Source of the DNA: Trypanosoma brucei
Lineage: Eukaryota
DNA: 64,000 bases
Direction: 5' to 3'
NCBI GenBank assembly: GCA_000002445.1
Contig: CM000208.1
Coordinates: 704,001 to 768,000 of the forward strand
Part shown: in pieces, positions 1-64,000 of the stretch
Numbering within the stretch: position 1 is the stretch's first letter
Layout of the letters: the number at the start of each line of letters is the position of its first letter
Translations under genes and position numbers: made by a program
Notes under the pieces: generated by a model
What the model was told of the DNA's origin: nothing
Seen by the model: only the letters and a program-made list of their open reading frames with translations
Database searches by the model: none

Positions 1-696
1 CTTGTGAAGCGACTTGCGGAAGCGCAACGAAAGGAAAAGGCAAACCGCGAAGCTGCTCCAATTCCCGAAGCCTATTACGATGTATGCTCGTGGGCCATAA
101 CCCCAAGCACACTTTGGTACATGGCTGGTCTGTGGATGGCTGATATATTTACAGAGGCCCTGCAGGAAACTGGCGAGGTTACTGACGAGAAGGTGGCCAG
201 CGAAGAGGGACTGAAACGTGCGAAGAGTACCGTCCTCTACTGGGCTGCACGGAATGGTGTTCCAATTTTCTCACCCTCTCTTACCGACGGTGACATTATG
301 GAGTTCATTCTCACCGCAGGGGACACTGGTGTGCCTTTACTGCAATTAGACTTGGTTGCAGATATTCACCGTCTTAACAGGCTTGCGATGCGAAGTCGAC
401 GCACGGGAATGATGATATTAGGCGGTGGCGTTGTGAAGCACCACGTCTGCAACGCAAATCTGATGCGCAACGGGGCTGATTATGCAGTGTTTTTGAATAA
501 TGCGCAAGAGTTTGACGGCAGCGACGCCGGGGCTCGCCCTGGTGAAGCAGTTTCTTGGGGCAAGTTAAGGTTGGACTCCACCGCAGTGAAAGTGTACTCG
601 GAGGTGACAATTGTGTTTCCGTTGATTGTTGTTCATGTATTTGTGGCGTGGGTCCGAATGATGCGGAGTAAAGGAAAGGAGAATATCCGCTCGTGA
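1..696 (+). CDS. DHS: Deoxyhypusine synthase, C-terminal 231 aa (5'-truncated by window edge)
   Basis: Frame-1 ORF is open from base 1 to the TGA at 694-696. The translation contains DHS hallmark stretches (GVPIFSPSLTDGDIMEF, MMILGGGVVKHH, GARPGEAVSWGKLRLD). The catalytic Lys (human K329 equivalent) in SWGK is conserved at nt 562-564. Confidence 0.8.
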   Translation, partial: LVKRLAEAQRKEKANREAAPIPEAYYDVCSWAITPSTLWYMAGLWMADIFTEALQETGEVTDEKVASEEGLKRAKSTVLYWAARNGVPIFSPSLTDGDIMEFILTAGDTGVPLLQLDLVADIHRLNRLAMRSRRTGMMILGGGVVKHHVCNANLMRNGADYAVFLNNAQEFDGSDAGARPGEAVSWGKLRLDSTAVKVYSEVTIVFPLIVVHVFVAWVRMMRSKGKENIRS

Positions 697-1132
697 TTTG
701 TTACAACACCTGTATGAGCATGCCTATTGCCATTTGTTTGATTTAGTGTACGCTTTGTACAGTTGCTTCAACAGGAATGAGCAGGGGTGGCGAGTCCGGT
801 TCGAGGGCATACGAATCCATTGCCTCGTGAGTTAGTGGGTTTGTTTGCATGTGTACGTGTGTGTGAGGGGCCAAACAACTTTTCCCTGATGGTCGGTCGC
901 TCGTTCGAGGGGGGAGGGATATTTTCCGTTCCTTAATAGTTCTAAATGGGGTAGTGTGCGTTTGGCTGCAACAAGTGCTTTCATGCCTTTGGAATTTTTG
1001 TCCTTAGAAGCTGTGTTCTGTTTTCTCTACTTTTCAGAGTTAAGCAAAATGGTGTGTAAGCCTTTAACACCGATCTCACGATTAAAAAAAATGGTAGAAG
1101 TCTACCCGCTCTCACCTTTCCTCTTGCGTGTA

Positions 1133-1154
1133 TAATATATATATATATATATAC
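1133..1154. repeat. (TA)n microsatellite in intergenic spacer
   Basis: Direct reading: tataatatatatatatatatatac. Confidence 0.9.
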
Positions 1155-1257
1155 TCTACATTATCTCTCTTCAGCACTTTCTTTTTTTTTTGCTCTATAT
1201 ACCTCTTGTAACACTAATGATGAATACCGAAAATAAAGAAGGGAGTTGGCGCTATTG

Positions 1258-3426
1258 ATGGAAGGGCGCCACGGCTTCAACTTTCACTCCCTGGGAGGTG
1301 CGGTCGATTCGCACAACATTTTCTCCGCTTTATCCGGAAGAGATGACGGCAACGTTGATTCAAATGGAGCTGCCATGTGGGATATTGCAACGAATTTGGT
1401 ACTGACTCTTCTATTAACCGCTCTCTCCAAATACGTACGTCGTTTCCTCATGGAAACGTGGCCCGCCTGGGTCTCGAAACAGTTTAAACGACTTTTGGGT
1501 ACGCGTGAAGAGGGCGTTGTTGCGGCTGCAGATGTTTTCCGTAGTCAGCCAGAGGAGTTTGCCTTTGATAATGAAATATTGGTGGTCGCAATGGAGAGGT
1601 ACATTTCCTGGGTGCTTTTTTCGAAGGGAAAGCCAAAACTAAATAAAGGTAGTGCAACTGGTGCCAACATCCCAGCCGAAGGCGTATCGGAGCAGTCGAT
1701 TCCTCTGCTTCGGCATGCACAGTACCTGTACACACCACTTAATTTGTCACCGTATAGGGGCAGGAAGGATATGTTTAACGTGCTGCGCCGGTATTATCGT
1801 GTTTTACTTGTTCCCGGTGATGGTGACGTTTTGGAGGTGGAACCTGGGCTTACCATTTGCTTTCATCAACAGTTCGTCTCTACCTCGTCGCTGAAGTCTG
1901 GCAAGCCCGTGTCACTGCGTGGTAATGCGGAAGTTTTGAGGGAGTATCCTCCTGTAAATTTTGATGCGACCCCCTTGGACCCTGGGGCTAAAAATGAGGA
2001 TGTTAGCCAAAGTGGTAGTGATGATAGTCAGTTACATGACGATGGAAAAACCACACGGCAATCAGGGAATGAGCGCGATGCGTACTTGCGTACGAGGAAG
2101 GTTATTGTCCGCCGAGCCCTGTTACGGTGCACGGATGCGGACAAGGGGCGTGAGCGCATCTTAAACTTTGCTCGCCGCGCATATGAGTGGTACATTTCCA
2201 CTGTTGGTGACGTTGTCGAACGATATTATTTCCACCCGAGCCGCTCAGAATTGCAGTGTGCGATAACTTCAAAGTGGTTGGACGAATCTGTGATGCCCCT
2301 CCGGTTTCCCATGCGTCGCTACATGATACCGACCGGGAGGTGCGGTTTTGAATCACTTTTTTTTCGTCAGAAAAGTGACCTGATTACATGTCTCACCGAG
2401 TTCAAAGAGAAGCGGGGTAGGTTTGGGGTTCCAGGGGTCGCGCAGCAGTTGCTAATTCTTCTACACGGTCCGCCTGGCACGGGGAAAACTAGTGTTATCC
2501 GTGCAATTGCGGGCTACCTCAATCGTAGCATTGTTGCTGTCCCTATCGAATACTTTCAAACAAATAGCAAACTACAGGAGATTCTATCTGGCGGCACAGT
2601 GAAGCTAGAAGGGTATAGTGCACCTGTTGCAGGGAATGAATGCGATCTTGAGGTCAGGAAAATAGTGTATGTCTTTGAGGATTTTGACGTGGTCACACAG
2701 TTAATTCCTTTCAGAATGTCGCTCACCCATCAGCGTTGCCCGCCTTCGAGTGTCTCCTCGCCCACATCATTTGATGGTGTTGAGGTGGGTTGTGGAACCC
2801 CGACTTCCGCCTTTGAAGCGGGTGACGATGACCTTTCTACCGAAATTCCTCAAACCCTGCATGAAGACACACTCTTACCTGATGAGGGACCTAACAGTCC
2901 TCCAAATGTAGATGCAGACGCTTCCGTAAAAGGGCGTACAAGTGAGGCTGAGAGCAAAAAAGAGAGCATCAATGATAACTTGCTTGAGGGCGCATGTGAT
3001 GAGAGCGACGCAATTTCTGAAGTATCAGTCAGTGAGATGCGTCGTTTCCAACGGAGACTTGCTCGCGACTTTCTTTCTCCAGAAGGGCTCCTGCGCACGC
3101 TTAACCCATGTTTCGCACAGCCTGACCGCGTGATTGTGTTCACAACAAACCATGTGGAGTTACTACCGGCGGAGCTGTTCAGGCCTGGTGTGCTGACGAT
3201 GGACATTCATATGTCCAACTGGGAGGCGAAAACAGCCTTTGAGTTCATTGCGCATCACTTCAGAAACTCACTTACTACAGAACTTCAGCAACGATTTGAA
3301 ACTTTCTTCTTGCGGTGTGAAAAGGAGGGACGGCAAGTTTTTATGAATCCCTCTTCACTCGAGCATTTATTGTTGACGTATGACAGCGCCGAAGATTTAC
3401 TACTGGAGTTGGAGCGTCAATATTAA
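1258..3426 (+). CDS. AAA+ ATPase, BCS1-like, with ~110-aa acidic low-complexity insertion
   Basis: Track ORF 1246..3426 starts at TTG; the first in-frame ATG is 1258. Walker A LLHGPPGTGKTS (~nt 2467-2493) and Walker B-like VYVFEDFD are present. Sensor/arginine-finger region RVIVFTTNHVELLPAELFRPGVLTMDIHM resembles BCS1-like proteins (…TTNHxExLDxALxRPGR…). Confidence 0.6.
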   Translation: MEGRHGFNFHSLGGAVDSHNIFSALSGRDDGNVDSNGAAMWDIATNLVLTLLLTALSKYVRRFLMETWPAWVSKQFKRLLGTREEGVVAAADVFRSQPEEFAFDNEILVVAMERYISWVLFSKGKPKLNKGSATGANIPAEGVSEQSIPLLRHAQYLYTPLNLSPYRGRKDMFNVLRRYYRVLLVPGDGDVLEVEPGLTICFHQQFVSTSSLKSGKPVSLRGNAEVLREYPPVNFDATPLDPGAKNEDVSQSGSDDSQLHDDGKTTRQSGNERDAYLRTRKVIVRRALLRCTDADKGRERILNFARRAYEWYISTVGDVVERYYFHPSRSELQCAITSKWLDESVMPLRFPMRRYMIPTGRCGFESLFFRQKSDLITCLTEFKEKRGRFGVPGVAQQLLILLHGPPGTGKTSVIRAIAGYLNRSIVAVPIEYFQTNSKLQEILSGGTVKLEGYSAPVAGNECDLEVRKIVYVFEDFDVVTQLIPFRMSLTHQRCPPSSVSSPTSFDGVEVGCGTPTSAFEAGDDDLSTEIPQTLHEDTLLPDEGPNSPPNVDADASVKGRTSEAESKKESINDNLLEGACDESDAISEVSVSEMRRFQRRLARDFLSPEGLLRTLNPCFAQPDRVIVFTTNHVELLPAELFRPGVLTMDIHMSNWEAKTAFEFIAHHFRNSLTTELQQRFETFFLRCEKEGRQVFMNPSSLEHLLLTYDSAEDLLLELERQY

Positions 3427-3797
3427 TTTTCACATTCTTTTACAACTCAATTGCCCCCTTCCTAACACACGCTTTCTCTTCGAACACCGAATATTTGTTT
3501 TGTGATTACTCTCTTCATTTCCTTCTTATTTTTACTTTCCTGTGGGTGTGTTCCTTTTGACAACTTTTTGTTACTTTGTCCGTGTGTGCCGTTTGGTTTG
3601 TCCTCATTGGAGGTCGTAAACAAGCAAGTGGTAACGAGAGCGAAAGAAAAAAAGGAAAGAGAAGGTAAAATTAAAAAAAGAGTGTGTAGTGAGGATTAGG
3701 AGAACACGAACATTTACTGCAACGTGTTTTTTTTTTTAAGTAATACCATTATTAAAGAACAAACAGGTAACACGTTCCCTGTAATACAAAGTTAGCC

Positions 3798-4946
3798 ATG
3801 ACGTCTTCAATGATCCCTGTGGATCCCGACAAGCGGGACGACATATACTACCGTTACAAAATGCCTGCCATTCAAACAAAGGTAGAAGGCAGTGGTAACG
3901 GTATCAAGACTGTCTTTCCGAATATCCACGACGTTTGCCTCGCCATCAACAGGCCAGAAGAAGTCCTGATGAAGTATTTCCAGTCAGAGTTTGGTGCTCA
4001 GCGCACGGTGTCTGAAAAGGACGACAAATTTCTTATTATGGGAAGTCATACAGAGGAACGTGTACAGGAAAAAGTATATGACTTTATCCGCCAGTTTGTC
4101 CTATGCAGGAGCTGCCGTAACCCCGAAACTCAGCTCTCTGTGGAGCGCAACAAGAAGGGTGCCCCCCAGGTTAGCATGTCGTGCGGAGCGTGCGGTAAGT
4201 CGATGAAGTTGGAAGACCTTGGAGCGCGCTACGTCACTGCTCTCGCTACTCACTTCGCCAAAAACCCACAGGCAGCACTACGGAAAGGCGCAGGTACGGC
4301 GGAGGCTCGTAAGAAGGATAAGGCCCAACAGGAGGAGGCGGCGGCTGCTGCAGCAGCAAAGTTGGCGGTTCCTGTGGAGAAACACGTGATTATGAAATCA
4401 GACCTACAGGATACACGTGAGGCGCCGCAAGAAGTGCTTGCACGCTTCATGAGACAATGTGAAGGTGACTACGAAGAGATTCTGCGTCACTCCATGGAAC
4501 TTATGTCAACCTACAACTTGAAGGACAAAATGGGGCCGCTACTCGTTCTGAATGCCATTGTAATTGCCGAAAAGGAGTTCATGGCTGGTTTACGACGCCA
4601 TACGGCACTGCTGAAGCGCTTTTCAACCCTTCCAGACTCTGTACTGTACGACGCTTCGGCGGATGAGACGACAAAGACGGAGCGACAAAAGCGGAAGATG
4701 CAGCTACAGGTTGCTGCTATGGAGGAGTGCGCCCGCATATGCGTGCAGCACCTCAAGCCTGAGCAGCTTGTGGTTGCGTTATTTGTTCTTTTCATTGAAG
4801 GCGTTCTCGAGGGTGAATCGATTAAGAACTGGCATAACGAAGGAAAACCCCCGTCAAAGGTCGACCCAGCGGTATACGCCGAGATGAGGGAAGCGGTGGA
4901 GCCACTTGTCGTGTGGTTGGATGGGAACAAGTGTGTCGCAGCGTGA
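3798..4946 (+). CDS. EIF5: Eukaryotic translation initiation factor 5 (eIF5)
   Basis: N-terminus YYRYKMPAIQTKVEGSGNGIKTVFPNIHDVCLAINRPEEVLMKYF matches the eIF2beta/eIF5 family N-domain. A C4 zinc ribbon (CRSCRNPET…CGACG) follows. The C-terminal half is W2-like and helical. ATG at 3798, TGA at 4944-4946. Confidence 0.8.
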   Translation: MTSSMIPVDPDKRDDIYYRYKMPAIQTKVEGSGNGIKTVFPNIHDVCLAINRPEEVLMKYFQSEFGAQRTVSEKDDKFLIMGSHTEERVQEKVYDFIRQFVLCRSCRNPETQLSVERNKKGAPQVSMSCGACGKSMKLEDLGARYVTALATHFAKNPQAALRKGAGTAEARKKDKAQQEEAAAAAAAKLAVPVEKHVIMKSDLQDTREAPQEVLARFMRQCEGDYEEILRHSMELMSTYNLKDKMGPLLVLNAIVIAEKEFMAGLRRHTALLKRFSTLPDSVLYDASADETTKTERQKRKMQLQVAAMEECARICVQHLKPEQLVVALFVLFIEGVLEGESIKNWHNEGKPPSKVDPAVYAEMREAVEPLVVWLDGNKCVAA

Positions 4947-6163
4947 AGCCCCGTGGCCTCATTCCGTCCATCGTAACTTCAATTTTTCCCCACTCCTGTC
5001 TTTACTCTTATTTTTCCTCCATATTCCCCTTTTTGTTTACTTCAGCGTCGGCTGCTGTGTGCGGACCGCCTTATTTCCCTCACCTTTTTTTTTTTGCACC
5101 ACATTAATTTTTCACTTCGGTCCCTTCCATCGTCGTGGCATATCGGGTATATCGCGCGCTGTGGTGATGCACTCAGAGGCGTGAAATGAAGCGCAACATA
5201 CTCCTTCCTTGCCGTGGTGAACCGAAATGGTTTTTTGTACTTGCCTCACAGTTGTTACCATGTAGTTTACATCTGCAACCGTGTGAATCAATTCGCATCA
5301 CAAAGGCTGTTTGGGGTAGGGCAGAAGAAAGCTAAATGACTTGTTGGTATTCTAACCTCGTTGTAGTCGTTAAATAAATCGCAACGAAAGGTAAACATAT
5401 TGTGGCTTGCGCCATTCCGTTCCGCTTCATTTTATTCCCCTTTTGAATGTTTTCTTCGGCGCTTCTCTCATGTATACGAAATGGGGAAAAAATGAAGAAC
5501 CGAACGAGTGCACTGCAATAATAATAAGGTAAAAGCAGTTACAGTAGTGAAAATTGGGAAGAAGTGGAGGGCAGGTACACGTGGTTTCTTTTTTTTCCAT
5601 ACTGTTCTGTGTACTAGTGGACGGTGAAGCGTTTTAAGTGTTGTTTGCGGAGACGGGAAACGAAAAACCAAGAAATGGAGGATGAGGGAAATTTGTTGGG
5701 TGTCGATGTGGGAAAAGAGAGGAAGGGAAGGCTGTACACTTTCATTGGGTATCTGCCCTTACATCGAATGAAGCGGGCAGGGAAGCGAGGGGGGATTATA
5801 ATGGAGTGAAGGCATTTAATAGAGTAGGACATAGTCGGGTGAAAGAAGGTGATGACGGGGAAGTAAAATAAACCCTGTACAGCGCAGGTGTGGGAATTCT
5901 TGTCCAGTCTGTTTATTTTTCCTCCTTTGTTTCTCCCCCTTGTGTGGGGTATAGTTACACAACCCTTCCTCTTTTTGTCTTCTTATGCCTGCACGTCGGC
6001 ACAACCATTGTTGAGTATTGTCTCGTTGCTGTACTCCTCTATGGCTTACTTGCCTGTGATATCAAGTACCTTCATAGCGGTTGCCTCCCCTCTGTCGAAG
6101 GAAGGGGAAAAAAGAGGGGTAAAATTACACATTACCGGGAATATTCACAGCGTTTCTTAACCG

Positions 6164-9100
6164 ATGCTAAAAGGAGGTAGCAGTACATCTTTCCTGCTTC
6201 CGCAGCAGTTTGTTGAACCGCTTCCTCACGCACCTGTAGAGATTAGTGCACTACACTACGGCCTTCTTTCTCGTAACGATGTGCATCGTCTTTCCGTACT
6301 TCCATGTCGCCGTGTTGTTGGTGATGTTAAAGAGTACGGAGTCAATGACGCCCGTCTTGGCGTATGCGACCGTCTTTCCATCTGCGAAACTTGCGGACTC
6401 AACAGCATCGAGTGTGTTGGACATCCGGGTCACATTGACCTCGAGGCACCAGTTTTTCATCTTGGTTTCTTCACCACAGTGTTGCGAATTTGCCGTACTA
6501 TATGCAAACGCTGCTCGCATGTGTTACTAGATGATACTGAAATCGATTATTATAAGAGGCGTTTGTCGTCTTCATCCCTCGAACCGCTGCAGCGCACGAT
6601 GCTCATTAAAACGATACAAACGGATGCATATAAGACACGTGTGTGCCTTAAGTGTGGCGGTCTGAACGGCGTAGTACGGCGTGTGCGACCAATGAGGCTT
6701 GTTCACGAAAAATATCACGTGGAGCCTCGCCGTGGTGAGGGGCCTAGGGAGAACCCTGGTGGTTTCTTTGACGCTGAGCTGCGAACTGCATGTGCTTACA
6801 ACAAGGTCGTCGGCGAGTGTAGAGAGTTCGTTCACGACTTCCTTGACCCCGTACGTGTCCGGCAGCTATTTCTTGCGGTTCCACCTGGGGAAGTCATACT
6901 GTTAGGCCTAGCACCTGGAGTTAGTCCTACGGATCTACTCATGACAACACTTCTTGTGCCTCCCGTGCCCGTGCGGCCACGAGGGTGTGCGGGGACAACG
7001 ACCGTTCGCGATGATGATCTCACAGCTCAGTACAACGACATCCTGGTCAGCACAGATACCATGCAGGACGGATCTCTTGATGCCACTAGGTATACGGAGA
7101 CGTGGGAGATGTTGCAGATGAGGGCAGCGAGGCTACTTGATTCGAGTCTTCCAGGGTTTCCACCAAATGTCCGTACCAGTGATTTGAAATCATATGCTCA
7201 AAGACTAAAGAGCAAACATGGCAGGTTCCGCTGTAACCTCAGTGGGAAACGTGTAGACTACTCGGGTCGCTCCGTCATTTCACCCGACCCAAATCTTGAT
7301 GTGGATGAGCTCGCAGTGCCCCTTCATGTTGCCCGTGTGCTGACCTACCCTCAAAGAGTTTTCAAGGCCAACCATGAGCTAATGCGTCGACTTGTGCGCA
7401 ACGGCCCGCACGTTCACCCTGGCGCCACTACCGTTTACCTGGCGCAGGAAGGCTCAAAGAAGTCCCTCAAGAACGAGCGGGATCGACACCGCCTGGCAGC
7501 ACGCCTTGCAGTTGGAGACATTGTTGAGCGACATGTGATGAATGGTGACTTGGTTTTATTTAATCGCCAGCCTTCGCTTCATCGTGTTTCAATGATGGCC
7601 CATCGTGCTCGAGTGCTGCCTTTCCGCACGTTTCGTTTCAATGAGTGTTGTTGCGCACCTTATAATGCTGATTTCGATGGTGACGAAATGAATGTGCATT
7701 TTGTTCAAACCGAAAAGGCTCGGGCAGAAGCTCTTCAACTTATGTCCACCGCGAGGAACATCATTTCAGCGAAAAATGGTGAGCCAATTATTGCGTGTAC
7801 ACAAGATTTTTTGGCCGCTGCATACCTTGTAACATCTCGCGATGTTTTTTTTGACCGTGGCGAGTTCTCGCAGATGGTGTCGCATTGGCTCGGCCCAGTA
7901 ACGCAATTTAGACTGCCCATTCCCGCTATATTGAAACCCGTAGAGCTATGGACGGGAAAACAGTTGTTTGAACTCATTGTACGTCCCTCACCTGAGGTGG
8001 ATGTACTGTTGAGTTTTGAGGCTCCAACAAAGTTCTACACGAGGAAGGGTAAGCACGACTGTGCAGAGGAGGGCTATGTGGCATTCCTTGATTCCTGTTT
8101 TATATCAGGCCGCCTCGACAAGAAGTTATTAGGTGGAGGAGCAAAGGATGGACTTTTCGCACGGCTACACACCATTGCTGGGGGTGGGTACACAGCGCGT
8201 GTTATGTCTCGCATTGCACAGTTCACTTCACGGTACCTAACAAATTATGGGTTTAGCCTGGGCCTCGGCGATGTTGCGCCAACCCCAGAGTTGAACAAAC
8301 AGAAAGCAGCAGTTCTAGCGCGCTCTGTAGAGGTATGTGATGGTTTAATCAAATCAGCGAAGACGGGGCGGATGATACCCCTTCCGGGTCTTACTGTCAA
8401 GCAATCACTGGAGGCGCGTCTCAATACGGAGTTGTCGAAGGTGCGTGACGAGTGCGGTACCGCAGCCGTACAAACACTTTCCATCCACAACAATACGCCG
8501 CTGATCATGGTGCAATCGGGTAGTAAAGGTAGTGCCCTGAACATTGCTCAAATGATGGCCTGCGTGGGCCAGCAGACTGTAAGTGGGAAGCGTATTTTGG
8601 ACGCCTTTCAGGACCGCTCGCTCCCACATTTCCACCGTTTTGAAGAGGCACCTGCAGCCCGTGGGTTTGTGGCTAACTCGTTTTACTCTGGCCTCTCCCC
8701 GACAGAGTTTTTCTTTCACACAATGGCAGGACGTGAGGGTCTCGTCGATACGGCAGTCAAGACGGCAGAAACGGGGTATATATATCGGCGCCTGATGAAG
8801 GCAATGGAAAACTTGAGCGTACGGTACGACGGCACGGTGCGTAACACGAAAGGAGACGTAATACAGCTAAGGTTTGGTGAAGATGGCCTTGACCCTCAGC
8901 TCATGGAGGGTAATAGCGGCACACCTCTGAACTTGGAGCAGGAATGGCTTAGTGTTCGAGCGGCGTATGCACGTTGGGTCGTGGGACTGCTTGCTGGAAG
9001 TAAGACGGCAAGTGACGGAAATGCAATACGAGATAATGAAAATTACTTTAACGAGTTTATTTCGATGCTTCCAACAGAGGGACCTTCGTTTGTAGAAATG

Positions 9101-10756
9101 TGCTTGAATGGGGATCAAGAGGCGCTAAAAGTTTGTGAGGAACAGGAGTCTCGAGAAGATGCTTTGCATAACAGCAACGGGAAAACTAATGATAGGGAGA
9201 GCAGGCCACGTACAGGAAGACTGCGTCGGGCAGTGTTAATTTCCCATCTGGTTAAAGTTTGCAGTAGAAAGTTCAAAGATGATATCCAAGACTTCTTCGT
9301 GAAAAAGGTGAGGGAACAGCAACGGATCCGCAACCTGCTCAACCTTCCCAACACGAGTCGTGAGCGAACGGAGGGGGGAGGTGACAATAGTGGGCCTATT
9401 GCAAATAAGAGAACCAAAAAGAGAGCACCGTCACTGAAGGTCAAAGACAGCAAAGAAGGGGGAAGGGTTTCCGAGTTGCGGGACCTTGAGATGCTTCAGA
9501 CCGAACTACTTCCGCTGACACGCGGAATGGTAACACGATTCATTGCTCAATGCGCAAGCAAGTATCTGCGTAAGGCATGTGAGCCTGGTACCCCGTGCGG
9601 CGCCATTGCTGCCCAATCTGTTGGTGAGCCAAGTACTCAGATGACTTTGCGTACCTTTCACTTTGCTGGTGTGGCGAGCATGAGCATTACGCAGGGTGTT
9701 CCTCGACTAGTGGAGGTCATCAACGCCAATCGCAATATTGCTACACCCGTTGTCACAGCTCCAGTACTACTTATGGAAGGGGAGGAAAACCATTGCGAAA
9801 TATTCAGGAAGCGGGCACGGTTCGTGAAGGCCCAGATTGAGCGCGTGCTGTTACGTGAGGTTGTGTCCGAAATTGTGGAGGTGTGCAGTGACACTGAATT
9901 TTACCTCCGTGTGCACCTTAATATGTCCGTTATTACAAAACTGCATCTACCCATCAACGCCATCACCGTTCGTCAGCGCATTCTTGCGGCCGCTGGGCAT
10001 ACCATGTCTCCCCTTCGGATGCTAAACGAGGATTGTATAGAGGTATTCAGCCTCGACACACTCGCTGTATATCCCCACTTTCAGGATGCCCGTTGGGTTC
10101 ACTTTAGTCTCCGACGCATCCTCGGGTTACTCCCCGACGTTGTAGTTGGGGGCATCGGAGGCATTAACCGTGCGATGATATCCTCAAACGGCACTGAAGT
10201 GTTGGCAGAAGGCGCGGAGCTGCGTGCCGTAATGAATCTTTGGGGTGTCGACTCTACTCGGGTGGTCTGTAATCACGTGGCCGTGGTGGAGCGTGTGCTG
10301 GGTATTGAAGCTGCGCGCCGTGTGATCGTGGACGAGATACAAAACATACTCAAGGCATACAGTCTAAGCATTGACGTTCGGCACGTGTACCTCCTTGCGG
10401 ATCTCATGACTCAACGAGGTGTGGTGCTTGGAATTACGCGATACGGCATTCAAAAAATGAACTTCAACGTTCTTACCATGGCTTCATTTGAGCGCACCAC
10501 GGACCATTTGTACAATGCCGCAGCCACTCAACGAGTTGACCGGGATCTCAGTGTGTCAGACAGTATTATCGTAGGGAAACCTGTCCCATTAGGGACAACA
10601 TCCTTCGATCTCTTGTTAGACGGTTCCATAAGCAACGATGTTCTCCCTCCTCAGCGTTGCGTGAAACGCGGGATGGGCCCCAACTTCCACACCGCAAAAC
10701 GACATCATCTGGTACCTCTTGCCGCTGAGGGTGTTTTTCGTTTGGATCTTTTTTAA
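6164..10756 (+). CDS. RPC1: DNA-directed RNA polymerase largest subunit, most likely RNA polymerase III (RPC1/C160)
   Basis: 1530-aa ORF. Catalytic Mg-binding motif NADFDGDEMN at nt 7665-7694. Clamp/zinc motifs near the N-terminus (CETCG…C…HPGH). The length fits Pol III (about 1450-1550 aa) rather than Pol I or Pol II (about 1750 aa in trypanosomatids), and there is no CTD repeat. Confidence 0.7.
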   Translation: MLKGGSSTSFLLPQQFVEPLPHAPVEISALHYGLLSRNDVHRLSVLPCRRVVGDVKEYGVNDARLGVCDRLSICETCGLNSIECVGHPGHIDLEAPVFHLGFFTTVLRICRTICKRCSHVLLDDTEIDYYKRRLSSSSLEPLQRTMLIKTIQTDAYKTRVCLKCGGLNGVVRRVRPMRLVHEKYHVEPRRGEGPRENPGGFFDAELRTACAYNKVVGECREFVHDFLDPVRVRQLFLAVPPGEVILLGLAPGVSPTDLLMTTLLVPPVPVRPRGCAGTTTVRDDDLTAQYNDILVSTDTMQDGSLDATRYTETWEMLQMRAARLLDSSLPGFPPNVRTSDLKSYAQRLKSKHGRFRCNLSGKRVDYSGRSVISPDPNLDVDELAVPLHVARVLTYPQRVFKANHELMRRLVRNGPHVHPGATTVYLAQEGSKKSLKNERDRHRLAARLAVGDIVERHVMNGDLVLFNRQPSLHRVSMMAHRARVLPFRTFRFNECCCAPYNADFDGDEMNVHFVQTEKARAEALQLMSTARNIISAKNGEPIIACTQDFLAAAYLVTSRDVFFDRGEFSQMVSHWLGPVTQFRLPIPAILKPVELWTGKQLFELIVRPSPEVDVLLSFEAPTKFYTRKGKHDCAEEGYVAFLDSCFISGRLDKKLLGGGAKDGLFARLHTIAGGGYTARVMSRIAQFTSRYLTNYGFSLGLGDVAPTPELNKQKAAVLARSVEVCDGLIKSAKTGRMIPLPGLTVKQSLEARLNTELSKVRDECGTAAVQTLSIHNNTPLIMVQSGSKGSALNIAQMMACVGQQTVSGKRILDAFQDRSLPHFHRFEEAPAARGFVANSFYSGLSPTEFFFHTMAGREGLVDTAVKTAETGYIYRRLMKAMENLSVRYDGTVRNTKGDVIQLRFGEDGLDPQLMEGNSGTPLNLEQEWLSVRAAYARWVVGLLAGSKTASDGNAIRDNENYFNEFISMLPTEGPSFVEMCLNGDQEALKVCEEQESREDALHNSNGKTNDRESRPRTGRLRRAVLISHLVKVCSRKFKDDIQDFFVKKVREQQRIRNLLNLPNTSRERTEGGGDNSGPIANKRTKKRAPSLKVKDSKEGGRVSELRDLEMLQTELLPLTRGMVTRFIAQCASKYLRKACEPGTPCGAIAAQSVGEPSTQMTLRTFHFAGVASMSITQGVPRLVEVINANRNIATPVVTAPVLLMEGEENHCEIFRKRARFVKAQIERVLLREVVSEIVEVCSDTEFYLRVHLNMSVITKLHLPINAITVRQRILAAAGHTMSPLRMLNEDCIEVFSLDTLAVYPHFQDARWVHFSLRRILGLLPDVVVGGIGGINRAMISSNGTEVLAEGAELRAVMNLWGVDSTRVVCNHVAVVERVLGIEAARRVIVDEIQNILKAYSLSIDVRHVYLLADLMTQRGVVLGITRYGIQKMNFNVLTMASFERTTDHLYNAAATQRVDRDLSVSDSIIVGKPVPLGTTSFDLLLDGSISNDVLPPQRCVKRGMGPNFHTAKRHHLVPLAAEGVFRLDLF

Positions 10757-11543
10757 ACGTTTTCAAGGAACGAAATGGCAATAGCGGTGGTGATGACGGA
10801 AACAAAATAAGTAAAAGGTTGAAGTTATGTGTGGACAGGTGATTGTGGTCGCACGTATATGGGCGAGTATTTTGCCTAATGTTAGTATCTTCTTGAGGGA
10901 TGAGAGGGGAGAATGAAGCGGTGTATTTCTTTACACACACAAGCCAGTGGAGTTGTGTGACTGATTGTGGTGCTTGTAAGGTGCCAGTTGCATGGGCTGG
11001 CGTTGGAAACGTGTTGAATATTACGTGTAACGGTGCTTAATTGCCATGCTGAAGCATGTGGCGTATCCAAAGGAAGATGGTTGGGGAAGTGACGGGAGTG
11101 TGGGGAAAATGTTTTACTTTATTTTCTGCTCCTGGTACATGAACAAATCCGGTCGGGGAGGAAATGTAGTTTGTGAAGATATGTAGCCATTCACTTCCTT
11201 TATTCCCTTTCAATGTTCGCTTTGAGTACTTGTCTTTCCTTTGGCACCATTTTGTTGGTGGAATTTCCCCACTTTTTATTTTGAAAAAATCACTATACCA
11301 ACTCGAATCATTTATTCGGCGGGAAAGGAATGCATGCCTCATGGATGCTCATCCTCGTTGGTTTTGTCACTCATGCTTGTTTTACCTTTGTCCTGCTGCC
11401 GAAGTTTTTTTTTTTTGCTCTCATCGGATATAACTAGTGGTTCTGAATAATCTTCATTAGGTCTGTACCGCCAGCAGTTTTACTGTGTTAAGTGGTGGGA
11501 GATTAAGGGGGTAATATCGGACACAACGACGTTAGCAGTGAGA

Positions 11544-14500
11544 ATGGACAACTCTGAGGCTGTGAGGAAGGGAGGCATACGACCCGGAGTGACATCGGGG
11601 GATGTGGGGAGGATTGAGAAAAGGAACTCGGAACCGCAACATTCTATCTTCGGAACTGAAGTTGCGGGGGGTTTGACAACCGAAAGATTTGTTTCATCCA
11701 CGCGTAACTTTGCAACGACTCGAAAAGTACAAAAGCTGCTAGACGTTACTGTCAATGACAACTTTCGGGAGCTAGTTCTCTACATGAATGATGTTGTGCC
11801 AGAGTTTCTTGAGGGCTTATATTTTCAGAGAGGGGATTTGCCATCCGGCGGAAGCGAGAAAACAACGCCACTTCAACGCCCCCAACAACATAACAGTGCA
11901 GTTGCGTCTGTGAATGCAAATGGTGTTACAACTGCCACCACTACCACAACTACCGGCACTGCTTCATCCCTTAGCTCGCACTCTTCAGCAGCGCTCCGTG
12001 CAGCGCTTGAGGGTCGTGTTGTGGATGTTCACCAACGTTTTTTGCAGGAGTGGTCGACCCTCAACGAGGTGTTTGAGGAAGTGTATTCGTTAGTAACAAA
12101 ACTTCATCGTGAAAGTGAGGTACTTGAGGCGACTCTAGGTGCTCATGCCGCTCAGGCAGAAGATTTTTCCGGTCTCATGACAACACTCCAAGCTGAGTTG
12201 ACTTTGGTTCATCAGAGGGAGAGGGAAATAAAGGAGTTCCAAGGCAGATATCACTTTACAGCGGAAGAGCAGCGGATATTAGAGGAGGGGTCTGTTGATA
12301 CCACTTACCTTGATGTGCTTAGCAGTGTGCAAGCGACTCACCGTGAGTGCCGTCAGATGCTCCTCTCGCGTGAAAGCTACCAGAGCGCTGCAGCAGTGAT
12401 GGACAGCACGTACATTGCTATAATAAAGGGTACAGAAAAGGTGGCACGCCATCTAAAAACCCTGTCGGGTCGCTCAACCTCGGGTCCTACATCCAGCTGC
12501 GGGGAGGCACCAGAATTGACCAATTTTTACTTGCGGTGCATGAATTTTCTCCGAGAGGAGAACAAAGCACAGTGGGCATCGGTTGTAGAGGAGGTTGCTC
12601 GGTTGCGACGCGCAGCGGTACTTCGGCAATATTTTCATCTTCTGACCACCGGTTCCACGACGACGGCTTCCCGCACGTATCACATGGGGGGTGGGGAACG
12701 CCACAACTCAGCAGGGGGAGGTGAAGGCAGTAGTGCGGGTATACGACCATTAGAGGCGGAGATCGGCAACCCCGTTTTTTTCTTTAGTTCACTCTTCGCT
12801 TGGTTGCACCAGGCAATTGTGGACGAAGACGATTTCTTTTCAACTTTCTTCACTTCCCCAGTGTTGGAGCCACGCCAACCACCGCTTTCTGGTGGGAAAG
12901 GTGAGTGCACTGATGCGTTAGAGGGTGGTAGAGGCTCTCCGTGTTCCGCGACGGTGGCAAATCACTTTGACGAACCCGTCGGTGAAGATTTGATGTTGAG
13001 TAAGTCATCGGTTCTCGATTCCGTCTTTGACGTTCTCTGCAAACATATCCAAAGTGTGCTGGAGGGCGTGCTGGAGAGGTTTCTGCGGACGGCGTCGAAT
13101 CTCCAAGATGCTGATGGGGTTGGTTCGAACACCGGTGAAGCGGGATCCCCTGGCACCGAAGATTTTAGTAGTAAAGCGGGATCCTCCCGAATGGGACCCT
13201 CGGGGCCTATTGGTCTTACTGGTGGCATCGCGCGTCTTCTTTCGGCTGCGGCGGGCCGCCCACTCTCCTTGGTTTCGGGTGCTTCAAAAGCAGAAAATCG
13301 CTACCAACACGTGATGAACCGCTCGCAGTTGGAGGCGCTGGTGGCAACGACGGTGTCAAGCCTGACAAGTGGTCTTCAAACAACTCATGCCCTACTGCAG
13401 CTCTTTACATATTGCAGCACCAGTACGTTTACCGCTTTACTTGGCCGTGATGCCGCACTCACGCGTCTAATCGCAGACGATGGAAAGATGCAGCTACTTC
13501 GTGTGTATCATACGATAGCCAAACACCTCTCAGACCACTCGTTAGATAGTGTGGCAGGTGTTGTCAGTCGTTCTGCCATTCTCCGCCGGTTGGCGTCTGC
13601 TGAAGCACTGGAATGGAAATTGGGAGGCACTGCCAGGTACTTCGTTGTTGACTTTTTGCTCGAATACAAAGTGGAGGATGAACGTGGGTTAGATGGTAGT
13701 TCCTTCCATGAAGACCAAATGAAAGCGCAGGAAAGATCGGCTTCTACACAAGGGTTGAAGCCCTCAAGTTTCAGTGGCCGACCCGCTAGTTGTAATCCTT
13801 ATTTGCGTAGTGGTCTCTCCAAGCATCAGGCACAGGCGGCTGAGTTGCTTCGCACACTCGAAACCATGGTTCTTCCCGTGCCTCCTGAAGTAGCGGAGTG
13901 CCTCCGTGTTTTGCAAGCCACTATGGTCGAAGCACAGAAGCATGCGGAAATTATGGAGTCCCTCCACGTTTCTCCATCGTATGGTTTAGTGCAGGAGGTC
14001 TCTGGAGGAGCTGAGGCGGCCAGTGCTGCCCCTCCATGCAGCGAGCAGTTCTTTGCCGTGATTGTGCAGCATTTGATGTCATTTCCAACGGTACTGGCGC
14101 ACCAACCTGTTTTAAGCAGCGGCGTTGACGAACCTTGCAAGTTGGTGATTCAACTGAATACCATGAATGCCTTATATGAAACGCTTGTCCCTCACACAGG
14201 CAGTTCCGCGAGCGGAAGCAAGTTGGCTCATTACACCATGCCTCTCTTGAGCACTGTAATGGAGCGCATTGAAGACCTTATAAAGGAATTGGTAGCAGCC
14301 CTCTCCCAGTGTGTCGCGCGACACTACTTGGGAGAGGCCACGAATGAAGGTGATGAAATGGAAAAGGCTATTTGTACTCCCGAAGCGGCTAAAACTATCG
14401 AGTCTACTGGCGGGGGGGATGGTGAGGGTGGTGTGGCCGCTAAGGAATTTGACACTCGCACCGTCATGGATAAACTTAATGAATTTTATAGTGTTGTAGC

Positions 14501-14750
14501 GGCCTCAGGCCGACTCTATGTCCCCATTGTTTCTTCGTTGGCCTCACCTCCTTTGCGTGATCGGGTTATGCAGGGTGTGCTAGATATAACTTTAGCTGTG
14601 TACGAAAGACGTTACGAACAACTTCTCAACTTGTCATCAGAAGGGGGCTCTGACATCACTACCACTCTTTCTTCAGATCTTCCGGGCCGCACCTCAGTGG
14701 AGGACCTTCACCCTGACAAGTTACGTATCCTTTTGGACACCACCCCATAA
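11544..14750 (+). CDS. Hypothetical protein (1068 aa), coiled-coil region plus Ser/Thr-rich tracts
   Basis: Long ORF with coding-like codon bias. The track start 11538 is GTG; the first ATG is 11544. Poly-Thr stretch (TTATTTTTTGTASS). No recognisable catalytic motifs. Confidence 0.55.
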   Translation: MDNSEAVRKGGIRPGVTSGDVGRIEKRNSEPQHSIFGTEVAGGLTTERFVSSTRNFATTRKVQKLLDVTVNDNFRELVLYMNDVVPEFLEGLYFQRGDLPSGGSEKTTPLQRPQQHNSAVASVNANGVTTATTTTTTGTASSLSSHSSAALRAALEGRVVDVHQRFLQEWSTLNEVFEEVYSLVTKLHRESEVLEATLGAHAAQAEDFSGLMTTLQAELTLVHQREREIKEFQGRYHFTAEEQRILEEGSVDTTYLDVLSSVQATHRECRQMLLSRESYQSAAAVMDSTYIAIIKGTEKVARHLKTLSGRSTSGPTSSCGEAPELTNFYLRCMNFLREENKAQWASVVEEVARLRRAAVLRQYFHLLTTGSTTTASRTYHMGGGERHNSAGGGEGSSAGIRPLEAEIGNPVFFFSSLFAWLHQAIVDEDDFFSTFFTSPVLEPRQPPLSGGKGECTDALEGGRGSPCSATVANHFDEPVGEDLMLSKSSVLDSVFDVLCKHIQSVLEGVLERFLRTASNLQDADGVGSNTGEAGSPGTEDFSSKAGSSRMGPSGPIGLTGGIARLLSAAAGRPLSLVSGASKAENRYQHVMNRSQLEALVATTVSSLTSGLQTTHALLQLFTYCSTSTFTALLGRDAALTRLIADDGKMQLLRVYHTIAKHLSDHSLDSVAGVVSRSAILRRLASAEALEWKLGGTARYFVVDFLLEYKVEDERGLDGSSFHEDQMKAQERSASTQGLKPSSFSGRPASCNPYLRSGLSKHQAQAAELLRTLETMVLPVPPEVAECLRVLQATMVEAQKHAEIMESLHVSPSYGLVQEVSGGAEAASAAPPCSEQFFAVIVQHLMSFPTVLAHQPVLSSGVDEPCKLVIQLNTMNALYETLVPHTGSSASGSKLAHYTMPLLSTVMERIEDLIKELVAALSQCVARHYLGEATNEGDEMEKAICTPEAAKTIESTGGGDGEGGVAAKEFDTRTVMDKLNEFYSVVAASGRLYVPIVSSLASPPLRDRVMQGVLDITLAVYERRYEQLLNLSSEGGSDITTTLSSDLPGRTSVEDLHPDKLRILLDTTP

Positions 14751-15409
14751 AGTGGAGTAGGCGCGGAATATAACCCCTTTCAGGCTGCGGGGTTGTAAAA
14801 AAAAAAAAGAGTAAGGGATGGGCGTCTTCATTTATTTTCTACCACCCCAATCTGTTTTGTTGTTGTTGCTGAACTGAGCTGATGAAAATATCTGTTGGGT
14901 CGGTCCGTTGCAATCGAATAAGGACATTCGAGTCACTTGCAGCAATCAATTCACCTTCAAGGTTGATGCCGTTCATCCGGTCGTTACCCACACAACAGCC
15001 TCTGTTTTAGTGAGTGTGCGGTGTTTGGTGCTCCCGTGTAATTCACCTTTTGTCCTTTAAATTCTCGATTTCCCCCTTGCACGGTTATTGGAGGATTCCC
15101 CTTTTCCCACACAATAACCACTTCTCCCACCTCCCCTTTTTAATACTTTTCTTTAGTTTTGTTACTTCTTTATCTTTATTTTCTTTTTTTCTGCCTCTGT
15201 GACAGTGTATTAGTGGGTAAAGTACGGTGGATTCATAAATCTTCTTATCTGCTGTACAGAGACGGCGGTAGCGCGGAAGGCCAAACATCAGCACGGGCAC
15301 AAGCGCAATCTTGCCTCTTTTGTACTGAATTAAGAAGGACGGGCGAAAGACATCCACAAGCGCGCATTTCTGTATCTTTATTTTAAACGAGAGAAGTGGT
15401 AGTGTCAGT

Positions 15410-15892
15410 ATGGTTTTTTATTCTTTTGTACTGGTGATGAAGCCACGACAACGTCGATTCACTTCGCAGGCGTTGCGTGAGATCGGTGTTGCTGTCTATA
15501 GCAACGGTGGTCTTATCAGAAGCATCACAAACGAGGGGATTATGCGGCCCTATAGTCGCTTCCGTGATGCAGACAATACGCCCTTAACGTATGCACGGTA
15601 TATTATACTTCAGCTTGACATGGGTGAGGAAGAAATGGGAAAGGTAGACAAAATCATACGGGAACATCAGGACGTTTTGATGGCGCTAAAGTTGAACAAC
15701 CTGGAGCGACCGGTGGGTATACGAAGTGGGAATAAAGAACTACAGGCCGCTTACTTTCCGCTGGACACTTTCACGCGACTTGAGGAGGAAATTAACTGGT
15801 CACCTCAGACCTCAGCAGATATTTACACACAGTTGGAGATGAACTGGAAGGAATTCTCCCGCACACGTTGGTCCAGTTTTCTGAGAAACTGA
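15410..15892 (+). CDS. Small protein with weak similarity to ribosomal protein S6 family (possible mitochondrial ribosomal protein)
   Basis: 160-aa ORF. The stretch GGLIRSITNEGIMRPYSRFRD…TYARYIILQLDMGEEEMGKVDKIIREHQDVLMAL follows the bS6 pattern (G-x-I…G-x-R-x-L-A/T-Y…Y…e-l…V-x-R). Family assignment is by eye only. Confidence 0.4.
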   Translation: MVFYSFVLVMKPRQRRFTSQALREIGVAVYSNGGLIRSITNEGIMRPYSRFRDADNTPLTYARYIILQLDMGEEEMGKVDKIIREHQDVLMALKLNNLERPVGIRSGNKELQAAYFPLDTFTRLEEEINWSPQTSADIYTQLEMNWKEFSRTRWSSFLRN

Positions 15893-16059
15893 ACTATTCA
15901 ACGGTGGTGTGCGCGTTCTTGCCGTGATAGCGAGTGTGTGTTGGATAAGGTTTGGGAACGGGGAAAAGAAATACCCTCGAAGGGATCCTTTGGGCACCTA
16001 TGAAAATTTGTGATATCGATGAGGAGTTGGCTGCGTGTGAATGACTGCACTGACGTTAT

Positions 16060-16180
16060 ATTTGTTCTTCCCTTTTTACTCCCTTATTTCACTTCTCTCT
16101 TTTCCCCCTCCCTGTTATTTATTTATTGTGTACATCTGCTCTTGCTTTCCTTTTTTCTTTTTATGGGCATATCAGTTTTA
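16060..16180 (+). promoter_or_regulatory. Polypyrimidine tract upstream of start codon (probable trans-splicing/polyadenylation signal region)
   Basis: A long C/T-rich run (cttccctttttactcccttatttcacttctctcttttccccctccctg…) lies immediately 5' of the 16186 ATG. This is the usual arrangement in kinetoplastid intergenic regions. Confidence 0.45.
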
Positions 16181-16185
16181 AGAAA

Positions 16186-17202
16186 ATGTGTAACGACGAT
16201 GCTCGGCAAGAGGGCGTTCAGTGGCCGTCCTCACAGCAATTGGCAGCCCTTGCCGACATAGAAGGTGATGTTCAAATGAAAGCAGCACAACTTGGCTTAC
16301 TTAGTTCAGAGTACCGTGCGAATATTGCACGCGTGTTGCACCACTACGAACCGCAGGCTGCGACCTTTCGCACCATTATTTATGCCAGTGAGCAGAAGCG
16401 AAAGGCAGTGGAAAGGGAACTCGTGTGGACAGAACGCATCGCTTTGCTCCAGGAGCAGCGCTGCGGAACAACTATTGTCTCCACGCGCGATTTGATGGTA
16501 CTTGAGCGGGAACCGTTGCATCCTGTGGAATGCAGCTTAAAAGAATGTTATCAGAAGCTGGAGAATGTTGCGTACAATGAGCTCTGTGTCCTACGAAACT
16601 ACGAATATCCTCCCAGGCAGGCCGTAGCTACAATGAGAATGATCATGAGGGTTCGGGGAGAGGAGGATTTGAGCTGGGAAAACGTACAAGTGGTTCTTAG
16701 TGAGAACTACTTCTACACTTTCTTCGTCAGCCGCATGCGCACGCTACTGCAGAAACGCCTTCCAGATGATGTACTGGAGGAGCTTGAGCAGTACTGCCTC
16801 AATCCTGAGCACGCACCCGAGGCCCTTGCGGTAGTTTCCGTACCGCTGGGAGTTATTGGGAGTTTGTTGCACGCGGTACGTGACTATTTTCAAGTGATGG
16901 ACCTTGTGAAGCGGCCAGTGGAGCCCATGTCAGTTGAAGAGCGCCGCAAGAAGGCCGGTGAGCTGCGCCGTGCCCTGCAGACATTAAAGGAGGACGCCGC
17001 CACTGCAACTGAGGGAATGGCTGATCTGAAGGCGCGTATTGCGAGTAAATTTGTTACCGTGCGTGATGAGTACGATGACACCATGTGTCCACTGCACGAC
17101 GACTTAGAGAAAAAGACAGAGGATTTCCTAAAAGTGCTTTCCGGAGACATTCCTGCTGAGGAAGGTGCCACTGGTGAAGGTGAATGCCCCGATGCCATGT
17201 AG
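16186..17202 (+). CDS. Hypothetical protein (338 aa), predicted helical/coiled-coil
   Basis: Track ORF 16126 starts at TTG inside a polypyrimidine tract; the first in-frame ATG is 16186 (MCNDDARQ…). Coding-like composition. Confidence 0.5.
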   Translation: MCNDDARQEGVQWPSSQQLAALADIEGDVQMKAAQLGLLSSEYRANIARVLHHYEPQAATFRTIIYASEQKRKAVERELVWTERIALLQEQRCGTTIVSTRDLMVLEREPLHPVECSLKECYQKLENVAYNELCVLRNYEYPPRQAVATMRMIMRVRGEEDLSWENVQVVLSENYFYTFFVSRMRTLLQKRLPDDVLEELEQYCLNPEHAPEALAVVSVPLGVIGSLLHAVRDYFQVMDLVKRPVEPMSVEERRKKAGELRRALQTLKEDAATATEGMADLKARIASKFVTVRDEYDDTMCPLHDDLEKKTEDFLKVLSGDIPAEEGATGEGECPDAM

Positions 17203-18182
17203 AGACGGTTAGGTTCCAAAGCATTATGACGCGGCGTCTTTGGAGCACAGAAACTGCTGAGAAAGGGCGTACCAGGAAGGAAAGCTGTAAAAAAAGGTGT
17301 GTGAGGTGGTATGAACGCTGGTGGAATGAAGATGGGGAACACTGGAAAATAGAGCGGAAGAAACAACGGTGTACGGAATGAAGGCAGCCAAGAGGAGATC
17401 GCAGTGGGAAAATGGGAAAGAAGAGGGGGAGGAAGCCAGGCGGTGAAGGTGAGGAGAGGAGTGAGGAAAAAAAAAGGTAACTTAGAAAAATAAAAATTGG
17501 AAAGACGGCTGCCATCATTCCAGATTGTTCACGATAGGGAAAAGGAAAGGAGTGTCTTCGTGATGCCAACAGATTATTTTATTTAAATATGTGCATGTTT
17601 TTTTTTTCTTTGTTTTACCTGGGCACATAAAAGGTGCGGTAAAGGACATCTCATGCAATATTTATTATCCATTATGTATATTACTGCCCAACATCTGGCA
17701 CACCGACCTCGATGAGAGCGGTGCTCTCCCTTAAATAAGTTTTAGATGTCTGTCCTGTAAACACTTTGCGGGGCAAAGAAGAATCTTCCACCCACCTTAC
17801 TTTTTTTCCTTTCTTTGGAAAGATCAATGTATACATGTATACAGGTCTTCCGTACAGTTGATGTGAAAGGTGTGGTCAAAGAGAATGCGTAAGTGTTTAA
17901 CACGCTGACTGGAGGACATACATGAGGACGGTTATTACACTAAAAAAACCTTGGGGCCACGTATGTGTGCATGTTTGTGTGGTAAAGCACATTTGGTTTC
18001 ATAGTTGTGCCGTCAGATTTTTCTTTTTCTCTTTCTGAACGCAGCGTGAACTCTGTCAACCCTTCCTTTACACACATGCAACTTTCTTTTCCTTATCTGG
18101 AATTCAACACATTTGCCCATTGCCGCGGGAAATATTTGTAGGTGAGGTTAGGGAGATCGACGCGCTTTCTCTTTCTTTCTTG

Positions 18183-19673
18183 ATGCCAGCCACCAGGGAA
18201 GGGACGAAGAGCGTTACCGCCGAAACGTTTGCGGTTGAGATTGTCCATCTTGTTCGTTTACATCAAATTCACACAGTGACGCTATGTTGTCCAACAGAAG
18301 AACTTCGGGTGGAGCCAGCGGCGCTCCCAATGGCATCTACAATTACCGTTGAGGCACGATTGCTTAGCTCGCTCGATTGGAACTGCGATACGGCTAAGAA
18401 CTGTACTTTTGACGCGGTGCTAGCGAAAAGTAATGGAACAGTATTCACATATCACATCTTATTTGCGACCGCTGTGACTTCGAGAGACTCCGCAGGTGCT
18501 GCTATTTCTGAAAGGCAAGGAACGCAGCTTAGTGCCCACTGGTGTTCGCAGCTGCAGCGGCGGCTGGCTATCTGTTCCGCTCTCACAGGCGTTCCAAGTC
18601 ATCTATCGGTGTTGCTGCTCCCGTACGTACCGCACCTATCGTGGAACAGGGATCGCGATGGGATCCTCGGCGCAATTCACAGCGCGACGATGATGTCGAC
18701 GATAACGGCACGGGACCTGGATGATAATGACACATCGGAAGCGAGGTACGATGTCCGTGTTGCCGCTCTTCTTAACGCGGCAGTTCCGCTTGGTCCCCGT
18801 GTGGGTTATCACACAGTGGCTTTGTTCTTGAATGCCATCGATGGGGATGCCTGTTTTAGGGAGGCACTTTCTCCAAACAACTTGCGCGAAAGCAGAAAAC
18901 GAGTGCGACAGTCTCAGAAGGGATGCATTAAACCGGGGAAAGATACATCGTTTTGTTTTCCCCTCCTAGCTGAGTTCAACGAAAAGTATCTGCTCCCAGC
19001 GCTTTCGTGGGGAGCGCTACACGCGAGCACCCTGGAAGGTAAAGGTAACCACTACGACGTGTGTGGGCTTGGAAAAGACATGGGCTGCAGTGTCTACCTC
19101 CGCGGTACTCTTGACGCTCTCCGTGTGCGCAGCGTTACAGTCATTGTGGACGGGCCGCGCGATTTGTGGTACCGTGTGATATCGCCATATGAGGACACTG
19201 CGGCTCCGGTAGCTAGCATGAAACCTTCTCTACTGCAGCTTGCGGGAAAGCTTGCAGAAACAGTTGAGGCGGCCTTATGCCGGTTGGTTGCCGAGAACTC
19301 GGACAGCTTTGTCCATCGCGCGATGGTCTCACCCTCCAGAGAGGATGGTGCGGCGTGTGTTGCGGCTGGGCCTGAAATCGAGGTCGGGACGATAGTGCCT
19401 ATAGGGCAGTCATGCCCACTACTGATACAGAGTATTGCAGACAGTTTGGCACACATCGTGCGAACGTCGCAGAATCCACTTTTCGTAGCAGACGTTCAGC
19501 GGCTACTGCAGTTACATTTGATGGAAGGTGACACGCCATCACATGTGATGGAATTGAATGCTGATGGTGGAGTTGTGGCGGAAAGTCGTGGTGACGCTGC
19601 CACTCAGTCATCAGTTGGCTCAACCGCTGCAGCACTTCAGTGGGCTGTCGAAACACGTCTCCTGAAGCTGTAA
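18183..19673 (+). CDS. Hypothetical protein (496 aa)
   Basis: Track ORF 18120 starts at TTG; the first ATG is 18183. Coding-like codon usage. No recognised motif. Confidence 0.5.
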   Translation: MPATREGTKSVTAETFAVEIVHLVRLHQIHTVTLCCPTEELRVEPAALPMASTITVEARLLSSLDWNCDTAKNCTFDAVLAKSNGTVFTYHILFATAVTSRDSAGAAISERQGTQLSAHWCSQLQRRLAICSALTGVPSHLSVLLLPYVPHLSWNRDRDGILGAIHSATMMSTITARDLDDNDTSEARYDVRVAALLNAAVPLGPRVGYHTVALFLNAIDGDACFREALSPNNLRESRKRVRQSQKGCIKPGKDTSFCFPLLAEFNEKYLLPALSWGALHASTLEGKGNHYDVCGLGKDMGCSVYLRGTLDALRVRSVTVIVDGPRDLWYRVISPYEDTAAPVASMKPSLLQLAGKLAETVEAALCRLVAENSDSFVHRAMVSPSREDGAACVAAGPEIEVGTIVPIGQSCPLLIQSIADSLAHIVRTSQNPLFVADVQRLLQLHLMEGDTPSHVMELNADGGVVAESRGDAATQSSVGSTAAALQWAVETRLLKL

Positions 19674-20032
19674 GGTGCACTGGAACCTAGTCGACTCCTC
19701 TAGTGGGGAAAAGGGGGCGATGGCGACTCTCCTCTCGTTGTCCCTTTTTCGTTTACTTGTTTTTTGTTGTTATTATTATACTTTTTTTTTTAGGAGCGCT
19801 TGCTTCTTGGCTTTCATTGTTATTTTTCTTTGCGTTTTCATGCCGTGGTGCTTTGTCCACATTACTTTTAGTAGTTTCCACTTTGCTCTGTATTTTTCCT
19901 TTCGTTGTCGCATCTCGCCCCGTTTCTTCTCTGGACGGTGGCATATGGTTCCAAGCGGCCCAAATATGCATATATGGAGCAAGTGTCGGTCGTGGTTTCA
20001 ATTAAGTTGAAACAACGAATTTTCTCCCTTTT

Positions 20033-20034
<2 letters not shown>

Positions 20035-20078
<44 letters not shown>
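20035..20078. repeat. (TA)n microsatellite (~22 units)
   Basis: Direct reading: atatatatatatatatatatatatatatatatataatatata. Confidence 0.9.
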
Positions 20079-20256
20079 CTATTTCCTACTATTTGCTCCG
20101 TTAGAGATCCTCATTTCCCTCTTTCCTTTTCCGTTGCTTTAGAAGTATGCATGCATTAACCAATTAGCCACCTCGTGTAGCATTGCTCTCGGTTCCCTTC
20201 AAAGGTTCGTGTTGAGGGTTGGCGGTTGCAGATCAAACTCCCACACTTCCGTCTAA

Positions 20257-20667
20257 ATGCATCCCCGTGTTGCTAAACTTTACTTGGATTTTATGCAGTT
20301 GGCCCCACATGCCACGACATTTTGTGGGTCCACTACGGCGTACAGGGCTGCTGTTCAAGAGGGTTTCAGCGCCACTCGAGTAGTGCCTGGCACACCGGAG
20401 TTTGCTCATAGCTTAGCTAAAGGTCGCTCTGTTCTTGGGCGTCTGCAAGATCTCATAACCGTACGGAAGTATCGTGCAATGATGAAGCGATACAGCTGGT
20501 CTAGCTATAAGAATAAACAGGAGTTGGTGGCGCTACTCGGAGAGACGAAGGCTCAGAGTGAGTTGCTGGGCCTCAATAACCGAGACGTTTATGGTTACGA
20601 TGATCACTACTGTCACCATGCACCCAGTAAACCAATGGGGGGTGAGGGTGATTTTTCTGAAAAATAG
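20257..20667 (+). CDS. Small hypothetical protein (136 aa)
   Basis: ATG-initiated ORF between two genes on the same strand; basic, with an LYxDF-like N-terminus. Function unknown. Confidence 0.4.
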   Translation: MHPRVAKLYLDFMQLAPHATTFCGSTTAYRAAVQEGFSATRVVPGTPEFAHSLAKGRSVLGRLQDLITVRKYRAMMKRYSWSSYKNKQELVALLGETKAQSELLGLNNRDVYGYDDHYCHHAPSKPMGGEGDFSEK

Positions 20668-21183
20668 TCTGATGGTTGGTAGCGGGGTGTTAGTGGTGTG
20701 TAGGGGTGGCGTGTGTTTGTAGTTATCGCCATCATCATTTCACTGTGAGAAGAATATGTGTACGACTTTTCAAAAATGCAAGTGTTAGCGACTTCTCTGT
20801 TTGTTTTGTCACAATCTTCACTTTCATATTGTTCGTCGCCAGCCTTGTGCCAATGAGTGGTGTGTTAAACGTACGTGCTACATGGAGTCATCCGTTTCCT
20901 TTCAAGGCTGCTTTACGGTCAAAGCAATGCAAATGCGTGATTGTGTTGGAGTAAATATCGAGTAGAAGTTGAAAAACAAGAGAAAAGCAATATGTGCTGC
21001 TTTCGCTGTTCCTGTCTCTGCTGGCCCCGCATGATTTACTGCCCCTCAAGAAAAAAATAATACTTATGACTACACACATATATACATATCTCTTTCTTTT
21101 TGTTTTTTCGTTGTGATGTTTGCACGCTTATTTTGACCTGTGCCCTCACCGTAGATCGCACCGGAAGGGCACGGACTGTAGCC

Positions 21184-21525
21184 ATGCCGCCAAAGAAGGG
21201 AGGAAAGGATACCAAGCAGGCGCCCAAGAAGGGCAAGATGGAGAACCTCAACAAGGGTGCCAAGAAGGCCGCAAAGAAGTGGTCTAAAGGTCGTACCCGT
21301 GAGGCACTTCAGAACGCCGTTATGTTCGATAAGGAGACGATGGACAAACTCATGAAGGAAGTACCGAAATACAAGGTTATCACACCATCCATCATCAGTG
21401 ACCGTCTGAAAATCTCCGTGGCTCTTGCTGGGAAGGGGCTCCAGCACTTGTGCAGACAGGGGCTCATTCGGTTGGTTTCATGCAGCAGTAAGTTTCGCGT
21501 TTACACGCGCGCTGCTACCGCATAA
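21184..21525 (+). CDS. RPS25: 40S ribosomal protein S25 (eS25)
   Basis: MPPKKGGKDTKQAPKKG…KWSKGRTREALQNAVMFDKETMDKLMKEVPKYKVITPSIISDRLKISVALAGKGL is a canonical eS25 sequence. The track ORF 21100 adds a spurious 28-aa N-terminal extension. The true start is the ATG at 21184. Confidence 0.85.
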   Translation: MPPKKGGKDTKQAPKKGKMENLNKGAKKAAKKWSKGRTREALQNAVMFDKETMDKLMKEVPKYKVITPSIISDRLKISVALAGKGLQHLCRQGLIRLVSCSSKFRVYTRAATA

Positions 21526-22089
21526 AGGAGGGAGAACTGGGCTTATCGATGAAGAGGGAAAGTAGGCGAATGCAAACTAACATTTCTCGGTTGTGACCAT
21601 GACGGTGCTGGGGCCGCCACGAGGTGGCGCGCAAGTTTGCAACAGCATTTTGCTTGGTGTGCCAACTCTACTTTCCTTTTTTTTATTATTATCCCCTTTC
21701 ATTCCTCCCCTTCCTGCTGCTTCCGTGTGAATACTTTGCCTTATTTCTTTTACAATAGTTTGTCTTCTAACACGTGTTGTTTTGCGTAGGGCTACGCACA
21801 TAGCGTTTGTGTTTTGCGGGACGACCGTCATTGTTCTGCACTCCTGTGCCTTTTTTTTTTCGAAACTCTTGCCGCAATCGTTTGTGCATCACTCTCCTCC
21901 CTGTCTTACTTTTTTTTTTCTATCATTCCTACCCGCAATTTTATGCTTTGGTACAGTTTCCGCCCTGTAACTTTAGGTTATTTGGGTGATCGGGTCCAGT
22001 GGTATATAAGACCCACTTCGTGAACGCACTTATATTACCACTCTCCCACACCGAGTTGGAGCGTGTGGTTTGTACTGCTTATACCAAGA

Positions 22090-23226
22090 ATGGAGCGCGT
22101 TACCCTCAGTGCACCATTCAATGGAAGACGATTGCTTTCCAATGAATCCCTTGTTGAAAGTCAAGAGGCGAGGAAAGGTGGATTATCCTCAAATAAATTT
22201 CCAGGACGTGGGCGGAGTGTTGAACCCCCGTTACAATCGCAAGACAAGGACCCAACCATCAAGAAACCCACAGCGCTGGTGATGGCACCGTTGGGGAATA
22301 CCGGGTTGGCACTACCTCGTCTGCCTACAGTGCCCGTGCCGAACGTCAGGCGCCGAATTTTTAAGCGCCCGAGCCTACACATCCCAGTTGGGACGTTGGA
22401 ACCTGTTATAAACTTGCGTCAACTGAAGAAAGTGGGGGAACAGGTCGGCCGTCGGCATGGTGAACACACTCTAAGTCGTAACACTGAAGTTGGGACCGAG
22501 TGGAAGACCGGCTCTGGTGTTGGAGAACTCGCAAATGCGAAGAAGTCTCTACGACCCCGGACAGCGTTGGAGTCACCCACGGCAGCGCGCCGGCGGGCAC
22601 AATCAGAGACAATTGCAGATCCCTTCACCATCCGTCGCGAGGGGTGCGTCTCATTGGGATTGAGTCAGGGCTTGAAAAGCGGCTCGGTACTCGCTCATAC
22701 ATTATCATCGATGCGGCCGAGGTCGACAGTTGTTGATGGCCTTGTTTGCTCCTCTTTACGACAACAAGAACAACCGGAAGGTGTTTTCGCAAGCGAATGC
22801 GGAGGGATCATGGGATACGGTGCAACAGCAACAACAAACGCTCTGTTTTCTTCTTCAAATTCGCCTAATAAGATTACTGACGAAACTTCTGGTATGTGTA
22901 TGAGCGACAGCTTTAGCGGGGGATCGAGCAGCGGTGATGGCAGTGACATTGAGGATCTTGATGACGAAGGGAATAGTCGCCCACATTCCTGTTTCGGGGA
23001 TAGAATTGTGATTAGTGTCTCTTCTGGTAATAACAGAGGAGGGCGGTACTTCACCCATGAAAGTAAGATAAGAGATATTTCCCGCCGGGTGGCGTACAAC
23101 AATTTTCTTGACGAAGAAGATATTCCTGTGGTCTCTACACGTAGCCTTGTTCGTAGGCCAAACGGAACCCGCGTAACAATGAAAGAGGGCATCAAGGAGG
23201 ATGGCATTCCTTCTACGACCCAGTAA
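22090..23226 (+). CDS. Hypothetical protein (378 aa), Ser/Arg-rich, low complexity
   Basis: Track ORF 22063 begins at GTG; the first ATG is 22090 (MERVTLSAPF…). No recognisable domains. Confidence 0.45.
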   Translation: MERVTLSAPFNGRRLLSNESLVESQEARKGGLSSNKFPGRGRSVEPPLQSQDKDPTIKKPTALVMAPLGNTGLALPRLPTVPVPNVRRRIFKRPSLHIPVGTLEPVINLRQLKKVGEQVGRRHGEHTLSRNTEVGTEWKTGSGVGELANAKKSLRPRTALESPTAARRRAQSETIADPFTIRREGCVSLGLSQGLKSGSVLAHTLSSMRPRSTVVDGLVCSSLRQQEQPEGVFASECGGIMGYGATATTNALFSSSNSPNKITDETSGMCMSDSFSGGSSSGDGSDIEDLDDEGNSRPHSCFGDRIVISVSSGNNRGGRYFTHESKIRDISRRVAYNNFLDEEDIPVVSTRSLVRRPNGTRVTMKEGIKEDGIPSTTQ

Positions 23227-24393
23227 AAGCACGTTGTGCAATAAGCGTGTGTGTGTGTGATGAAAAAGAAAGTGAGCTGGGAGGAATGATAAGTAGCCTT
23301 TATTTATATATATATATATATGAAGGTGCAATGCTCTTACCAACAAATCGACGCTCAATTTTTTTTTCGTATCGATTCTGCGGTTGTGTTACTAGTTCTG
23401 TTAGTGTTTCTTCATAGTTTATATCGTCAGCATTCCTTTTATTTCATTATTCGTGCGTATGCGATCGTTCGTTGTACCTTCATTCTTTTATAAGTCTTTG
23501 TCTTCCCCTTTCTTCGATGTGAGGCATGAAGTAAAGAAGGGGAAGAATTTTCTACCATCGTTTAATATTTGATATCCCTTTTCTTTTGATTAATTTTTTC
23601 TCCTTTGGGCTGTTGTTTGTGACTTCCCCCCCCCCTCCCTTCAGATGGTAGGAGATAAATTTATTAACACCTCCCCCTCTTTACCACAACTGGTTGCCGG
23701 AAAAGTGAACGCTCGCTGACTTTATATATCCAATCCTCTGAATATAGATGCTTCTCGTTTTTGTGGATGGCAGAAACGAGTTTAGTAGAGATGTAGCATC
23801 AGCATAATATGGATAGTTGCTCATTTTGTGGATGTGTTCTCTTTAGCATGCATATCTGCTGCTTTTTACTCTTCCTCTATCGCCTTCCCATTTATCAACA
23901 GACTCTCATTCCCTTCCCTATTTGTTGTCAGTAATTTATTTATATATACCGTTGATATAATAATAATTATAATAATACTGAGTACCTTACGGCTCCAACA
24001 ACCTTATATTATCTGAGAATTGACACCGACGGCGCATATGCGGCTGTCGTAAAACCCTCCCTTCACTCTACTTTTGATTTTTTTTCCCCCTCCGATGAAC
24101 GTTGTTCCGTCATGTATGTGATTCCACTTTATTGCCATAACCTTGTGTGTTTTTGCACGTCGAGTGCTTTGTTGGTTTGTATGAAAAGCGCTTGAAAATC
24201 TTCGACTAATTTTCACCTCTTTTTTGTGATTCCACCCTCTTTATCGTGATGCACACACAGGGAAAGGAATAATTAAACGACAAGAAGGAGGAAGATATTA
24301 AGAGGACATAAACCTAAGGGAGAACGTCACATATAATATTCTGTACAGTCGCCTCACCCGACATAGGGAGTGAGAAGGGACACGGCCACGCCC

Positions 24394-26736
24394 ATGTCCA
24401 CTCCGAAGTGCACGAAGCAGTCGATAAATCGCAAACGCGGCCAGGGCACTTCCGGTTTAAAAGCATCGGCCCTCGTAGCGACTGCAGATCAGGGTGACCC
24501 TCCCCCTTTTTCTCCATCACTGGAGCTTACCTTCCGTGGGCATCGAAGCACTGTTCTTGCCGCAAGCTTCAGACCGACAGCTGTGTCGTACTCATACTCC
24601 AGTCTGGATGGACGGGGGTCACCGGAAAATGTGTGGTCCTCCCCATGTATCCTTTCAGGGGGTGCTGATGGTTATGTTTTTATGTGGAGCGCGCGGCCAA
24701 CTGTTAGGGCACTACGCTTCGTTGGACCCCATAGTCCGGTGCGTGACTGTGCTTGGAGCTCGCACGGTCAGCTTCTTGCAAGCGCTGGACACGACGGTTT
24801 CGTGCGCCTTTGGCTCCCGATGTTGCGCCGCACAAGTGGGTTGACGGGCTCCTCATCGTCAGGGGGGGGTTGTGTCGGTAGTGGTGGAGAGAACTGCTAC
24901 TTGTGGCGTGCACATGAAGGCCCCGTCCGGGCATTAGCCGCAGCACCCTACGATGATTACCTTTACACAGCTGGAGATGACAAGTCGGTGAAATGCTGGG
25001 ATTTAAATTATTCGCCCACTCGGTCTTCCTCATCGGGGAAAAGTGGTGGTCACAAGTTTGTTTGTGGGTTTGTAGGTGGGCATCAGAACTGGGTGCGTAC
25101 CGTCGCCGTTTCCAATGGCATGAGTGCGCTACCTTCCCATGGTCCACTGGTGGCAAGTGGAGGTGACGATCGCACAGTGCAGGTTTGGGACCCGCGTTCA
25201 CGCAGGCCAACACATACTTTTTACGAGCACACGGATAGTGTACGATCTGTTGACTTTCATCCTGACGGCTGTTCGATTGCAACGGGATCATCAGACCATA
25301 CCATAAACGTGTATGACCTTCGGCTAAATAGGTTACTTCAGCACTACGGTGCGCATGACGGTGCCGTTAATGAAGTGCGTTTTGCCCCCACAGGTAGCTG
25401 GTTGCTCTCTGCTTCAGCAGACGGAACAGCAAAGTTATGGGACCTGAAGGAGGGATATCTGTATTGCACGCTCAGCGCTCATGAGGGTGGCGTCTACACT
25501 TCACGATTCTCCGATGACAGTCGCCATTTGGTGACAGCTGGTCAAGACGGACTGGTGATGATGTGGCGAACGGGTTTGTTGAGAACACAGCCGGTGTACG
25601 CAACACATTTCTACGCAGGAAAGTGCCCACCGGTGGGAGCGGCCACTGAACCGCTGCCGCTACCCGCCGCCACATCGATTAACACTGAACCGCGCCCTGA
25701 AGATGGGTTTGATCATACCCATTTAGCGGATTCAACGGTTGTAAACCGAGAGGGCAGAAGGTGCGGTTCTCGGGACGCCAAGGAGTTGGGGACATGTTTG
25801 GCTCGTAGCCGCCGTAACTCGACCGATGTCGTTAGTGGTCACCGTACCAGCGAGGGTAAGAGGCCTAATGTCGGCGTAGCAAAGTCGAAATTGGGTAACC
25901 GAGCAACATTTTCGGTTGCGTCTTCTCAAAATTCTGCTGTTTCGTCGCAGAGGCCACCGCTTGCCCAACCTTCATTACAAGCGGGCGGAAGTGCCGCCGC
26001 CGCTGCCATGGCCGTATCAGCGGAGATAGACGATTGTCCATTTGCTGCTTGCCTTAGGAACGACGTTTGCAACGGTGTTGGAAGCGGTAACTCGATTGCA
26101 CAGAGCTTCAGCCGCTCTGAGCGCAGGGAGCGCACTCCCGTCAAACCAAAAACTGAGACTCATAACGGCAGCGAAGAGTTTTCTGTTCCAAACGAGGCGT
26201 TCCATACTGTGAGCATGAAAGTTTCGGTCAGTGATGGAGGACATCAACAAGGTGAAGAAAATCAGCGGCGGTTGCAGCCTCAAGAGCGACACCATCCGTT
26301 GCCAACCAATGCACAAGTGACTTCCGCGGTTGGTGTGGAAGGGAGTCTACGTGGGAACACCTCCGGAGTTGGTGAAGAAGATGAAGAGATGTGTGTTGTG
26401 GAGTATATCGACGATGCGAGTGGTGAAGCACGTTACAATGGCTGGATGAACTGCGCAGAATCTGCGTCACACCATGTGGATCATTCCATGCTCAGTCGTA
26501 AGGGAGATGAACACAATATGAATGCTCGTTTGGAACGCCTTGAGAAGGCTTATGCCCGACTCGCTGAGGAGGTTCAAGTGTCGCAAAGGCACACTGTGGA
26601 GGTCGTTCAAAAACAACAGGAGAACTGGGAGCTGCAGAGGCAGCAACAGCGTGCCGAAATGGAGCAACTACGTGTGATGATGGCGGGACTCGTGGCCCAG
26701 CAAGACGCCTTGTTGGAGGCACTTCGGAAGGCTTGA
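24394..26736 (+). CDS. POC1: WD40-repeat protein with C-terminal coiled coil, POC1 (centriolar/basal-body protein) -like
   Basis: Seven to eight WD repeats (GHRSTV…, GHQNWVRTVAVS, EHTDSVRSVDFHPDGCSIATGSSDHTINVYDLRLNRLLQHY, AHDGAVNEVRFAPTG…LWDLKEGYLYCTL, AHEGGVYTSRF…MMW). The last repeats closely follow POC1 signature stretches (…VWDVRTxRLLQHY…, DLxEGRLLYTL). They are followed by low complexity and a terminal coiled coil (LERLEKAYARLAEEV…). The first ATG is 24394; the track start 24370 is GTG. Confidence 0.65.
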   Translation: MSTPKCTKQSINRKRGQGTSGLKASALVATADQGDPPPFSPSLELTFRGHRSTVLAASFRPTAVSYSYSSLDGRGSPENVWSSPCILSGGADGYVFMWSARPTVRALRFVGPHSPVRDCAWSSHGQLLASAGHDGFVRLWLPMLRRTSGLTGSSSSGGGCVGSGGENCYLWRAHEGPVRALAAAPYDDYLYTAGDDKSVKCWDLNYSPTRSSSSGKSGGHKFVCGFVGGHQNWVRTVAVSNGMSALPSHGPLVASGGDDRTVQVWDPRSRRPTHTFYEHTDSVRSVDFHPDGCSIATGSSDHTINVYDLRLNRLLQHYGAHDGAVNEVRFAPTGSWLLSASADGTAKLWDLKEGYLYCTLSAHEGGVYTSRFSDDSRHLVTAGQDGLVMMWRTGLLRTQPVYATHFYAGKCPPVGAATEPLPLPAATSINTEPRPEDGFDHTHLADSTVVNREGRRCGSRDAKELGTCLARSRRNSTDVVSGHRTSEGKRPNVGVAKSKLGNRATFSVASSQNSAVSSQRPPLAQPSLQAGGSAAAAAMAVSAEIDDCPFAACLRNDVCNGVGSGNSIAQSFSRSERRERTPVKPKTETHNGSEEFSVPNEAFHTVSMKVSVSDGGHQQGEENQRRLQPQERHHPLPTNAQVTSAVGVEGSLRGNTSGVGEEDEEMCVVEYIDDASGEARYNGWMNCAESASHHVDHSMLSRKGDEHNMNARLERLEKAYARLAEEVQVSQRHTVEVVQKQQENWELQRQQQRAEMEQLRVMMAGLVAQQDALLEALRKA

Positions 26737-27880
26737 TAGATCTTATAAAACCAGCTGATAACCACAAGGGGAAACTATTGATCGTCACAGCATACATCAC
26801 ACGTTTTCCGACACTGATATTTGTTTCCCCTTTTGTTTCCATTGTTTTTCCTTTGTTATTACTACCGGTCATCTTCCGAATGCTGAGGTATTTTGTGTTG
26901 ACGTGGGTATTATGTAATCCATGTTCCTGCTCCTCTTCATAACGCTCACTTTTATTGTTATTCTACCACACATCACAGTTGTCCGTGAGTATTTATGTTT
27001 CTTGTGTCTTGTCTCAACTGGGAGACCGCTAAATGTATTTCACTATTTTTTAATTTTTTTTCTACGTAGCCATACGAAATCTCTCTACCTCCGACCGCCG
27101 GGGGAAGTTATCGCGCAGTAACTACCGTGAATATGAGGAACATTTGCTAGCCACCGGTGTGACCCGAGTTTACTTTTCTTTCCCCTCTTCCCCGGTGCGG
27201 TGGTGAGATCCCTCCAACGGCGGATCTTTCCGGATGCTCGAAGTGCTCATCTGCCTTCCCATTGTTGAGTTGGAGGAGTATTGTTGATTGTTGAATGAGT
27301 GCGAGAAAAAAGTCTTTGCTGAACTTCTCTTTTAGTGGCGAGGCTCTGTTGTTGGATCGGTTGATTTCTGTATTTTATGTTGTGCGCGGCAGTAGAAGTA
27401 CTTACTTTGTTATCGTTCATGGTGACACTCTCATCGGTATGTTGTTATATCTTCGCGTATCTCGTGACCATTAACGTGAGTTTCACATCAAGGTGGATGT
27501 GCTGCAATCAAATGAAAGGGACTGGGGGGCATGTGGTACAAACCGCGATAATTATCAGTATATTTTTACCACTCGGGTTATGACATTACTGTCGTTACTG
27601 TATATCGTCCTATGTTTACATTTGCTCATTTCTGTCTTAGAGTTCCCCCTACGTTTTTTTGTTTCAACTGTGTGTCTTGTACCGCCACTATCCGTCCGGA
27701 GCTGACCCTCACCTGCGCTGCGCAAAGTTTGAGAGAATAAGTAAAGGAAAGTTGACTGAAAGAGCATACTTATAGTAGCGGAAGCACTGCGAAATAGGGA
27801 CCGTAAAAGAATATCGTGAAAGCAGGGAGGCTTTTGTGGTTTTCCAGGAGGGAGAGGAGGGAAACAACGCAGGAACTTTG

Positions 27881-30370
27881 ATGGATTGGGCCCTCTTTAG
27901 CCGTGCTGTGGAGGATAGCGATGAGCCAACGCCTGCCTATATTTATCGTGAAGTGGCAAGGTGGACTATGCATGACTTGAGGTTGCAGAGGAAGCTTATT
28001 GACGCCCTCTTTACGGAGTTGAACACAACATCAAGCCCACGAGTGATGTGTAAAGTGTTGCGCATAATTAAAGCTGTTTGCGAAATGGGACATGACGGCT
28101 TCCAGCAAGAAGTTCAGAAGGGCAGTCGAGTGGCGGTAGTAAAAAGATTTGTTAGTCATGGCGCCGTTCCAGGAAATGCGCAGCATTCTCAATTGTGCGA
28201 AAAAGTTCGTCAGACGGCACGGGAGGCAATGGAGGCGATCTTTGGAGACCACCAAGAAATACGGAAGGCTGCGATGACATCGTATGGAAGTGGTAGTAGC
28301 GTAGATGTCAAACATTGTCGAAGTGGGATTGCGTCGGCTGGTGGGGGTGTGAAGCAACCAACAGAATCAACTACGGGCACTACTGGTGTTCTAATTTCAA
28401 CCGTAGCGGAAAAGGTTGTGTCGAGTCTTGGTATTCTGACGAAACGAGAAGAGGTTTTGCGTCGTGCGCACGCGAAGGAGCAACTCTACAGTGATATTAT
28501 TAGGGCCACTTCGAGCAACTCTGGAGAAGGACTCCTGTCTGAAGCGGACATGAGGGTTCTTCATTGTCATGACTCGGGGGTGGCTTTCGAACCGCCGCCA
28601 TCTTCAAATTGCGAAAGCAATCACAGCACTGACAGCGCATGGGGATTCATAAGCGGCAATCAAAAAGTTGGGGACGGCTCCGTCGCGTGTGTGAAGGGTG
28701 CTGGTGTCAGTGGTCACTCACCGCAGCCACCTAACCCCTTCCAGATCTGCGTCCAACGCTTGTGCCAGGTGAAGAACACGCCACAGCGGGTGGAGTTGTA
28801 CGGCTTCGTTACACAGTGCCTTGAAATAGGAGAGAAAATGATGCAGCAGCAGGGAAATTTTGTGGGTGGAGTTAGCGAAAAAGGTACCGAAGTAAGCTGC
28901 TGGAGCCTATTGGCTGAAGCGGTGGACGAGCAGATGACTCCTGTTCGTCCTTGGCAACGGCGCCTGAACGCCCTGACTGCGCTTGAGGCACTCTTGCTAG
29001 CACGTGGTGACGACCCCATGACATCACCGATGCGTCGTGATGTAGCAGATTACTTTTGTAAAAATCCCCAAGGTGTAGAGCGGAATGTTTCGGTTGTGCA
29101 AGCGACGTTACGAGAGCAGGCGCGCCGTCTTGTGGAACTTCTTTGTCTTCCAGCAGTGATCTCAAACTCTTCGGTGACCGGCGACTTAGTTACGATCTCT
29201 ACTGCTGGCATCCCAGTGGTACCGAAGGAAGGTCAACTTGTGAAAGGTGTGTTCGACAACTTTAAAGGATCATCATCACCCGAGAGTTTAGTAGGCGGAA
29301 TGGAACATGTAGTTAGCACTGAAAATGTAACAACTTCACGTGGGCTGGATGTGACCGGCATGACATTGAGGGGTGCTCGTCACCGTTCCAGTAACCGTAC
29401 AACACTCAGAAGGCGAGCACCGGTGCTTGAGGCACGGAGAGGTGACATTGATGGTAAAGGTGTTTTCAGCGGTGACAGAGGACCATCTGAAATAAGTAGA
29501 AGTGCTGGTTGTGGTGGTGCTTCAACAGACGCCTTTCCTGCCGGAACAGACGCGGATCTGTGCCCGTTCCACTATGTTGATGAGAAGTTACGCGATGGGG
29601 GAGCAACACGTGACAAGTTTTTCACGGAGCAGGGCGCTTCCCCACCTATTGGCAACAGTGTGTTAGATGAGCTTTTTGGGGGAACAACAATGTGTTCCAC
29701 GGTTTGCCAAGCTCCTTCCGGATGTGCACTTCCCGCCGGTGGTACTAGTCTTTGGGGAGGTGGAACTGAAATAAATGGCTTTGACCCTTTTTCGGAAACC
29801 AGCGGTACTTCGGGCGACAGAACGACACTTCCGACTGCAACGTCGCAACAACAACTGAGGTCGTCACAGTCCTGGGCTTGCTTTGAACCGGCAAAGCAGA
29901 CTATTGATTCTGACGGGGACGGTCGTACGCCAAAAACAGCGAGCTTTGTTTCTCCTGAAGTTTTCACTGGAACGATCGCCCATGCAGTCGCAACATCAGG
30001 TTCATCTTATCAAATAGCTCAACCGCAGCAGCGGATGGAGTGGCTCACGGGCAACCCACAGGGAAGCCACAGCCCTGCAGGAGTTTCCCACTTTCAAGCG
30101 CCGCAAGCTCAGCAGCAGCATCTAATGCATCTAATCTCACAACCCCAACAATTGCAACCTGCGGACCGAATCAGCAGTGAGGCCGATGGCTTAACCCCCA
30201 CTGTCACTGTCGATCACTGCCCCAACACTACAACCGTGCACACACATTCACACTTTATGATGGGTGAGGTGCCCGACTCTGCCAATGCCGTGAGAGAAAC
30301 GCTCCTTAAGTTGCAGGCAGATATGAAAGCCAGTATATCTGCAGCGAAATTACAGTACCAAAGTGAATGA
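27881..30370 (+). CDS. Protein with N-terminal ENTH/VHS-like (tepsin-like) domain and long disordered C-terminal region
   Basis: N-terminus …PTPAYIYREVARWTMHDLRLQRKLIDALFTELNTTSSPRVMCKVLRIIKAVCEMGHDGFQQEVQKGSRVAVVKRFVSHGAVPGNAQHSQLCEKVRQTAREAMEAIFGD follows the tepsin ENTH pattern (PGYLFEEIAKIS…KVLKILLYLCSHGSSFF…GPPDPLHGNSLYQKVRAAAQDLGSTLF). The first ATG is 27881. Confidence 0.5.
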   Translation: MDWALFSRAVEDSDEPTPAYIYREVARWTMHDLRLQRKLIDALFTELNTTSSPRVMCKVLRIIKAVCEMGHDGFQQEVQKGSRVAVVKRFVSHGAVPGNAQHSQLCEKVRQTAREAMEAIFGDHQEIRKAAMTSYGSGSSVDVKHCRSGIASAGGGVKQPTESTTGTTGVLISTVAEKVVSSLGILTKREEVLRRAHAKEQLYSDIIRATSSNSGEGLLSEADMRVLHCHDSGVAFEPPPSSNCESNHSTDSAWGFISGNQKVGDGSVACVKGAGVSGHSPQPPNPFQICVQRLCQVKNTPQRVELYGFVTQCLEIGEKMMQQQGNFVGGVSEKGTEVSCWSLLAEAVDEQMTPVRPWQRRLNALTALEALLLARGDDPMTSPMRRDVADYFCKNPQGVERNVSVVQATLREQARRLVELLCLPAVISNSSVTGDLVTISTAGIPVVPKEGQLVKGVFDNFKGSSSPESLVGGMEHVVSTENVTTSRGLDVTGMTLRGARHRSSNRTTLRRRAPVLEARRGDIDGKGVFSGDRGPSEISRSAGCGGASTDAFPAGTDADLCPFHYVDEKLRDGGATRDKFFTEQGASPPIGNSVLDELFGGTTMCSTVCQAPSGCALPAGGTSLWGGGTEINGFDPFSETSGTSGDRTTLPTATSQQQLRSSQSWACFEPAKQTIDSDGDGRTPKTASFVSPEVFTGTIAHAVATSGSSYQIAQPQQRMEWLTGNPQGSHSPAGVSHFQAPQAQQQHLMHLISQPQQLQPADRISSEADGLTPTVTVDHCPNTTTVHTHSHFMMGEVPDSANAVRETLLKLQADMKASISAAKLQYQSE

Positions 30371-32034
30371 AATCACTTGATGAAATAAAGGATATCAACC
30401 ATATTGTGACGGCCCAGCAAGAGAAGTGAGTGAAGGGGTTGGGCCGATAATGGAGTTTCATATCGTAAGTACAAAAGGGCTTAAAAATCAGTTCATGCTG
30501 AAAGTATCGTGCGTTCATACCTACATTCAACCTGAAAAATGTTTTAAAACTACACGACCGTAAGTACAAGAGGTGCGTCACACTTTTCTCATGCGTAGTT
30601 TCATTCGTTTGTTTTCGTATTGTTTTCGATCAAATCGCCCTCGTTCATTCTTTATTTTTCTTAGTTTTTTTCTTTGATTGTACAAAAAGTCCTTACTTCC
30701 TGTCACCACCTACTTTTGTTTTTGTTTAATATTGTCTCTTGTTGGCAACCTAAATATCGATTGAAGGGTGGGATTATATCCTCTTACGCGAACGTTCGTC
30801 ACCACCTGCAACGGCAACCGCTATCACCACTTGCTCGGCATTTACATATTTTGGGGAAAGATAGAACAGCTCAACAAATGATGAATTATTTTATGGGGAA
30901 TGCGGAAGCGAGTTAAATTCGGACATGGCAGAGAATGAACAAAGGGTGGCTTCTTGTTTCTTTTTCTTCTGCTTGTTTGTTTGTTCGTTCGTGTAAGTTT
31001 ACGTCTTGGCATCTGTTTGAAGAGAGGAGAAAATGATCGAAGCAAATAACATCTCTCTGTCAACATGTCCCCCCTTATTTTATTTTTCCTTACAAAACTT
31101 TATCTGCCGTTGTTTGCCCATACGTGTTTATTTTTCGCTTTAGTCTCTTCTCCATTTATTACGTCTCAGTTACTGCGCTTTACGTGTTCATTAATGACTT
31201 TCATCACATACATTTGCTGTTGAATTGCACCGTTTGCAACGGGATGTACCGCCTCTACCATTTCTTTATACTTTAAATCCCTTTTTCTTATTATTTTTTT
31301 GTTTTTTCATTTACCTTATAATAACCATCGCCATCAAGGTGTAAATATACGTACGTCTACGCAACCGTTTTAAAGGGGAGGGGCGTCGTGTAGCGGTTAA
31401 CGGTCCCCAAGGCTAAACGGGCGTGCGTGTGTACCGTCTATTCGCCTTTTCTTATTTTTTTTAAGAACAAAAAAATACACGTCATTAGAAGCCTCATATT
31501 TTTACAGGTTACCAAGTGCTGACACTCAATTCAAGGTGTGTGGAAGGAAAGGATAAGTTAGGAGAAATAGGCGAATAAAAACTCACGAGGTCGTGAAAAA
31601 GTAAAGGCAAGAATTAAAAAAAAAAAGAACAGGGAAACGAGGCAAGCTCATTGGGAGTGGAGAGCGTGTTCGTGATTGCTCTTGTCCACAGCCGCGACGT
31701 CGCACTTTTTCAGTAAATCAACGGAACAATATTCTCCTTAAAAGGTACCCTTTCTTCCCACATTACTTGCAGAGGGAGAGAGACAGCCGTGAGTGAGAAT
31801 AAATAAAAGGGGACTAAAGAACTAACAACCCCAACTCCGGCGACCCGCGAGCTAAAAAAGGAATAGAATCAGTTGTTTTTTTTTTCGTTTGGAAATAACT
31901 CCAAGGGAGAATAGCTCCTAGGAAAGGACAAAATACAGTGAAAAGGAAAGAGGATAATTTAAGCAAAAAAAAAGGGAGAAAGTAGGGAATAAAAACAGGA
32001 GGCATAGGGTGGCTTCGCCTGGTTTTTGTTTGGC

Positions 32035-32056
32035 TCTGTGTGTGTGTGTGTGTGTT
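32035..32056. repeat. (GT)n microsatellite
   Basis: Direct reading: gtgtgtgtgtgtgtgtgtgtg, located about 130 nt upstream of the channel gene start. Confidence 0.9.
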
Positions 32057-32187
32057 AGTGCCCAGGAAAGCACACAATTAGATTAGACTACAGGGAGGGT
32101 GGGGGGACCCAAAGAAAGGGGAGTGTACAAAATCAAGAAGGGGACGCAATTTGAGACAAAAACAGTTGTATACAGGTACAGAACCCC

Positions 32188-35100
32188 ATGGCTGAGCCGC
32201 CACCACCGCAACCACTACGTAAGGGTTTTTTTCGTGCTGATCCCCATGGCCTGCGGCCACCAGAGAGCCCTCGTGATGCTGAGGAGCCTGAAAACCATGA
32301 CATTGTTGAGGATCCTCCACTCCCATCCAGTCGTAACTTGCCGCCTCCACGCTTGCGACCCATGGGTGGCGGACCACCATTGGCAGGGGCGGAAGCAGCG
32401 GCAACTTCACATTCAAACAACCGGCCATCACCCGGGGAGGTCCCGCCGCTGCCGCGACCGGGGACTACGACTGCAGTCACATCGGCGCAATATAATAGTC
32501 TGACTCCTCGGCAAGAACTTTTCAGCAGCCCACAAACAGCTGTCGAGGAAAATATTCCAGCTGGGTACGATAATCAAATGAACGTGACATCCAATGACTT
32601 TTCTCATTCACAAGATACAGGGATAAAAAGAATCGGAGATGGTGCAACAGGCTCATCGGCGAAAACACGTTCCACGATTGCACATGCGCCAAGCGGTCGA
32701 TTTTCTGAGGTAGTGCAGGAGCGACCCCCTATCGAATCTGTGGAGCAGCTATGTCAGCTCCAGACTCTAGCTCATCCAGTGGAGCGCTTTTTTGTTGAGT
32801 ATCAACCCATGGCAACGCGTGGTTGCCGCAGTACCCAAGTACCCGTTGAGGAGGACGAAGCTCTGTTCAATCATCTCGCGGAGTACACGGATGATGATTC
32901 TTTCTTTTCATCTGGTAGTGCTGTTCTTGAAGAAGACACACGTCGGCTCCAGAACGATCCGTTACGGGGCCGCGCTATTCGTTCTGTGTTCGAGACGCTC
33001 TCACTGCGCTCCCTCACAAAGGGTCGAATACCTTACGAATTGGAGGATCAGGAGCGCAGCAGTGCTCCCTGGTTGAAGCAAGTTCATCAACGGGCGATTG
33101 CACTTCATCATTCGTCATTCTTTATATTTCCTGCAGGTATGAAAGCTCGTGTAATTGCGTACAACATTCTACACCACTGGTTGACTGAAATGTTGCTTAT
33201 GTTAATCATCTTGGTATATTCCATGATGACAGCGGCCTGGTCCCGCGACACATGGCCCACATTGGAGAAACCGTCCTTCATGTTCTTCGCTGATGTTTTC
33301 TTCCTGTGTATCTACGCAATCGAATTTGTCGCACGGCTTTTTACTTCGGGCGCTGTTTCGCACTCCCGGGCATACTTTCGGTCGCCATGGCACTGTCTCG
33401 ACGCCGCAGTGCTTTTGCTGATGATATTGAACTGCACAAACCTCCAATCGATGTGGAATTTTTCGGCATTCCGTCTCATTCGTGTTTTGAAGTCGAGCAC
33501 ATACGTGCCTATTCCAATTAACATGAAGCTGCTGGCGAAGTCGCTTCTCCGTTCAACGTCCAATGTGGTGAAGGTGTCCACTATCCTTTTTTATGTGCTG
33601 TTGTTCTTCTCGCTCGTGGGCCTTCAGCTCTTCTCGGGAGTGCTCCAGCACCGCTGTGTTAGTCCAACCACGAAAAATGTAACAAATCAGTTGTGCCGCT
33701 TTAACCACAGTGAAAAAAATGAAAGTTATTACCACGGAGCTACGTGCCCCTCACCCCACTTATGCGTTGCCGACACATACGGAAATCCCCACCACGGCTA
33801 CCGCAGCTTTGACAGTGTGGGACACTCATTTTTATCGGCTTTCCAGATAATGACGTTTCAGGGCTGGACAAGCCTGCTGCAAGAGACATCAGACACTACA
33901 TCAGTAGCAGCTATTCTGTACTTTTTTTTGGCGATCCTGATCTGTGCGTGGATTATCCCTAGCTTATATTTGGGAGTCTTTATTGAAAAAATCGAGAAAA
34001 CGAGACGATTGTTTGTACAGAAACAACTGCAGCTATTTGACGGTATGCTACTGGAGCAGCGGCAACGATTGAATGAGGCAATCAAGCTTCGTGATTTTGT
34101 CGAACGCGATGAAAGTGGAAAATTACGCCGACATCCAATCGAACTCATCCGGTCTGCTTCACGGAGGATTCAGAGGTCGAAACTCTCGAACAGCCAAACA
34201 AGCATCGCAACTGAGTCAGAGTCGGGAGAACCCGCAGTCGTGGTGAAAAAACCCATTGGGGACACAACAAAAGGTCGATCTCGCTGGACAGACGAGCAGC
34301 GTGTTCAACTCCACCTTTCGCTCACACGACAACGTGATATTGCCAGTGGGGGTGAACGCAGACGACGTGTGGTGATCAAAAATGATGGTGAGATAAGCGG
34401 GGGAACTGCTGGCCTCCATTCGCAACGGAAGGGATCGGAGTCAATAGGGGAGCGGGCGATGATGGTGACGGGGGATTTTGCGCTTGGAGGCCGCGTTGGC
34501 GTGGTCCAGCACCATCCGCTCACTCACACTATTGGTGCAGCTCACGGCACGGACCTTCCCCTGGCAGTTCGTCTAGATAACGAGGAAGAACAGTTGAGGT
34601 TCCTCAAAGATTATCAAAACCCGATAGACAATGACATAATGAGGCGGACTAACACTTTCGAGGACACAAACGGAAACTTACATCCCTCTTTCGTGCTCAC
34701 CTCAACGCAGCGAAGGGGTGGAAGCTTCGATGAGGCATCCAACACAATTCGAACAACCACGGAAGCTGCTGGTGTCATTCCAAGCCGTCACTCAGCCACA
34801 CTGAATGGTCATAATACTAGTAGGATGGACTCCAACGGGAGTTTAGATGAACCTACATCAAAGACCCAAACCGTATCGAAACGCGGGTCCCCAATGCCGC
34901 GTTTGTCCTCCGGTCAGGTACCCGAAGTTATTATCCACGACCCCGAAGGCGGTGACTTCCGATTCGCTGAAACGCGTTCACAGAAGTGGGGAATTGTACG
35001 TAATATCTTGCACATGTTCACCGAAGGGTATCCTCGCATTATTACGCAGTATATCCGTGAACATCGTCGGATGCAGCGACGGTTTGGTCTCACACCCCTC

Positions 35101-38100
35101 AATTACGTGAATAAGTACGAAGATGACGTGCTTCGGAAACTGCGGCAGCGGCGTGTGCTTCAAGTAAAGGAACCAGGTGCACCGTCACAAACTTCGCGCG
35201 CAAGCGGTGACGAGGAACTTGTCGAAGTGAATGGAAATAAGGTTATCCTAACCGACAGCGATGATATTGGAGACCTGTCACCGATTCAAATGGCTACCAA
35301 TATTGTTAGAAATGTACCTGTAACGCCTTTCGGTGCCGTGATGCTGGTTATTGTCATCGTCAACGGCATTTTCAACGCAACGCGGTATTTTCAGCAACCA
35401 GAATATTGGGAAACTGCCCTTTTTGTCCTTGGTATTATTTTTACGTCATTTTTCGTGCTGGAGATTGTTGTCCGTGTCATAGGACTCGGGCTCGTTTCAT
35501 TTTTACTGGATTTCAACAATCTGTTGGATGTTACTGTTACAATTCTCGGGTTCGTGGAGCTCGCCTACGCACGGTCAAACGTCGTTACAGTGCTAAACTG
35601 GGTGAGGCTTCTGCGCCTATTTCGCACTTTGCCATTTGCACCTATGCGGCGGGTGTCACGAGTGCTGTTACTGGGTTTCGCAGACATGTTGTATGCGTTG
35701 TTCTTCTTCAGTATCTACATGTTTATGTGGATTCTCATCGGCATGAGTTTCTTCGGCGGTCCCAATGGCATGGTGGATCATACGTTCCAGGATTACTACA
35801 CGCGTGGAAATTTTGACACATTTTCTGGTGCTTCATTTGCTGTGTCGCAGGCATTCTCATATACTCGTGAGGAATGGGTGTACCTGACGTGGAACGGCAT
35901 GCAATCTCGTGGTGAGTACACCGTTCTTTATTTCATGGCCGTCGTCGGTGTGGCTTTTATTGCCCGCTACTTCTTCGTCGCCGTGTTCGCGTGGGCATGG
36001 CAGAGCGAGGAAGAGGAGGAAGAAAACTACGCAGCAATCGCTAAAGGTGGTTCAGGTGGCCGACGGGAAGTTACCCGACTGCGTTGGTTTGACTTTACTG
36101 TGTGGCGCTCGTTCAAGCACATACATGGAGGGTTCGAGAGGCGAGATGTTGCACCGGATGAAGTGTTTCATTTGAACGAAGATATGCGCAAACAACTTCG
36201 CATTGCGGAAGCAAAGGAACGGTTCACCAAAGAGGCCCTCGCGCAGACCGACTTGGCCATGAGTCAACGCCGGATGGGGTCTCCGATGGCCAGCCCTTCT
36301 GCAACCATGGGATATAATACAGACGGCTACGCACCGGCGGCGCAGGTTGGCACAGCTCCTAGATATGTTAACGTTGGTGGGCAACTGCAGCGTCACATAA
36401 ACCCATCAGTTGACTTTGTTGATGCGCAGGTTCCACCCCTTAACGCGCCCATATCCCAGTTTCAAGCTGAGAATGCGCAACTCCGGTTCGCCCGTCGGTA
36501 TAGCACCGTTCCCGCCTCGGTGTACACTCCTGTAATACAAGATGATGGTATTGATAGACCATCCCCTTCAGCCCGTTCAAGCCCGTCGGATGCGGGGGAG
36601 CGGAGCGGGGAGCTTGGTGGGGAAAGTCAGCAAAATGGCCAAGAGGAGGGAGACGGTCAATATTCTCCGAGGGGGGTGTCACCTAATGGAACGGGAGGGA
36701 GAGCGACTTCGACGGGCCTGCAACGAAAATCAAGTGTCCTTGGGCGTTTTCCCAGGTTGGGGTACGATCGAGCTGCAGGTAAGAAAGACGGAGGGTCAAG
36801 AAGTGTAAGCGCCTCCGCCATGCAACAGACGGGTGACGGTAACGAGTTGAGGGGAGACTACGTTAACGAGGGAGAGGTCAACGGTGGCAGCATGGTGTAC
36901 GAACACATTCTGTACCCTGGGCCGCGGTTACGCTACAAACACGTAATGCGAAACCAATACGTGCGGGTGTTTGAGCGTTGCTTAGATTGTAATACCTATC
37001 AACAGATGCCCTTGCGGGCCCCGCCGAATGTCCAACAACGAACACCGGAAGAATTACATGCTGAACACTGTCACATGGCTGCTGTGCGGAGTTCGCGTCA
37101 ACTGGTATTGAATGCCATAATGGGTTATGTTCGCTTGCAGAAAGATATTAATCAACCACCGACGCGTGATGCAGTTGAAACGGTACTTGGACAAGCTTGG
37201 AGTTGTGGAATGTTGCTGTTCGAAACAATCGAGTATCTCTCCTGTAGTGATATAGAGCAGCGGGAGTATCGAACGTGGGATCGCACACTGGAGGCGTTGC
37301 AATTGCAACAATGGTTGATAGGTCTGCATGTGGGCGAAGAACAAGTTGGTCGTGCAACCCTAGCCTACACATTGGCCCACCGAAAGAGGGAGAAACTCGC
37401 CGTGGAACACAAGTCGTTTGAGCTTTCGTGGCGTCAGCGTTCTTTCTTTTTCATATCTCCTTCGAACCCGGTGCGTCGTTTGTCAACGAGAATTATACAG
37501 TCACGATGGTTCGACATTTTTATTCTCACTGTTATATTCATTGCGTCATTTTGCCTATGTTTCCACATTCCCGGAAAGGCTAACGACCCAGAAACGGGTT
37601 TCGTTGTGCTACGTGCCTTTGACGGAATCTTCACCTGTATATTTTTGGTGGAGATGATAATGAAGTGGATCAGCATGGGTGTAATTCTCTTCAGACCGGA
37701 GGCATACTTCTGGCACTGGTGGAACGTTTTTGATTTCGTTATTGTCATTGTGTCGCTGATCGGATTGGCAGACCAACACAGCGCCCTCCGCTCCATCAAG
37801 GTTTTGCGTTGTTTTCGGATACTTATCCCTATGCGGGTGTCCAACTTCAATAGAAGTCTTTCCAAGATCTCGTCAGCCTTACTTGATTGTCTGCCGACAG
37901 TAGCGAACATTCTTCTGCTGTTTTTTATCAATTACTTTGTGTGGGCTGTGCTGGCAGTACGGCTTCTAAATGGCCTCACCCACTCTTGCAGTGATCCGTC
38001 CTTCGTCGACATTACGGCCTGCGAAGACGCCAAACATGAATGGTTGCCCAAAGTGCGTAATTTTGACTCTTTCTTCCAAAGTTTGCTGACAATGATAGAG

Positions 38101-40269
38101 GTCAGCGTGGGGTCGAAGTGGCTGGATGTTATTTACACGGGTGTAAATGGTCGAACGTCTGAACATGCGCCTATGGATGACCATTACCTTGCAAGGGGAT
38201 TCTTCTTCATCGTATACTATTATGTCTCCCACCTCATTTTGTTCTCACTGTTTACTGCGTCTATGATTTACAGCTATCTGTTAACCAAAAATGCAGCTGA
38301 GGGAGTATTGGGGATCACGTTTGAGCACCAGCTTTGGATTCGCATGCAACGTATGACACTGCAACTCAAGCCACGTGTAAAGCTTGTTCCTTTGTGCAAC
38401 CACGTGTCACAGTTTTTGCACAATGTTGTCATCCGCCCCATATTTGAGGTAGTGGGTGCGAGTGTACTTCTTCTCAACATTCTTACCATGGCATTGCACT
38501 GGTATGGCGAGACTAAATCGAAGGCAAGCGTGTTAGCTGCCTTTCAATATGTGTGGATGTTTTACTTTACCGTCGAGGCGGCCATGAAGATTGGAGCCCA
38601 CGGAATGCGGGCGTTCTCCCGGTGGGCGTTTTCTTTTGACTTCTTCGTGTTACTATTGTCCTTTATTGGGTTAATAGTGGATGCGGCAAGTAGCGAGGGT
38701 ATGCCGTTTAACGTGAACGTACTTCGTATGCTGCGGCTAGGTCGCTTCTTCTCCGCTGCAAAGGTTTTTAAGCCGATGAGGAAGCAGTTTTCATTACTGC
38801 ATGAAGTGCTGATTCGTTCGGCAGTTTCCCTTGCCAACGTGACGCTTATATTGTTTCTAGGGGTGTTCGTCTTCACGGTACTTGGTCTTCACCTCGTTGG
38901 AGGTGTTCCTGTAGGGGAAGGTGGTTACTTTGACGACCGGTACACAAATTTCAACAATTTTGGTAATTCGCTGATGATGACGTTTCGCCTCACCACTTTG
39001 GAGAACTGGAGCCCGTCGCTTCGGGAAGGTATGAATGTCACACGCAAATGCACTGAAGATGATTGCAGCGTGAACTATGGGTCGGCGTTTTACTGTCTTC
39101 TGCTACTTGTTTTCCTCGGGTTAATTGTTCTCAGTTTTTACATGGCGGTGATTGTGGATCATTACGTTACAGCTGCACGCATGAACACGAGCATAACACG
39201 TATTGAAGACCTGCGGAGGTTCCGTGATCTGTGGTCCGAGTTCGATCCCAATGGAGCACTCGTGCTGCACACACACGAACTCCCAAAACTTCTCGAATCT
39301 CTGAGACCACCCCTTGGTCTTACCTCCAGGCATAATCGTGTCGAGCTTCTTAGATTACTGCGAGAGTATGACATTCCAAATCACCGTGGGAAAGTTCACT
39401 ACCACGAGGTGCTTCTGCCGTTGGCTCGCAGGGTCCTGGCAATGGCCTTCAGCAGAGATACGATGGATTACAGGACAACGTTTGACACATTATGGCGCCA
39501 CTCCGAGAAGTCGCTCCGTGCACTGCCAACAGTGCTTGGTAAGCGCTCCCACGCAACCGCCGCGCAGCATTTTGCTGCGAGCTATGTGCAGGCGGTATGC
39601 CGAAGGAAGAAAGCTTGTCGAGAGGTGCAGAGGGTACGATCTGAACTTTGGCACGAGGGTCGTGCTGTTTGTGACGAGCTCGGTTTGCCCTATGCGGATT
39701 ACGGCTTTGGGAACCTTTTACTGGAGGGTCCGGATCCTATGCGAGATCTTGTGCCACGCAGTGCCTCTGCAGCGAGCTCTGGTGGAAAAGGCACCCGAAA
39801 AGGTGCCAGTGAAGCGGAGAACGCCGCCTCTTCCCCACTGTGGCGGGCAGGCCAGGCCGAATCGCCGTCGAGTCCAAGGAGTGAGGGAGAAACGATTGAC
39901 GGCAGGGCCCCTGCCGCCCGCCTTCCCGGCGCGTACCAACCGGCGATAGAAGAACGTGAGAAACGGTTTGGCCCCGATGTTCCGAACGCTCTTCGACGCC
40001 ACGAAACACGCTCGGAAAAACTTAGACGCAAGGATGAGGAGCGGATGCTGCAATCCACTCCCGATGATGCGGTGTCTTCACCAGTATCCAACGTGCGCTC
40101 GAATTCGCAGCGAGTTAACGTGGGCGAATACCAGCCACCACTAGGAACAGATCCCACCAGTTGGCTTGGTAGCAATGTAAACCGTGGGTCAACCGTAGGT
40201 GGACCAACGACAGAATCTCGCACGAGTAGCGTTATGCCTGCTCCACAGGGACCTACAGCACCAGAGTAG
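32188..40269 (+). CDS. Four-domain (24-TM) voltage-gated cation channel of the CaV/NaV superfamily (2693 aa)
   Basis: Four homologous repeats, each with an S4 voltage-sensor: DI FRLIRVLKSS (~nt 33468-33500); DII WVRLLRLFRTLPFAPMRRVSRV (~35600-35665); DIII IKVLRCFRILIPMRV (~37795-37840); DIV VLRMLRLGRFFSAAKVFKPMRK (~38720-38785). Pore loops: DI FQIMTFQGWTSLL, DII …SYTREEWVYL, DIII …TMIEVSVGSKW…, DIV …TFRLTTLENWSP. A post-DIV EF-hand-like/pre-IQ region (DLRRFRDLWSEFDPNGALVLHTHELPKLLESLRPPLGL, ~39180-39330) is present. Long cytoplasmic N-terminus, I-II loop and C-tail. Confidence 0.85.
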   Translation: MAEPPPPQPLRKGFFRADPHGLRPPESPRDAEEPENHDIVEDPPLPSSRNLPPPRLRPMGGGPPLAGAEAAATSHSNNRPSPGEVPPLPRPGTTTAVTSAQYNSLTPRQELFSSPQTAVEENIPAGYDNQMNVTSNDFSHSQDTGIKRIGDGATGSSAKTRSTIAHAPSGRFSEVVQERPPIESVEQLCQLQTLAHPVERFFVEYQPMATRGCRSTQVPVEEDEALFNHLAEYTDDDSFFSSGSAVLEEDTRRLQNDPLRGRAIRSVFETLSLRSLTKGRIPYELEDQERSSAPWLKQVHQRAIALHHSSFFIFPAGMKARVIAYNILHHWLTEMLLMLIILVYSMMTAAWSRDTWPTLEKPSFMFFADVFFLCIYAIEFVARLFTSGAVSHSRAYFRSPWHCLDAAVLLLMILNCTNLQSMWNFSAFRLIRVLKSSTYVPIPINMKLLAKSLLRSTSNVVKVSTILFYVLLFFSLVGLQLFSGVLQHRCVSPTTKNVTNQLCRFNHSEKNESYYHGATCPSPHLCVADTYGNPHHGYRSFDSVGHSFLSAFQIMTFQGWTSLLQETSDTTSVAAILYFFLAILICAWIIPSLYLGVFIEKIEKTRRLFVQKQLQLFDGMLLEQRQRLNEAIKLRDFVERDESGKLRRHPIELIRSASRRIQRSKLSNSQTSIATESESGEPAVVVKKPIGDTTKGRSRWTDEQRVQLHLSLTRQRDIASGGERRRRVVIKNDGEISGGTAGLHSQRKGSESIGERAMMVTGDFALGGRVGVVQHHPLTHTIGAAHGTDLPLAVRLDNEEEQLRFLKDYQNPIDNDIMRRTNTFEDTNGNLHPSFVLTSTQRRGGSFDEASNTIRTTTEAAGVIPSRHSATLNGHNTSRMDSNGSLDEPTSKTQTVSKRGSPMPRLSSGQVPEVIIHDPEGGDFRFAETRSQKWGIVRNILHMFTEGYPRIITQYIREHRRMQRRFGLTPLNYVNKYEDDVLRKLRQRRVLQVKEPGAPSQTSRASGDEELVEVNGNKVILTDSDDIGDLSPIQMATNIVRNVPVTPFGAVMLVIVIVNGIFNATRYFQQPEYWETALFVLGIIFTSFFVLEIVVRVIGLGLVSFLLDFNNLLDVTVTILGFVELAYARSNVVTVLNWVRLLRLFRTLPFAPMRRVSRVLLLGFADMLYALFFFSIYMFMWILIGMSFFGGPNGMVDHTFQDYYTRGNFDTFSGASFAVSQAFSYTREEWVYLTWNGMQSRGEYTVLYFMAVVGVAFIARYFFVAVFAWAWQSEEEEEENYAAIAKGGSGGRREVTRLRWFDFTVWRSFKHIHGGFERRDVAPDEVFHLNEDMRKQLRIAEAKERFTKEALAQTDLAMSQRRMGSPMASPSATMGYNTDGYAPAAQVGTAPRYVNVGGQLQRHINPSVDFVDAQVPPLNAPISQFQAENAQLRFARRYSTVPASVYTPVIQDDGIDRPSPSARSSPSDAGERSGELGGESQQNGQEEGDGQYSPRGVSPNGTGGRATSTGLQRKSSVLGRFPRLGYDRAAGKKDGGSRSVSASAMQQTGDGNELRGDYVNEGEVNGGSMVYEHILYPGPRLRYKHVMRNQYVRVFERCLDCNTYQQMPLRAPPNVQQRTPEELHAEHCHMAAVRSSRQLVLNAIMGYVRLQKDINQPPTRDAVETVLGQAWSCGMLLFETIEYLSCSDIEQREYRTWDRTLEALQLQQWLIGLHVGEEQVGRATLAYTLAHRKREKLAVEHKSFELSWRQRSFFFISPSNPVRRLSTRIIQSRWFDIFILTVIFIASFCLCFHIPGKANDPETGFVVLRAFDGIFTCIFLVEMIMKWISMGVILFRPEAYFWHWWNVFDFVIVIVSLIGLADQHSALRSIKVLRCFRILIPMRVSNFNRSLSKISSALLDCLPTVANILLLFFINYFVWAVLAVRLLNGLTHSCSDPSFVDITACEDAKHEWLPKVRNFDSFFQSLLTMIEVSVGSKWLDVIYTGVNGRTSEHAPMDDHYLARGFFFIVYYYVSHLILFSLFTASMIYSYLLTKNAAEGVLGITFEHQLWIRMQRMTLQLKPRVKLVPLCNHVSQFLHNVVIRPIFEVVGASVLLLNILTMALHWYGETKSKASVLAAFQYVWMFYFTVEAAMKIGAHGMRAFSRWAFSFDFFVLLLSFIGLIVDAASSEGMPFNVNVLRMLRLGRFFSAAKVFKPMRKQFSLLHEVLIRSAVSLANVTLILFLGVFVFTVLGLHLVGGVPVGEGGYFDDRYTNFNNFGNSLMMTFRLTTLENWSPSLREGMNVTRKCTEDDCSVNYGSAFYCLLLLVFLGLIVLSFYMAVIVDHYVTAARMNTSITRIEDLRRFRDLWSEFDPNGALVLHTHELPKLLESLRPPLGLTSRHNRVELLRLLREYDIPNHRGKVHYHEVLLPLARRVLAMAFSRDTMDYRTTFDTLWRHSEKSLRALPTVLGKRSHATAAQHFAASYVQAVCRRKKACREVQRVRSELWHEGRAVCDELGLPYADYGFGNLLLEGPDPMRDLVPRSASAASSGGKGTRKGASEAENAASSPLWRAGQAESPSSPRSEGETIDGRAPAARLPGAYQPAIEEREKRFGPDVPNALRRHETRSEKLRRKDEERMLQSTPDDAVSSPVSNVRSNSQRVNVGEYQPPLGTDPTSWLGSNVNRGSTVGGPTTESRTSSVMPAPQGPTAPE

Positions 40270-41388
40270 CACCGATATTATCCAAAGCTTATGCGTGAAA
40301 AAAAAATGTGAGGTGAAGACATGCAATCTTGCTCGGGTGAAGCACCCCCATTATATATATATGCCCACATGTGTATAACCATCCGTTCACAAGCCCAGTT
40401 TCGATGTATATGTTACCCCCCATGTCACTTTTTTTTAAAATGTATACACACTCCTTGTTATGGACACAATTTACAACTAGAGGAAAACGATTTACGGGGA
40501 CCATGATAAGTGACGTTGTATAGAGTGCGATCGAAGTTGTCTCGTTACTGATGAAAACAATAATATTTGTGTGCGAGAAAACAACAAAACTATGGCGGTC
40601 AAAGCCCACATATAATAGAAAAGAATATAAAAAGCAAATGAATTCCCCTTTCCCCACCAAAAACCAAAATTGCAAGCAGAAAAATGTGGAATAACGAACT
40701 TAACAATATGTTTCTTGATGTATCGCTATGTTGTGCGGTTAGATGTCGTGTGTGATGTCACTAGTTAGAGAAATATTAAATTCTCTTCTTCTTATTTCTC
40801 GAGTTTAATAAAGTTTCTCACTATATAGGGTTTAGTCTTGTAACTGTTTTATTTGTTGAGGTGTTTTGCTTGTGAATAACATTATTATTTACTTATTAGG
40901 GGCTGGAGAGTACGGAATCGATGGATATACACTCCGTTATTTGCTTAGTTTGGGATAAATAATTCGTGTGTTCTGCACTTTTGTTTCCACTAGGCGGCAG
41001 AGGAGAGGCACACCGCTCCAGAGACTCTCTGTGAAATTTCTTTGGTGTAGCATTAGGGGAGTACCCTTTCAAATGCCCAACCGCTACGGGCGCTCGACCA
41101 CGGCTGTAGGTGACCGCTGCACACCCATCTGATCGTTTCCTACTGTCGTTTGAATGACATCGCCCGATATTTTTTAGTTTCCCACATATCTTGGTTGCAG
41201 TAAATACATTGCATAAATTTGCGAAACTGTGGTCTTTTTACGGCTATCTTATATCGTCGTTGTGGAGGTGCTCCGCCCTTCTGCCTGTCTTCAGCTAACA
41301 CGCGATCTTTTATAATCCTTCTTATCCTATGCCATAGATCTGCGATTTTAACTGTAAACAGCAAGCTTAACAGCACAATATTATATAA

Positions 41389-42705
<1,317 letters not shown>

Positions 42706-43789
42706 CGGTTATGGAAGCACTTCGCACTAAGTGACTCTTTTAAGCACTCCACAGGCCGTCTTGTGCACCTGCAGTATCATATATTCTATTTGCCAGGTGT
42801 CAAGTTGTAGGGGGTGAGTGGGTGCGGGAGTTTTTTCATTTGTTTGCTTGGGTGGTGAGAAAGGGAATATTATCTTTTTATCTTTTTGTTTTTTCTTCTC
42901 GTAACTTTTCATGGATACGAAGGTAAGCCCGTGAAATGTAATACAGGTAATCTGAATGTAATACGGGTCAAATGAAAAATGGATAGTGAAATAAAAGGTG
43001 ATTTACAAAAATAGGCTTTTATGTGAACGTTTTTGTAACTGATAAGGTTATGGTATTTATTGAATGTGTTGCTTGTTTTTTTTTAGTTGTCGCCAACACT
43101 TTTTTTTTGTTGCAGGTATCAGTAAGCAATAACTTTTTTCCAGTGTATTTTAATTTTATTTCCAATTTTTTTCTAAATTTGTTTAATACATCTCGTTATT
43201 GTTGTCTTCCTCTTTATATACTCGTATATTCATATATACATATATATATATACATCCCTTTTTCGTATATGTTCTGTGCTAGTAACGTGAATACCTTACG
43301 TTTCCCTCACTTTTTGATCCCTTTTTTTTGTTCGGATATTGCTATGGATTGCATAAATTTGTGAAACTGTGCTTGGGCCGGGTAGTACTTCTAGGTTTTA
43401 CTATTTTTTGTTGTTTCTGAGTCAAGGTATAACGATTATTGAGGATAGGGCCACAGGTACGTGCAGTTCCTGCTGTGAATAAAAGTTCATTTTTTAAGCG
43501 CGGGAAGAAACTGCTATAGGCGGTGGTGTGCTATTTATATATTTATTTTATCCATCCTGGCCGCTTGCCGATCTTCGTTATCATTTGCCCTCTTCGCTAT
43601 AAAAGCAAGTGTGGTCTGTGGAAGGAATCTGAAATTATTGGCTTGTGTGCTAAGTAATTTCTCACACACAAGCATACCATTAACATTGCAACACTGCGCA
43701 GTGTGTAGTAAGACTTTAAGAGGCAGGGGGAGGGAAGCAACGACAGCAAAAACAAGTTCAGGAAATAAGAGGTAAGTTGTGGGCAACTG

Positions 43790-46390
43790 ATGAGCTCCTT
43801 GACGGAATTGTTAACTGCGTTAGGTAGCCCAGACCCCTCAGTGCGGATTCCAGCGGAAGAACAAGTGAACCGAGCCAAGCAGGGAGGTTTAGGTGGGTTC
43901 CTGTGCAGCTTGTTGGAGGAGTTTCGGGATGAGTCAAAGCCACTGTTCGCTCGAAATATGGCTGGAACTTTGCTGAAAAACGCCGTTGCGCCAAATCTTC
44001 GTGAAACGGCAGCTCGTCGCGCTCTGGAACGGGAATGGAAAAATCTCCCGGTTGCCCTTCGGACTGAGGTGAAGCAATGCGTTCTGTCGACACTTGGTTC
44101 ACCAAAAAAAGATATACAGAATGTGGCAGCAAATATTATTGGGAATCTTTCGCGCATAGAGTTACCGGCAGGGGAGTGGCCGGACCTCATGGACATACTA
44201 ATAAGTGCAACGGAGTCTCAAAGTGAATTTCACCAGGTGGCAGCTCTAACAGCAATCGGTTACGTGTGCGAAGAAGGACATGACCACGAGGACGTTGAAG
44301 CAGCGTTGATAAATTATACGGGTGGCATTCTGAACGCTGTTGTGTGTGGTATGAACAGCGGAAAGGAGGAAGTGTGTTACTGCGCAACAAATGCGCTATG
44401 TAATGCCATGGAGTTCATTCATGACAATATGCAACAACAAAACCAGAGGGATCTTCTCGTCGACACTCTCTGCCGCACTGTCGCATCAAGTCACAACTCC
44501 CGTACTCGTGAAAAAGCGATGGAGTCGTTAGTTAAAGTTGCCGACATGTACTATTCCACACTTCCTAACTACATCGATCGGTTACACGCCATCACAACCG
44601 GGGCTATCTTTGGTGAAGAAGAAGGTGTTGCATTGCAGGCGATGCTTTTTTGGATTTCCATCTGTGAAACTGAATTGGATATGAAGGAAAGCGCTGACCC
44701 GCGGTGCTTATTCTACGCCCAAAAAGGGGCTTCCATGCTAGTGAATATTTGCCTTCAAACTATTGTGCGGCAGGAGGAGGGCCAAGAAGAGGGTGACTGG
44801 AACATTGCGATAGCTGGCGGTAAACTCTTACAGAGCCTTGCTATGTGTATTCAAGATCCTGTTGTCGATCTCGTAATGCCATTTGTATATAGTAACATTG
44901 AGGGCGCAACATGGAGAGAAAAAGAGGCAGCAGTTCTGGCATTTGGTTGTATTTTGAACGGTCCTAATGCAGATAAAATTCAAGATACCGTTGCGCAAGC
45001 TGTGCCCGGACTTCTGCAGTACATTCGTCATGATCATCCCTTGGTTGCTGATACAGCTGGCTGGGTACTCGCCACTGTGTGCGAACTTTTTGGTGACGTG
45101 TTTCTGCTTCAGCCGTGGAACCTACAGCAATTGATCAACATCGTCACACCAATGATCGGTGAAGGAACTGAGAAAGCTATCAGGGGGTGCCACATTGTAC
45201 ATAATCTCTCGCTTACCTATGAGGAGGAGGACTGCCAACCCACTAACGAGTTATCGCGATACTTTGCCGAACTGCTAAACGTGCTGCTTTTGGCGATTGA
45301 CAAGGGTGTCGATTACACTGTGAAAAGCGTCGCTCAAGAGGCGTTGAATGCGCTTATTGATGCAGCTGCCGTTGACTGCCTTCAGTTTCTTAATCTTCTT
45401 GTGCCTGAGCTGCACAAACGCATTTACAATGTGTTGGGAGAGCGTCAACAAGGCCAAGTGGGTGAGATGGAGGCTTCCTCATTGCTTGGCTTGCTGTGTG
45501 GGTCGCTGGGAAGCACTGCCAGGAAGTTGATGCTTGCGTTTAATGAGCATCTACAACCGAGTATGGAGATTGTACTGAAGATACTCGAGAACCCTCAGGG
45601 CACCGTTCTAGAGGAGGTGCTCACGATGTTAGGGAGTTTTGCTCATGCCGTTAAGCAAGGAATGGCACCTTACCTTGATCGCATCACAGGTCATGTGGTT
45701 AAAGCATTGCAGTGTGTGGATGAACCCGATCTTGTTACAGTGGCTGTGGGTACGGTGGGTGATCTTTCGTTGGGGGTACAGAAAGATCTCGCCCCTTACG
45801 TGGAAGGTATTCTTGGCGCCTTGTACGGCAATCTGCAGAACCCCGAAGTGGATCGCTGTGTAAAGTGTATTTTCCTCAACTGCATCGGCGATATTGTGTT
45901 GAACGTAGGCGAGGCGAACTTTGCTCAGTATGTAAACATTTTTATGCCGTTTGTCCATTCCATGTTTGAGCAGAGTTGTGGAGTAAACGTAACTGATGAT
46001 CCCGATAATGAGGAGTATGTTATGTCCTTATGGGAGAGTATCTCTACTTTGTACACGAGTGTGTGCCAAAGTTTTAAGGGCAACGAAATCCCTCTGGCTC
46101 CATATTTACAAAACATGCTACAGTTTGTCCTTTACACCGCACCTCTCGCCAAGTCTCACGGCTACGTTGAGGTGTTTATAGCGATCATCACAGTTATTGG
46201 CGATATGGCATCTGTATTGAAGAGTGTTTCCTTAAAAGAGTTGAGGCAGCAGGCGCAAAGCGCTCTTCTCTCCAGCGAGGTGGTGGCCATCGTCAAAGTG
46301 GCCGCAGAATTGAATGACGGACGTGATGGTTTCAGGGAGCAAGTGCGGTGGGTGGAAAGCCAACTTCAACAACTTTCAAAGGTGGTGTAA
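43790..46390 (+). CDS. KPNB1: Importin subunit beta-1 / karyopherin-beta (HEAT/ARM repeat protein)
   Basis: 866 aa. The N-terminal importin-beta N domain (ELLTALGSPDPSVRIPAEEQVNRAKQGGLGGFLCSLLEEF…ARNMAGTLLKN) is followed by an all-helical HEAT repeat body. Length and organisation are typical of importin-beta1. Confidence 0.75.
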   Translation: MSSLTELLTALGSPDPSVRIPAEEQVNRAKQGGLGGFLCSLLEEFRDESKPLFARNMAGTLLKNAVAPNLRETAARRALEREWKNLPVALRTEVKQCVLSTLGSPKKDIQNVAANIIGNLSRIELPAGEWPDLMDILISATESQSEFHQVAALTAIGYVCEEGHDHEDVEAALINYTGGILNAVVCGMNSGKEEVCYCATNALCNAMEFIHDNMQQQNQRDLLVDTLCRTVASSHNSRTREKAMESLVKVADMYYSTLPNYIDRLHAITTGAIFGEEEGVALQAMLFWISICETELDMKESADPRCLFYAQKGASMLVNICLQTIVRQEEGQEEGDWNIAIAGGKLLQSLAMCIQDPVVDLVMPFVYSNIEGATWREKEAAVLAFGCILNGPNADKIQDTVAQAVPGLLQYIRHDHPLVADTAGWVLATVCELFGDVFLLQPWNLQQLINIVTPMIGEGTEKAIRGCHIVHNLSLTYEEEDCQPTNELSRYFAELLNVLLLAIDKGVDYTVKSVAQEALNALIDAAAVDCLQFLNLLVPELHKRIYNVLGERQQGQVGEMEASSLLGLLCGSLGSTARKLMLAFNEHLQPSMEIVLKILENPQGTVLEEVLTMLGSFAHAVKQGMAPYLDRITGHVVKALQCVDEPDLVTVAVGTVGDLSLGVQKDLAPYVEGILGALYGNLQNPEVDRCVKCIFLNCIGDIVLNVGEANFAQYVNIFMPFVHSMFEQSCGVNVTDDPDNEEYVMSLWESISTLYTSVCQSFKGNEIPLAPYLQNMLQFVLYTAPLAKSHGYVEVFIAIITVIGDMASVLKSVSLKELRQQAQSALLSSEVVAIVKVAAELNDGRDGFREQVRWVESQLQQLSKVV

Positions 46391-47222
46391 AGAAGGAAAG
46401 AGACAAACAAACAAAGTGAGTTGTGTAAACGTACGGGTGAAAAATAGTCGCAAGGGTGTAATCACTGTAGTTGAAACAAAAAAAAGAAGGGAGAAGGATA
46501 ACTGCTACTGCTTGTTCCTTTTTATCTCCTATATCTAACTCTGCTTTCCTTGTTTTAGCGCGTGGGAGAAGAAACTCTTTTTTTCGTGTTCGTGAGAAGA
46601 GATAATCAACGATAGTCGTACGGCCGGTTATCCAGCAGTAGGGTATTAGTACGGCAGTTGGTATAAGTGCAAGGAAGGGGAAGGAGGAGGCGGAGAAGGG
46701 GCTAGCAATTGACAGAAAAAAAAAGGAAGAGAAAAGCGACGACGGGCGGTTCCAAAGCAAGATGAGGTTTGCTTCCTGTTTATGCGTGTGGCGCGCCGCT
46801 TGGAGCAGTTTGTTATAATAATTATTAATGTCATTAGTTACCGCCCTCCCCCCTTCTCTCTCTCCCTCCTTTTCCTCCTTCTCTTTGACGTATACACCTT
46901 CGACGTGCATTACTTTTTTTTTTCTTGGGGGTGGGGAGGTGCGTCACTTTCTTTCTTCTATATCGTTAGTTTGTTTCTAACCTGTACTTTGTCAGTGTGG
47001 GAGTGTTTCGTTACGTGGCGCTATAATGACGGAAACGCACTTCAGGCATCACGGGTGCATTTCGGAAGCAGGTGAAAAATGAGGAGAAGGAAGGTGCAAA
47101 AGTTTATGAAGAGGCACATGGAGAGAACGGCAATGGAAAAGGCAAAAAAAGTGAGGAAGCAGCAAGTGTGAGGGGAGAGTGTACAGAAGCGTTTGCGGCA
47201 TGTGGTGTCGTGTATATCTGTC

Positions 47223-47243
47223 TGTGTGTGTGTGTGTGTGTGG
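47223..47243. repeat. (GT)n microsatellite
   Basis: Direct reading: tgtgtgtgtgtgtgtgtgtg. Confidence 0.9.
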
Positions 47244-47295
47244 AGCTCCCTTCCTTCCTCAAGGTGAGCCATGTTTGAAATAAATGATTAAGCTG

Positions 47296-47316
47296 ATAAT
47301 AATAATAATAATAATT
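47296..47316. repeat. (TAA)n microsatellite
   Basis: Direct reading: taataataataataataat. Confidence 0.9.
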
Positions 47317-49099
47317 TTTATGTTAATTTTTTATTTTCGTGGTGGTCGACAGGAAACGGAAAGAAACAGGATAATGCACGATAGAAGCGCGCATCCCTGC
47401 CTATGAACTTGTTGGGGAGAAAGCGGGTAATAGAAATGAGTGGTTGTGAAGGTGCCGAAAGTGAAAACGGAGTTTCTCGTGGATAACAAGTGTGTGTGCC
47501 TCCCCATACACACACTTTTGTGTCTGTGCAATAATACGGTTAGGTGAGAAGTGAGCTGTTTGTGTTGATGGATATAAAGACATTTGGAAGCTGGTAAAGG
47601 AAAGAAGTTTGAAGTATGGAAGTTGGGACTAAGGGTGAGCGAGGATGATAGGACTTTGAATGCAACGCCATGTGGATGGGGAGGGAGAAAAAGAAAAAGG
47701 GAAAGGAAAAGAAGAGAAGGAAGCGATGAGCCAAGGATTACCACTCCCTGTAAATGTGATTTTTTTGATTTTTTGCTCCCCCTCTTCATAGTGCATTGAT
47801 GCAAAAAAAAAAAAGATAAAAATAAAAAGGATGTCATTCGATGGGCAGTGAAGTTGAAGCGCGTTGTGTGATTGATAAAACACTCATCTAGAGAGTAAGA
47901 GAGGAAGGGTGGGGTTAAGGGAAAAGCATATATATCTACTTGAACTTTACAGGTACTTGCGTTAGTGAAACCGACCGCGCCTGCGTATGTTTGCATGCGT
48001 GAGGTGATTGCGTTTTGTTCCCATTGGCCGTGCCCACATTGTCTTTTCCCGTTCTATTATTAGGACTGTCCTTCTAACTTCAGCTCACGTCTAACCCTCT
48101 TTACCTGTCACATTCCCCACCAGTTCACACATACGTACATACACACAAACTTCGCACCTTTCTGTGTGGTTTCTCACACTGCTTTTTGAGCCTTACGCAT
48201 CGTTGTCTTTTTCACGAGTAAAAAAAAAAAGAAAGAAAACGTTGTGTTTTGGAGCTCTTCGTAGCATCCATTACGTGCCCGCACGAGCAATAGCCGGCGT
48301 GTGTGCCGGAACTTCCCTCCCGTGTGCTGATGCAGTACGGTGTGGCCGAGGGGAAGGGTGTTGTTATTAAAACAACTATTTACACGTGATTAACACGACG
48401 GGAATCATTCATGCGCTTTGTTAACTAAGTACGCATATATATATATATATATATTTATATATTTAAGGTGCAAAGGATATATGTCTGGTTACTGTGACAG
48501 ATCCTTTGAGCGCTCGTGTGGAATGGCCCGCGAGTGTGTTCAAAGGAGATGTGACGCCCACCACTTTCATTGTGTTTCATCGGTGTAAAGCACGCCCTTC
48601 TCTTATATTGTGCTTCCTTTCACTCTCTATTTTCTTTTTGTCCATTCTCCCGTTTTTTTTCCACCTTAGCGCCTTGTAGTGGGCAGGTGGTAGCGAATTC
48701 TCTTGAGATAAAGAAAGCCATGCGTACAGTGTTGTTGGCGTACCCGCAGGAGGAAATAAAGTAATACATATATATATCTTTGCTTCCAAAACAAACTGTC
48801 CTCTCTCACCTCTCTTTCATTTGAGGGAAGAAACAAAAAACTGTGGTGAAAAAACAAAAAAGACAACATCAAGAAACACAGAGAGGTAGCAGGCTAAGAG
48901 CACACGAGAAGTTTAACCCGTAACACTACTGCAGTGCCTTTCCGTCTCGCATGCCACACAACACTAACTTTATTTCTAAACATCACCATCATAACAGTTG
49001 TCGACAGTTTGGAGGCAGAACTTGAGAAACTTTCCTTTTTTTTTCATAAAGAGAAGGAATTGCTTTAGGCAAACAATAAACGGAGGGGAGGAACCGAAA

Positions 49100-50236
49100 A
49101 TGGATGCGATCCCACCTGAGTACGATAAGGACACCAAGGAGCGCATATACCGCCAAGAATGGCTCGAGTATTTTAATTACATTGGATGGGACAGAGCGGT
49201 ATCTGAACATCCAGAGCAGTATTACTCCATCTTTCCCGGGGGCCATCACCACGCATTACACAACATGAACAACGGGGGGTCGGTTATGGGCGATATAATG
49301 GGGAAACAAGAGAATATTGGTTCTATAGGCGTGTCAGCTCCTATTTTAGGTAATCAGCGGCCAGCCGGTGGTGCATCATATAGAGCTGGCATCCTTGCAC
49401 CACCGGTGATGACGACAGCCTCCGCTGCCGCAAAAATGTTTCTGGATGACGGAAGCAGTAGCGGTAGTGATGGTGACAGTCGGTACTCTTCTCGCTCTTC
49501 CTCTTCCTCTAGCGATGCATCATCACTGGACGGGAGCAAGGAACGTGATGGTGAAGTAAACCGTGGTCAAAGGCGCTATGAGCGTGCCGCGGAAGCTGGG
49601 GCGTCAGAGGCTGACACGAAAAAGAGTGCCTCCAACCGTCGGCGTCATCGGAGCGGTAGTGGCACCAAGCGCCGCTCTCGGTCCCGTCACAGGCATCGTG
49701 ATAAGTCGAGGCGACGCAGCACCAACAATGATAAAAAGTCAGGGCGAAAACGAGAGCGCAGTAAAGACGCGGAGGAAAGTCGGGCACGACGTGACGACAA
49801 ACCGCCAAGAAACGAACAAAAAACAGGTCGACGCGACGAGCGGCGGGAGCGTGACAACAAGCACCGATCGAACGACAGGGACGAGCGCCGCCACCACCAC
49901 CACCGTTCTGACAAGCCTCATGGAAGTGAACATGGGCGTAACCGCGATCGTGAACGTGATCGGGAACGGGAACGGGACCGGGATCGTGGCCGTGAGCGTG
50001 AGCGGGAGCGTGACCGGGACCGGGACTGGGACCGCCGGAAAGAGAAGGCACCAGCGGGTGGCGGTAGTTCCAATGGGAGTCGGTCGCACAAGGGACATTA
50101 TATTCTTCACGAAGGCAATGATAAGTTTCGTGGAAGGGGGGATGGATCGATATCTGCCGGGGGTGATAGGTATGATGACAGAAGGGAAGATGCTCGCCAG
50201 CGAAGGCAACGTGATGAAGGGCGATACAGGAGGTAG
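49100..50236 (+). CDS. Arg/Asp/Glu-rich (RD/RE dipeptide repeat) protein, probable nuclear RNA-associated protein
   Basis: Track ORF 48998 starts at TTG; the first ATG is 49100 (MDAIPPEYDKDTKERIYRQEWLEYFNYIGWDR…). The C-terminal half is dominated by RS/RR then RDRERDRERERDRDRGRERERERDRDRDWDRR (~nt 49900-50040). This resembles RD/RS domains of splicing-related proteins. Confidence 0.55.
   Translation: MDAIPPEYDKDTKERIYRQEWLEYFNYIGWDRAVSEHPEQYYSIFPGGHHHALHNMNNGGSVMGDIMGKQENIGSIGVSAPILGNQRPAGGASYRAGILAPPVMTTASAAAKMFLDDGSSSGSDGDSRYSSRSSSSSSDASSLDGSKERDGEVNRGQRRYERAAEAGASEADTKKSASNRRRHRSGSGTKRRSRSRHRHRDKSRRRSTNNDKKSGRKRERSKDAEESRARRDDKPPRNEQKTGRRDERRERDNKHRSNDRDERRHHHHRSDKPHGSEHGRNRDRERDRERERDRDRGRERERERDRDRDWDRRKEKAPAGGGSSNGSRSHKGHYILHEGNDKFRGRGDGSISAGGDRYDDRREDARQRRQRDEGRYRR
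49900..50040 (+). repeat. Imperfect coding hexanucleotide repeat (cgngan)n encoding RD/RE dipeptide array
   Basis: Direct reading: cgtgaacgtgatcgggaacgggaacgggaccgggatcgtggccgtgagcgtgagcgggagcgtgaccgggaccgggactgggaccgc. It also generates long spurious ORFs in other frames and on the opposite strand (track ORFs 49509..50051-, 49563..50243+, 49739..50263-). Confidence 0.8.
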
Positions 50237-51625
50237 TGTATAATGATGCGCTACACTAAACAAAAATGTGTTTTGATTGTGTTTTGGAGCATGTGTGTGG
50301 TGAAGTGGTGTGTCACCCGCTTGCCCTTAGCAGGTGATTTGTAGACAACAGTGATGCCCCAGCCAGGAAGAAAATCGACTCGGGACGCGAGAAAAAGAAA
50401 AACGATGACAAATTACAACTTCCTGTTAATCACCACTGAGAGTTCGTTGGTTAAGCATTATTGGTTATCACCACACGCGTGTTTGGTTTTGCACCGTGTG
50501 TGGCGCAGGCTGCGTATGGTGCAGCAATTTCAAGCATACCTTATAATACGTTCCCTTATATGTTTCTTACCGTGTGTTTTTTTCTAACCACTCTCTCGGT
50601 ACCCAGCCGCCTGTTGTGCGCAACATCGTTGCTTTGTTATTTTTTTTTCTTTTGAAGCAACGTTGCTGCTTGATGTGTGGTTCTGTCAGTCCGTGTATGT
50701 TAGTGAAGGAGGGGCGGAATGCCGCCGTGACTGCTCGTGTTGTTAGAGTGTAGGGAAAGCGAATGCGTTTTTAAGCCGTTTGGTACAGTTGAATGTGGTT
50801 AAAAGGCTTCTCATTTCCCCGCAAACTAAAAAAAAAATAAATAACTCCTACTAATATACCTCACTCTCTTTCTTCTTCGGTGAACCAGCCTTTCTTGCAA
50901 CATTCAAAGATGAGGCATCACAGCAGCTTTGCTGCAGCATGTGTGTAAAGTGGATATGGCCATGCATGGGGAGGGAGTTCTAAATGGAAAAATAGGGAGA
51001 GTCTTGAGGGAAAGGAGAGGTGGCCACGGAAAAAACTTACAAGGGAAGTTGTTTATTTGTTCGTCTCCGTGTTTGCGTTTGTGTCGGGTGTGTTTGTTGT
51101 TGTTGTTGTGTTCTTACACCAGCACAAAGGAATATCGTTGGAAGTTCCGATAATGGGGATGTGCTGTAGCAATGAGAGAGTGCTTAATGAGGTAGGCAAA
51201 GTCAAACAGTTACGTGTATGGCTTGCTGCAATTGTCAATACCATTGATGGTGGACGCGCAGTAACGCGTGTCTTTTTGACCGTTTTAACTTTTTTTTCCA
51301 AAAATTCTCACACCATTATATGCGCTTGTGTTTATTTTCTTGGAAAGTTATTATTATTGTATCTTGTGTGTTCACCTTTATGCTCCATGTCTTGCACGGA
51401 CATCTCCTTCTCTTTTTTTTTACCTTTTATTCCTTTCTTGTGTAAATGGCACCGAGGGGGAGAATACAGAAAGGAACACGAAAGTGTGGGGTGTGTTATA
51501 TTCAAGCGTCCCTGTTTATATGTGTGCAAAGACCTGAGGAAAAAAACGAAGAAAAGGGTGATTAAACAAAAAAAAACCTCGCCAGACAAAATAGAAAGAA
51601 GATTACTTTTCTCATTCAGTGCAAA

Positions 51626-54600
51626 ATGACCAACCCACCCCAAGACACAAGCGGAATGAAGGAGCAAACGTGCTGGTGGAATGCTGGCTTACCTGCCACA
51701 CCCCTGTCATGTTTCGATCGTTCGCCCTCGCTGAGCAATGCAATTAGGTCTACTGTCTCCTCAACTCCACCATCCCATGGTTACGCTTTGGCAATAAATA
51801 TTGCGCCGGCCGAGACCAGGGACGGTAATAGGCTCCGTTCATGTATGTGTGCCAACCCTGACTGTAAAAACATTATATCATTTCCTCAATCGGGTTCAAC
51901 GTGTATCTATACGTGTTGCGGAAACCAATCGAAAGCTGTAGGAATGTGCGATGGGGCTATAGCTATGACACCAAGCTTCTGTCAGTCTCAAAATACATCG
52001 GACTTTGTATGCGGGAGTGTGCTTGGTTGTGGTAACAGAGTTGATGCGACGCCCTGTAACCTGCACGCACATGATAATTGGACAGGTGCACTTGGGAGTC
52101 ACCCCGCAGTCCAGGTTCCAACAGCTTCAGCCCCCGCACATACCCAAATTGGCGCGAAGAACTGTGTTGAGAGTATTGACGCCCAGAATGAAACTTGTGA
52201 AGAGGTAATGGAACCCTTTGAGTCGCGATTTCCTACTTCATCATGCGATCTTCATGCTCATGGGGAAGAGTGTGCGACACAGTCGGGGGAAAGTGACAAG
52301 AAGGTTATGATAGACTTACTTTTCCATATGTGGCGTCACGGGAAAACAGACGAATCTACTTCCGCACAAACGTGTAGGAGCAAATGTAGTGCAGTGGAGA
52401 CTCACTCATGTGCGCCCTCCAAAGTCGATCACGACTCACAGTGGGGGAAACCACTTCCTTGGCGTGCTTGTGAGAGCTCTCCCCCTTCGCATGATTGTAG
52501 CAATGCCTGCTCGCACTGCACCGTAAACAATCAACACATTAACGCATCTTCCCAGGATGCTGTGGCTGTGGGCAGGGAAGCAGATCCACATTGTTCTGCT
52601 TCTGGACGAAACCCACCTTCGACTGGCTCACGCCTGGAGCAGCACGCACTGCTAAACCACCTGAAGAAGACAGTGGAAAAGTTGCAGCAGAACTACAATG
52701 AACTTTACTGGAACTGTTTTTCGGATAGGAGCACGGACCAGAACACATCACAACCAACCTCAGGATCAGCAGGGTCGGAGAAACCTATTTGTAGTGCAGG
52801 AAAACGAAAAGAAGAGTTCGGCACCCGCACAAGCTGTCCGGTGCGTAATTTGACCGTGGAACCTGGCGACGATCATATGGGATCTGCCCCAAAAATAGAT
52901 GCTCGCAGTCGCTTATCAGGGGACTGCGTACCTCTACATACCACGAGTCGGGAAGCAGATGTGCCAAAACCCAAAGAATATGCTGCCCACATATCAGCTC
53001 CACCGGACGTAACGCCTTTCTATACGGGGCATTCACTGGCGACCTATATAGATAATGATGCCGAAGTATGCGTAGATAAAGACCAAATTTCGGCAGCACC
53101 AGGTATTGATACAGTAGATAGAATCAATAGATGTAAAGAGGCGGACATCAACGACTTGCCGTCAAGCTTCTGCCCGTTTCCTCCAGCAACACTAACCGCA
53201 TCATCACCCCCAGTCTCTGGTAGGTCAGCGAACGAAGGCGAGGTTTGTAATTACGGTACCGACAACGGGCTCCATAGCGAAAGTGCAAAAGATGAAAAAG
53301 TGTGCCGCAAGCTTGAAGAGAGATCCCCCCACGATTCGTTTGCTTCATTTCTTGTGTGTTCCCCCGACTCGAGCTTGACACGTCCCTTGTCGAATTCGAG
53401 ACCGCGTCGGAGCATTCCACTTACGTCTCCGGGTGATCCCGTAGCCACAGGTTCTGATGTCTATAACGTCTCGCCACGACTGAGCGACCGTCGTATAGTT
53501 TCGTCTGATGACTGGCGGCCACTCACACGCAACGCGGGTGCGGCGCAACGAGGCTTTGAGAGACGAATCGTATCGCCATCTCCGCGGGGTGGCACCGCGA
53601 CACGACCTCAGGGGGAGCGCATTTCATCGCATGCGAGCGTGGGTAGCGAAAGGGATCCAAGTGGATTAGTTCACACGGACAACTCTCCTCCAAGGCGGCG
53701 TACGGCTAACCTCACATTGCCAGGGAGCATCGCAACCACTTTCGCGGGCAATGACAGAAGAAGTCGATGGAGCCCTCGAAGACGTATAGCGCGGCCATCG
53801 TCACCACTCGCTGCGTCTTCGCGGTACGTAAGTCCTATACCCCACGAAGTGCGGACGGTGCTTCAACGCGACGAATCATTAACAATGTTAGATGCTCACC
53901 GGAGAAACATAGGGAAATTATCACCACAACCACCGAAGGACAACAGTATAGAGCACGTTTTTGCGAGACCGTGGACGGATGAGCAGGAAGTGACGGAGGG
54001 TGGGCGGAGGGCCCCAACATGGATACGCTATCAAAGGGGGTTTAACACCTCTTTGTCCAACATACCACCGGACACCTTTCGTCCTTCACGAGCACTGAGC
54101 TCTCGCGATTATATGTCACCTTCCACCGCTTCGTGGGACGCATCAACGTGGCGAGGCAATTATGTTGGCTCACGCAAGTGCGTTTCAGCTGAACGCCGAC
54201 CAAGGGGCATTGGCAACTCGCACGGTAGTGTCGACTTAGACAAGTACAACTTAGCGCAGAGGGACACTTACTGGCATAATTCACCAACACTTTTCTGCAA
54301 AAAAGAGAGCGAGGAAGTTCTGAGGTCGTGGAAGAAACTTGTGTCCCCCGAAGGGACTAATGAAATTGAAAGGAATGCATCGCCACCCTCGGTCCGCAGT
54401 ACCAAACAGGGACGCAATACGAAATCACCAGGCCAAAAGAGTAGTGGTCGCAGTTCCGTTGCAAGAATTAAGAATAAAGATAAGGGGAAATCTTCTGAAA
54501 AAGCAAATTGTTGCCCAGCTCCACAGAAATTAAATACGAGCACCAGGCGTTCAGTATCCAACGACGGTGCGGGAACGAAACCAGAGAGTCATGCGCTAGT

Positions 54601-54796
54601 AAGTACTGAAAAGCGCTGCAGATCACGCAGCGCCAGAAGGTACGGCATCTTAGCGGCTGCCTTGGATGTCAGCGGAGTCAGTACGGTAGAAGCCATCAAA
54701 GGCCTGAGAAGGCGCGGGAGGAGTAGGGACTCGTCCGTATCGCACCGCTTTGGGATTCGCAGAATGTCTGTTTCACCACGGAATGTCAAAAAGTAG
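51626..54796 (+). CDS. Hypothetical protein (1056 aa) with Cys-rich N-terminal region and Ser/Arg-rich C-terminal region
   Basis: ATG at 51626. N-terminal ~450 aa carry many Cys/His (CMCANPDCKNII…CIYTCCGNQ…CDGA…CQSQ…CGSVLGCGNR…CNLHAHD…CDLHAHGEEC…). The C-terminal half is rich in S, R and P (RSRSARRYG, RRRGRSRDSSVSHRFGIRRMSVSPR). Confidence 0.5.
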   Translation: MTNPPQDTSGMKEQTCWWNAGLPATPLSCFDRSPSLSNAIRSTVSSTPPSHGYALAINIAPAETRDGNRLRSCMCANPDCKNIISFPQSGSTCIYTCCGNQSKAVGMCDGAIAMTPSFCQSQNTSDFVCGSVLGCGNRVDATPCNLHAHDNWTGALGSHPAVQVPTASAPAHTQIGAKNCVESIDAQNETCEEVMEPFESRFPTSSCDLHAHGEECATQSGESDKKVMIDLLFHMWRHGKTDESTSAQTCRSKCSAVETHSCAPSKVDHDSQWGKPLPWRACESSPPSHDCSNACSHCTVNNQHINASSQDAVAVGREADPHCSASGRNPPSTGSRLEQHALLNHLKKTVEKLQQNYNELYWNCFSDRSTDQNTSQPTSGSAGSEKPICSAGKRKEEFGTRTSCPVRNLTVEPGDDHMGSAPKIDARSRLSGDCVPLHTTSREADVPKPKEYAAHISAPPDVTPFYTGHSLATYIDNDAEVCVDKDQISAAPGIDTVDRINRCKEADINDLPSSFCPFPPATLTASSPPVSGRSANEGEVCNYGTDNGLHSESAKDEKVCRKLEERSPHDSFASFLVCSPDSSLTRPLSNSRPRRSIPLTSPGDPVATGSDVYNVSPRLSDRRIVSSDDWRPLTRNAGAAQRGFERRIVSPSPRGGTATRPQGERISSHASVGSERDPSGLVHTDNSPPRRRTANLTLPGSIATTFAGNDRRSRWSPRRRIARPSSPLAASSRYVSPIPHEVRTVLQRDESLTMLDAHRRNIGKLSPQPPKDNSIEHVFARPWTDEQEVTEGGRRAPTWIRYQRGFNTSLSNIPPDTFRPSRALSSRDYMSPSTASWDASTWRGNYVGSRKCVSAERRPRGIGNSHGSVDLDKYNLAQRDTYWHNSPTLFCKKESEEVLRSWKKLVSPEGTNEIERNASPPSVRSTKQGRNTKSPGQKSSGRSSVARIKNKDKGKSSEKANCCPAPQKLNTSTRRSVSNDGAGTKPESHALVSTEKRCRSRSARRYGILAAALDVSGVSTVEAIKGLRRRGRSRDSSVSHRFGIRRMSVSPRNVKK

Positions 54797-56001
54797 AGAT
54801 CGCTTAATGGACGAATTAAAGTGTGCATGTTTTACTTTGGTTTTTTTCTTTGTGTGTGTATTGTATTGTTTTTTTTTTGCGGATTCGTTTTTTTTTCCCC
54901 TTCCTTTCCTTTGTTTAACTGCGGAGGAAGAGTGGCAAGAGATTAAGGGGGCGTGCTGCCATGCGTACCCCCAGGAGAGACGTTCCATTTTTTGTCATAA
55001 CTTTACTACTGTGTGTATGCGTGTGAGAGAAGTGTCGGCTCTTTCACGCCCCCCGTTGCTTTTGTGATGGAAGTTTCCCGTGATTAATTTGTGCTTTCGT
55101 GCTTTTGTGTCCGACTCATGGTAAGTGGGAGGGAAGGAAATGTTGAGGGAAAAATATAAGTGAAGTTTAAATGTTTCATTGCGATTATATCACGGTGCTG
55201 CTACTGACTTTTTTAAATTTTTTGCCTCCCACATCTGTGAATGGACTTTCTTTATAGTTCTCGTGCTTTTTTTTTATATCTTCTTTCTTTTTTATTTGTT
55301 TTACCTCCTATATGGAAACACATGTGCTAATGAGTGCTCAATAACTATTATTGTTGTATGGTATTCCGTTTCATCCACGCCAAATATTAAAAAAAAAAAT
55401 TCGCATGCGCAACTATTTGTGGCACTGTTTCTTTTCTTTTTCCTTTTTTTTCTTCATCTCCCGTTTGGCCAGTCTCAACATTGTGTGCATCTGTGCATTT
55501 CGGTAAGTAACAATAACAATAATAATAATTCAACAGGCACACGTGCTTTCCAACTCTTCATCCGAGGCATATATATATTTAGTTAGAGGGCGGTACGAAG
55601 GGAAGGAGGGGAAAAGGGAAACGGGAGCAAATACCACAATTTTGTCCATCGAAGTCGTGGACAAAAAAAAGGAAAAAGAAAAGAGACAGTACCACAAGGT
55701 GTTAAAACAAATTTGATCAAAAAAAGGAAAGGAAAGGAAAATTTGAAATATATATATATATACATATATATAGAAGAAGCGAAAGTCTTGTGATCACACC
55801 AGAAATATAGCAATAGGGGTGTGCATACACACGCGGACCTGTTTATATATTTATAATAAAACTCATAGACGAGTTCGAGTGTTACAGAGCTGCAAGCAAC
55901 AGTTAATATAGTGTAGGGCGATCGCTCAATTGTTTTCGGGTTGTATCCGTGTCCAGGTACCAAATTAAAAAGGAACAAAGTCGAGCCAATAAAAAAAAGA
56001 A

Positions 56002-56022
56002 GGGAAGGAAGGAAGGAAGGAG
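56002..56022. repeat. (GGAA)n microsatellite
   Basis: Direct reading: gggaaggaaggaaggaaggag. Confidence 0.85.
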
Positions 56023-56192
56023 ACCGACCCAAACACTCCGGCAGCCAGCCGGCCAACGGAGATTGCAACTCGTCGCCTCGGAATAGCAAGGAAAAGAGAA
56101 AAGGTTGTGTGGATTGCGTTTTGCTCCGCGCACAGTATTTTTCTTTTTTTTTCACTTAGTGTGCTGCTCTCGTCGTGTGTAGTAATTAACAA

Positions 56193-58442
56193 ATGGGGAA
56201 TTGCTTGTGCTGCAGGGATAAACACAAACATGAACCGGAGCCGGAAGTCGTGATGGATGTAATGGATGTGAAAGAAAAGCAGGAAATAGGTCATCATAAT
56301 AAAACACAAGTCTCAACACCGCCTACATGTCAAAGTGATTATCCACCACCTTCTGGACTTCCAACCAGCCCCCCTGATGATACGCAGTCGAGTGTTTCTC
56401 CACGTGATAATGTCCAATTTGCAACCGCTCCACCGGACGATTCATCAAATGCGGCGTCACCTCGATATGACGAACAGCCTGTCACCACTCTGTCTCATGA
56501 TGTGGTTTCTTCAACTCCTCCTCGGGTTGAGACTCCACCAACTTCTTCCCCACGTGAAGAAGTCACTGATGTGGTCCCTGCCATCGAAGAGTTTACTCCT
56601 GCCGTTTCTCTTGGAGAAGAAGTGGTTGTATCTGAGGCTTCTCCTGCCGAAAACCCATTCACCGCTTCCCCACACGACGACACTACAGCGACGGGTTCCC
56701 GCGGCGACAATCCATTTACTGCCTCTCGAGACAACGCGGAATATGATTTCTCTCCCCGTGAAGACGTTAATCATCCTCCACAGGATAAGCCCGAAGTCGT
56801 CCTGGCATATGATTTCAGCGCCCCCGTTGCAAGTGTCTATAAGAATGCGGCAGTGTGGACATTTACCGCGCCCAAAGAGGAGAAAAGCGGCAACCGTGTG
56901 GTCGGTTTTGCCTCTGCAGAGCGGGGGCCCCGTGGTGATGTACCACCGTCAACTGAAAGAGTCTCAGAGAAGCCAAGTGGACGGGCTGATGAGGATTTTG
57001 ACACGGATGAAACGACTACAGGGAGGTCGAGCAAACCAGTGGATGCCGCTGATGATAGAGCCCCTAAGCTGCGGGCGCCATTGCTGGCCCCACCAGTGGA
57101 TGATACCGTAATGGAAAGTGAGGAGGCCGCTGAGGAGAGGGAGGCCCAAGTTTTCACAGAAGCAGCAAAGGAAGGAAATGAGTCTGTGGGTAAGGAACCC
57201 CCCGGTGGGGAAGGTGACACTTATCAGGTTAGTGATGCAGTTGAACTCGGGGACGCAATGGAAAGTACTAACGAGCCTGAGGTAAAGGAGATTGGCCAAG
57301 CGGATGTTGAGAAATTGAAGGGTGCGGGTACACCCGAAAAAGCTGATGATGAGGAGGAAAGCCCTCGCACATCGGGACGGCGTGACAACAACGTTTTGAG
57401 CCCGCTACTCGAAGATAAAGCCCCTGCTGTGCTTGCTGTGGCGGGCGAAAACAACGATGAAACTAACGCCTTCGTACACTCAGCGGAAAGGGCATTGGAA
57501 CAAAGTAAAGTTGGTAAGGATAGCGAGGAAAATAGTGAACTGGAAGGTGAGCATCCCAGTGAAGAGGGGTTGGGGGATGTTTCATATGCCAATACAGCAG
57601 GCGACCTCCCGGAGTCGGTTGCGTACACTACTCACAGTAGTGCTGAACTGCAGACGCGCAAGACAGAAGGGAGTCATGCGATAACCGATGGTGAAACAGT
57701 GAGGAAAAGTGACAGTAATGACAACGCTCTTGCAGGCATCATTCGCAGGCAGCGGGATATGGAGAGGCGAAGCAGTACGGGAGTGCTTCTTCCAACCCAG
57801 TCAGACGCCCTGGGTTTCTTGGAGACACACAGCAGCGGGGTTGCAGAACATGATTTAGTGAACACTGGAGTGGAAGGTGAAGATAATACCGATGGCAAAA
57901 TGCAATACCTGCAAGGTGAACTTTCACTTGACTTTGGGGGACTCGAGACTTTTAACGCAGATAATATGTCGGAGAACCGAGTGCACAGCTGGAGTAGTGT
58001 TGAATCTAATGGGGGCGCCGAAGATAGAGGAGAACGAGGTGCCAGCGGCTTAAATAATGAGGGAAATGACCGCACTGTAGGTGGCTGTGTTGACAGCGGG
58101 AGCAGCGATGGCGGAAGTGAACGCCGACGGCTCGCTGACATTGTTCAACCAAAGGATTGGGGGCGAGAAATACATGAGGAAGAGGAGGTAACTGAGAAGT
58201 ATTCGGTAGAGGAGGTAGTCGCTGACAAGGAAAAATCTGCTGAAGATCGTGTTAGCTACAATGAAGACTTTGGCGTTAATCGTTCTAACGAACTCTTCAA
58301 CGGAAGGGAGGCGTTTTTTCAAGATGAAAAAACGGAAAGTAAAAGCAGGTCAACCTCTGTCCCCTATCGTACCATCCCAATCATTTCCCCACCTCTGGCG
58401 ACACCTCAAAACAGAGAAGATGGTGACGAAAGTTTGATGTAA
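56193..58442 (+). CDS. Acidic low-complexity protein (749 aa) with N-terminal MGNCLCC dual-acylation motif and degenerate SPR(D/E)-containing repeats
   Basis: ATG at 56193. N-terminus is MGNCLCCRDKHKHEPE (Gly2 for myristoylation, Cys4/6/7 for palmitoylation). Residues ~60-200 show recurring …SPRDNVQF…SPRYDEQP…PPRVETPP…SPREEVTD…ASPHDDTT…NPFTASRDNAEYDFSPREDV… motifs. The rest is strongly acidic (E/D-rich). Confidence 0.55.
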   Translation: MGNCLCCRDKHKHEPEPEVVMDVMDVKEKQEIGHHNKTQVSTPPTCQSDYPPPSGLPTSPPDDTQSSVSPRDNVQFATAPPDDSSNAASPRYDEQPVTTLSHDVVSSTPPRVETPPTSSPREEVTDVVPAIEEFTPAVSLGEEVVVSEASPAENPFTASPHDDTTATGSRGDNPFTASRDNAEYDFSPREDVNHPPQDKPEVVLAYDFSAPVASVYKNAAVWTFTAPKEEKSGNRVVGFASAERGPRGDVPPSTERVSEKPSGRADEDFDTDETTTGRSSKPVDAADDRAPKLRAPLLAPPVDDTVMESEEAAEEREAQVFTEAAKEGNESVGKEPPGGEGDTYQVSDAVELGDAMESTNEPEVKEIGQADVEKLKGAGTPEKADDEEESPRTSGRRDNNVLSPLLEDKAPAVLAVAGENNDETNAFVHSAERALEQSKVGKDSEENSELEGEHPSEEGLGDVSYANTAGDLPESVAYTTHSSAELQTRKTEGSHAITDGETVRKSDSNDNALAGIIRRQRDMERRSSTGVLLPTQSDALGFLETHSSGVAEHDLVNTGVEGEDNTDGKMQYLQGELSLDFGGLETFNADNMSENRVHSWSSVESNGGAEDRGERGASGLNNEGNDRTVGGCVDSGSSDGGSERRRLADIVQPKDWGREIHEEEEVTEKYSVEEVVADKEKSAEDRVSYNEDFGVNRSNELFNGREAFFQDEKTESKSRSTSVPYRTIPIISPPLATPQNREDGDESLM

Positions 58443-59617
58443 CTGTCACTGAAAATGAAAAAGGGATTATTTTTTTTTAATGGTGAGCGTGTGCGTGTGT
58501 GTGCTCTTCTGGACTTGTCACCAGTATTTGCTTCAAATTGATTGTTCTATAGGTGGAGATCTGTGGATACTGTTATGCTATATTATATGTCTGTTTTATT
58601 TGCACATAGAAATTAACCGATACGGCGCCTTATCTCATTTTTTTTCCGGATCACTGTTGATACTGAGTTTCCTCCTTACTCAATATGTGTTCTTTTTTTT
58701 TTTGTCATGCCCTCCTTCACCTTTTATGTGTGGAAGGAGCCGGTTTTTTTGTTGCACTATTGAAGGAAAAAGGAGAAGGCGAAGCTTACGGCCACACAGT
58801 CCTTCGTTTTTTTTTTTTGTTTTCTTCTTCTAACGCCATGTGGATTTGGCTATTACCCTCCATTTCTTCCCTCTCATTTTTAAAAAAAAAAGAAATTGCC
58901 TTTGGTTTTACTTTTAATTGTGCTCCACTACCTCGCGACACCACAGACTTCTTTCTTTCTTTCTTCCATTTTTTCTTAGTGTTTTTTTTGTAAAGATCTT
59001 TGTTCTCGTGGTGATGAGGCACATTTCACACACCGGTGAATGTCGATGATGCCGGTGAAGAAAAAAAAGGGGAATTCGATTAGAAAGGCAAAAAAAAAAG
59101 GAATGAACGCGGCAGTTGTGATTCTTTTTTTGTGTGTATGTGTGTGTAGGGGAGAGAGAGGAGACATCAGGAATCGCCATTCTGCTATGGATGGGATGCG
59201 GAGAAGCACCACCGCAGTAATTGACAGTAAAATGAATAAATAAACTGAAGAATGGAGGGGGGAAAGAAAGGAGCATGTGTGACGGATGTATTTTGTCCGT
59301 GTGAACAAGTAGCACTGTCTTATATTATTGCTATCCGCTACAATATTATCGATTCTGCACCCAAGCATACGTTACTAACAAATGTCTTTTCCCGTTATTT
59401 TTCTTTCTTCCTCGCCTTATAACACCCAATGTGCTGTCTGCCACGGACTTTTGCATTGGTTATGCATAAAAACGCCATTGTTCTTCTATTTTTACTGTTA
59501 TTGCTGCTATTCACCACTCCGTTGTCATGGTTTTATAATTATAATTATGTGATGTATCCTACCCTTTCCCGGGTTTGTTGGTGCTGATGGTGGTGAAGCC
59601 ACAGAAGGGCGGTCTCA

Positions 59618-59642
59618 ATATATATATATATATATATATATT
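59618..59642. repeat. (TA)n microsatellite
   Basis: Direct reading: atatatatatatatatatatatat. Confidence 0.9.
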
Positions 59643-59980
59643 TGAGACGAAGCGGCAAAGTACTGTGTGCTTCTTAGCTGCTAATGGCGTGTATGTTCCC
59701 TCACACACCACACACACACGCGTGTGTACACATGCGTCTCTTCTTCTTTTTTTTTTTTAATCGCATTTTAATTTTAACTTGTTATCTTTGTTTGTTCTTT
59801 TACTCTAAAATAAAAAGAATAGGGAGGAAATGTGGTGGTATTTGGTTAGACAGTACAACAGGTAGTAGTGTGTACGTCACGTATCGTTTCTTGTTTTTAT
59901 TTTTCTTTATTTCCTTCTAGTGCATTGTGGTCGAAGGGGTGCATAAAGTGCGTGGAGAGTAGCGACACTATTTCTCTTAC

Positions 59981-60016
59981 TATTACCATTATTATTGTTA
60001 TTATTATTATTATTAA
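59981..60016. repeat. (ATT)n-like trinucleotide microsatellite
   Basis: Direct reading: tattaccattattattgttattattattattattaa. Confidence 0.85.
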
Positions 60017-60681
60017 ATTTGGTTGTTTATTTTGATGATAGTTTAGTAATTTGCGTATGTGAGAGGTTGTGTAAGGGGAGGGGGAATTTGTCCACAATTA
60101 CAGGGGCAACACTGATACAGAATTAAATGCTTCTTTACCGGCACTATTATTTAACACCGAATACACATTTTTGTCATTTTTCACTGTTTTTTTTTTTACT
60201 TGACCTTTTTTTTTTGTGTTTGTGTGTGTGCACAAGGTTCACCAGCTTCCCGGGACCACACAACGTTTCTGAGTTGGTGATAATGAAATGATTACTGCAC
60301 AGTCAAACGCATACATAATGGTTTGTTTTCGTTTTTCGTCCATGCTATAGCCCATCGTTGTGAGGCAATGTAAATGTATGTAGTTGTGTGTATATTTAAA
60401 TATTCATTTATTTAACATGGTCAATCAATATTATTGTTTCTTATCCTCTTTTCTTTATGTTTTTTTTTGTTGTTGTTGTGATGTTGTTTGAGAAGCGGGA
60501 AACTGCTCTCTCTCTATCGGATTTGGCCAACATTGTAGGTTAGGTTTTTGATACGCTGCCCTTATTACTGTTGCCGTAGGAATCAGCTTTCTTTTTTTTT
60601 TTCTTCTTCAACGAGGTAAGACGGTTTTGGGGGGTTGTTGCTTTTCCTGCGCCGAGGAAAAGGTGTCAGTTACATTATCTA

Positions 60682-61746
60682 ATGTCAACCGGAGCATTTA
60701 CTGAGGCCGATAGCCTTATGGCAAGTGCAAAAAAACATCTTAAAACTGGTTTGTTTAAACGCAAACCCGATTGGGGCTCTGCAGCGGACGACTACGAGAG
60801 AGCTGGTGGGCTCTACGTAAGTGATGGGAATGTGGAGAAGGCATGTGAAGCATATAATAGCGCGTGTGAAGCATATGAAAAGGTGGGTAGCCTTGTGTCA
60901 GCATCACTTATAAAATCCAAACTTGCTCAGTTCCTCGCTGAGCAGGCCCGGAAAGGATGTGGTGGGAAGAGTTTAGACAAAAAACTGATGGATAGCGCCG
61001 TGGAATCCTATCGTGGAGCCGCCAGGTATTATGCATTAGATGGAAAGTTTGACAGGATGGCAGAGACACTCGTTAAGGCGGCGGAATTAATTGACCCGAC
61101 AACACACTGTGCTTTCGCCTCTCCCCTCGCTGCAAAGTCAAATGTGGAAGGAGACCGGGAAAAAGTGAAGCAAGTGTGTGCACTTCTGGAGGAAGCAGCA
61201 GATGCAATAGAGGAGAATGAGGACAATAACAACAGCTACATCATTCGTCTACCTGATATATATCGTAAGTGGATGCTTGCCTGTTTGCGTAGTGGTGATG
61301 TGCTAAGAGCAATTGCTGTACTAGAGCGTCAGCTTGGTATCACGAATGGTTCAGGCGATGGCACCAGCAAAATAAAGGGAAAATGTGCAGGGGGGTTTTA
61401 TGCGAGACTTAATCAACCACACAATGTGGCTAAAACGGGGCTCGAAATTATTGTGCTGTGTTTGTCACTTGGGGACCTCGTACTGGCACGCATGAAGCTG
61501 GATGGGCTGCGCGGCATTTCTGGATTTGCAAACACAAAGGAAGAATCAACCGTGCGATCGCTTCTCGAAGCATTTGGTGAGCGTGACACAGAAATGCTAC
61601 AAGAAACATTGAAAGATTCAACTCTGATGTTCATCACGAATGACATCTCGAGGATGGCAAAAAAATTAGTGATTAGGTCCACCGAAGCAAAGCCGGACAC
61701 ATGTGAAGGAGGTGAGGTTATTGACGGTGAGGAAGACTTGCGATAA
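60682..61746 (+). CDS. TPR-like helical protein resembling soluble NSF attachment protein (SNAP family, possibly gamma-SNAP-like)
   Basis: 354 aa. The N-terminus SAKKHLKTGLFKRKPDWGSAADDYERAGGLY…KACEAYNSACEAYEKVG…AQFLAEQA follows the SNAP N-terminal pattern (…FFSGLFGG…EEA…Y.RAAN.FK…A..AF..AA.L…). Repeated helical TPR-like AxxxY/A units appear throughout. Similarity judged by eye. Confidence 0.45.
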   Translation: MSTGAFTEADSLMASAKKHLKTGLFKRKPDWGSAADDYERAGGLYVSDGNVEKACEAYNSACEAYEKVGSLVSASLIKSKLAQFLAEQARKGCGGKSLDKKLMDSAVESYRGAARYYALDGKFDRMAETLVKAAELIDPTTHCAFASPLAAKSNVEGDREKVKQVCALLEEAADAIEENEDNNNSYIIRLPDIYRKWMLACLRSGDVLRAIAVLERQLGITNGSGDGTSKIKGKCAGGFYARLNQPHNVAKTGLEIIVLCLSLGDLVLARMKLDGLRGISGFANTKEESTVRSLLEAFGERDTEMLQETLKDSTLMFITNDISRMAKKLVIRSTEAKPDTCEGGEVIDGEEDLR

Positions 61747-62129
61747 AAAAAAAAGATAAAAGTAGAAGTGACAACAGCTTTGTAGTACGGGTTCCTTTGA
61801 TCAACTTGTCGGACACACGGAGCGACCAACGGCTCCCCCGGGTGCTCCTTCCGTTGCTTTCCTCAGTGTGAGAAGTTTTCCCTGCGTATATGTTTAAAGC
61901 CATTGCTTCTGGAAAATCTGATGCTGTATGGTATTGCCGATGCTTTAATGCTTTCATTTTCTTTCTTTTTTTTCCTCACCTTCAAACGAAATATTGCTCG
62001 TTTCACATCCCCTGCATGCGCTATGCTAAATTTTTTTTTAAATCTATGTTCGTTTTCTTCTACGCAAATCGCTTGCTTCACACACACACGAGGTCGAAGG
62101 AAAAAAAAAGAAGAAAAGATTTGTGGTCA

Positions 62130-64000
62130 ATGGGCGACGCAGACGTCGCGACTGATCAGCAACAACAACGCTTGAAACAGGTACCAAACAGGGGAGATGC
62201 TATTAACGCAAATGCTGCCAACAGTTTTGACGATGAGGATGGTAACCAATGCCTTTGGCATCGCCGATCTCGTGAGGTACACGCACATTTGAAACGGCGG
62301 GTGGCGGGCATTCTTACGCAGATACGGTGCACGAGCAGTGCTAACCACTTTGATCGTCACAGAGTTGAGGTGGACGAGCTGTTGCGCTGCGACGCCCCCA
62401 TGGGGTTCACCCCTTCGATGATCCTTGCAGGTGTGCCTGATATTATCCACCTACTTACTGACGCTGTGAGGGATCGCAGGGTACTGGAGGTTGGTAGGGA
62501 AAATCGACAGGCCATATCGGCGCTCACCCCAATATGCCAAAGTTCGAATTTCCTTATAACTCCGAACCCTTTCTTCGTGAAGGAAATTGCATCGTCCATC
62601 TGGAGGGACTCGAGTAAATTCAAGGGAGACCGCGGAAATAACACACCTAGTAATGCGATGAGTTCAGTAGGCTCAAATGGTGCAAAGGGTGATAATATAG
62701 ATTGCTTTTTACCACCACTTGTTCGCCATGCAAAAGGTTCAGCACCGCAGGAGTATCCCCATACGACGAGTGCCTCACCCACTCGAGAAGGCAAACGGCT
62801 GGTGGCGAGAATAGGGAAGTCAAATGAGGTAACAACTGCAGCGGGGACGGCTGCGGGATCGAGGAAATGCGTGCGTGACGGAAGCAGTTCACCGCTTGAC
62901 AAATCGGGGCCGACATTACCGCGAATAGACGCTAACCGGCAGTCGGCGAATCGGCATGTGAACGGAACCGGGCAGGGAAACCAGCCACTACAGCAACAAT
63001 CAAACGGATTTCCCTCAGCGTGCGCGGTCTCGGATGCCGCCAACGCCAAGTGCGCTCCCCTTCTTTGCGATATCCCGTCTACTGTCGAGGCAATGATGTA
63101 CCACTGTGCCTTCCCGCTTGTGTGTATCACCCCGGAAGACTACGAAAGCCGTGCAAGTGCTACACACATACTGGTATCCACCCTTTCCTCAATAATTAGA
63201 AAAACTTCCGACAATAACCTTCATACTGAGTGCGAAGGGATTTCGGGGGTTGACAATGTCGCGAGCCAAAGCACTTCTGATGATGGTAAACCCGGAAGCA
63301 ATATCAACGGGGATTACAACTGTAATGCTCCTCGGCCGACGAATGCCGAACAAAAAAACTGTGATTTGGAGCATAAAAACATGCTTTACCGACTGCGTCG
63401 CGCGGCACTTCATACGCTCCACGCCCTCCTCTCCATCATGGATTCGGAGAATGCGAGTTTGGTAAACAAGCATTTTGCGGAGCGCGATCGTCAACTGTAC
63501 GATGCGTTTGGTGACATCAACTTCTCTACAGATAATACAATAATGGATATGTGCAGCCCTATGGATGAGACAAGGGAAAATGACAATGAAAGGGTCGAAA
63601 GCGTGAGCGTGAAAGTCCTCAGCGGGGGAACAATGGGCTCCCCGAGAGCGGTATCTCCCCGCCGTCGTCTGTCCACCGCATGCGTGAAAGTCATGCAGAG
63701 GACACAAAGAAATATGTTGGTTCGCCGTGTCGCGCCACTGAGTGTATATAACAACGCCGTTGATGTCAACGTACTTATCCCTTTGCTGGAGCGATGGACA
63801 TTCATCTTGGATAAAGGCACGGGGAGCAACGGAGTGCTGGATTCTGCACGTTTTCTGACTCAGCGTCCAGGGGCGTGGGAAGTAGAGGAAAGGAGCAACA
63901 AAATGGCAAATAAGAAATTGGCGATGGCATCCATCACCCGCTGTGGGCAAGAGGGTCATCATGTCATACCGGCAGAAATGCACAGTGAGAAAATTACAAC
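62130..64000 (+). CDS. Hypothetical protein, 5' portion (>623 aa; ORF runs off the 3' end of the window)
   Basis: Frame starting at the ATG at 62130 (MGDADVATDQQQRLKQ…) has no stop codon through nt 64000. Codon bias is coding-like. It is on the same strand as all other genes. It is absent from the supplied ORF track, presumably because it lacks an in-window stop. Confidence 0.6.
   Translation, partial: MGDADVATDQQQQRLKQVPNRGDAINANAANSFDDEDGNQCLWHRRSREVHAHLKRRVAGILTQIRCTSSANHFDRHRVEVDELLRCDAPMGFTPSMILAGVPDIIHLLTDAVRDRRVLEVGRENRQAISALTPICQSSNFLITPNPFFVKEIASSIWRDSSKFKGDRGNNTPSNAMSSVGSNGAKGDNIDCFLPPLVRHAKGSAPQEYPHTTSASPTREGKRLVARIGKSNEVTTAAGTAAGSRKCVRDGSSSPLDKSGPTLPRIDANRQSANRHVNGTGQGNQPLQQQSNGFPSACAVSDAANAKCAPLLCDIPSTVEAMMYHCAFPLVCITPEDYESRASATHILVSTLSSIIRKTSDNNLHTECEGISGVDNVASQSTSDDGKPGSNINGDYNCNAPRPTNAEQKNCDLEHKNMLYRLRRAALHTLHALLSIMDSENASLVNKHFAERDRQLYDAFGDINFSTDNTIMDMCSPMDETRENDNERVESVSVKVLSGGTMGSPRAVSPRRRLSTACVKVMQRTQRNMLVRRVAPLSVYNNAVDVNVLIPLLERWTFILDKGTGSNGVLDSARFLTQRPGAWEVEERSNKMANKKLAMASITRCGQEGHHVIPAEMHSEKIT

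What the first reader, a model, noticed from the sequence alone, without database searches (positions are those of the whole stretch)
32188..40269. Four-domain CaV/NaV-type voltage-gated channel with an apparently non-canonical selectivity filter
A 2693-aa protein with four six-TM repeats and arginine-ladder S4 segments is a rare family in protists. Manual alignment of the four pore loops to CaV P-loops (TxExW) places Q (DI, FQGW), E (DII, REEW), S/G (DIII, VGSKW) and E (DIV, LENW) at the filter ring. That gives Q/E/S/E rather than EEEE (CaV), DEKA (NaV) or EEKE (NALCN), so ion selectivity cannot be inferred from family membership. The C-terminal EF-hand-like/pre-IQ segment is retained, but the loops are very long and divergent. 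From memory, the position immediately upstream of enolase and importin-beta matches the T. brucei flagellar CaV locus (a flagellum-attachment-zone calcium channel). The filter composition is my own reading.
Basis: partly seen in the sequence, partly recalled or inferred. Interest (0 to 1): 0.6.

Follow-up and report, generated by a model that had tools for sequence, protein, structure and literature searches.

The report
Known trypanosome flagellar calcium channel gene
This is the already described Trypanosoma brucei flagellar calcium-entry channel (TbCaV/FS179, Tb927.10.2880); its unusual pore ring Q/E/S/E is real, but it was published before this scan.

Summary
Window 32188..40269 (+) is one 2693-aa ORF with four Ion_trans repeats and a GPHH/pre-IQ segment. 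Enolase and importin-beta follow it. The protein is 2693/2693 identical to XP_822541.1 of T. brucei brucei TREU927, which is Tb927.10.2880, also called FS179 or TbCaV.

HMM alignments to solved CaV, NaV and NALCN chains place Q558, E1228, S1976 and E2272 at the filter ring. AlphaFold2 models put Q558, S1976 and E2272 in the P1-P2 turn. The DII turn is modelled with low confidence.

Prole & Taylor (2011) noted fewer acidic pore residues in this protein. Huang et al. (2025) state "QESE" explicitly and show Ca2+ entry in yeast and HEK293T cells, essentiality and flagellar localisation.

The claim that the family is rare in protists is wrong: the representative search found 9457 related clusters.

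- The Q/acidic/S/E ring is shared with Bodo saltans, so it looks ancestral to kinetoplastids.
- Leishmaniinae instead have Q/D/A/Q, with a Glu one position after the DIII ring residue.
- In Trypanosoma that next position is K, R or Q.

Relative permeabilities and voltage gating of the cloned channel remain unmeasured. Verdict: already known, low interest.

The parts
32188..40269 (+). Complete coding sequence of TbCaV/FS179 (Tb927.10.2880), 2693 aa plus stop codon
   Evidence: ORF list and translation. 2693/2693 identical to P0041 = XP_822541.1/EAN77713.1/Q38BV7, T. brucei brucei TREU927.
33178..34023 (+). Repeat DI (S1-S6, about residues 331-612), with S4 R429/R432/K435
   Evidence: PDB phmmer alignments to CaV2.3 and NALCN DI. 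AF2 helices. S4 motif.
33853..33867 (+). DI pore turn TFQGW. The ring residue is Q558 (codon 33859-33861).
   Evidence: Q558 aligns with the Glu of CaV2.3 TMEGW and CaV3.2 TLEGW. AF2 turn is 556-559. Gln is present in all 22 kinetoplastid orthologues mapped and in Bodo saltans.
35326..36012 (+). Repeat DII (about residues 1047-1275), with S4 R1140/R1143/R1146
   Evidence: Alignment to CaV3.2 DII. AF2 helices.
35863..35877 (+). DII pore turn TREEW. The ring residue is E1228 (codon 35869-35871). E1229 sits at the +1 ('beacon') position.
   Evidence: Aligns with CaV3.2 and CaV3.1 TQEDW. The P1 helix has a 2-residue insertion relative to CaV3, and the AF2 confidence here is low. The exact register is therefore less certain, but both candidate residues are Glu.
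37501..38298 (+). Repeat DIII (about residues 1772-2037), with S4 R1868/K1871/R1874/R1877
   Evidence: Best Pfam Ion_trans stretch, 1772-2030. AF2 helices. F1819, E1822, R1874, R1877 and R1883 are invariant in the 26-sequence alignment.
38107..38121 (+). DIII pore turn VGSKW. The ring residue is S1976 (codon 38113-38115). K1977 is at +1.
   Evidence: Ungapped alignment to all four P-loops of CaV1.2 and CaV1.1 puts S1976 opposite the Glu. AF2: P1 1962-1974, turn G1975-S1976-K1977, P2 from W1978.
38437..39189 (+). Repeat DIV (about residues 2084-2334), with S4 R2180/R2183/R2186
   Evidence: PDB alignments. AF2 helices. F2127, E2130, R2180 and R2186 are invariant.
38995..39009 (+). DIV pore turn TLENW. 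The ring residue is E2272 (codon 39001-39003).
   Evidence: Aligns with NALCN DIV TGEDW, and across domains with CaV2.3 DII TGEDW. AF2 turn is T2270-N2273.
39217..39327 (+). GPHH / EF-hand-like, IQ-associated segment (residues 2344-2380)
   Evidence: Pfam PF16905, E 2.1e-06, 27.9 bits against a 26.8 cut-off.
39580..39621 (+). IQ-like core SYVQAVCRRKKACR (residues 2465-2478)
   Evidence: Motif search. Huang et al. 2025 state that pre-IQ and IQ are conserved.
41416..42705 (+). Downstream neighbour: enolase (context, not part of the channel)
   Evidence: Pfam Enolase_C 6.1e-129 and Enolase_N 4.3e-58. TbENO is Tb927.10.2890.
43790..46390 (+). Downstream neighbour: importin-beta (context)
   Evidence: Pfam TPR_IMB1 3.9e-53, IBN_N and HEAT repeats.

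Best explanation
The ORF is the T. brucei gene Tb927.10.2880 (TbCaV, also FS179 or TbCaCh). It encodes a single-subunit, four-domain cation channel belonging to a kinetoplastid-specific clade of the CaV/NaV superfamily.

Proposed mechanism:
1. Four voltage-sensor modules are present, each with S2 ExxxR/K, an S3 Asp, and 3-4 S4 Arg/Lys. By inference they couple to an S5-P-S6 pore.
2. The narrowest ring of that pore is Q558/E1228/S1976/E2272. It carries only two carboxylates, on the diagonal repeats DII and DIV. A third acidic residue, E1229, sits at DII +1, and a Lys, K1977, sits at DIII +1.
3. The channel lies in the flagellar membrane along the flagellum attachment zone and carries Ca2+ into the cell. 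This step is published experiment.
4. Ca2+ entry is needed for flagellum attachment and for viability. This is also published.
5. The C-terminal GPHH/pre-IQ/IQ region probably gives calmodulin feedback. This is inferred.

No beta-subunit site is expected. Because half of the EEEE ring is neutral, Ca2+ affinity and the Ca2+/monovalent preference are probably lower than in animal CaV channels. This last point is inferred from classic EEEE mutagenesis (my own knowledge) and from the HFS/beacon scheme of Spafford 2023. It has not been measured.
For: Identity: the protein is 2693/2693 identical to XP_822541.1. FS179 is Tb927.10.2880, a FAZ-located, tip-excluded flagellar membrane protein.

Family: four Ion_trans stretches plus GPHH. 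PDB best hits are CaV2.3, CaV3.2, CaV2.2 and NaV1.5 at about 1e-98 to 1e-101.

Ring residues: plus AF2 turns.

Voltage-sensor hallmarks.

Published function (Huang et al. 2025, PMC12172032):
- It rescues a yeast cch1 mid1 mutant.
- It raises Ca2+ entry in HEK293T cells by 74%.
- RNAi lowers Ca2+ entry, causes flagellar detachment, and is lethal in both bloodstream and procyclic forms.
- The filter is stated as 'QESE', the AID as absent, and pre-IQ/IQ as conserved.

Conservation: the ring pattern Q/[DE]/S/E is kept from Bodo saltans to Trypanosoma. This argues for a working filter under constraint rather than a decayed one.
Against: - No electrophysiology of the cloned channel exists. A 2022 review says no biophysical study of FS-179 had been done, and the 2025 paper uses only Fura-2 and growth assays. 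Ca2+ selectivity and voltage gating are therefore not shown.
- Sphingosine-activated native currents in T. cruzi membranes were reported as not voltage-activated.
- The HEK293T effect is modest and could in principle be indirect.
- The DII pore turn is modelled with low confidence.
Confidence: 0.9

Rival explanations
1. It conducts mainly monovalent cations, as a non-selective or NALCN-like leak or depolarising channel. Ca2+ would then be a minor charge carrier, or Ca2+ entry would be secondary.
For: - The ring has only two carboxylates.
- A Lys sits at DIII +1, a position where Gly is reported as ubiquitous in DI and DIII of four-domain channels.
- Prole & Taylor raised Na+ or non-selective permeation for these homologues.
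- The DIV pore segment scores best against NALCN.
- No permeability ratios have been published.
Against: - It rescues a yeast Ca2+-influx mutant and raises Ca2+ entry in HEK293T cells. RNAi lowers Ca2+ entry in the parasite.
- The whole protein matches NALCN far more weakly (1e-37) than CaV or NaV (about 1e-100).
- There is no Lys in the ring itself, and an acidic DII +1 residue is kept, as in CaV1, CaV2 and CaV3.
Confidence: 0.3
2. It is gated mainly by a lipid (sphingosine) rather than by voltage, and the S4 ladders are vestigial.
For: - The T. equiperdum orthologue differs at 4 residues and, like the T. cruzi orthologue, is said to be activated by sphingosine.
- T. cruzi membrane currents were described as not voltage-activated.
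- Each S4 has only 3-4 regularly spaced charges.
Against: - S2 Glu, S3 Asp and S4 Arg positions in DIII and DIV are invariant across kinetoplastid, CaV3 and NaV1.4 sequences.
- All four domains keep the countercharge motifs.
- The molecular identity of the sphingosine-activated currents has not been tied to this gene.
Confidence: 0.3
3. Its essential role is structural, as a flagellum-attachment-zone adhesion or scaffold protein, and ion conduction is dispensable.
For: [quoted passage not shown]
- Knockdown causes flagellar detachment.
- About 1700 of the 2693 residues lie in long non-channel loops and tails.
Against: - Pore and voltage-sensor residues are conserved from Bodo saltans onwards.
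- Inhibitors selected by docking against TbCaV block Ca2+ entry and kill parasites.
- Knockdown lowers Ca2+ entry.
Confidence: 0.1

Closest known systems
TbCaV / FS179 / TbCaCh (Tb927.10.2880; XP_822541.1; UniProt Q38BV7) of Trypanosoma brucei
   Same: Identical at all 2693 residues. It has the same neighbours: enolase (Tb927.10.2890) and then importin-beta. The published QESE filter, absent AID and conserved pre-IQ/IQ match what I found.
   Different: Nothing. It is the same gene.
Animal high-voltage-activated CaV1/CaV2 alpha-1 subunits (for example CaV1.1, PDB 5GJV; CaV1.2, 8HLP; CaV2.3, 7XLQ)
   Same: - Four 6-TM repeats.
- T-x-X-x-W pore turns between P1 and P2 helices.
- An acidic residue at DII +1.
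- A GPHH/pre-IQ/IQ tail.
- E-values of 1e-87 to 1e-101.
   Different: - The ring is Q/E/S/E, not EEEE.
- The key AID residues G-Y..W-I align with K-L..F-V, and the paper reports no beta subunit.
- The cytoplasmic loops are far longer.
- Only 19-26% identity.
- It sits in a separate kinetoplastid clade, WSC XXXIII.
Low-voltage-activated CaV3 (T-type; CaV3.2, 9AYG)
   Same: - Works without auxiliary subunits.
- DII T-x-E-acidic-W and DIV x-acidic-N-W resemble TQEDW and TGDNW.
- It is the second-best PDB hit, and the only family matched by the DII pore segment alone.
   Different: The CaV3 ring is EEDD (control). CaV3 lacks the GPHH/IQ tail found here.
NaV1 (DEKA) and NALCN (EEKE/EKEE)
   Same: The overall fold is the same: Foldseek E 1e-20 to 1e-24 against NavPaS and NaV1.7. 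The ring is asymmetric and carries fewer than four carboxylates.
   Different: - There is no Lys in the ring. K1977 is one position later.
- The one-residue DII gap typical of NaV is absent.
- NALCN matches only at 1e-37.
Kinetoplastid orthologues (T. cruzi TcCLB.504105.130, L. major LmjF.34.0480, Bodo saltans CUG84384.1)
   Same: Same architecture and length, with 39-57% identity. Gln in DI and a small residue in DIII occur throughout.
   Different: - Leishmaniinae have Ala in DIII with Glu at +1, and mostly Gln in DIV, giving Q/D/A/Q.
- T. cruzi has R at DIII +1. T. conorhini and T. rangeli have Q there.
- T. rangeli has Q at DII ring position 0.

Membership tests
Four-domain voltage-gated cation channel superfamily (CaV/NaV/NALCN/Cch1 and protist clades) | Four tandem 6-TM Ion_trans repeats in one polypeptide | tested here: met
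   Pfam PF00520 in 4 stretches, E 2.9e-136. All four repeats align to PDB CaV and NaV chains.
Four-domain voltage-gated cation channel superfamily (CaV/NaV/NALCN/Cch1 and protist clades) | S4 with Arg/Lys at every third position, plus S2/S3 countercharges | tested here: met
   3, 3, 4 and 3 regularly spaced charges. S2 ExxxR/K and S3 Asp are present in all four repeats. The DIII and DIV positions are invariant in a 26-sequence alignment.
Four-domain voltage-gated cation channel superfamily (CaV/NaV/NALCN/Cch1 and protist clades) | Re-entrant P1 helix, turn, P2 helix between S5 and S6 | tested here: met
   AF2 secondary structure for DI, DIII and DIV. DII is low confidence.
Animal HVA CaV (CaV1/CaV2) | EEEE (rarely EDEE) ring | tested here: not met
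   Q558/E1228/S1976/E2272.
Animal HVA CaV (CaV1/CaV2) | AID helix in the I-II linker that binds CaV-beta (conserved G-Y..W-I) | tested here: not met
   The phmmer alignment to CaV2.3 puts K-L..F-V opposite G-Y..W-I. Huang et al. report the AID as absent and find no beta homologue.
Animal HVA CaV (CaV1/CaV2) | C-terminal EF-hand-like/GPHH, pre-IQ and IQ region | tested here: met
   GPHH scores 27.9 bits against a 26.8 cut-off. An IQ-like core lies at 2465-2478. Published as conserved.
Animal HVA CaV (CaV1/CaV2) | High Ca2+ selectivity and voltage-dependent activation | not testable with these tools
   Only Ca2+-imaging and complementation data exist. No biophysics has been reported.
NaV1 | DEKA ring with Lys in DIII, and DII shortened by one residue | tested here: not met
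   DIII ring residue is Ser, with Lys one position later. There is no DII gap, whereas the NaV1.4 control shows it.
NALCN | EEKE/EKEE ring, and closest overall similarity to NALCN | tested here: not met
   There is no ring Lys. NALCN scores 1e-37 against about 1e-100 for CaV and NaV. Only the DIV pore segment scores best on NALCN.
Kinetoplastid FVCC clade (WSC XXXIII of Pozdnyakov et al. 2018; TbCaV orthologue group) | Full-length orthology with trypanosomatid 'calcium channel protein, putative' | tested here: met
   100% identical to T. brucei. 57% to T. vivax, 54% to T. cruzi, about 44% to Leishmania, all at 91-99% coverage. The clade is named.
Kinetoplastid FVCC clade (WSC XXXIII of Pozdnyakov et al. 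2018; TbCaV orthologue group) | Gln at the DI ring position and Ser/Ala at the DIII ring position (a signature derived here, not a published definition) | tested here: met
   Present in all 22 orthologues mapped, in Bodo saltans, and in further kinetoplastid-like Logan and EukProt sequences. The combination is absent from the rest of the best 150 representatives, where EEEE dominates at 79.

The most novel reading that the evidence does not exclude
Kinetoplastid four-domain channels may be a functionally distinct class. Their two-carboxylate, pseudo-two-fold ring (neutral / acidic / small / acidic) has been conserved since the Bodo-trypanosomatid ancestor. It could give a weakly selective, Ca2+-permeable cation conductance rather than a true CaV.

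Selectivity would then have been retuned between genera. Leishmaniinae lose the DIV ring carboxylate and carry a Glu at DIII +1. Trypanosoma carries K, R or Q at DIII +1.

The sequence pattern is shown here. The functional consequence is untested.
Probability: 0.3. Interest if true: 0.4.

Novelty: already known. Interest (0 to 1): 0.12.

Why it matters
The channel itself matters. According to Huang et al. 2025 it is the only plasma-membrane Ca2+ entry channel identified so far in T. brucei. It is essential in both life-cycle stages and is a validated drug target.

The finding adds nothing to that literature. The gene, its location, its function and its QESE filter are all published.

Two questions are still open: the real permeability ratios, and whether the channel is voltage-gated. 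The residues listed here (Q558, E1228/E1229, S1976/K1977, E2272), together with the Trypanosoma versus Leishmania differences, give a ready-made mutagenesis table for that experiment.

Tried and rejected
1. Register shift in DIII. I tested whether K1977 or an acidic residue could occupy the ring. Rejected: the DIII pore segment aligns without gaps, anchored on the conserved Trp (and on Thr in the orthologues), to all four P-loops of CaV1.1 and CaV1.2. AF2 also puts G1975-S1976-K1977 in the P1-P2 turn.

2. Foldseek of the DIII-DIV model against the PDB, to decide between CaV and NaV. It was not informative: NavPaS, NaV1.7, CaV3.2, CaV2.1 and CaV1.x all score 1e-19 to 1e-24.

3. AF2 of DI-DII. 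Mean pLDDT is only 57 because of the 430-aa disordered linker. It is usable for the DI turn but not for DII.

4. Membership in NaV or NALCN. Rejected; see the membership tests.

5. The idea that the window might be a different trypanosome. The first homology table showed only a Logan 100% hit, and the next named protein was at 57% (T. vivax). Resolved by the cluster look-up and a direct comparison: 0 differences from TREU927.

6. The Benaim et al. 2025 review on the sphingosine-gated channel (PMC12075035) is not held in the library.

7. tRNA and tandem-repeat scans of the window found nothing relevant.
Full report
**Observation.** Window 32188..40269 (+) is a single ATG-initiated ORF of 2693 codons. 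Pfam finds four Ion_trans stretches (E 2.9e-136) and a GPHH, IQ-associated segment at residues 2344-2380, just above its curated cut-off. The next two genes downstream are enolase (41416..42705) and an importin-beta (43790..46390). The whole window reads as one + strand gene array:
- an AAA ATPase
- eIF5
- an Rpb1-type RNA polymerase largest subunit
- COG6
- a WD40 protein
- the channel
- enolase
- importin-beta
- a SNAP-like protein

GC skew is positive in nearly every 2-kb bin. This fits a trypanosomatid polycistronic unit.

**Identity.** The protein is 2693/2693 identical to XP_822541.1 / EAN77713.1 / Q38BV7, 'calcium channel protein, putative', of T. brucei brucei TREU927.
- T. b. gambiense differs at 8 residues.
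- A T. equiperdum entry differs at 4 residues, none in the pore turns.
- The literature gives this gene as Tb927.10.2880 = FS179 = TbCaCh = TbCaV.
- Enolase is Tb927.10.2890.

**Filter residues.** I fixed them independently of the literature. phmmer alignments against solved structures give the following.
- DI: TFQGW lies opposite TMEGW of CaV2.3 and TLEGW of CaV3.2.
- DII: TREEW lies opposite TQEDW of CaV3.2 and CaV3.1.
- DIII: VGSKW aligns without gaps to all four P-loops of CaV1.2 and CaV1.1 (TMEGW, TGEDW, TFEGW, TGEAW).
- DIV: TLENW lies opposite TGEDW of NALCN DIV, opposite the DI and DII Glu of NALCN, and opposite its DIII Lys.

The ring is Q558/E1228/S1976/E2272 (numbering).

An AlphaFold2 model of residues 1749-2400, built on a 26-sequence alignment (pLDDT 78, pTM 0.76), gives:
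- DIII: P1 helix 1962-1974, turn G1975-S1976-K1977, P2 helix from W1978.
- DIV: P1 helix 2258-2269, turn T2270-L-E2272-N2273, P2 helix from W2274.

A second model of residues 300-1290 is weaker (pLDDT 57). It still places Q558 in the 556-559 turn. The DII turn is below pLDDT 50 and not informative. Both DII candidates, E1228 and E1229, are Glu, so this does not change the ring composition.

The mapping procedure recovered EEDD for a CaV3.2 control. For a NaV1.4 control it recovered D/(gap-shifted G)/K/A, which is the known one-residue DII shortening of NaV.

**Other determinants.**
- All four repeats keep the voltage-sensor signature: S2 ExxxR/K, S3 Asp, and S4 Arg/Lys every third residue in numbers 3, 3, 4, 3.
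- The DIII and DIV positions are invariant across kinetoplastid, CaV3 and NaV1.4 sequences.
- In the I-II linker, the CaV-beta-binding AID residues G-Y..W-I align with K-L..F-V.
- An IQ-like core, SYVQAVCRRKKACR, lies at 2465-2478.
- About 1700 residues are long, Arg/Ser/Gly/Pro-rich termini and linkers.

**What is already published.**
- Prole & Taylor 2011 listed XP_822541 as a 22-TM CaV homologue. They showed the four-domain ring motif for each parasite channel and noted fewer acidic residues at those positions in Leishmania and Trypanosoma. They suggested the channels might be Na+-selective or non-selective.
- FS179 was localised to the flagellar membrane along the FAZ, excluded from the tip.
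- Pozdnyakov et al. 2018 placed kinetoplastid channels in their own well-supported clade, WSC XXXIII.
- Huang et al. [quoted passage not shown] They report the AID as absent and pre-IQ/IQ as conserved. They show rescue of yeast cch1 mid1, increased Ca2+ entry in HEK293T cells, reduced Ca2+ entry and flagellar detachment on RNAi, essentiality in both life stages, and nanomolar inhibitors.

The finding is correct but known.

Four-domain channels are not rare in protists. A search of 1.84 billion cluster representatives with residues 1749-2400 found 9457 proteins at E<=1e-3 and 1351 at E<=1e-30. The 2018 survey describes 36 well-supported clades across many eukaryotic groups.

I mapped the ring in 22 kinetoplastid orthologues and in the best 150 representatives.
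- Gln in DI combined with Ser or Ala in DIII is confined to the kinetoplastid group. The other relatives are mostly EEEE (79) or EDEE (14).
- Bodo saltans CUG84384.1, from a free-living bodonid, has Q/D/S/E. T. brucei therefore keeps what looks like the ancestral kinetoplastid ring, and the pattern is not a parasitic adaptation.
- Leishmaniinae and Phytomonas have Ala in DIII with a Glu at +1 (TGAEW). They mostly have Gln in DIV (TLQNW or TLQDW), giving Q/D/A/Q.
- In Trypanosoma the DIII +1 residue is K (brucei, vivax, theileri, grayi), R (cruzi) or Q (conorhini, rangeli).
- T. rangeli has Q at DII ring position 0, with E at +1.

Spafford's scheme treats the +1 'beacon' position as a principal determinant of Ca2+ versus Na+ preference, and reports Gly as ubiquitous there in DI and DIII. 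These differences are therefore plausible tuning sites, but that is inference only. The 2011 figure probably already displays the Leishmania ring motifs. Only the Bodo comparison and the +1 pattern may be additional.

**Mechanism and its limits.**
- Shown by others: flagellar/FAZ location, Ca2+ entry, essentiality.
- Shown here: the architecture, the ring, the intact voltage-sensor motifs, and the conservation.
- Inferred: depolarisation-driven opening, calmodulin feedback through the IQ region, and a Ca2+ affinity lower than in EEEE channels.

The last inference rests on two points. Only the diagonal repeats DII and DIV supply carboxylates. Also, from my own knowledge of Glu-to-Gln mutagenesis in CaV1.2, neutralising ring glutamates weakens Ca2+ binding.

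No permeability ratios or conductance-voltage data exist for the cloned channel. Sphingosine-activated native currents in T. cruzi were described as not voltage-activated. The rivals that remain open are a weakly selective cation channel, a lipid-gated channel, and (least likely) a scaffold role.

**Verdict.** Novelty: already known. Interest is low.

Noticed in passing
P0008-P0023 (orthologues). Corresponds to window 38107-38121 and 38995-39009.: Leishmaniinae and Phytomonas orthologues do not share the T. brucei ring. They have Ala in DIII with Glu at +1 (TGAEW), and mostly Gln in DIV (TLQNW or TLQDW), giving Q/D/A/Q. In Trypanosoma the DIII +1 residue is K, R or Q instead of E. T. rangeli has Q at DII ring position 0 (DRQEW).
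   Followed up: partly
P0062 (Bodo saltans CUG84384.1), P0049, P0048, P0051: The free-living bodonid Bodo saltans has Q/D/S/E (TNQGW VRDDW TGSSW TFESW). The Gln/small-residue ring therefore predates parasitism and looks ancestral to kinetoplastids. Outside this clade the best 150 relatives are mostly EEEE.
   Followed up: partly
window 38116-38118 (K1977): A Lys sits at the DIII ring +1 ('beacon') position. Spafford 2023 reports Gly as ubiquitous there in DI and DIII of four-domain channels. I could not check whether its side chain faces the pore, because no model coordinates were available.
   Followed up: no
window 35830-35877 (DII P1 helix and turn): The DII P1 helix carries a 2-residue insertion relative to CaV3 (sqafsyt against fqi--lt). 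It is the least confidently modelled pore segment, with pLDDT below 50 at residues 1225-1227.
   Followed up: partly
P0048 (EukProt, 4684 aa): A 4684-aa predicted protein carries the kinetoplastid-type channel (Q/D/A/E) at its C-terminal end, from about residue 3541. This is probably a fused gene model.
   Followed up: no
window 1-64000: All credible genes lie on the + strand, and GC skew is positive in nearly every 2-kb bin. This looks like one polycistronic unit. Genes: AAA ATPase 1246..3426, eIF5 3798..4946, Rpb1-type RNA polymerase subunit 6164..10756, COG6 11538..14750, WD40 protein 24370..26736, SNAP-like protein 60682..61746. The minus-strand ORFs have no Pfam hits and are probably spurious. 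There are no tRNA genes.
   Followed up: partly
window 27836..30370, 51626..54796, 56193..58442, 48998..50236: Several long + strand ORFs (844, 1056, 749 and 412 aa) have no Pfam match. The last contains a weak 18/36-nt tandem repeat at 49937-50025.
   Followed up: no
window 30371-32187: The 1.8-kb intergenic stretch upstream of the channel gene has the second-lowest G+C bin of the window (0.416 in the 30001-32000 bin). This is as expected for a trypanosome inter-CDS/UTR region. I did not examine it further.
   Followed up: no

What the first reader, a model, noticed from the sequence alone, without database searches (positions are those of the whole stretch)
56193..58442. MGNCLCC N-terminal dual-acylation signal on an acidic repeat protein
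The encoded N-terminus MGNCLCC has Gly2 plus three nearby cysteines, the classic N-myristoylation and palmitoylation signal. In trypanosomatids this signal targets proteins to flagellar or pellicular membranes (as in calflagins/FCaBP, established knowledge). The body of the protein is a highly acidic, intrinsically disordered array with recurrent SPR(D/E) and NPFTAS motifs. This looks like a membrane-anchored acidic scaffold or possible low-affinity Ca-binding protein, and it sits about 16 kb downstream of the CaV-type channel gene.
Basis: partly seen in the sequence, partly recalled or inferred. Interest (0 to 1): 0.55.

Follow-up and report, generated by a model that had tools for sequence, protein, structure and literature searches.

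The report
Lipid-anchored disordered flagellar-pocket protein Tb927.10.2930
This is the uncharacterised Trypanosoma brucei gene Tb927.10.2930, an acidic, disordered phosphoprotein whose conserved MGNCLCC start was predicted as a fatty-acylation membrane anchor in 2007; a genome-wide tagging screen places it in patches of the flagellar pocket, and nothing ties it to calcium or to the nearby channel gene.

Summary
The ORF is real: 56193-58442 (+), 749 aa, MGNCLCCRDK..., pI 4.39. It is identical to T. b. brucei TREU927 XP_822546.1/Q38BV2, which is Tb927.10.2930 (old id Tb10.70.4650).

The acylation reading holds as a prediction:
- Gly2 and Cys4/6/7 fit the N-myristoylation pattern.
- The ATG is the first after a splice-acceptor-like site, with a stop two codons upstream.
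- Residues 1-7 are identical in T. congolense despite four synonymous codon changes, while 11 of the next 13 codons change the residue.

This is not new. Mills et al. 2007 (Table S2) list this N-terminus as a high-confidence NMT substrate. TrypTag (2023) annotates the protein as "flagellar pocket, patches".

There is no tandem repeat, only enriched short motifs (SPR x5, NPFT x2). There is no EF-hand. Localisation is not flagellar or pellicular. The channel gene 15.9 kb upstream is separated by four unrelated genes.

My own idea that the NPF motifs bind EH domains is rejected, because Euglenozoa lack EH domains.

Best reading: a lipid-anchored, multiply phosphorylated, disordered scaffold on the cytoplasmic face of the flagellar pocket membrane. 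Function is untested.

The parts
56138..56159 (+). Polypyrimidine tract (56138-56157) followed by AG (56158-56159); the likely spliced-leader acceptor, giving a 5' UTR of about 33 nt
   Evidence: Read directly from the sequence. AG lies at -35 from the ATG and there is no ATG in the 120 nt upstream. Its use as the acceptor site is inferred, not shown.
56187..56189 (+). In-frame TAA stop two codons upstream of the start codon
   Evidence: The upstream in-frame translation ends ...CSN*Q before M1. The ORF therefore cannot extend 5'.
56193..58442 (+). Coding sequence of Tb927.10.2930 (749 aa plus stop)
   Evidence: ORF call. It differs from the T. equiperdum protein only at residue 619 (G, not R), which is the TREU927 state. 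Six published phosphosite positions all fall on the stated S or T.
56193..56222 (+). MGNCLCCRDK: predicted N-myristoylation at Gly2 and S-palmitoylation at Cys4/6/7; conserved island 1
   Evidence: Matches PS00008. Published NMT prediction score 0.979. Residues 1-7 are identical in T. congolense with 4 synonymous and 0 non-synonymous codon changes, against 11 of 13 non-synonymous in codons 8-20.
56421..56447 (+). ATAPPDDSS: conserved island 2 (aa 77-85)
   Evidence: T. brucei/T. congolense alignment A2: at least 6 of 8 identical in a 30% identity background.
56640..56663 (+). SPAENPFT: first NPF motif (aa 150-157), conserved island 3
   Evidence: Conserved as SQDENPFT in T. congolense, with synonymous changes in the E, N and T codons.
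56697..56735 (+). SRGDNPFTASRDN: second NPF motif (aa 169-181), conserved island 4
   Evidence: Conserved as SHGENPFTSSRYN in T. congolense, with synonymous changes in the N, P, F, T and R codons.
56397..56405 (+). SPR motif 1 (Ser69)
   Evidence: Conserved as SPR in T. congolense.
56457..56465 (+). SPR motif 2 (Ser89)
   Evidence: Not conserved in T. congolense. Ser84, just upstream, is a reported phosphosite.
56547..56555 (+). SPR motif 3 (Ser119, SPREE)
   Evidence: TPRE in T. congolense.
56751..56759 (+). SPR motif 4 (Ser187, DFSPRED), phosphorylated in bloodstream forms
   Evidence: Tb927.10.2930 S187 is listed with localisation probability 1 in the supplement of PMC11408851. The residue was checked in the window ORF.
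57360..57368 (+). SPR motif 5 (Ser390, EEESPRT)
57972..58007 (+). ENRVHSWSSVES: conserved island 5 (aa 594-605)
   Evidence: EGRVLSWSSVGS in T. congolense.
58380..58391 (+). IISP near the C-terminus (aa 730-733)
   Evidence: IISP in T. congolense and IMSP at the C-terminus of both Leishmania positional counterparts. This is a weak motif and its significance is unknown.

Best explanation
The ORF is Tb927.10.2930, a trypanosomatid-restricted, intrinsically disordered, acidic phosphoprotein.

Proposed mechanism:
- After the initiator Met is removed, N-myristoyltransferase acylates Gly2 co-translationally.
- A palmitoyl acyltransferase then acylates one or more of Cys4, Cys6 and Cys7.
- This fixes the N-terminus stably in the cytoplasmic leaflet of a membrane, which according to TrypTag is a patchy subdomain of the flagellar pocket.
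- The remaining ~740 residues have no fold. They act as a tethered, negatively charged, phosphorylatable chain that presents a few conserved short linear motifs to partners that are still unknown. The motifs are two [DE]NPFT[AS]S, ATAPPD and RVxSWSSVxS.
- In short, it would be a lipid-anchored motif scaffold for a flagellar-pocket membrane domain.

Shown: the sequence features, their conservation, expression with multi-site phosphorylation, and the localisation annotation.

Inferred: both lipid modifications, the membrane topology, and the scaffold function.
For: Start codon and signal:
- First ATG after a polypyrimidine tract and AG, with an in-frame stop two codons upstream.
- Matches PS00008.
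- Listed among the 62 high-confidence predicted N-myristoylated T. brucei proteins, score 0.979 (PMC1885993 Table S2).

Selection:
- T. brucei and T. congolense are identical over residues 1-7, with 4 synonymous and 0 non-synonymous differences. In codons 8-20, 11 of 13 are non-synonymous. Overall identity is 30%.
- The gene directly upstream of the gamma-SNAP-like gene in two Leishmania species also starts MGSCCC or MGSCCS.

Disorder and lack of domains:
- No Pfam domain.
- Hydropathy and net charge fall in the unfolded region, and there is no transmembrane-like segment.
- AlphaFold2 mean pLDDT 36.

Conserved islands are exactly the N-terminus, the two NPF motifs, ATAPPD and RVxSWSSVxS.

Expression and phosphorylation in bloodstream forms: sites T38, S84, S187, S309, S430 and S638, with 19 rows for the gene in the phosphosite table (PMC11408851).
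Against: - No experimental lipidation data could be reached. The T. brucei myristoylome (Wright 2016) and palmitoylome (Emmer 2011) papers are not held.
- I could not see whether the TrypTag pattern came from the N- or the C-terminal tag. An N-terminal tag would block myristoylation.
- Cys is at position 4, not the commoner position 3.
- The Leishmania counterparts are positional only. BLASTP and hhalign find no significant similarity, and synteny is anchored by one gene only.
- No 'GSCC' string occurs in the supplements of the L. donovani myristoylome study. This is uninformative rather than negative, because I do not know the L. donovani sequence.
- The scaffold function has no direct evidence.
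Confidence: 0.6

Rival explanations
1. One reading: a dual-acylated, flagellar or pellicular, low-affinity calcium-binding acidic scaffold, functionally tied to the voltage-gated-type calcium channel gene 16 kb upstream.
For: Net charge is about -84. The channel gene is 15.9 kb upstream on the same strand. From my own knowledge, calflagins show that dual acylation can target the flagellum.
Against: - No EF-hand by Pfam or by PS00018.
- TrypTag places it in flagellar-pocket patches, not along the flagellum or pellicle.
- Four unrelated genes intervene.
- From established knowledge, gene order in trypanosomatid polycistrons does not imply shared function.
- The Leishmania counterparts are less acidic: pI 4.9, D+E 87-96.
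Confidence: 0.05
2. The N-terminal motif is not used, or only myristate is added. The protein is then a mostly soluble disordered phosphoprotein that reaches the flagellar pocket region through protein-protein contacts.
For: Lipidation is predicted only. The tag terminus in TrypTag is unknown to me. Cys is at position 4 rather than 3. There are many phosphosites, as is typical of cytosolic disordered proteins.
Against: - The seven N-terminal residues are held constant against four synonymous changes, while the following residues diverge freely.
- The positional counterparts in Leishmania keep Gly2 plus clustered Cys.
- The published predictor score is high.
Confidence: 0.12
3. An epsin-like endocytic adaptor whose two NPF motifs recruit EH-domain proteins (Eps15 or EHD type) to clathrin pits in the flagellar pocket.
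For: Two NPF motifs are conserved between T. brucei and T. congolense. The flagellar pocket is the site of endocytosis (PMC9981465).
Against: - Euglenozoa 'completely lacks EH domains' (PMC4824007).
- No clathrin box, DPF/DPW or FxDxF motif is present.
- The clathrin-associated proteins Tb927.9.6560, Tb927.8.2820 and Tb927.8.3840 (PMC5399782) fall in the TrypTag class 'points', not 'patches'.
- The gene is not named in the main text of the clathrin interactome paper.
Confidence: 0.03

Closest known systems
Calflagins / FCaBP (trypanosome flagellar calcium-binding proteins)
   Same: An N-terminal MG...C signal, predicted or known to be myristoylated and palmitoylated. They appear in the same published prediction table. 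They are peripheral proteins of the inner membrane leaflet.
   Different: Calflagins are small EF-hand proteins of the flagellar membrane. This protein has 749 disordered residues, no EF-hand, no sequence similarity, and a flagellar-pocket-patch annotation.
Leishmania HASPB (hydrophilic acylated surface protein B)
   Same: Architecture: a dual-acylated N-terminus with the Cys a few residues from Gly2 (from my own knowledge, MGSSCTKDS has Cys5), followed by a hydrophilic, unstructured body.
   Different: HASPB is Leishmania-specific, has true tandem repeats and is exported to the cell surface. Here there are no tandem repeats, no similarity, and no evidence of export.
Kinetoplastid PPEF phosphatase and PI-PLC (dual-acylated proteins of the endomembrane and flagellar-pocket region)
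   Same: Acylated N-termini that direct proteins to the endocytic or flagellar-pocket region (PMC1885993). PI-PLC, Tb927.11.5970, is in the TrypTag flagellar pocket 'ring' class.
   Different: Those proteins carry catalytic domains. This one has no domain at all.
Epsin and other NPF-bearing disordered endocytic adaptors of animals and fungi
   Same: A long disordered chain carrying NPF motifs at an endocytic membrane.
   Different: There is no ENTH or ANTH domain and no clathrin box. The reader domain (EH) is absent from Euglenozoa.

Membership tests
N-myristoyltransferase substrates | Initiator Met followed by Gly2, at the true translation start | tested here: met
   MG at 56193. There is an in-frame stop two codons upstream, no upstream ATG within 120 nt, and a polypyrimidine tract plus AG at -35. 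The N-terminus is conserved in T. congolense.
N-myristoyltransferase substrates | Sequence rule G-{EDRKHPFYW}-x(2)-[STAGCN]-{P} (PROSITE PS00008) and a positive predictor score | tested here: met
   The regular expression matches T. brucei, T. congolense and both Leishmania counterparts. Published predictor score 0.979, 'high confidence' (PMC1885993 Table S2).
N-myristoyltransferase substrates | Myristate demonstrably attached, and lost on NMT inhibition | not testable with these tools
   The T. brucei chemical-proteomic myristoylome paper is not held.
Dual-acylated (myristoyl plus palmitoyl) membrane-anchored proteins | Cys within a few residues of the myristoylated Gly, conserved in relatives | tested here: met
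   Cys4, 6 and 7. Cys4 is invariant, and at least one further Cys is present in T. congolense and in the Leishmania counterparts.
Dual-acylated (myristoyl plus palmitoyl) membrane-anchored proteins | Thioester-linked palmitate shown by labelling or acyl exchange | not testable with these tools
   The T. brucei palmitoylome paper is not held.
Dual-acylated (myristoyl plus palmitoyl) membrane-anchored proteins | Localisation to a membrane without a transmembrane segment | tested here: met
   No hydrophobic segment (maximum KD19 0.87). TrypTag lists it under 'flagellar pocket: patches'. Caveat: the tagged terminus is unknown to me.
Calflagin / FCaBP family | EF-hand calcium-binding domains | tested here: not met
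   No Pfam EF-hand at E<=1. No PS00018 loop.
Calflagin / FCaBP family | Flagellar membrane localisation | tested here: not met
   TrypTag flagellar pocket 'patches'.
Tandem-repeat acidic proteins (HASPB-like) | Head-to-tail repeated units | tested here: not met
   Tandem Repeats Finder returns 0 rows. Only short two-copy DNA matches were found. The best protein self-diagonal lies within the shuffled range.
NPF-motif / EH-domain endocytic adaptors | NPF motifs in a disordered region | tested here: met
   NPF at aa 154 and 173, conserved in T. congolense.
NPF-motif / EH-domain endocytic adaptors | An EH-domain partner encoded by the organism | tested here: not met
   From the literature: Euglenozoa lack EH domains entirely (PMC4824007), and Eps15/Eps15R are absent from kinetoplastids (PMC4450294). 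I did not re-scan the proteome.
NPF-motif / EH-domain endocytic adaptors | Lipid-binding ENTH/ANTH domain or clathrin box | tested here: not met
   No Pfam domain. No L[IVLMF]x[IVLMF][DE], DPF/DPW or FxDxF motif.

The most novel reading that the evidence does not exclude
Tb927.10.2930 would be a lipid-anchored disordered organiser of a flagellar-pocket membrane subdomain ('patches') that is distinct from the clathrin-associated 'points'. It shares that annotation with the kinase PIP5K3. Its two conserved [DE]NPFT[AS]S motifs would be read by a non-EH partner, in a lineage that has lost all EH domains. That would be a new motif-reader pair and a new handle on how the pocket membrane is partitioned.
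Probability: 0.15. Interest if true: 0.55.

Novelty: already known. Interest (0 to 1): 0.3.

Why it matters
The flagellar pocket is the only site of endocytosis and exocytosis in trypanosomes, and how its membrane is divided into subdomains is poorly understood. A conserved, lipid-anchored, domain-free protein that marks 'patches' could be a useful marker or organiser of one such subdomain. It is also one of the downstream substrates that might contribute to the lethality of NMT inhibitors.

The value of this check is mainly to correct the calcium, flagellum and repeat reading.

Tried and rejected
- Wider homologue searches found little. The exhaustive phmmer search of 1.8 billion representatives found only the T. 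congolense N-terminal fragment, E=2.4e-4.
- Orthology with Leishmania was tested by BLASTP and hhalign and is not significant. Flanking genes other than the gamma-SNAP-like gene are also not detectably similar. I therefore call the Leishmania genes positional counterparts only.
- NPF as an EH-domain ligand was considered and rejected on the literature.
- Clathrin-adaptor motifs and EF-hand loops were scanned and are absent.
- The repeat hypothesis is rejected.
- Literature searches for Tb927.10.2930 and Tb10.70.4650 in main texts gave 0 papers. The T. brucei myristoylome and palmitoylome papers are not held.
- The L. donovani myristoylome supplements contain no 'GSCC' string.
- The TrypTag preprint supplements do not hold the gene. 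The T. cruzi NMT paper does not mention the candidate.
Full report
**What is there**

Window 56193-58442 (+) is one uninterrupted ORF of 749 codons beginning MGNCLCCRDKHK.
- The frame is closed by TAA two codons upstream of the ATG (56187-56189).
- There is no ATG in the preceding 120 nt.
- A polypyrimidine tract (56138-56157) followed by AG (56158-56159) lies 35 nt upstream. That is the arrangement expected for a spliced-leader acceptor. Its use is inferred.
- The next Met codons are at residues 21 and 24.

The product is very acidic: pI 4.39, with 156 D+E against 72 K+R. It is rich in S, P, T, G and A. It has only five cysteines, three of them at positions 4, 6 and 7.

**Identity**

The protein differs from T. 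equiperdum TEOVI_000410900 only at residue 619 (G in the window, R in T. equiperdum). G is the state in T. b. brucei TREU927 XP_822546.1 / UniProt Q38BV2, which is otherwise identical to the T. equiperdum protein.

The gene is Tb927.10.2930, for three reasons.
- UniProt accessions run consecutively along the locus: Tb927.10.2910 is Q38BV4, 2950 is Q38BV0 and 2970 is Q38BU8 (supplement of PMC6907760). The ORF order in the window agrees.
- Six phosphosites published for Tb927.10.2930 (T38, S84, S187, S309, S430, S638) all fall on the stated residue in the window ORF. The chance of this is about 7e-7.
- The next-but-one gene downstream contains the published Tb927.10.2950 S504 peptide at the right offset.

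The old identifier is Tb10.70.4650.

Neighbours on the same strand are as follows.

| Window position | Gene | Basis for the name |
|---|---|---|
| 32188-40269 | four-repeat voltage-gated-type channel | Pfam Ion_trans x4 plus GPHH |
| 41416 | enolase | Pfam |
| 43790 | importin-beta | Pfam |
| 51626 | 1056-aa protein, Tb927.10.2920, 'SUMO-interacting motif-containing protein' | name, assigned by gene order |
| 60682 | gamma-SNAP-like protein | Pfam SNAP |

**Checking the observation**

The N-terminus, the acidity and the named motifs are all present.
- The motifs exceed chance in composition-preserving shuffles. SPR occurs 5 times against 0.33 expected. SPR[DEY] occurs 4 times against 0.07. 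NPFT occurs twice against 0.005.
- The protein is not a repeat array. Tandem Repeats Finder reports nothing. DNA repeat search reports only 14-24 nt two-copy matches.
- The best protein self-diagonal (PPDDTQSSVSPR / PPDDSSNAASPR, offset 20) scores 45, while shuffled sequences give maxima of 32 +/- 4, up to 49.
- Disorder is supported. There is no Pfam domain. Hydropathy and charge fall in the natively unfolded region, and no segment is hydrophobic enough to span a membrane. A single-sequence AlphaFold2 model has mean pLDDT 36 and no secondary structure. Single-sequence models are weak evidence on their own.

**Relatives and selection**

An exhaustive phmmer search of 1.8 billion representatives found only a 158-aa T. 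congolense protein, MGNCLCCGDK... (E=2.4e-4).

Its contig (CAEQ01002710.1, locus L001) shows the same gene order, with the gamma-SNAP-like gene downstream. The gene continues in another frame after a frameshift near L001 3728-3804.

Joining the frames gives a protein of about 940 aa that is 30% identical to the T. brucei one. Against that background only five islands reach 6 of 8 identities:
- aa 1-10, MGNCLCCxDK
- aa 77-85, ATAPPD
- aa 150-157, ENPFT
- aa 169-181, SxGxNPFTxSRxN
- aa 594-605, ExRVxSWSSVxS

At the codon level, residues 1-7 show four synonymous and no non-synonymous differences, whereas 11 of the next 13 codons are non-synonymous. The NPF motifs likewise carry synonymous differences. 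This is direct evidence of purifying selection on the acylation motif and on the NPF motifs.

In L. utingensis and L. enriettii, the gene immediately upstream of the gamma-SNAP-like gene encodes a Pro/Ser/Ala-rich protein of 694 or 637 aa, pI 4.9. These start MGSCCCVSD and MGSCCSTSD and end ...SIMSPSPA and ...SIMSPPPA.
- They match the N-myristoylation pattern.
- They show no significant similarity to the Trypanosoma proteins by BLASTP or hhalign.
- The other flanking genes are not detectably similar either.
- I therefore treat them as probable positional counterparts, no more. They have no NPF motif.

A T. cruzi candidate, Tc00.1047053506825.150 (MGNCCSSNSK), appears in the published prediction table. 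I could not examine it.

**What is already known**

Mills et al. 2007 (PMC1885993) predicted 62 high-confidence N-myristoylated T. brucei proteins.

- The same class includes the kinase PIP5K3, Tb927.10.3890.
- Three clathrin-associated proteins named in PMC5399782 fall in a different class, 'points'.

A bloodstream-form phosphoproteome (PMC11408851) reports many phosphosites on the protein. One is S187, the Ser of the DFSPRED motif. Two are acidic-context sites, S309 and S638.

No paper in the searchable library names the gene in its main text.

**Mechanism**

The best-supported reading has five steps.
1. NMT myristoylates Gly2.
2. A palmitoyl transferase acylates one or more of Cys4/6/7.
3. 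The double lipid anchor holds the protein on the cytoplasmic leaflet of the flagellar pocket membrane.
4. The long acidic, phosphorylated, unfolded chain displays a handful of conserved linear motifs.
5. Those motifs recruit or organise other components of that membrane patch.

Steps 1-3 are inferred from sequence, conservation, the predictor and the localisation list. Steps 4-5 are inferred from the pattern of conservation only.

I first suspected that the NPF motifs were EH-domain ligands, as in epsin. That fails on the literature:
- Euglenozoa lack EH domains altogether (PMC4824007).
- Kinetoplastids have lost Eps15 and Eps15R (PMC4450294).
- The protein has no clathrin box or other classical adaptor motif.

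- Calcium binding rests on acidity alone. No EF-hand or EF-loop pattern is present.
- The channel gene is indeed 15.9 kb upstream. However, four unrelated genes intervene, and gene order in trypanosomatid polycistronic units does not indicate shared function (established knowledge).
- Flagellar or pellicular targeting is contradicted by the TrypTag class.

**Limits**

- No experimental lipidation data were reachable.
- I could not see which terminus was tagged for the TrypTag annotation.
- Conservation beyond African trypanosomes rests on position only.
- My supplement look-ups and homology searches were exhausted before T. cruzi and T. vivax could be examined.

**Verdict**

This is a real gene with a real and conserved acylation-type N-terminus. 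The signal was already catalogued, and the protein was already localised by a screen. The repeat, calcium and channel parts of the interpretation are unsupported.

Some interest remains. The protein is an uncharacterised, domain-free marker of a flagellar-pocket subdomain, with conserved NPF motifs in a lineage that has no EH domains.

Noticed in passing
L001 3328-6151 (T. congolense IL3000, CAEQ01002710.1): The T. congolense orthologue is split into a 158-aa and a 747/807-aa reading frame by a frameshift in the overlap around L001 3728-3804. This is either an error in the draft assembly or a genuine disruption. The database holds only the two pieces.
   Followed up: partly
L001 about 5177-5464: The T. 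congolense protein carries a tandem duplication of about 48 aa ((V/A)IPNAVC..HQQKE.H.PTEPKGK.YDIDALF.SVAQQPLD, twice). It is absent from T. brucei. So a true repeat exists in the relative but not in the window gene.
   Followed up: no
window 56193-58442, residue 619 (nt 58047-58049): The search tool reported 100% identity to T. equiperdum. The window actually has Gly619, as in T. b. brucei TREU927, where T. equiperdum has Arg. The window is therefore most likely TREU927 chromosome 10. By eye (not computed), T. b. gambiense differs at about nine residues, all outside the conserved motifs.
   Followed up: partly
window 62130-64000 (+): A plus-strand gene running off the window end (start MGDADVATDQ at 62130) contains the published Tb927.10.2950 S504 phosphopeptide. 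The minus-strand ORFs listed at 62357-63130 and 63189-63983 are therefore antisense artefacts. No tRNA genes were found anywhere in the window.
   Followed up: yes
window 56193-58442 (sites T38, S84, S187, S638): Four phosphosites of Tb927.10.2930 appear in shorter tables of the DNA-break phosphoproteome paper (supplementary files 3 and 4 of PMC11408851), next to what look like fold-change values. I did not identify what those tables are. A DNA-damage response would be unexpected for a flagellar-pocket membrane protein.
   Followed up: no
window 56003-56018: A (GGAA)4 microsatellite within a purine-rich stretch lies about 180 nt upstream of the start codon, in the intergenic region.
   Followed up: no
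L002 6240-8324 and L003 4280-6193: The Leishmania positional counterparts contain a run of seven prolines (RAPPPPPPPA) and many PxxP motifs that are absent from the Trypanosoma proteins. They lack NPF. If these are orthologues, the motif content has been largely exchanged.
   Followed up: partly
window 60682-61746 (+): The downstream neighbour is a gamma-SNAP-like protein (Pfam SNAP plus TPR), conserved at 57% identity in T. congolense and about 35% in Leishmania. It served as the synteny anchor. No functional link to the finding is implied.
   Followed up: partly
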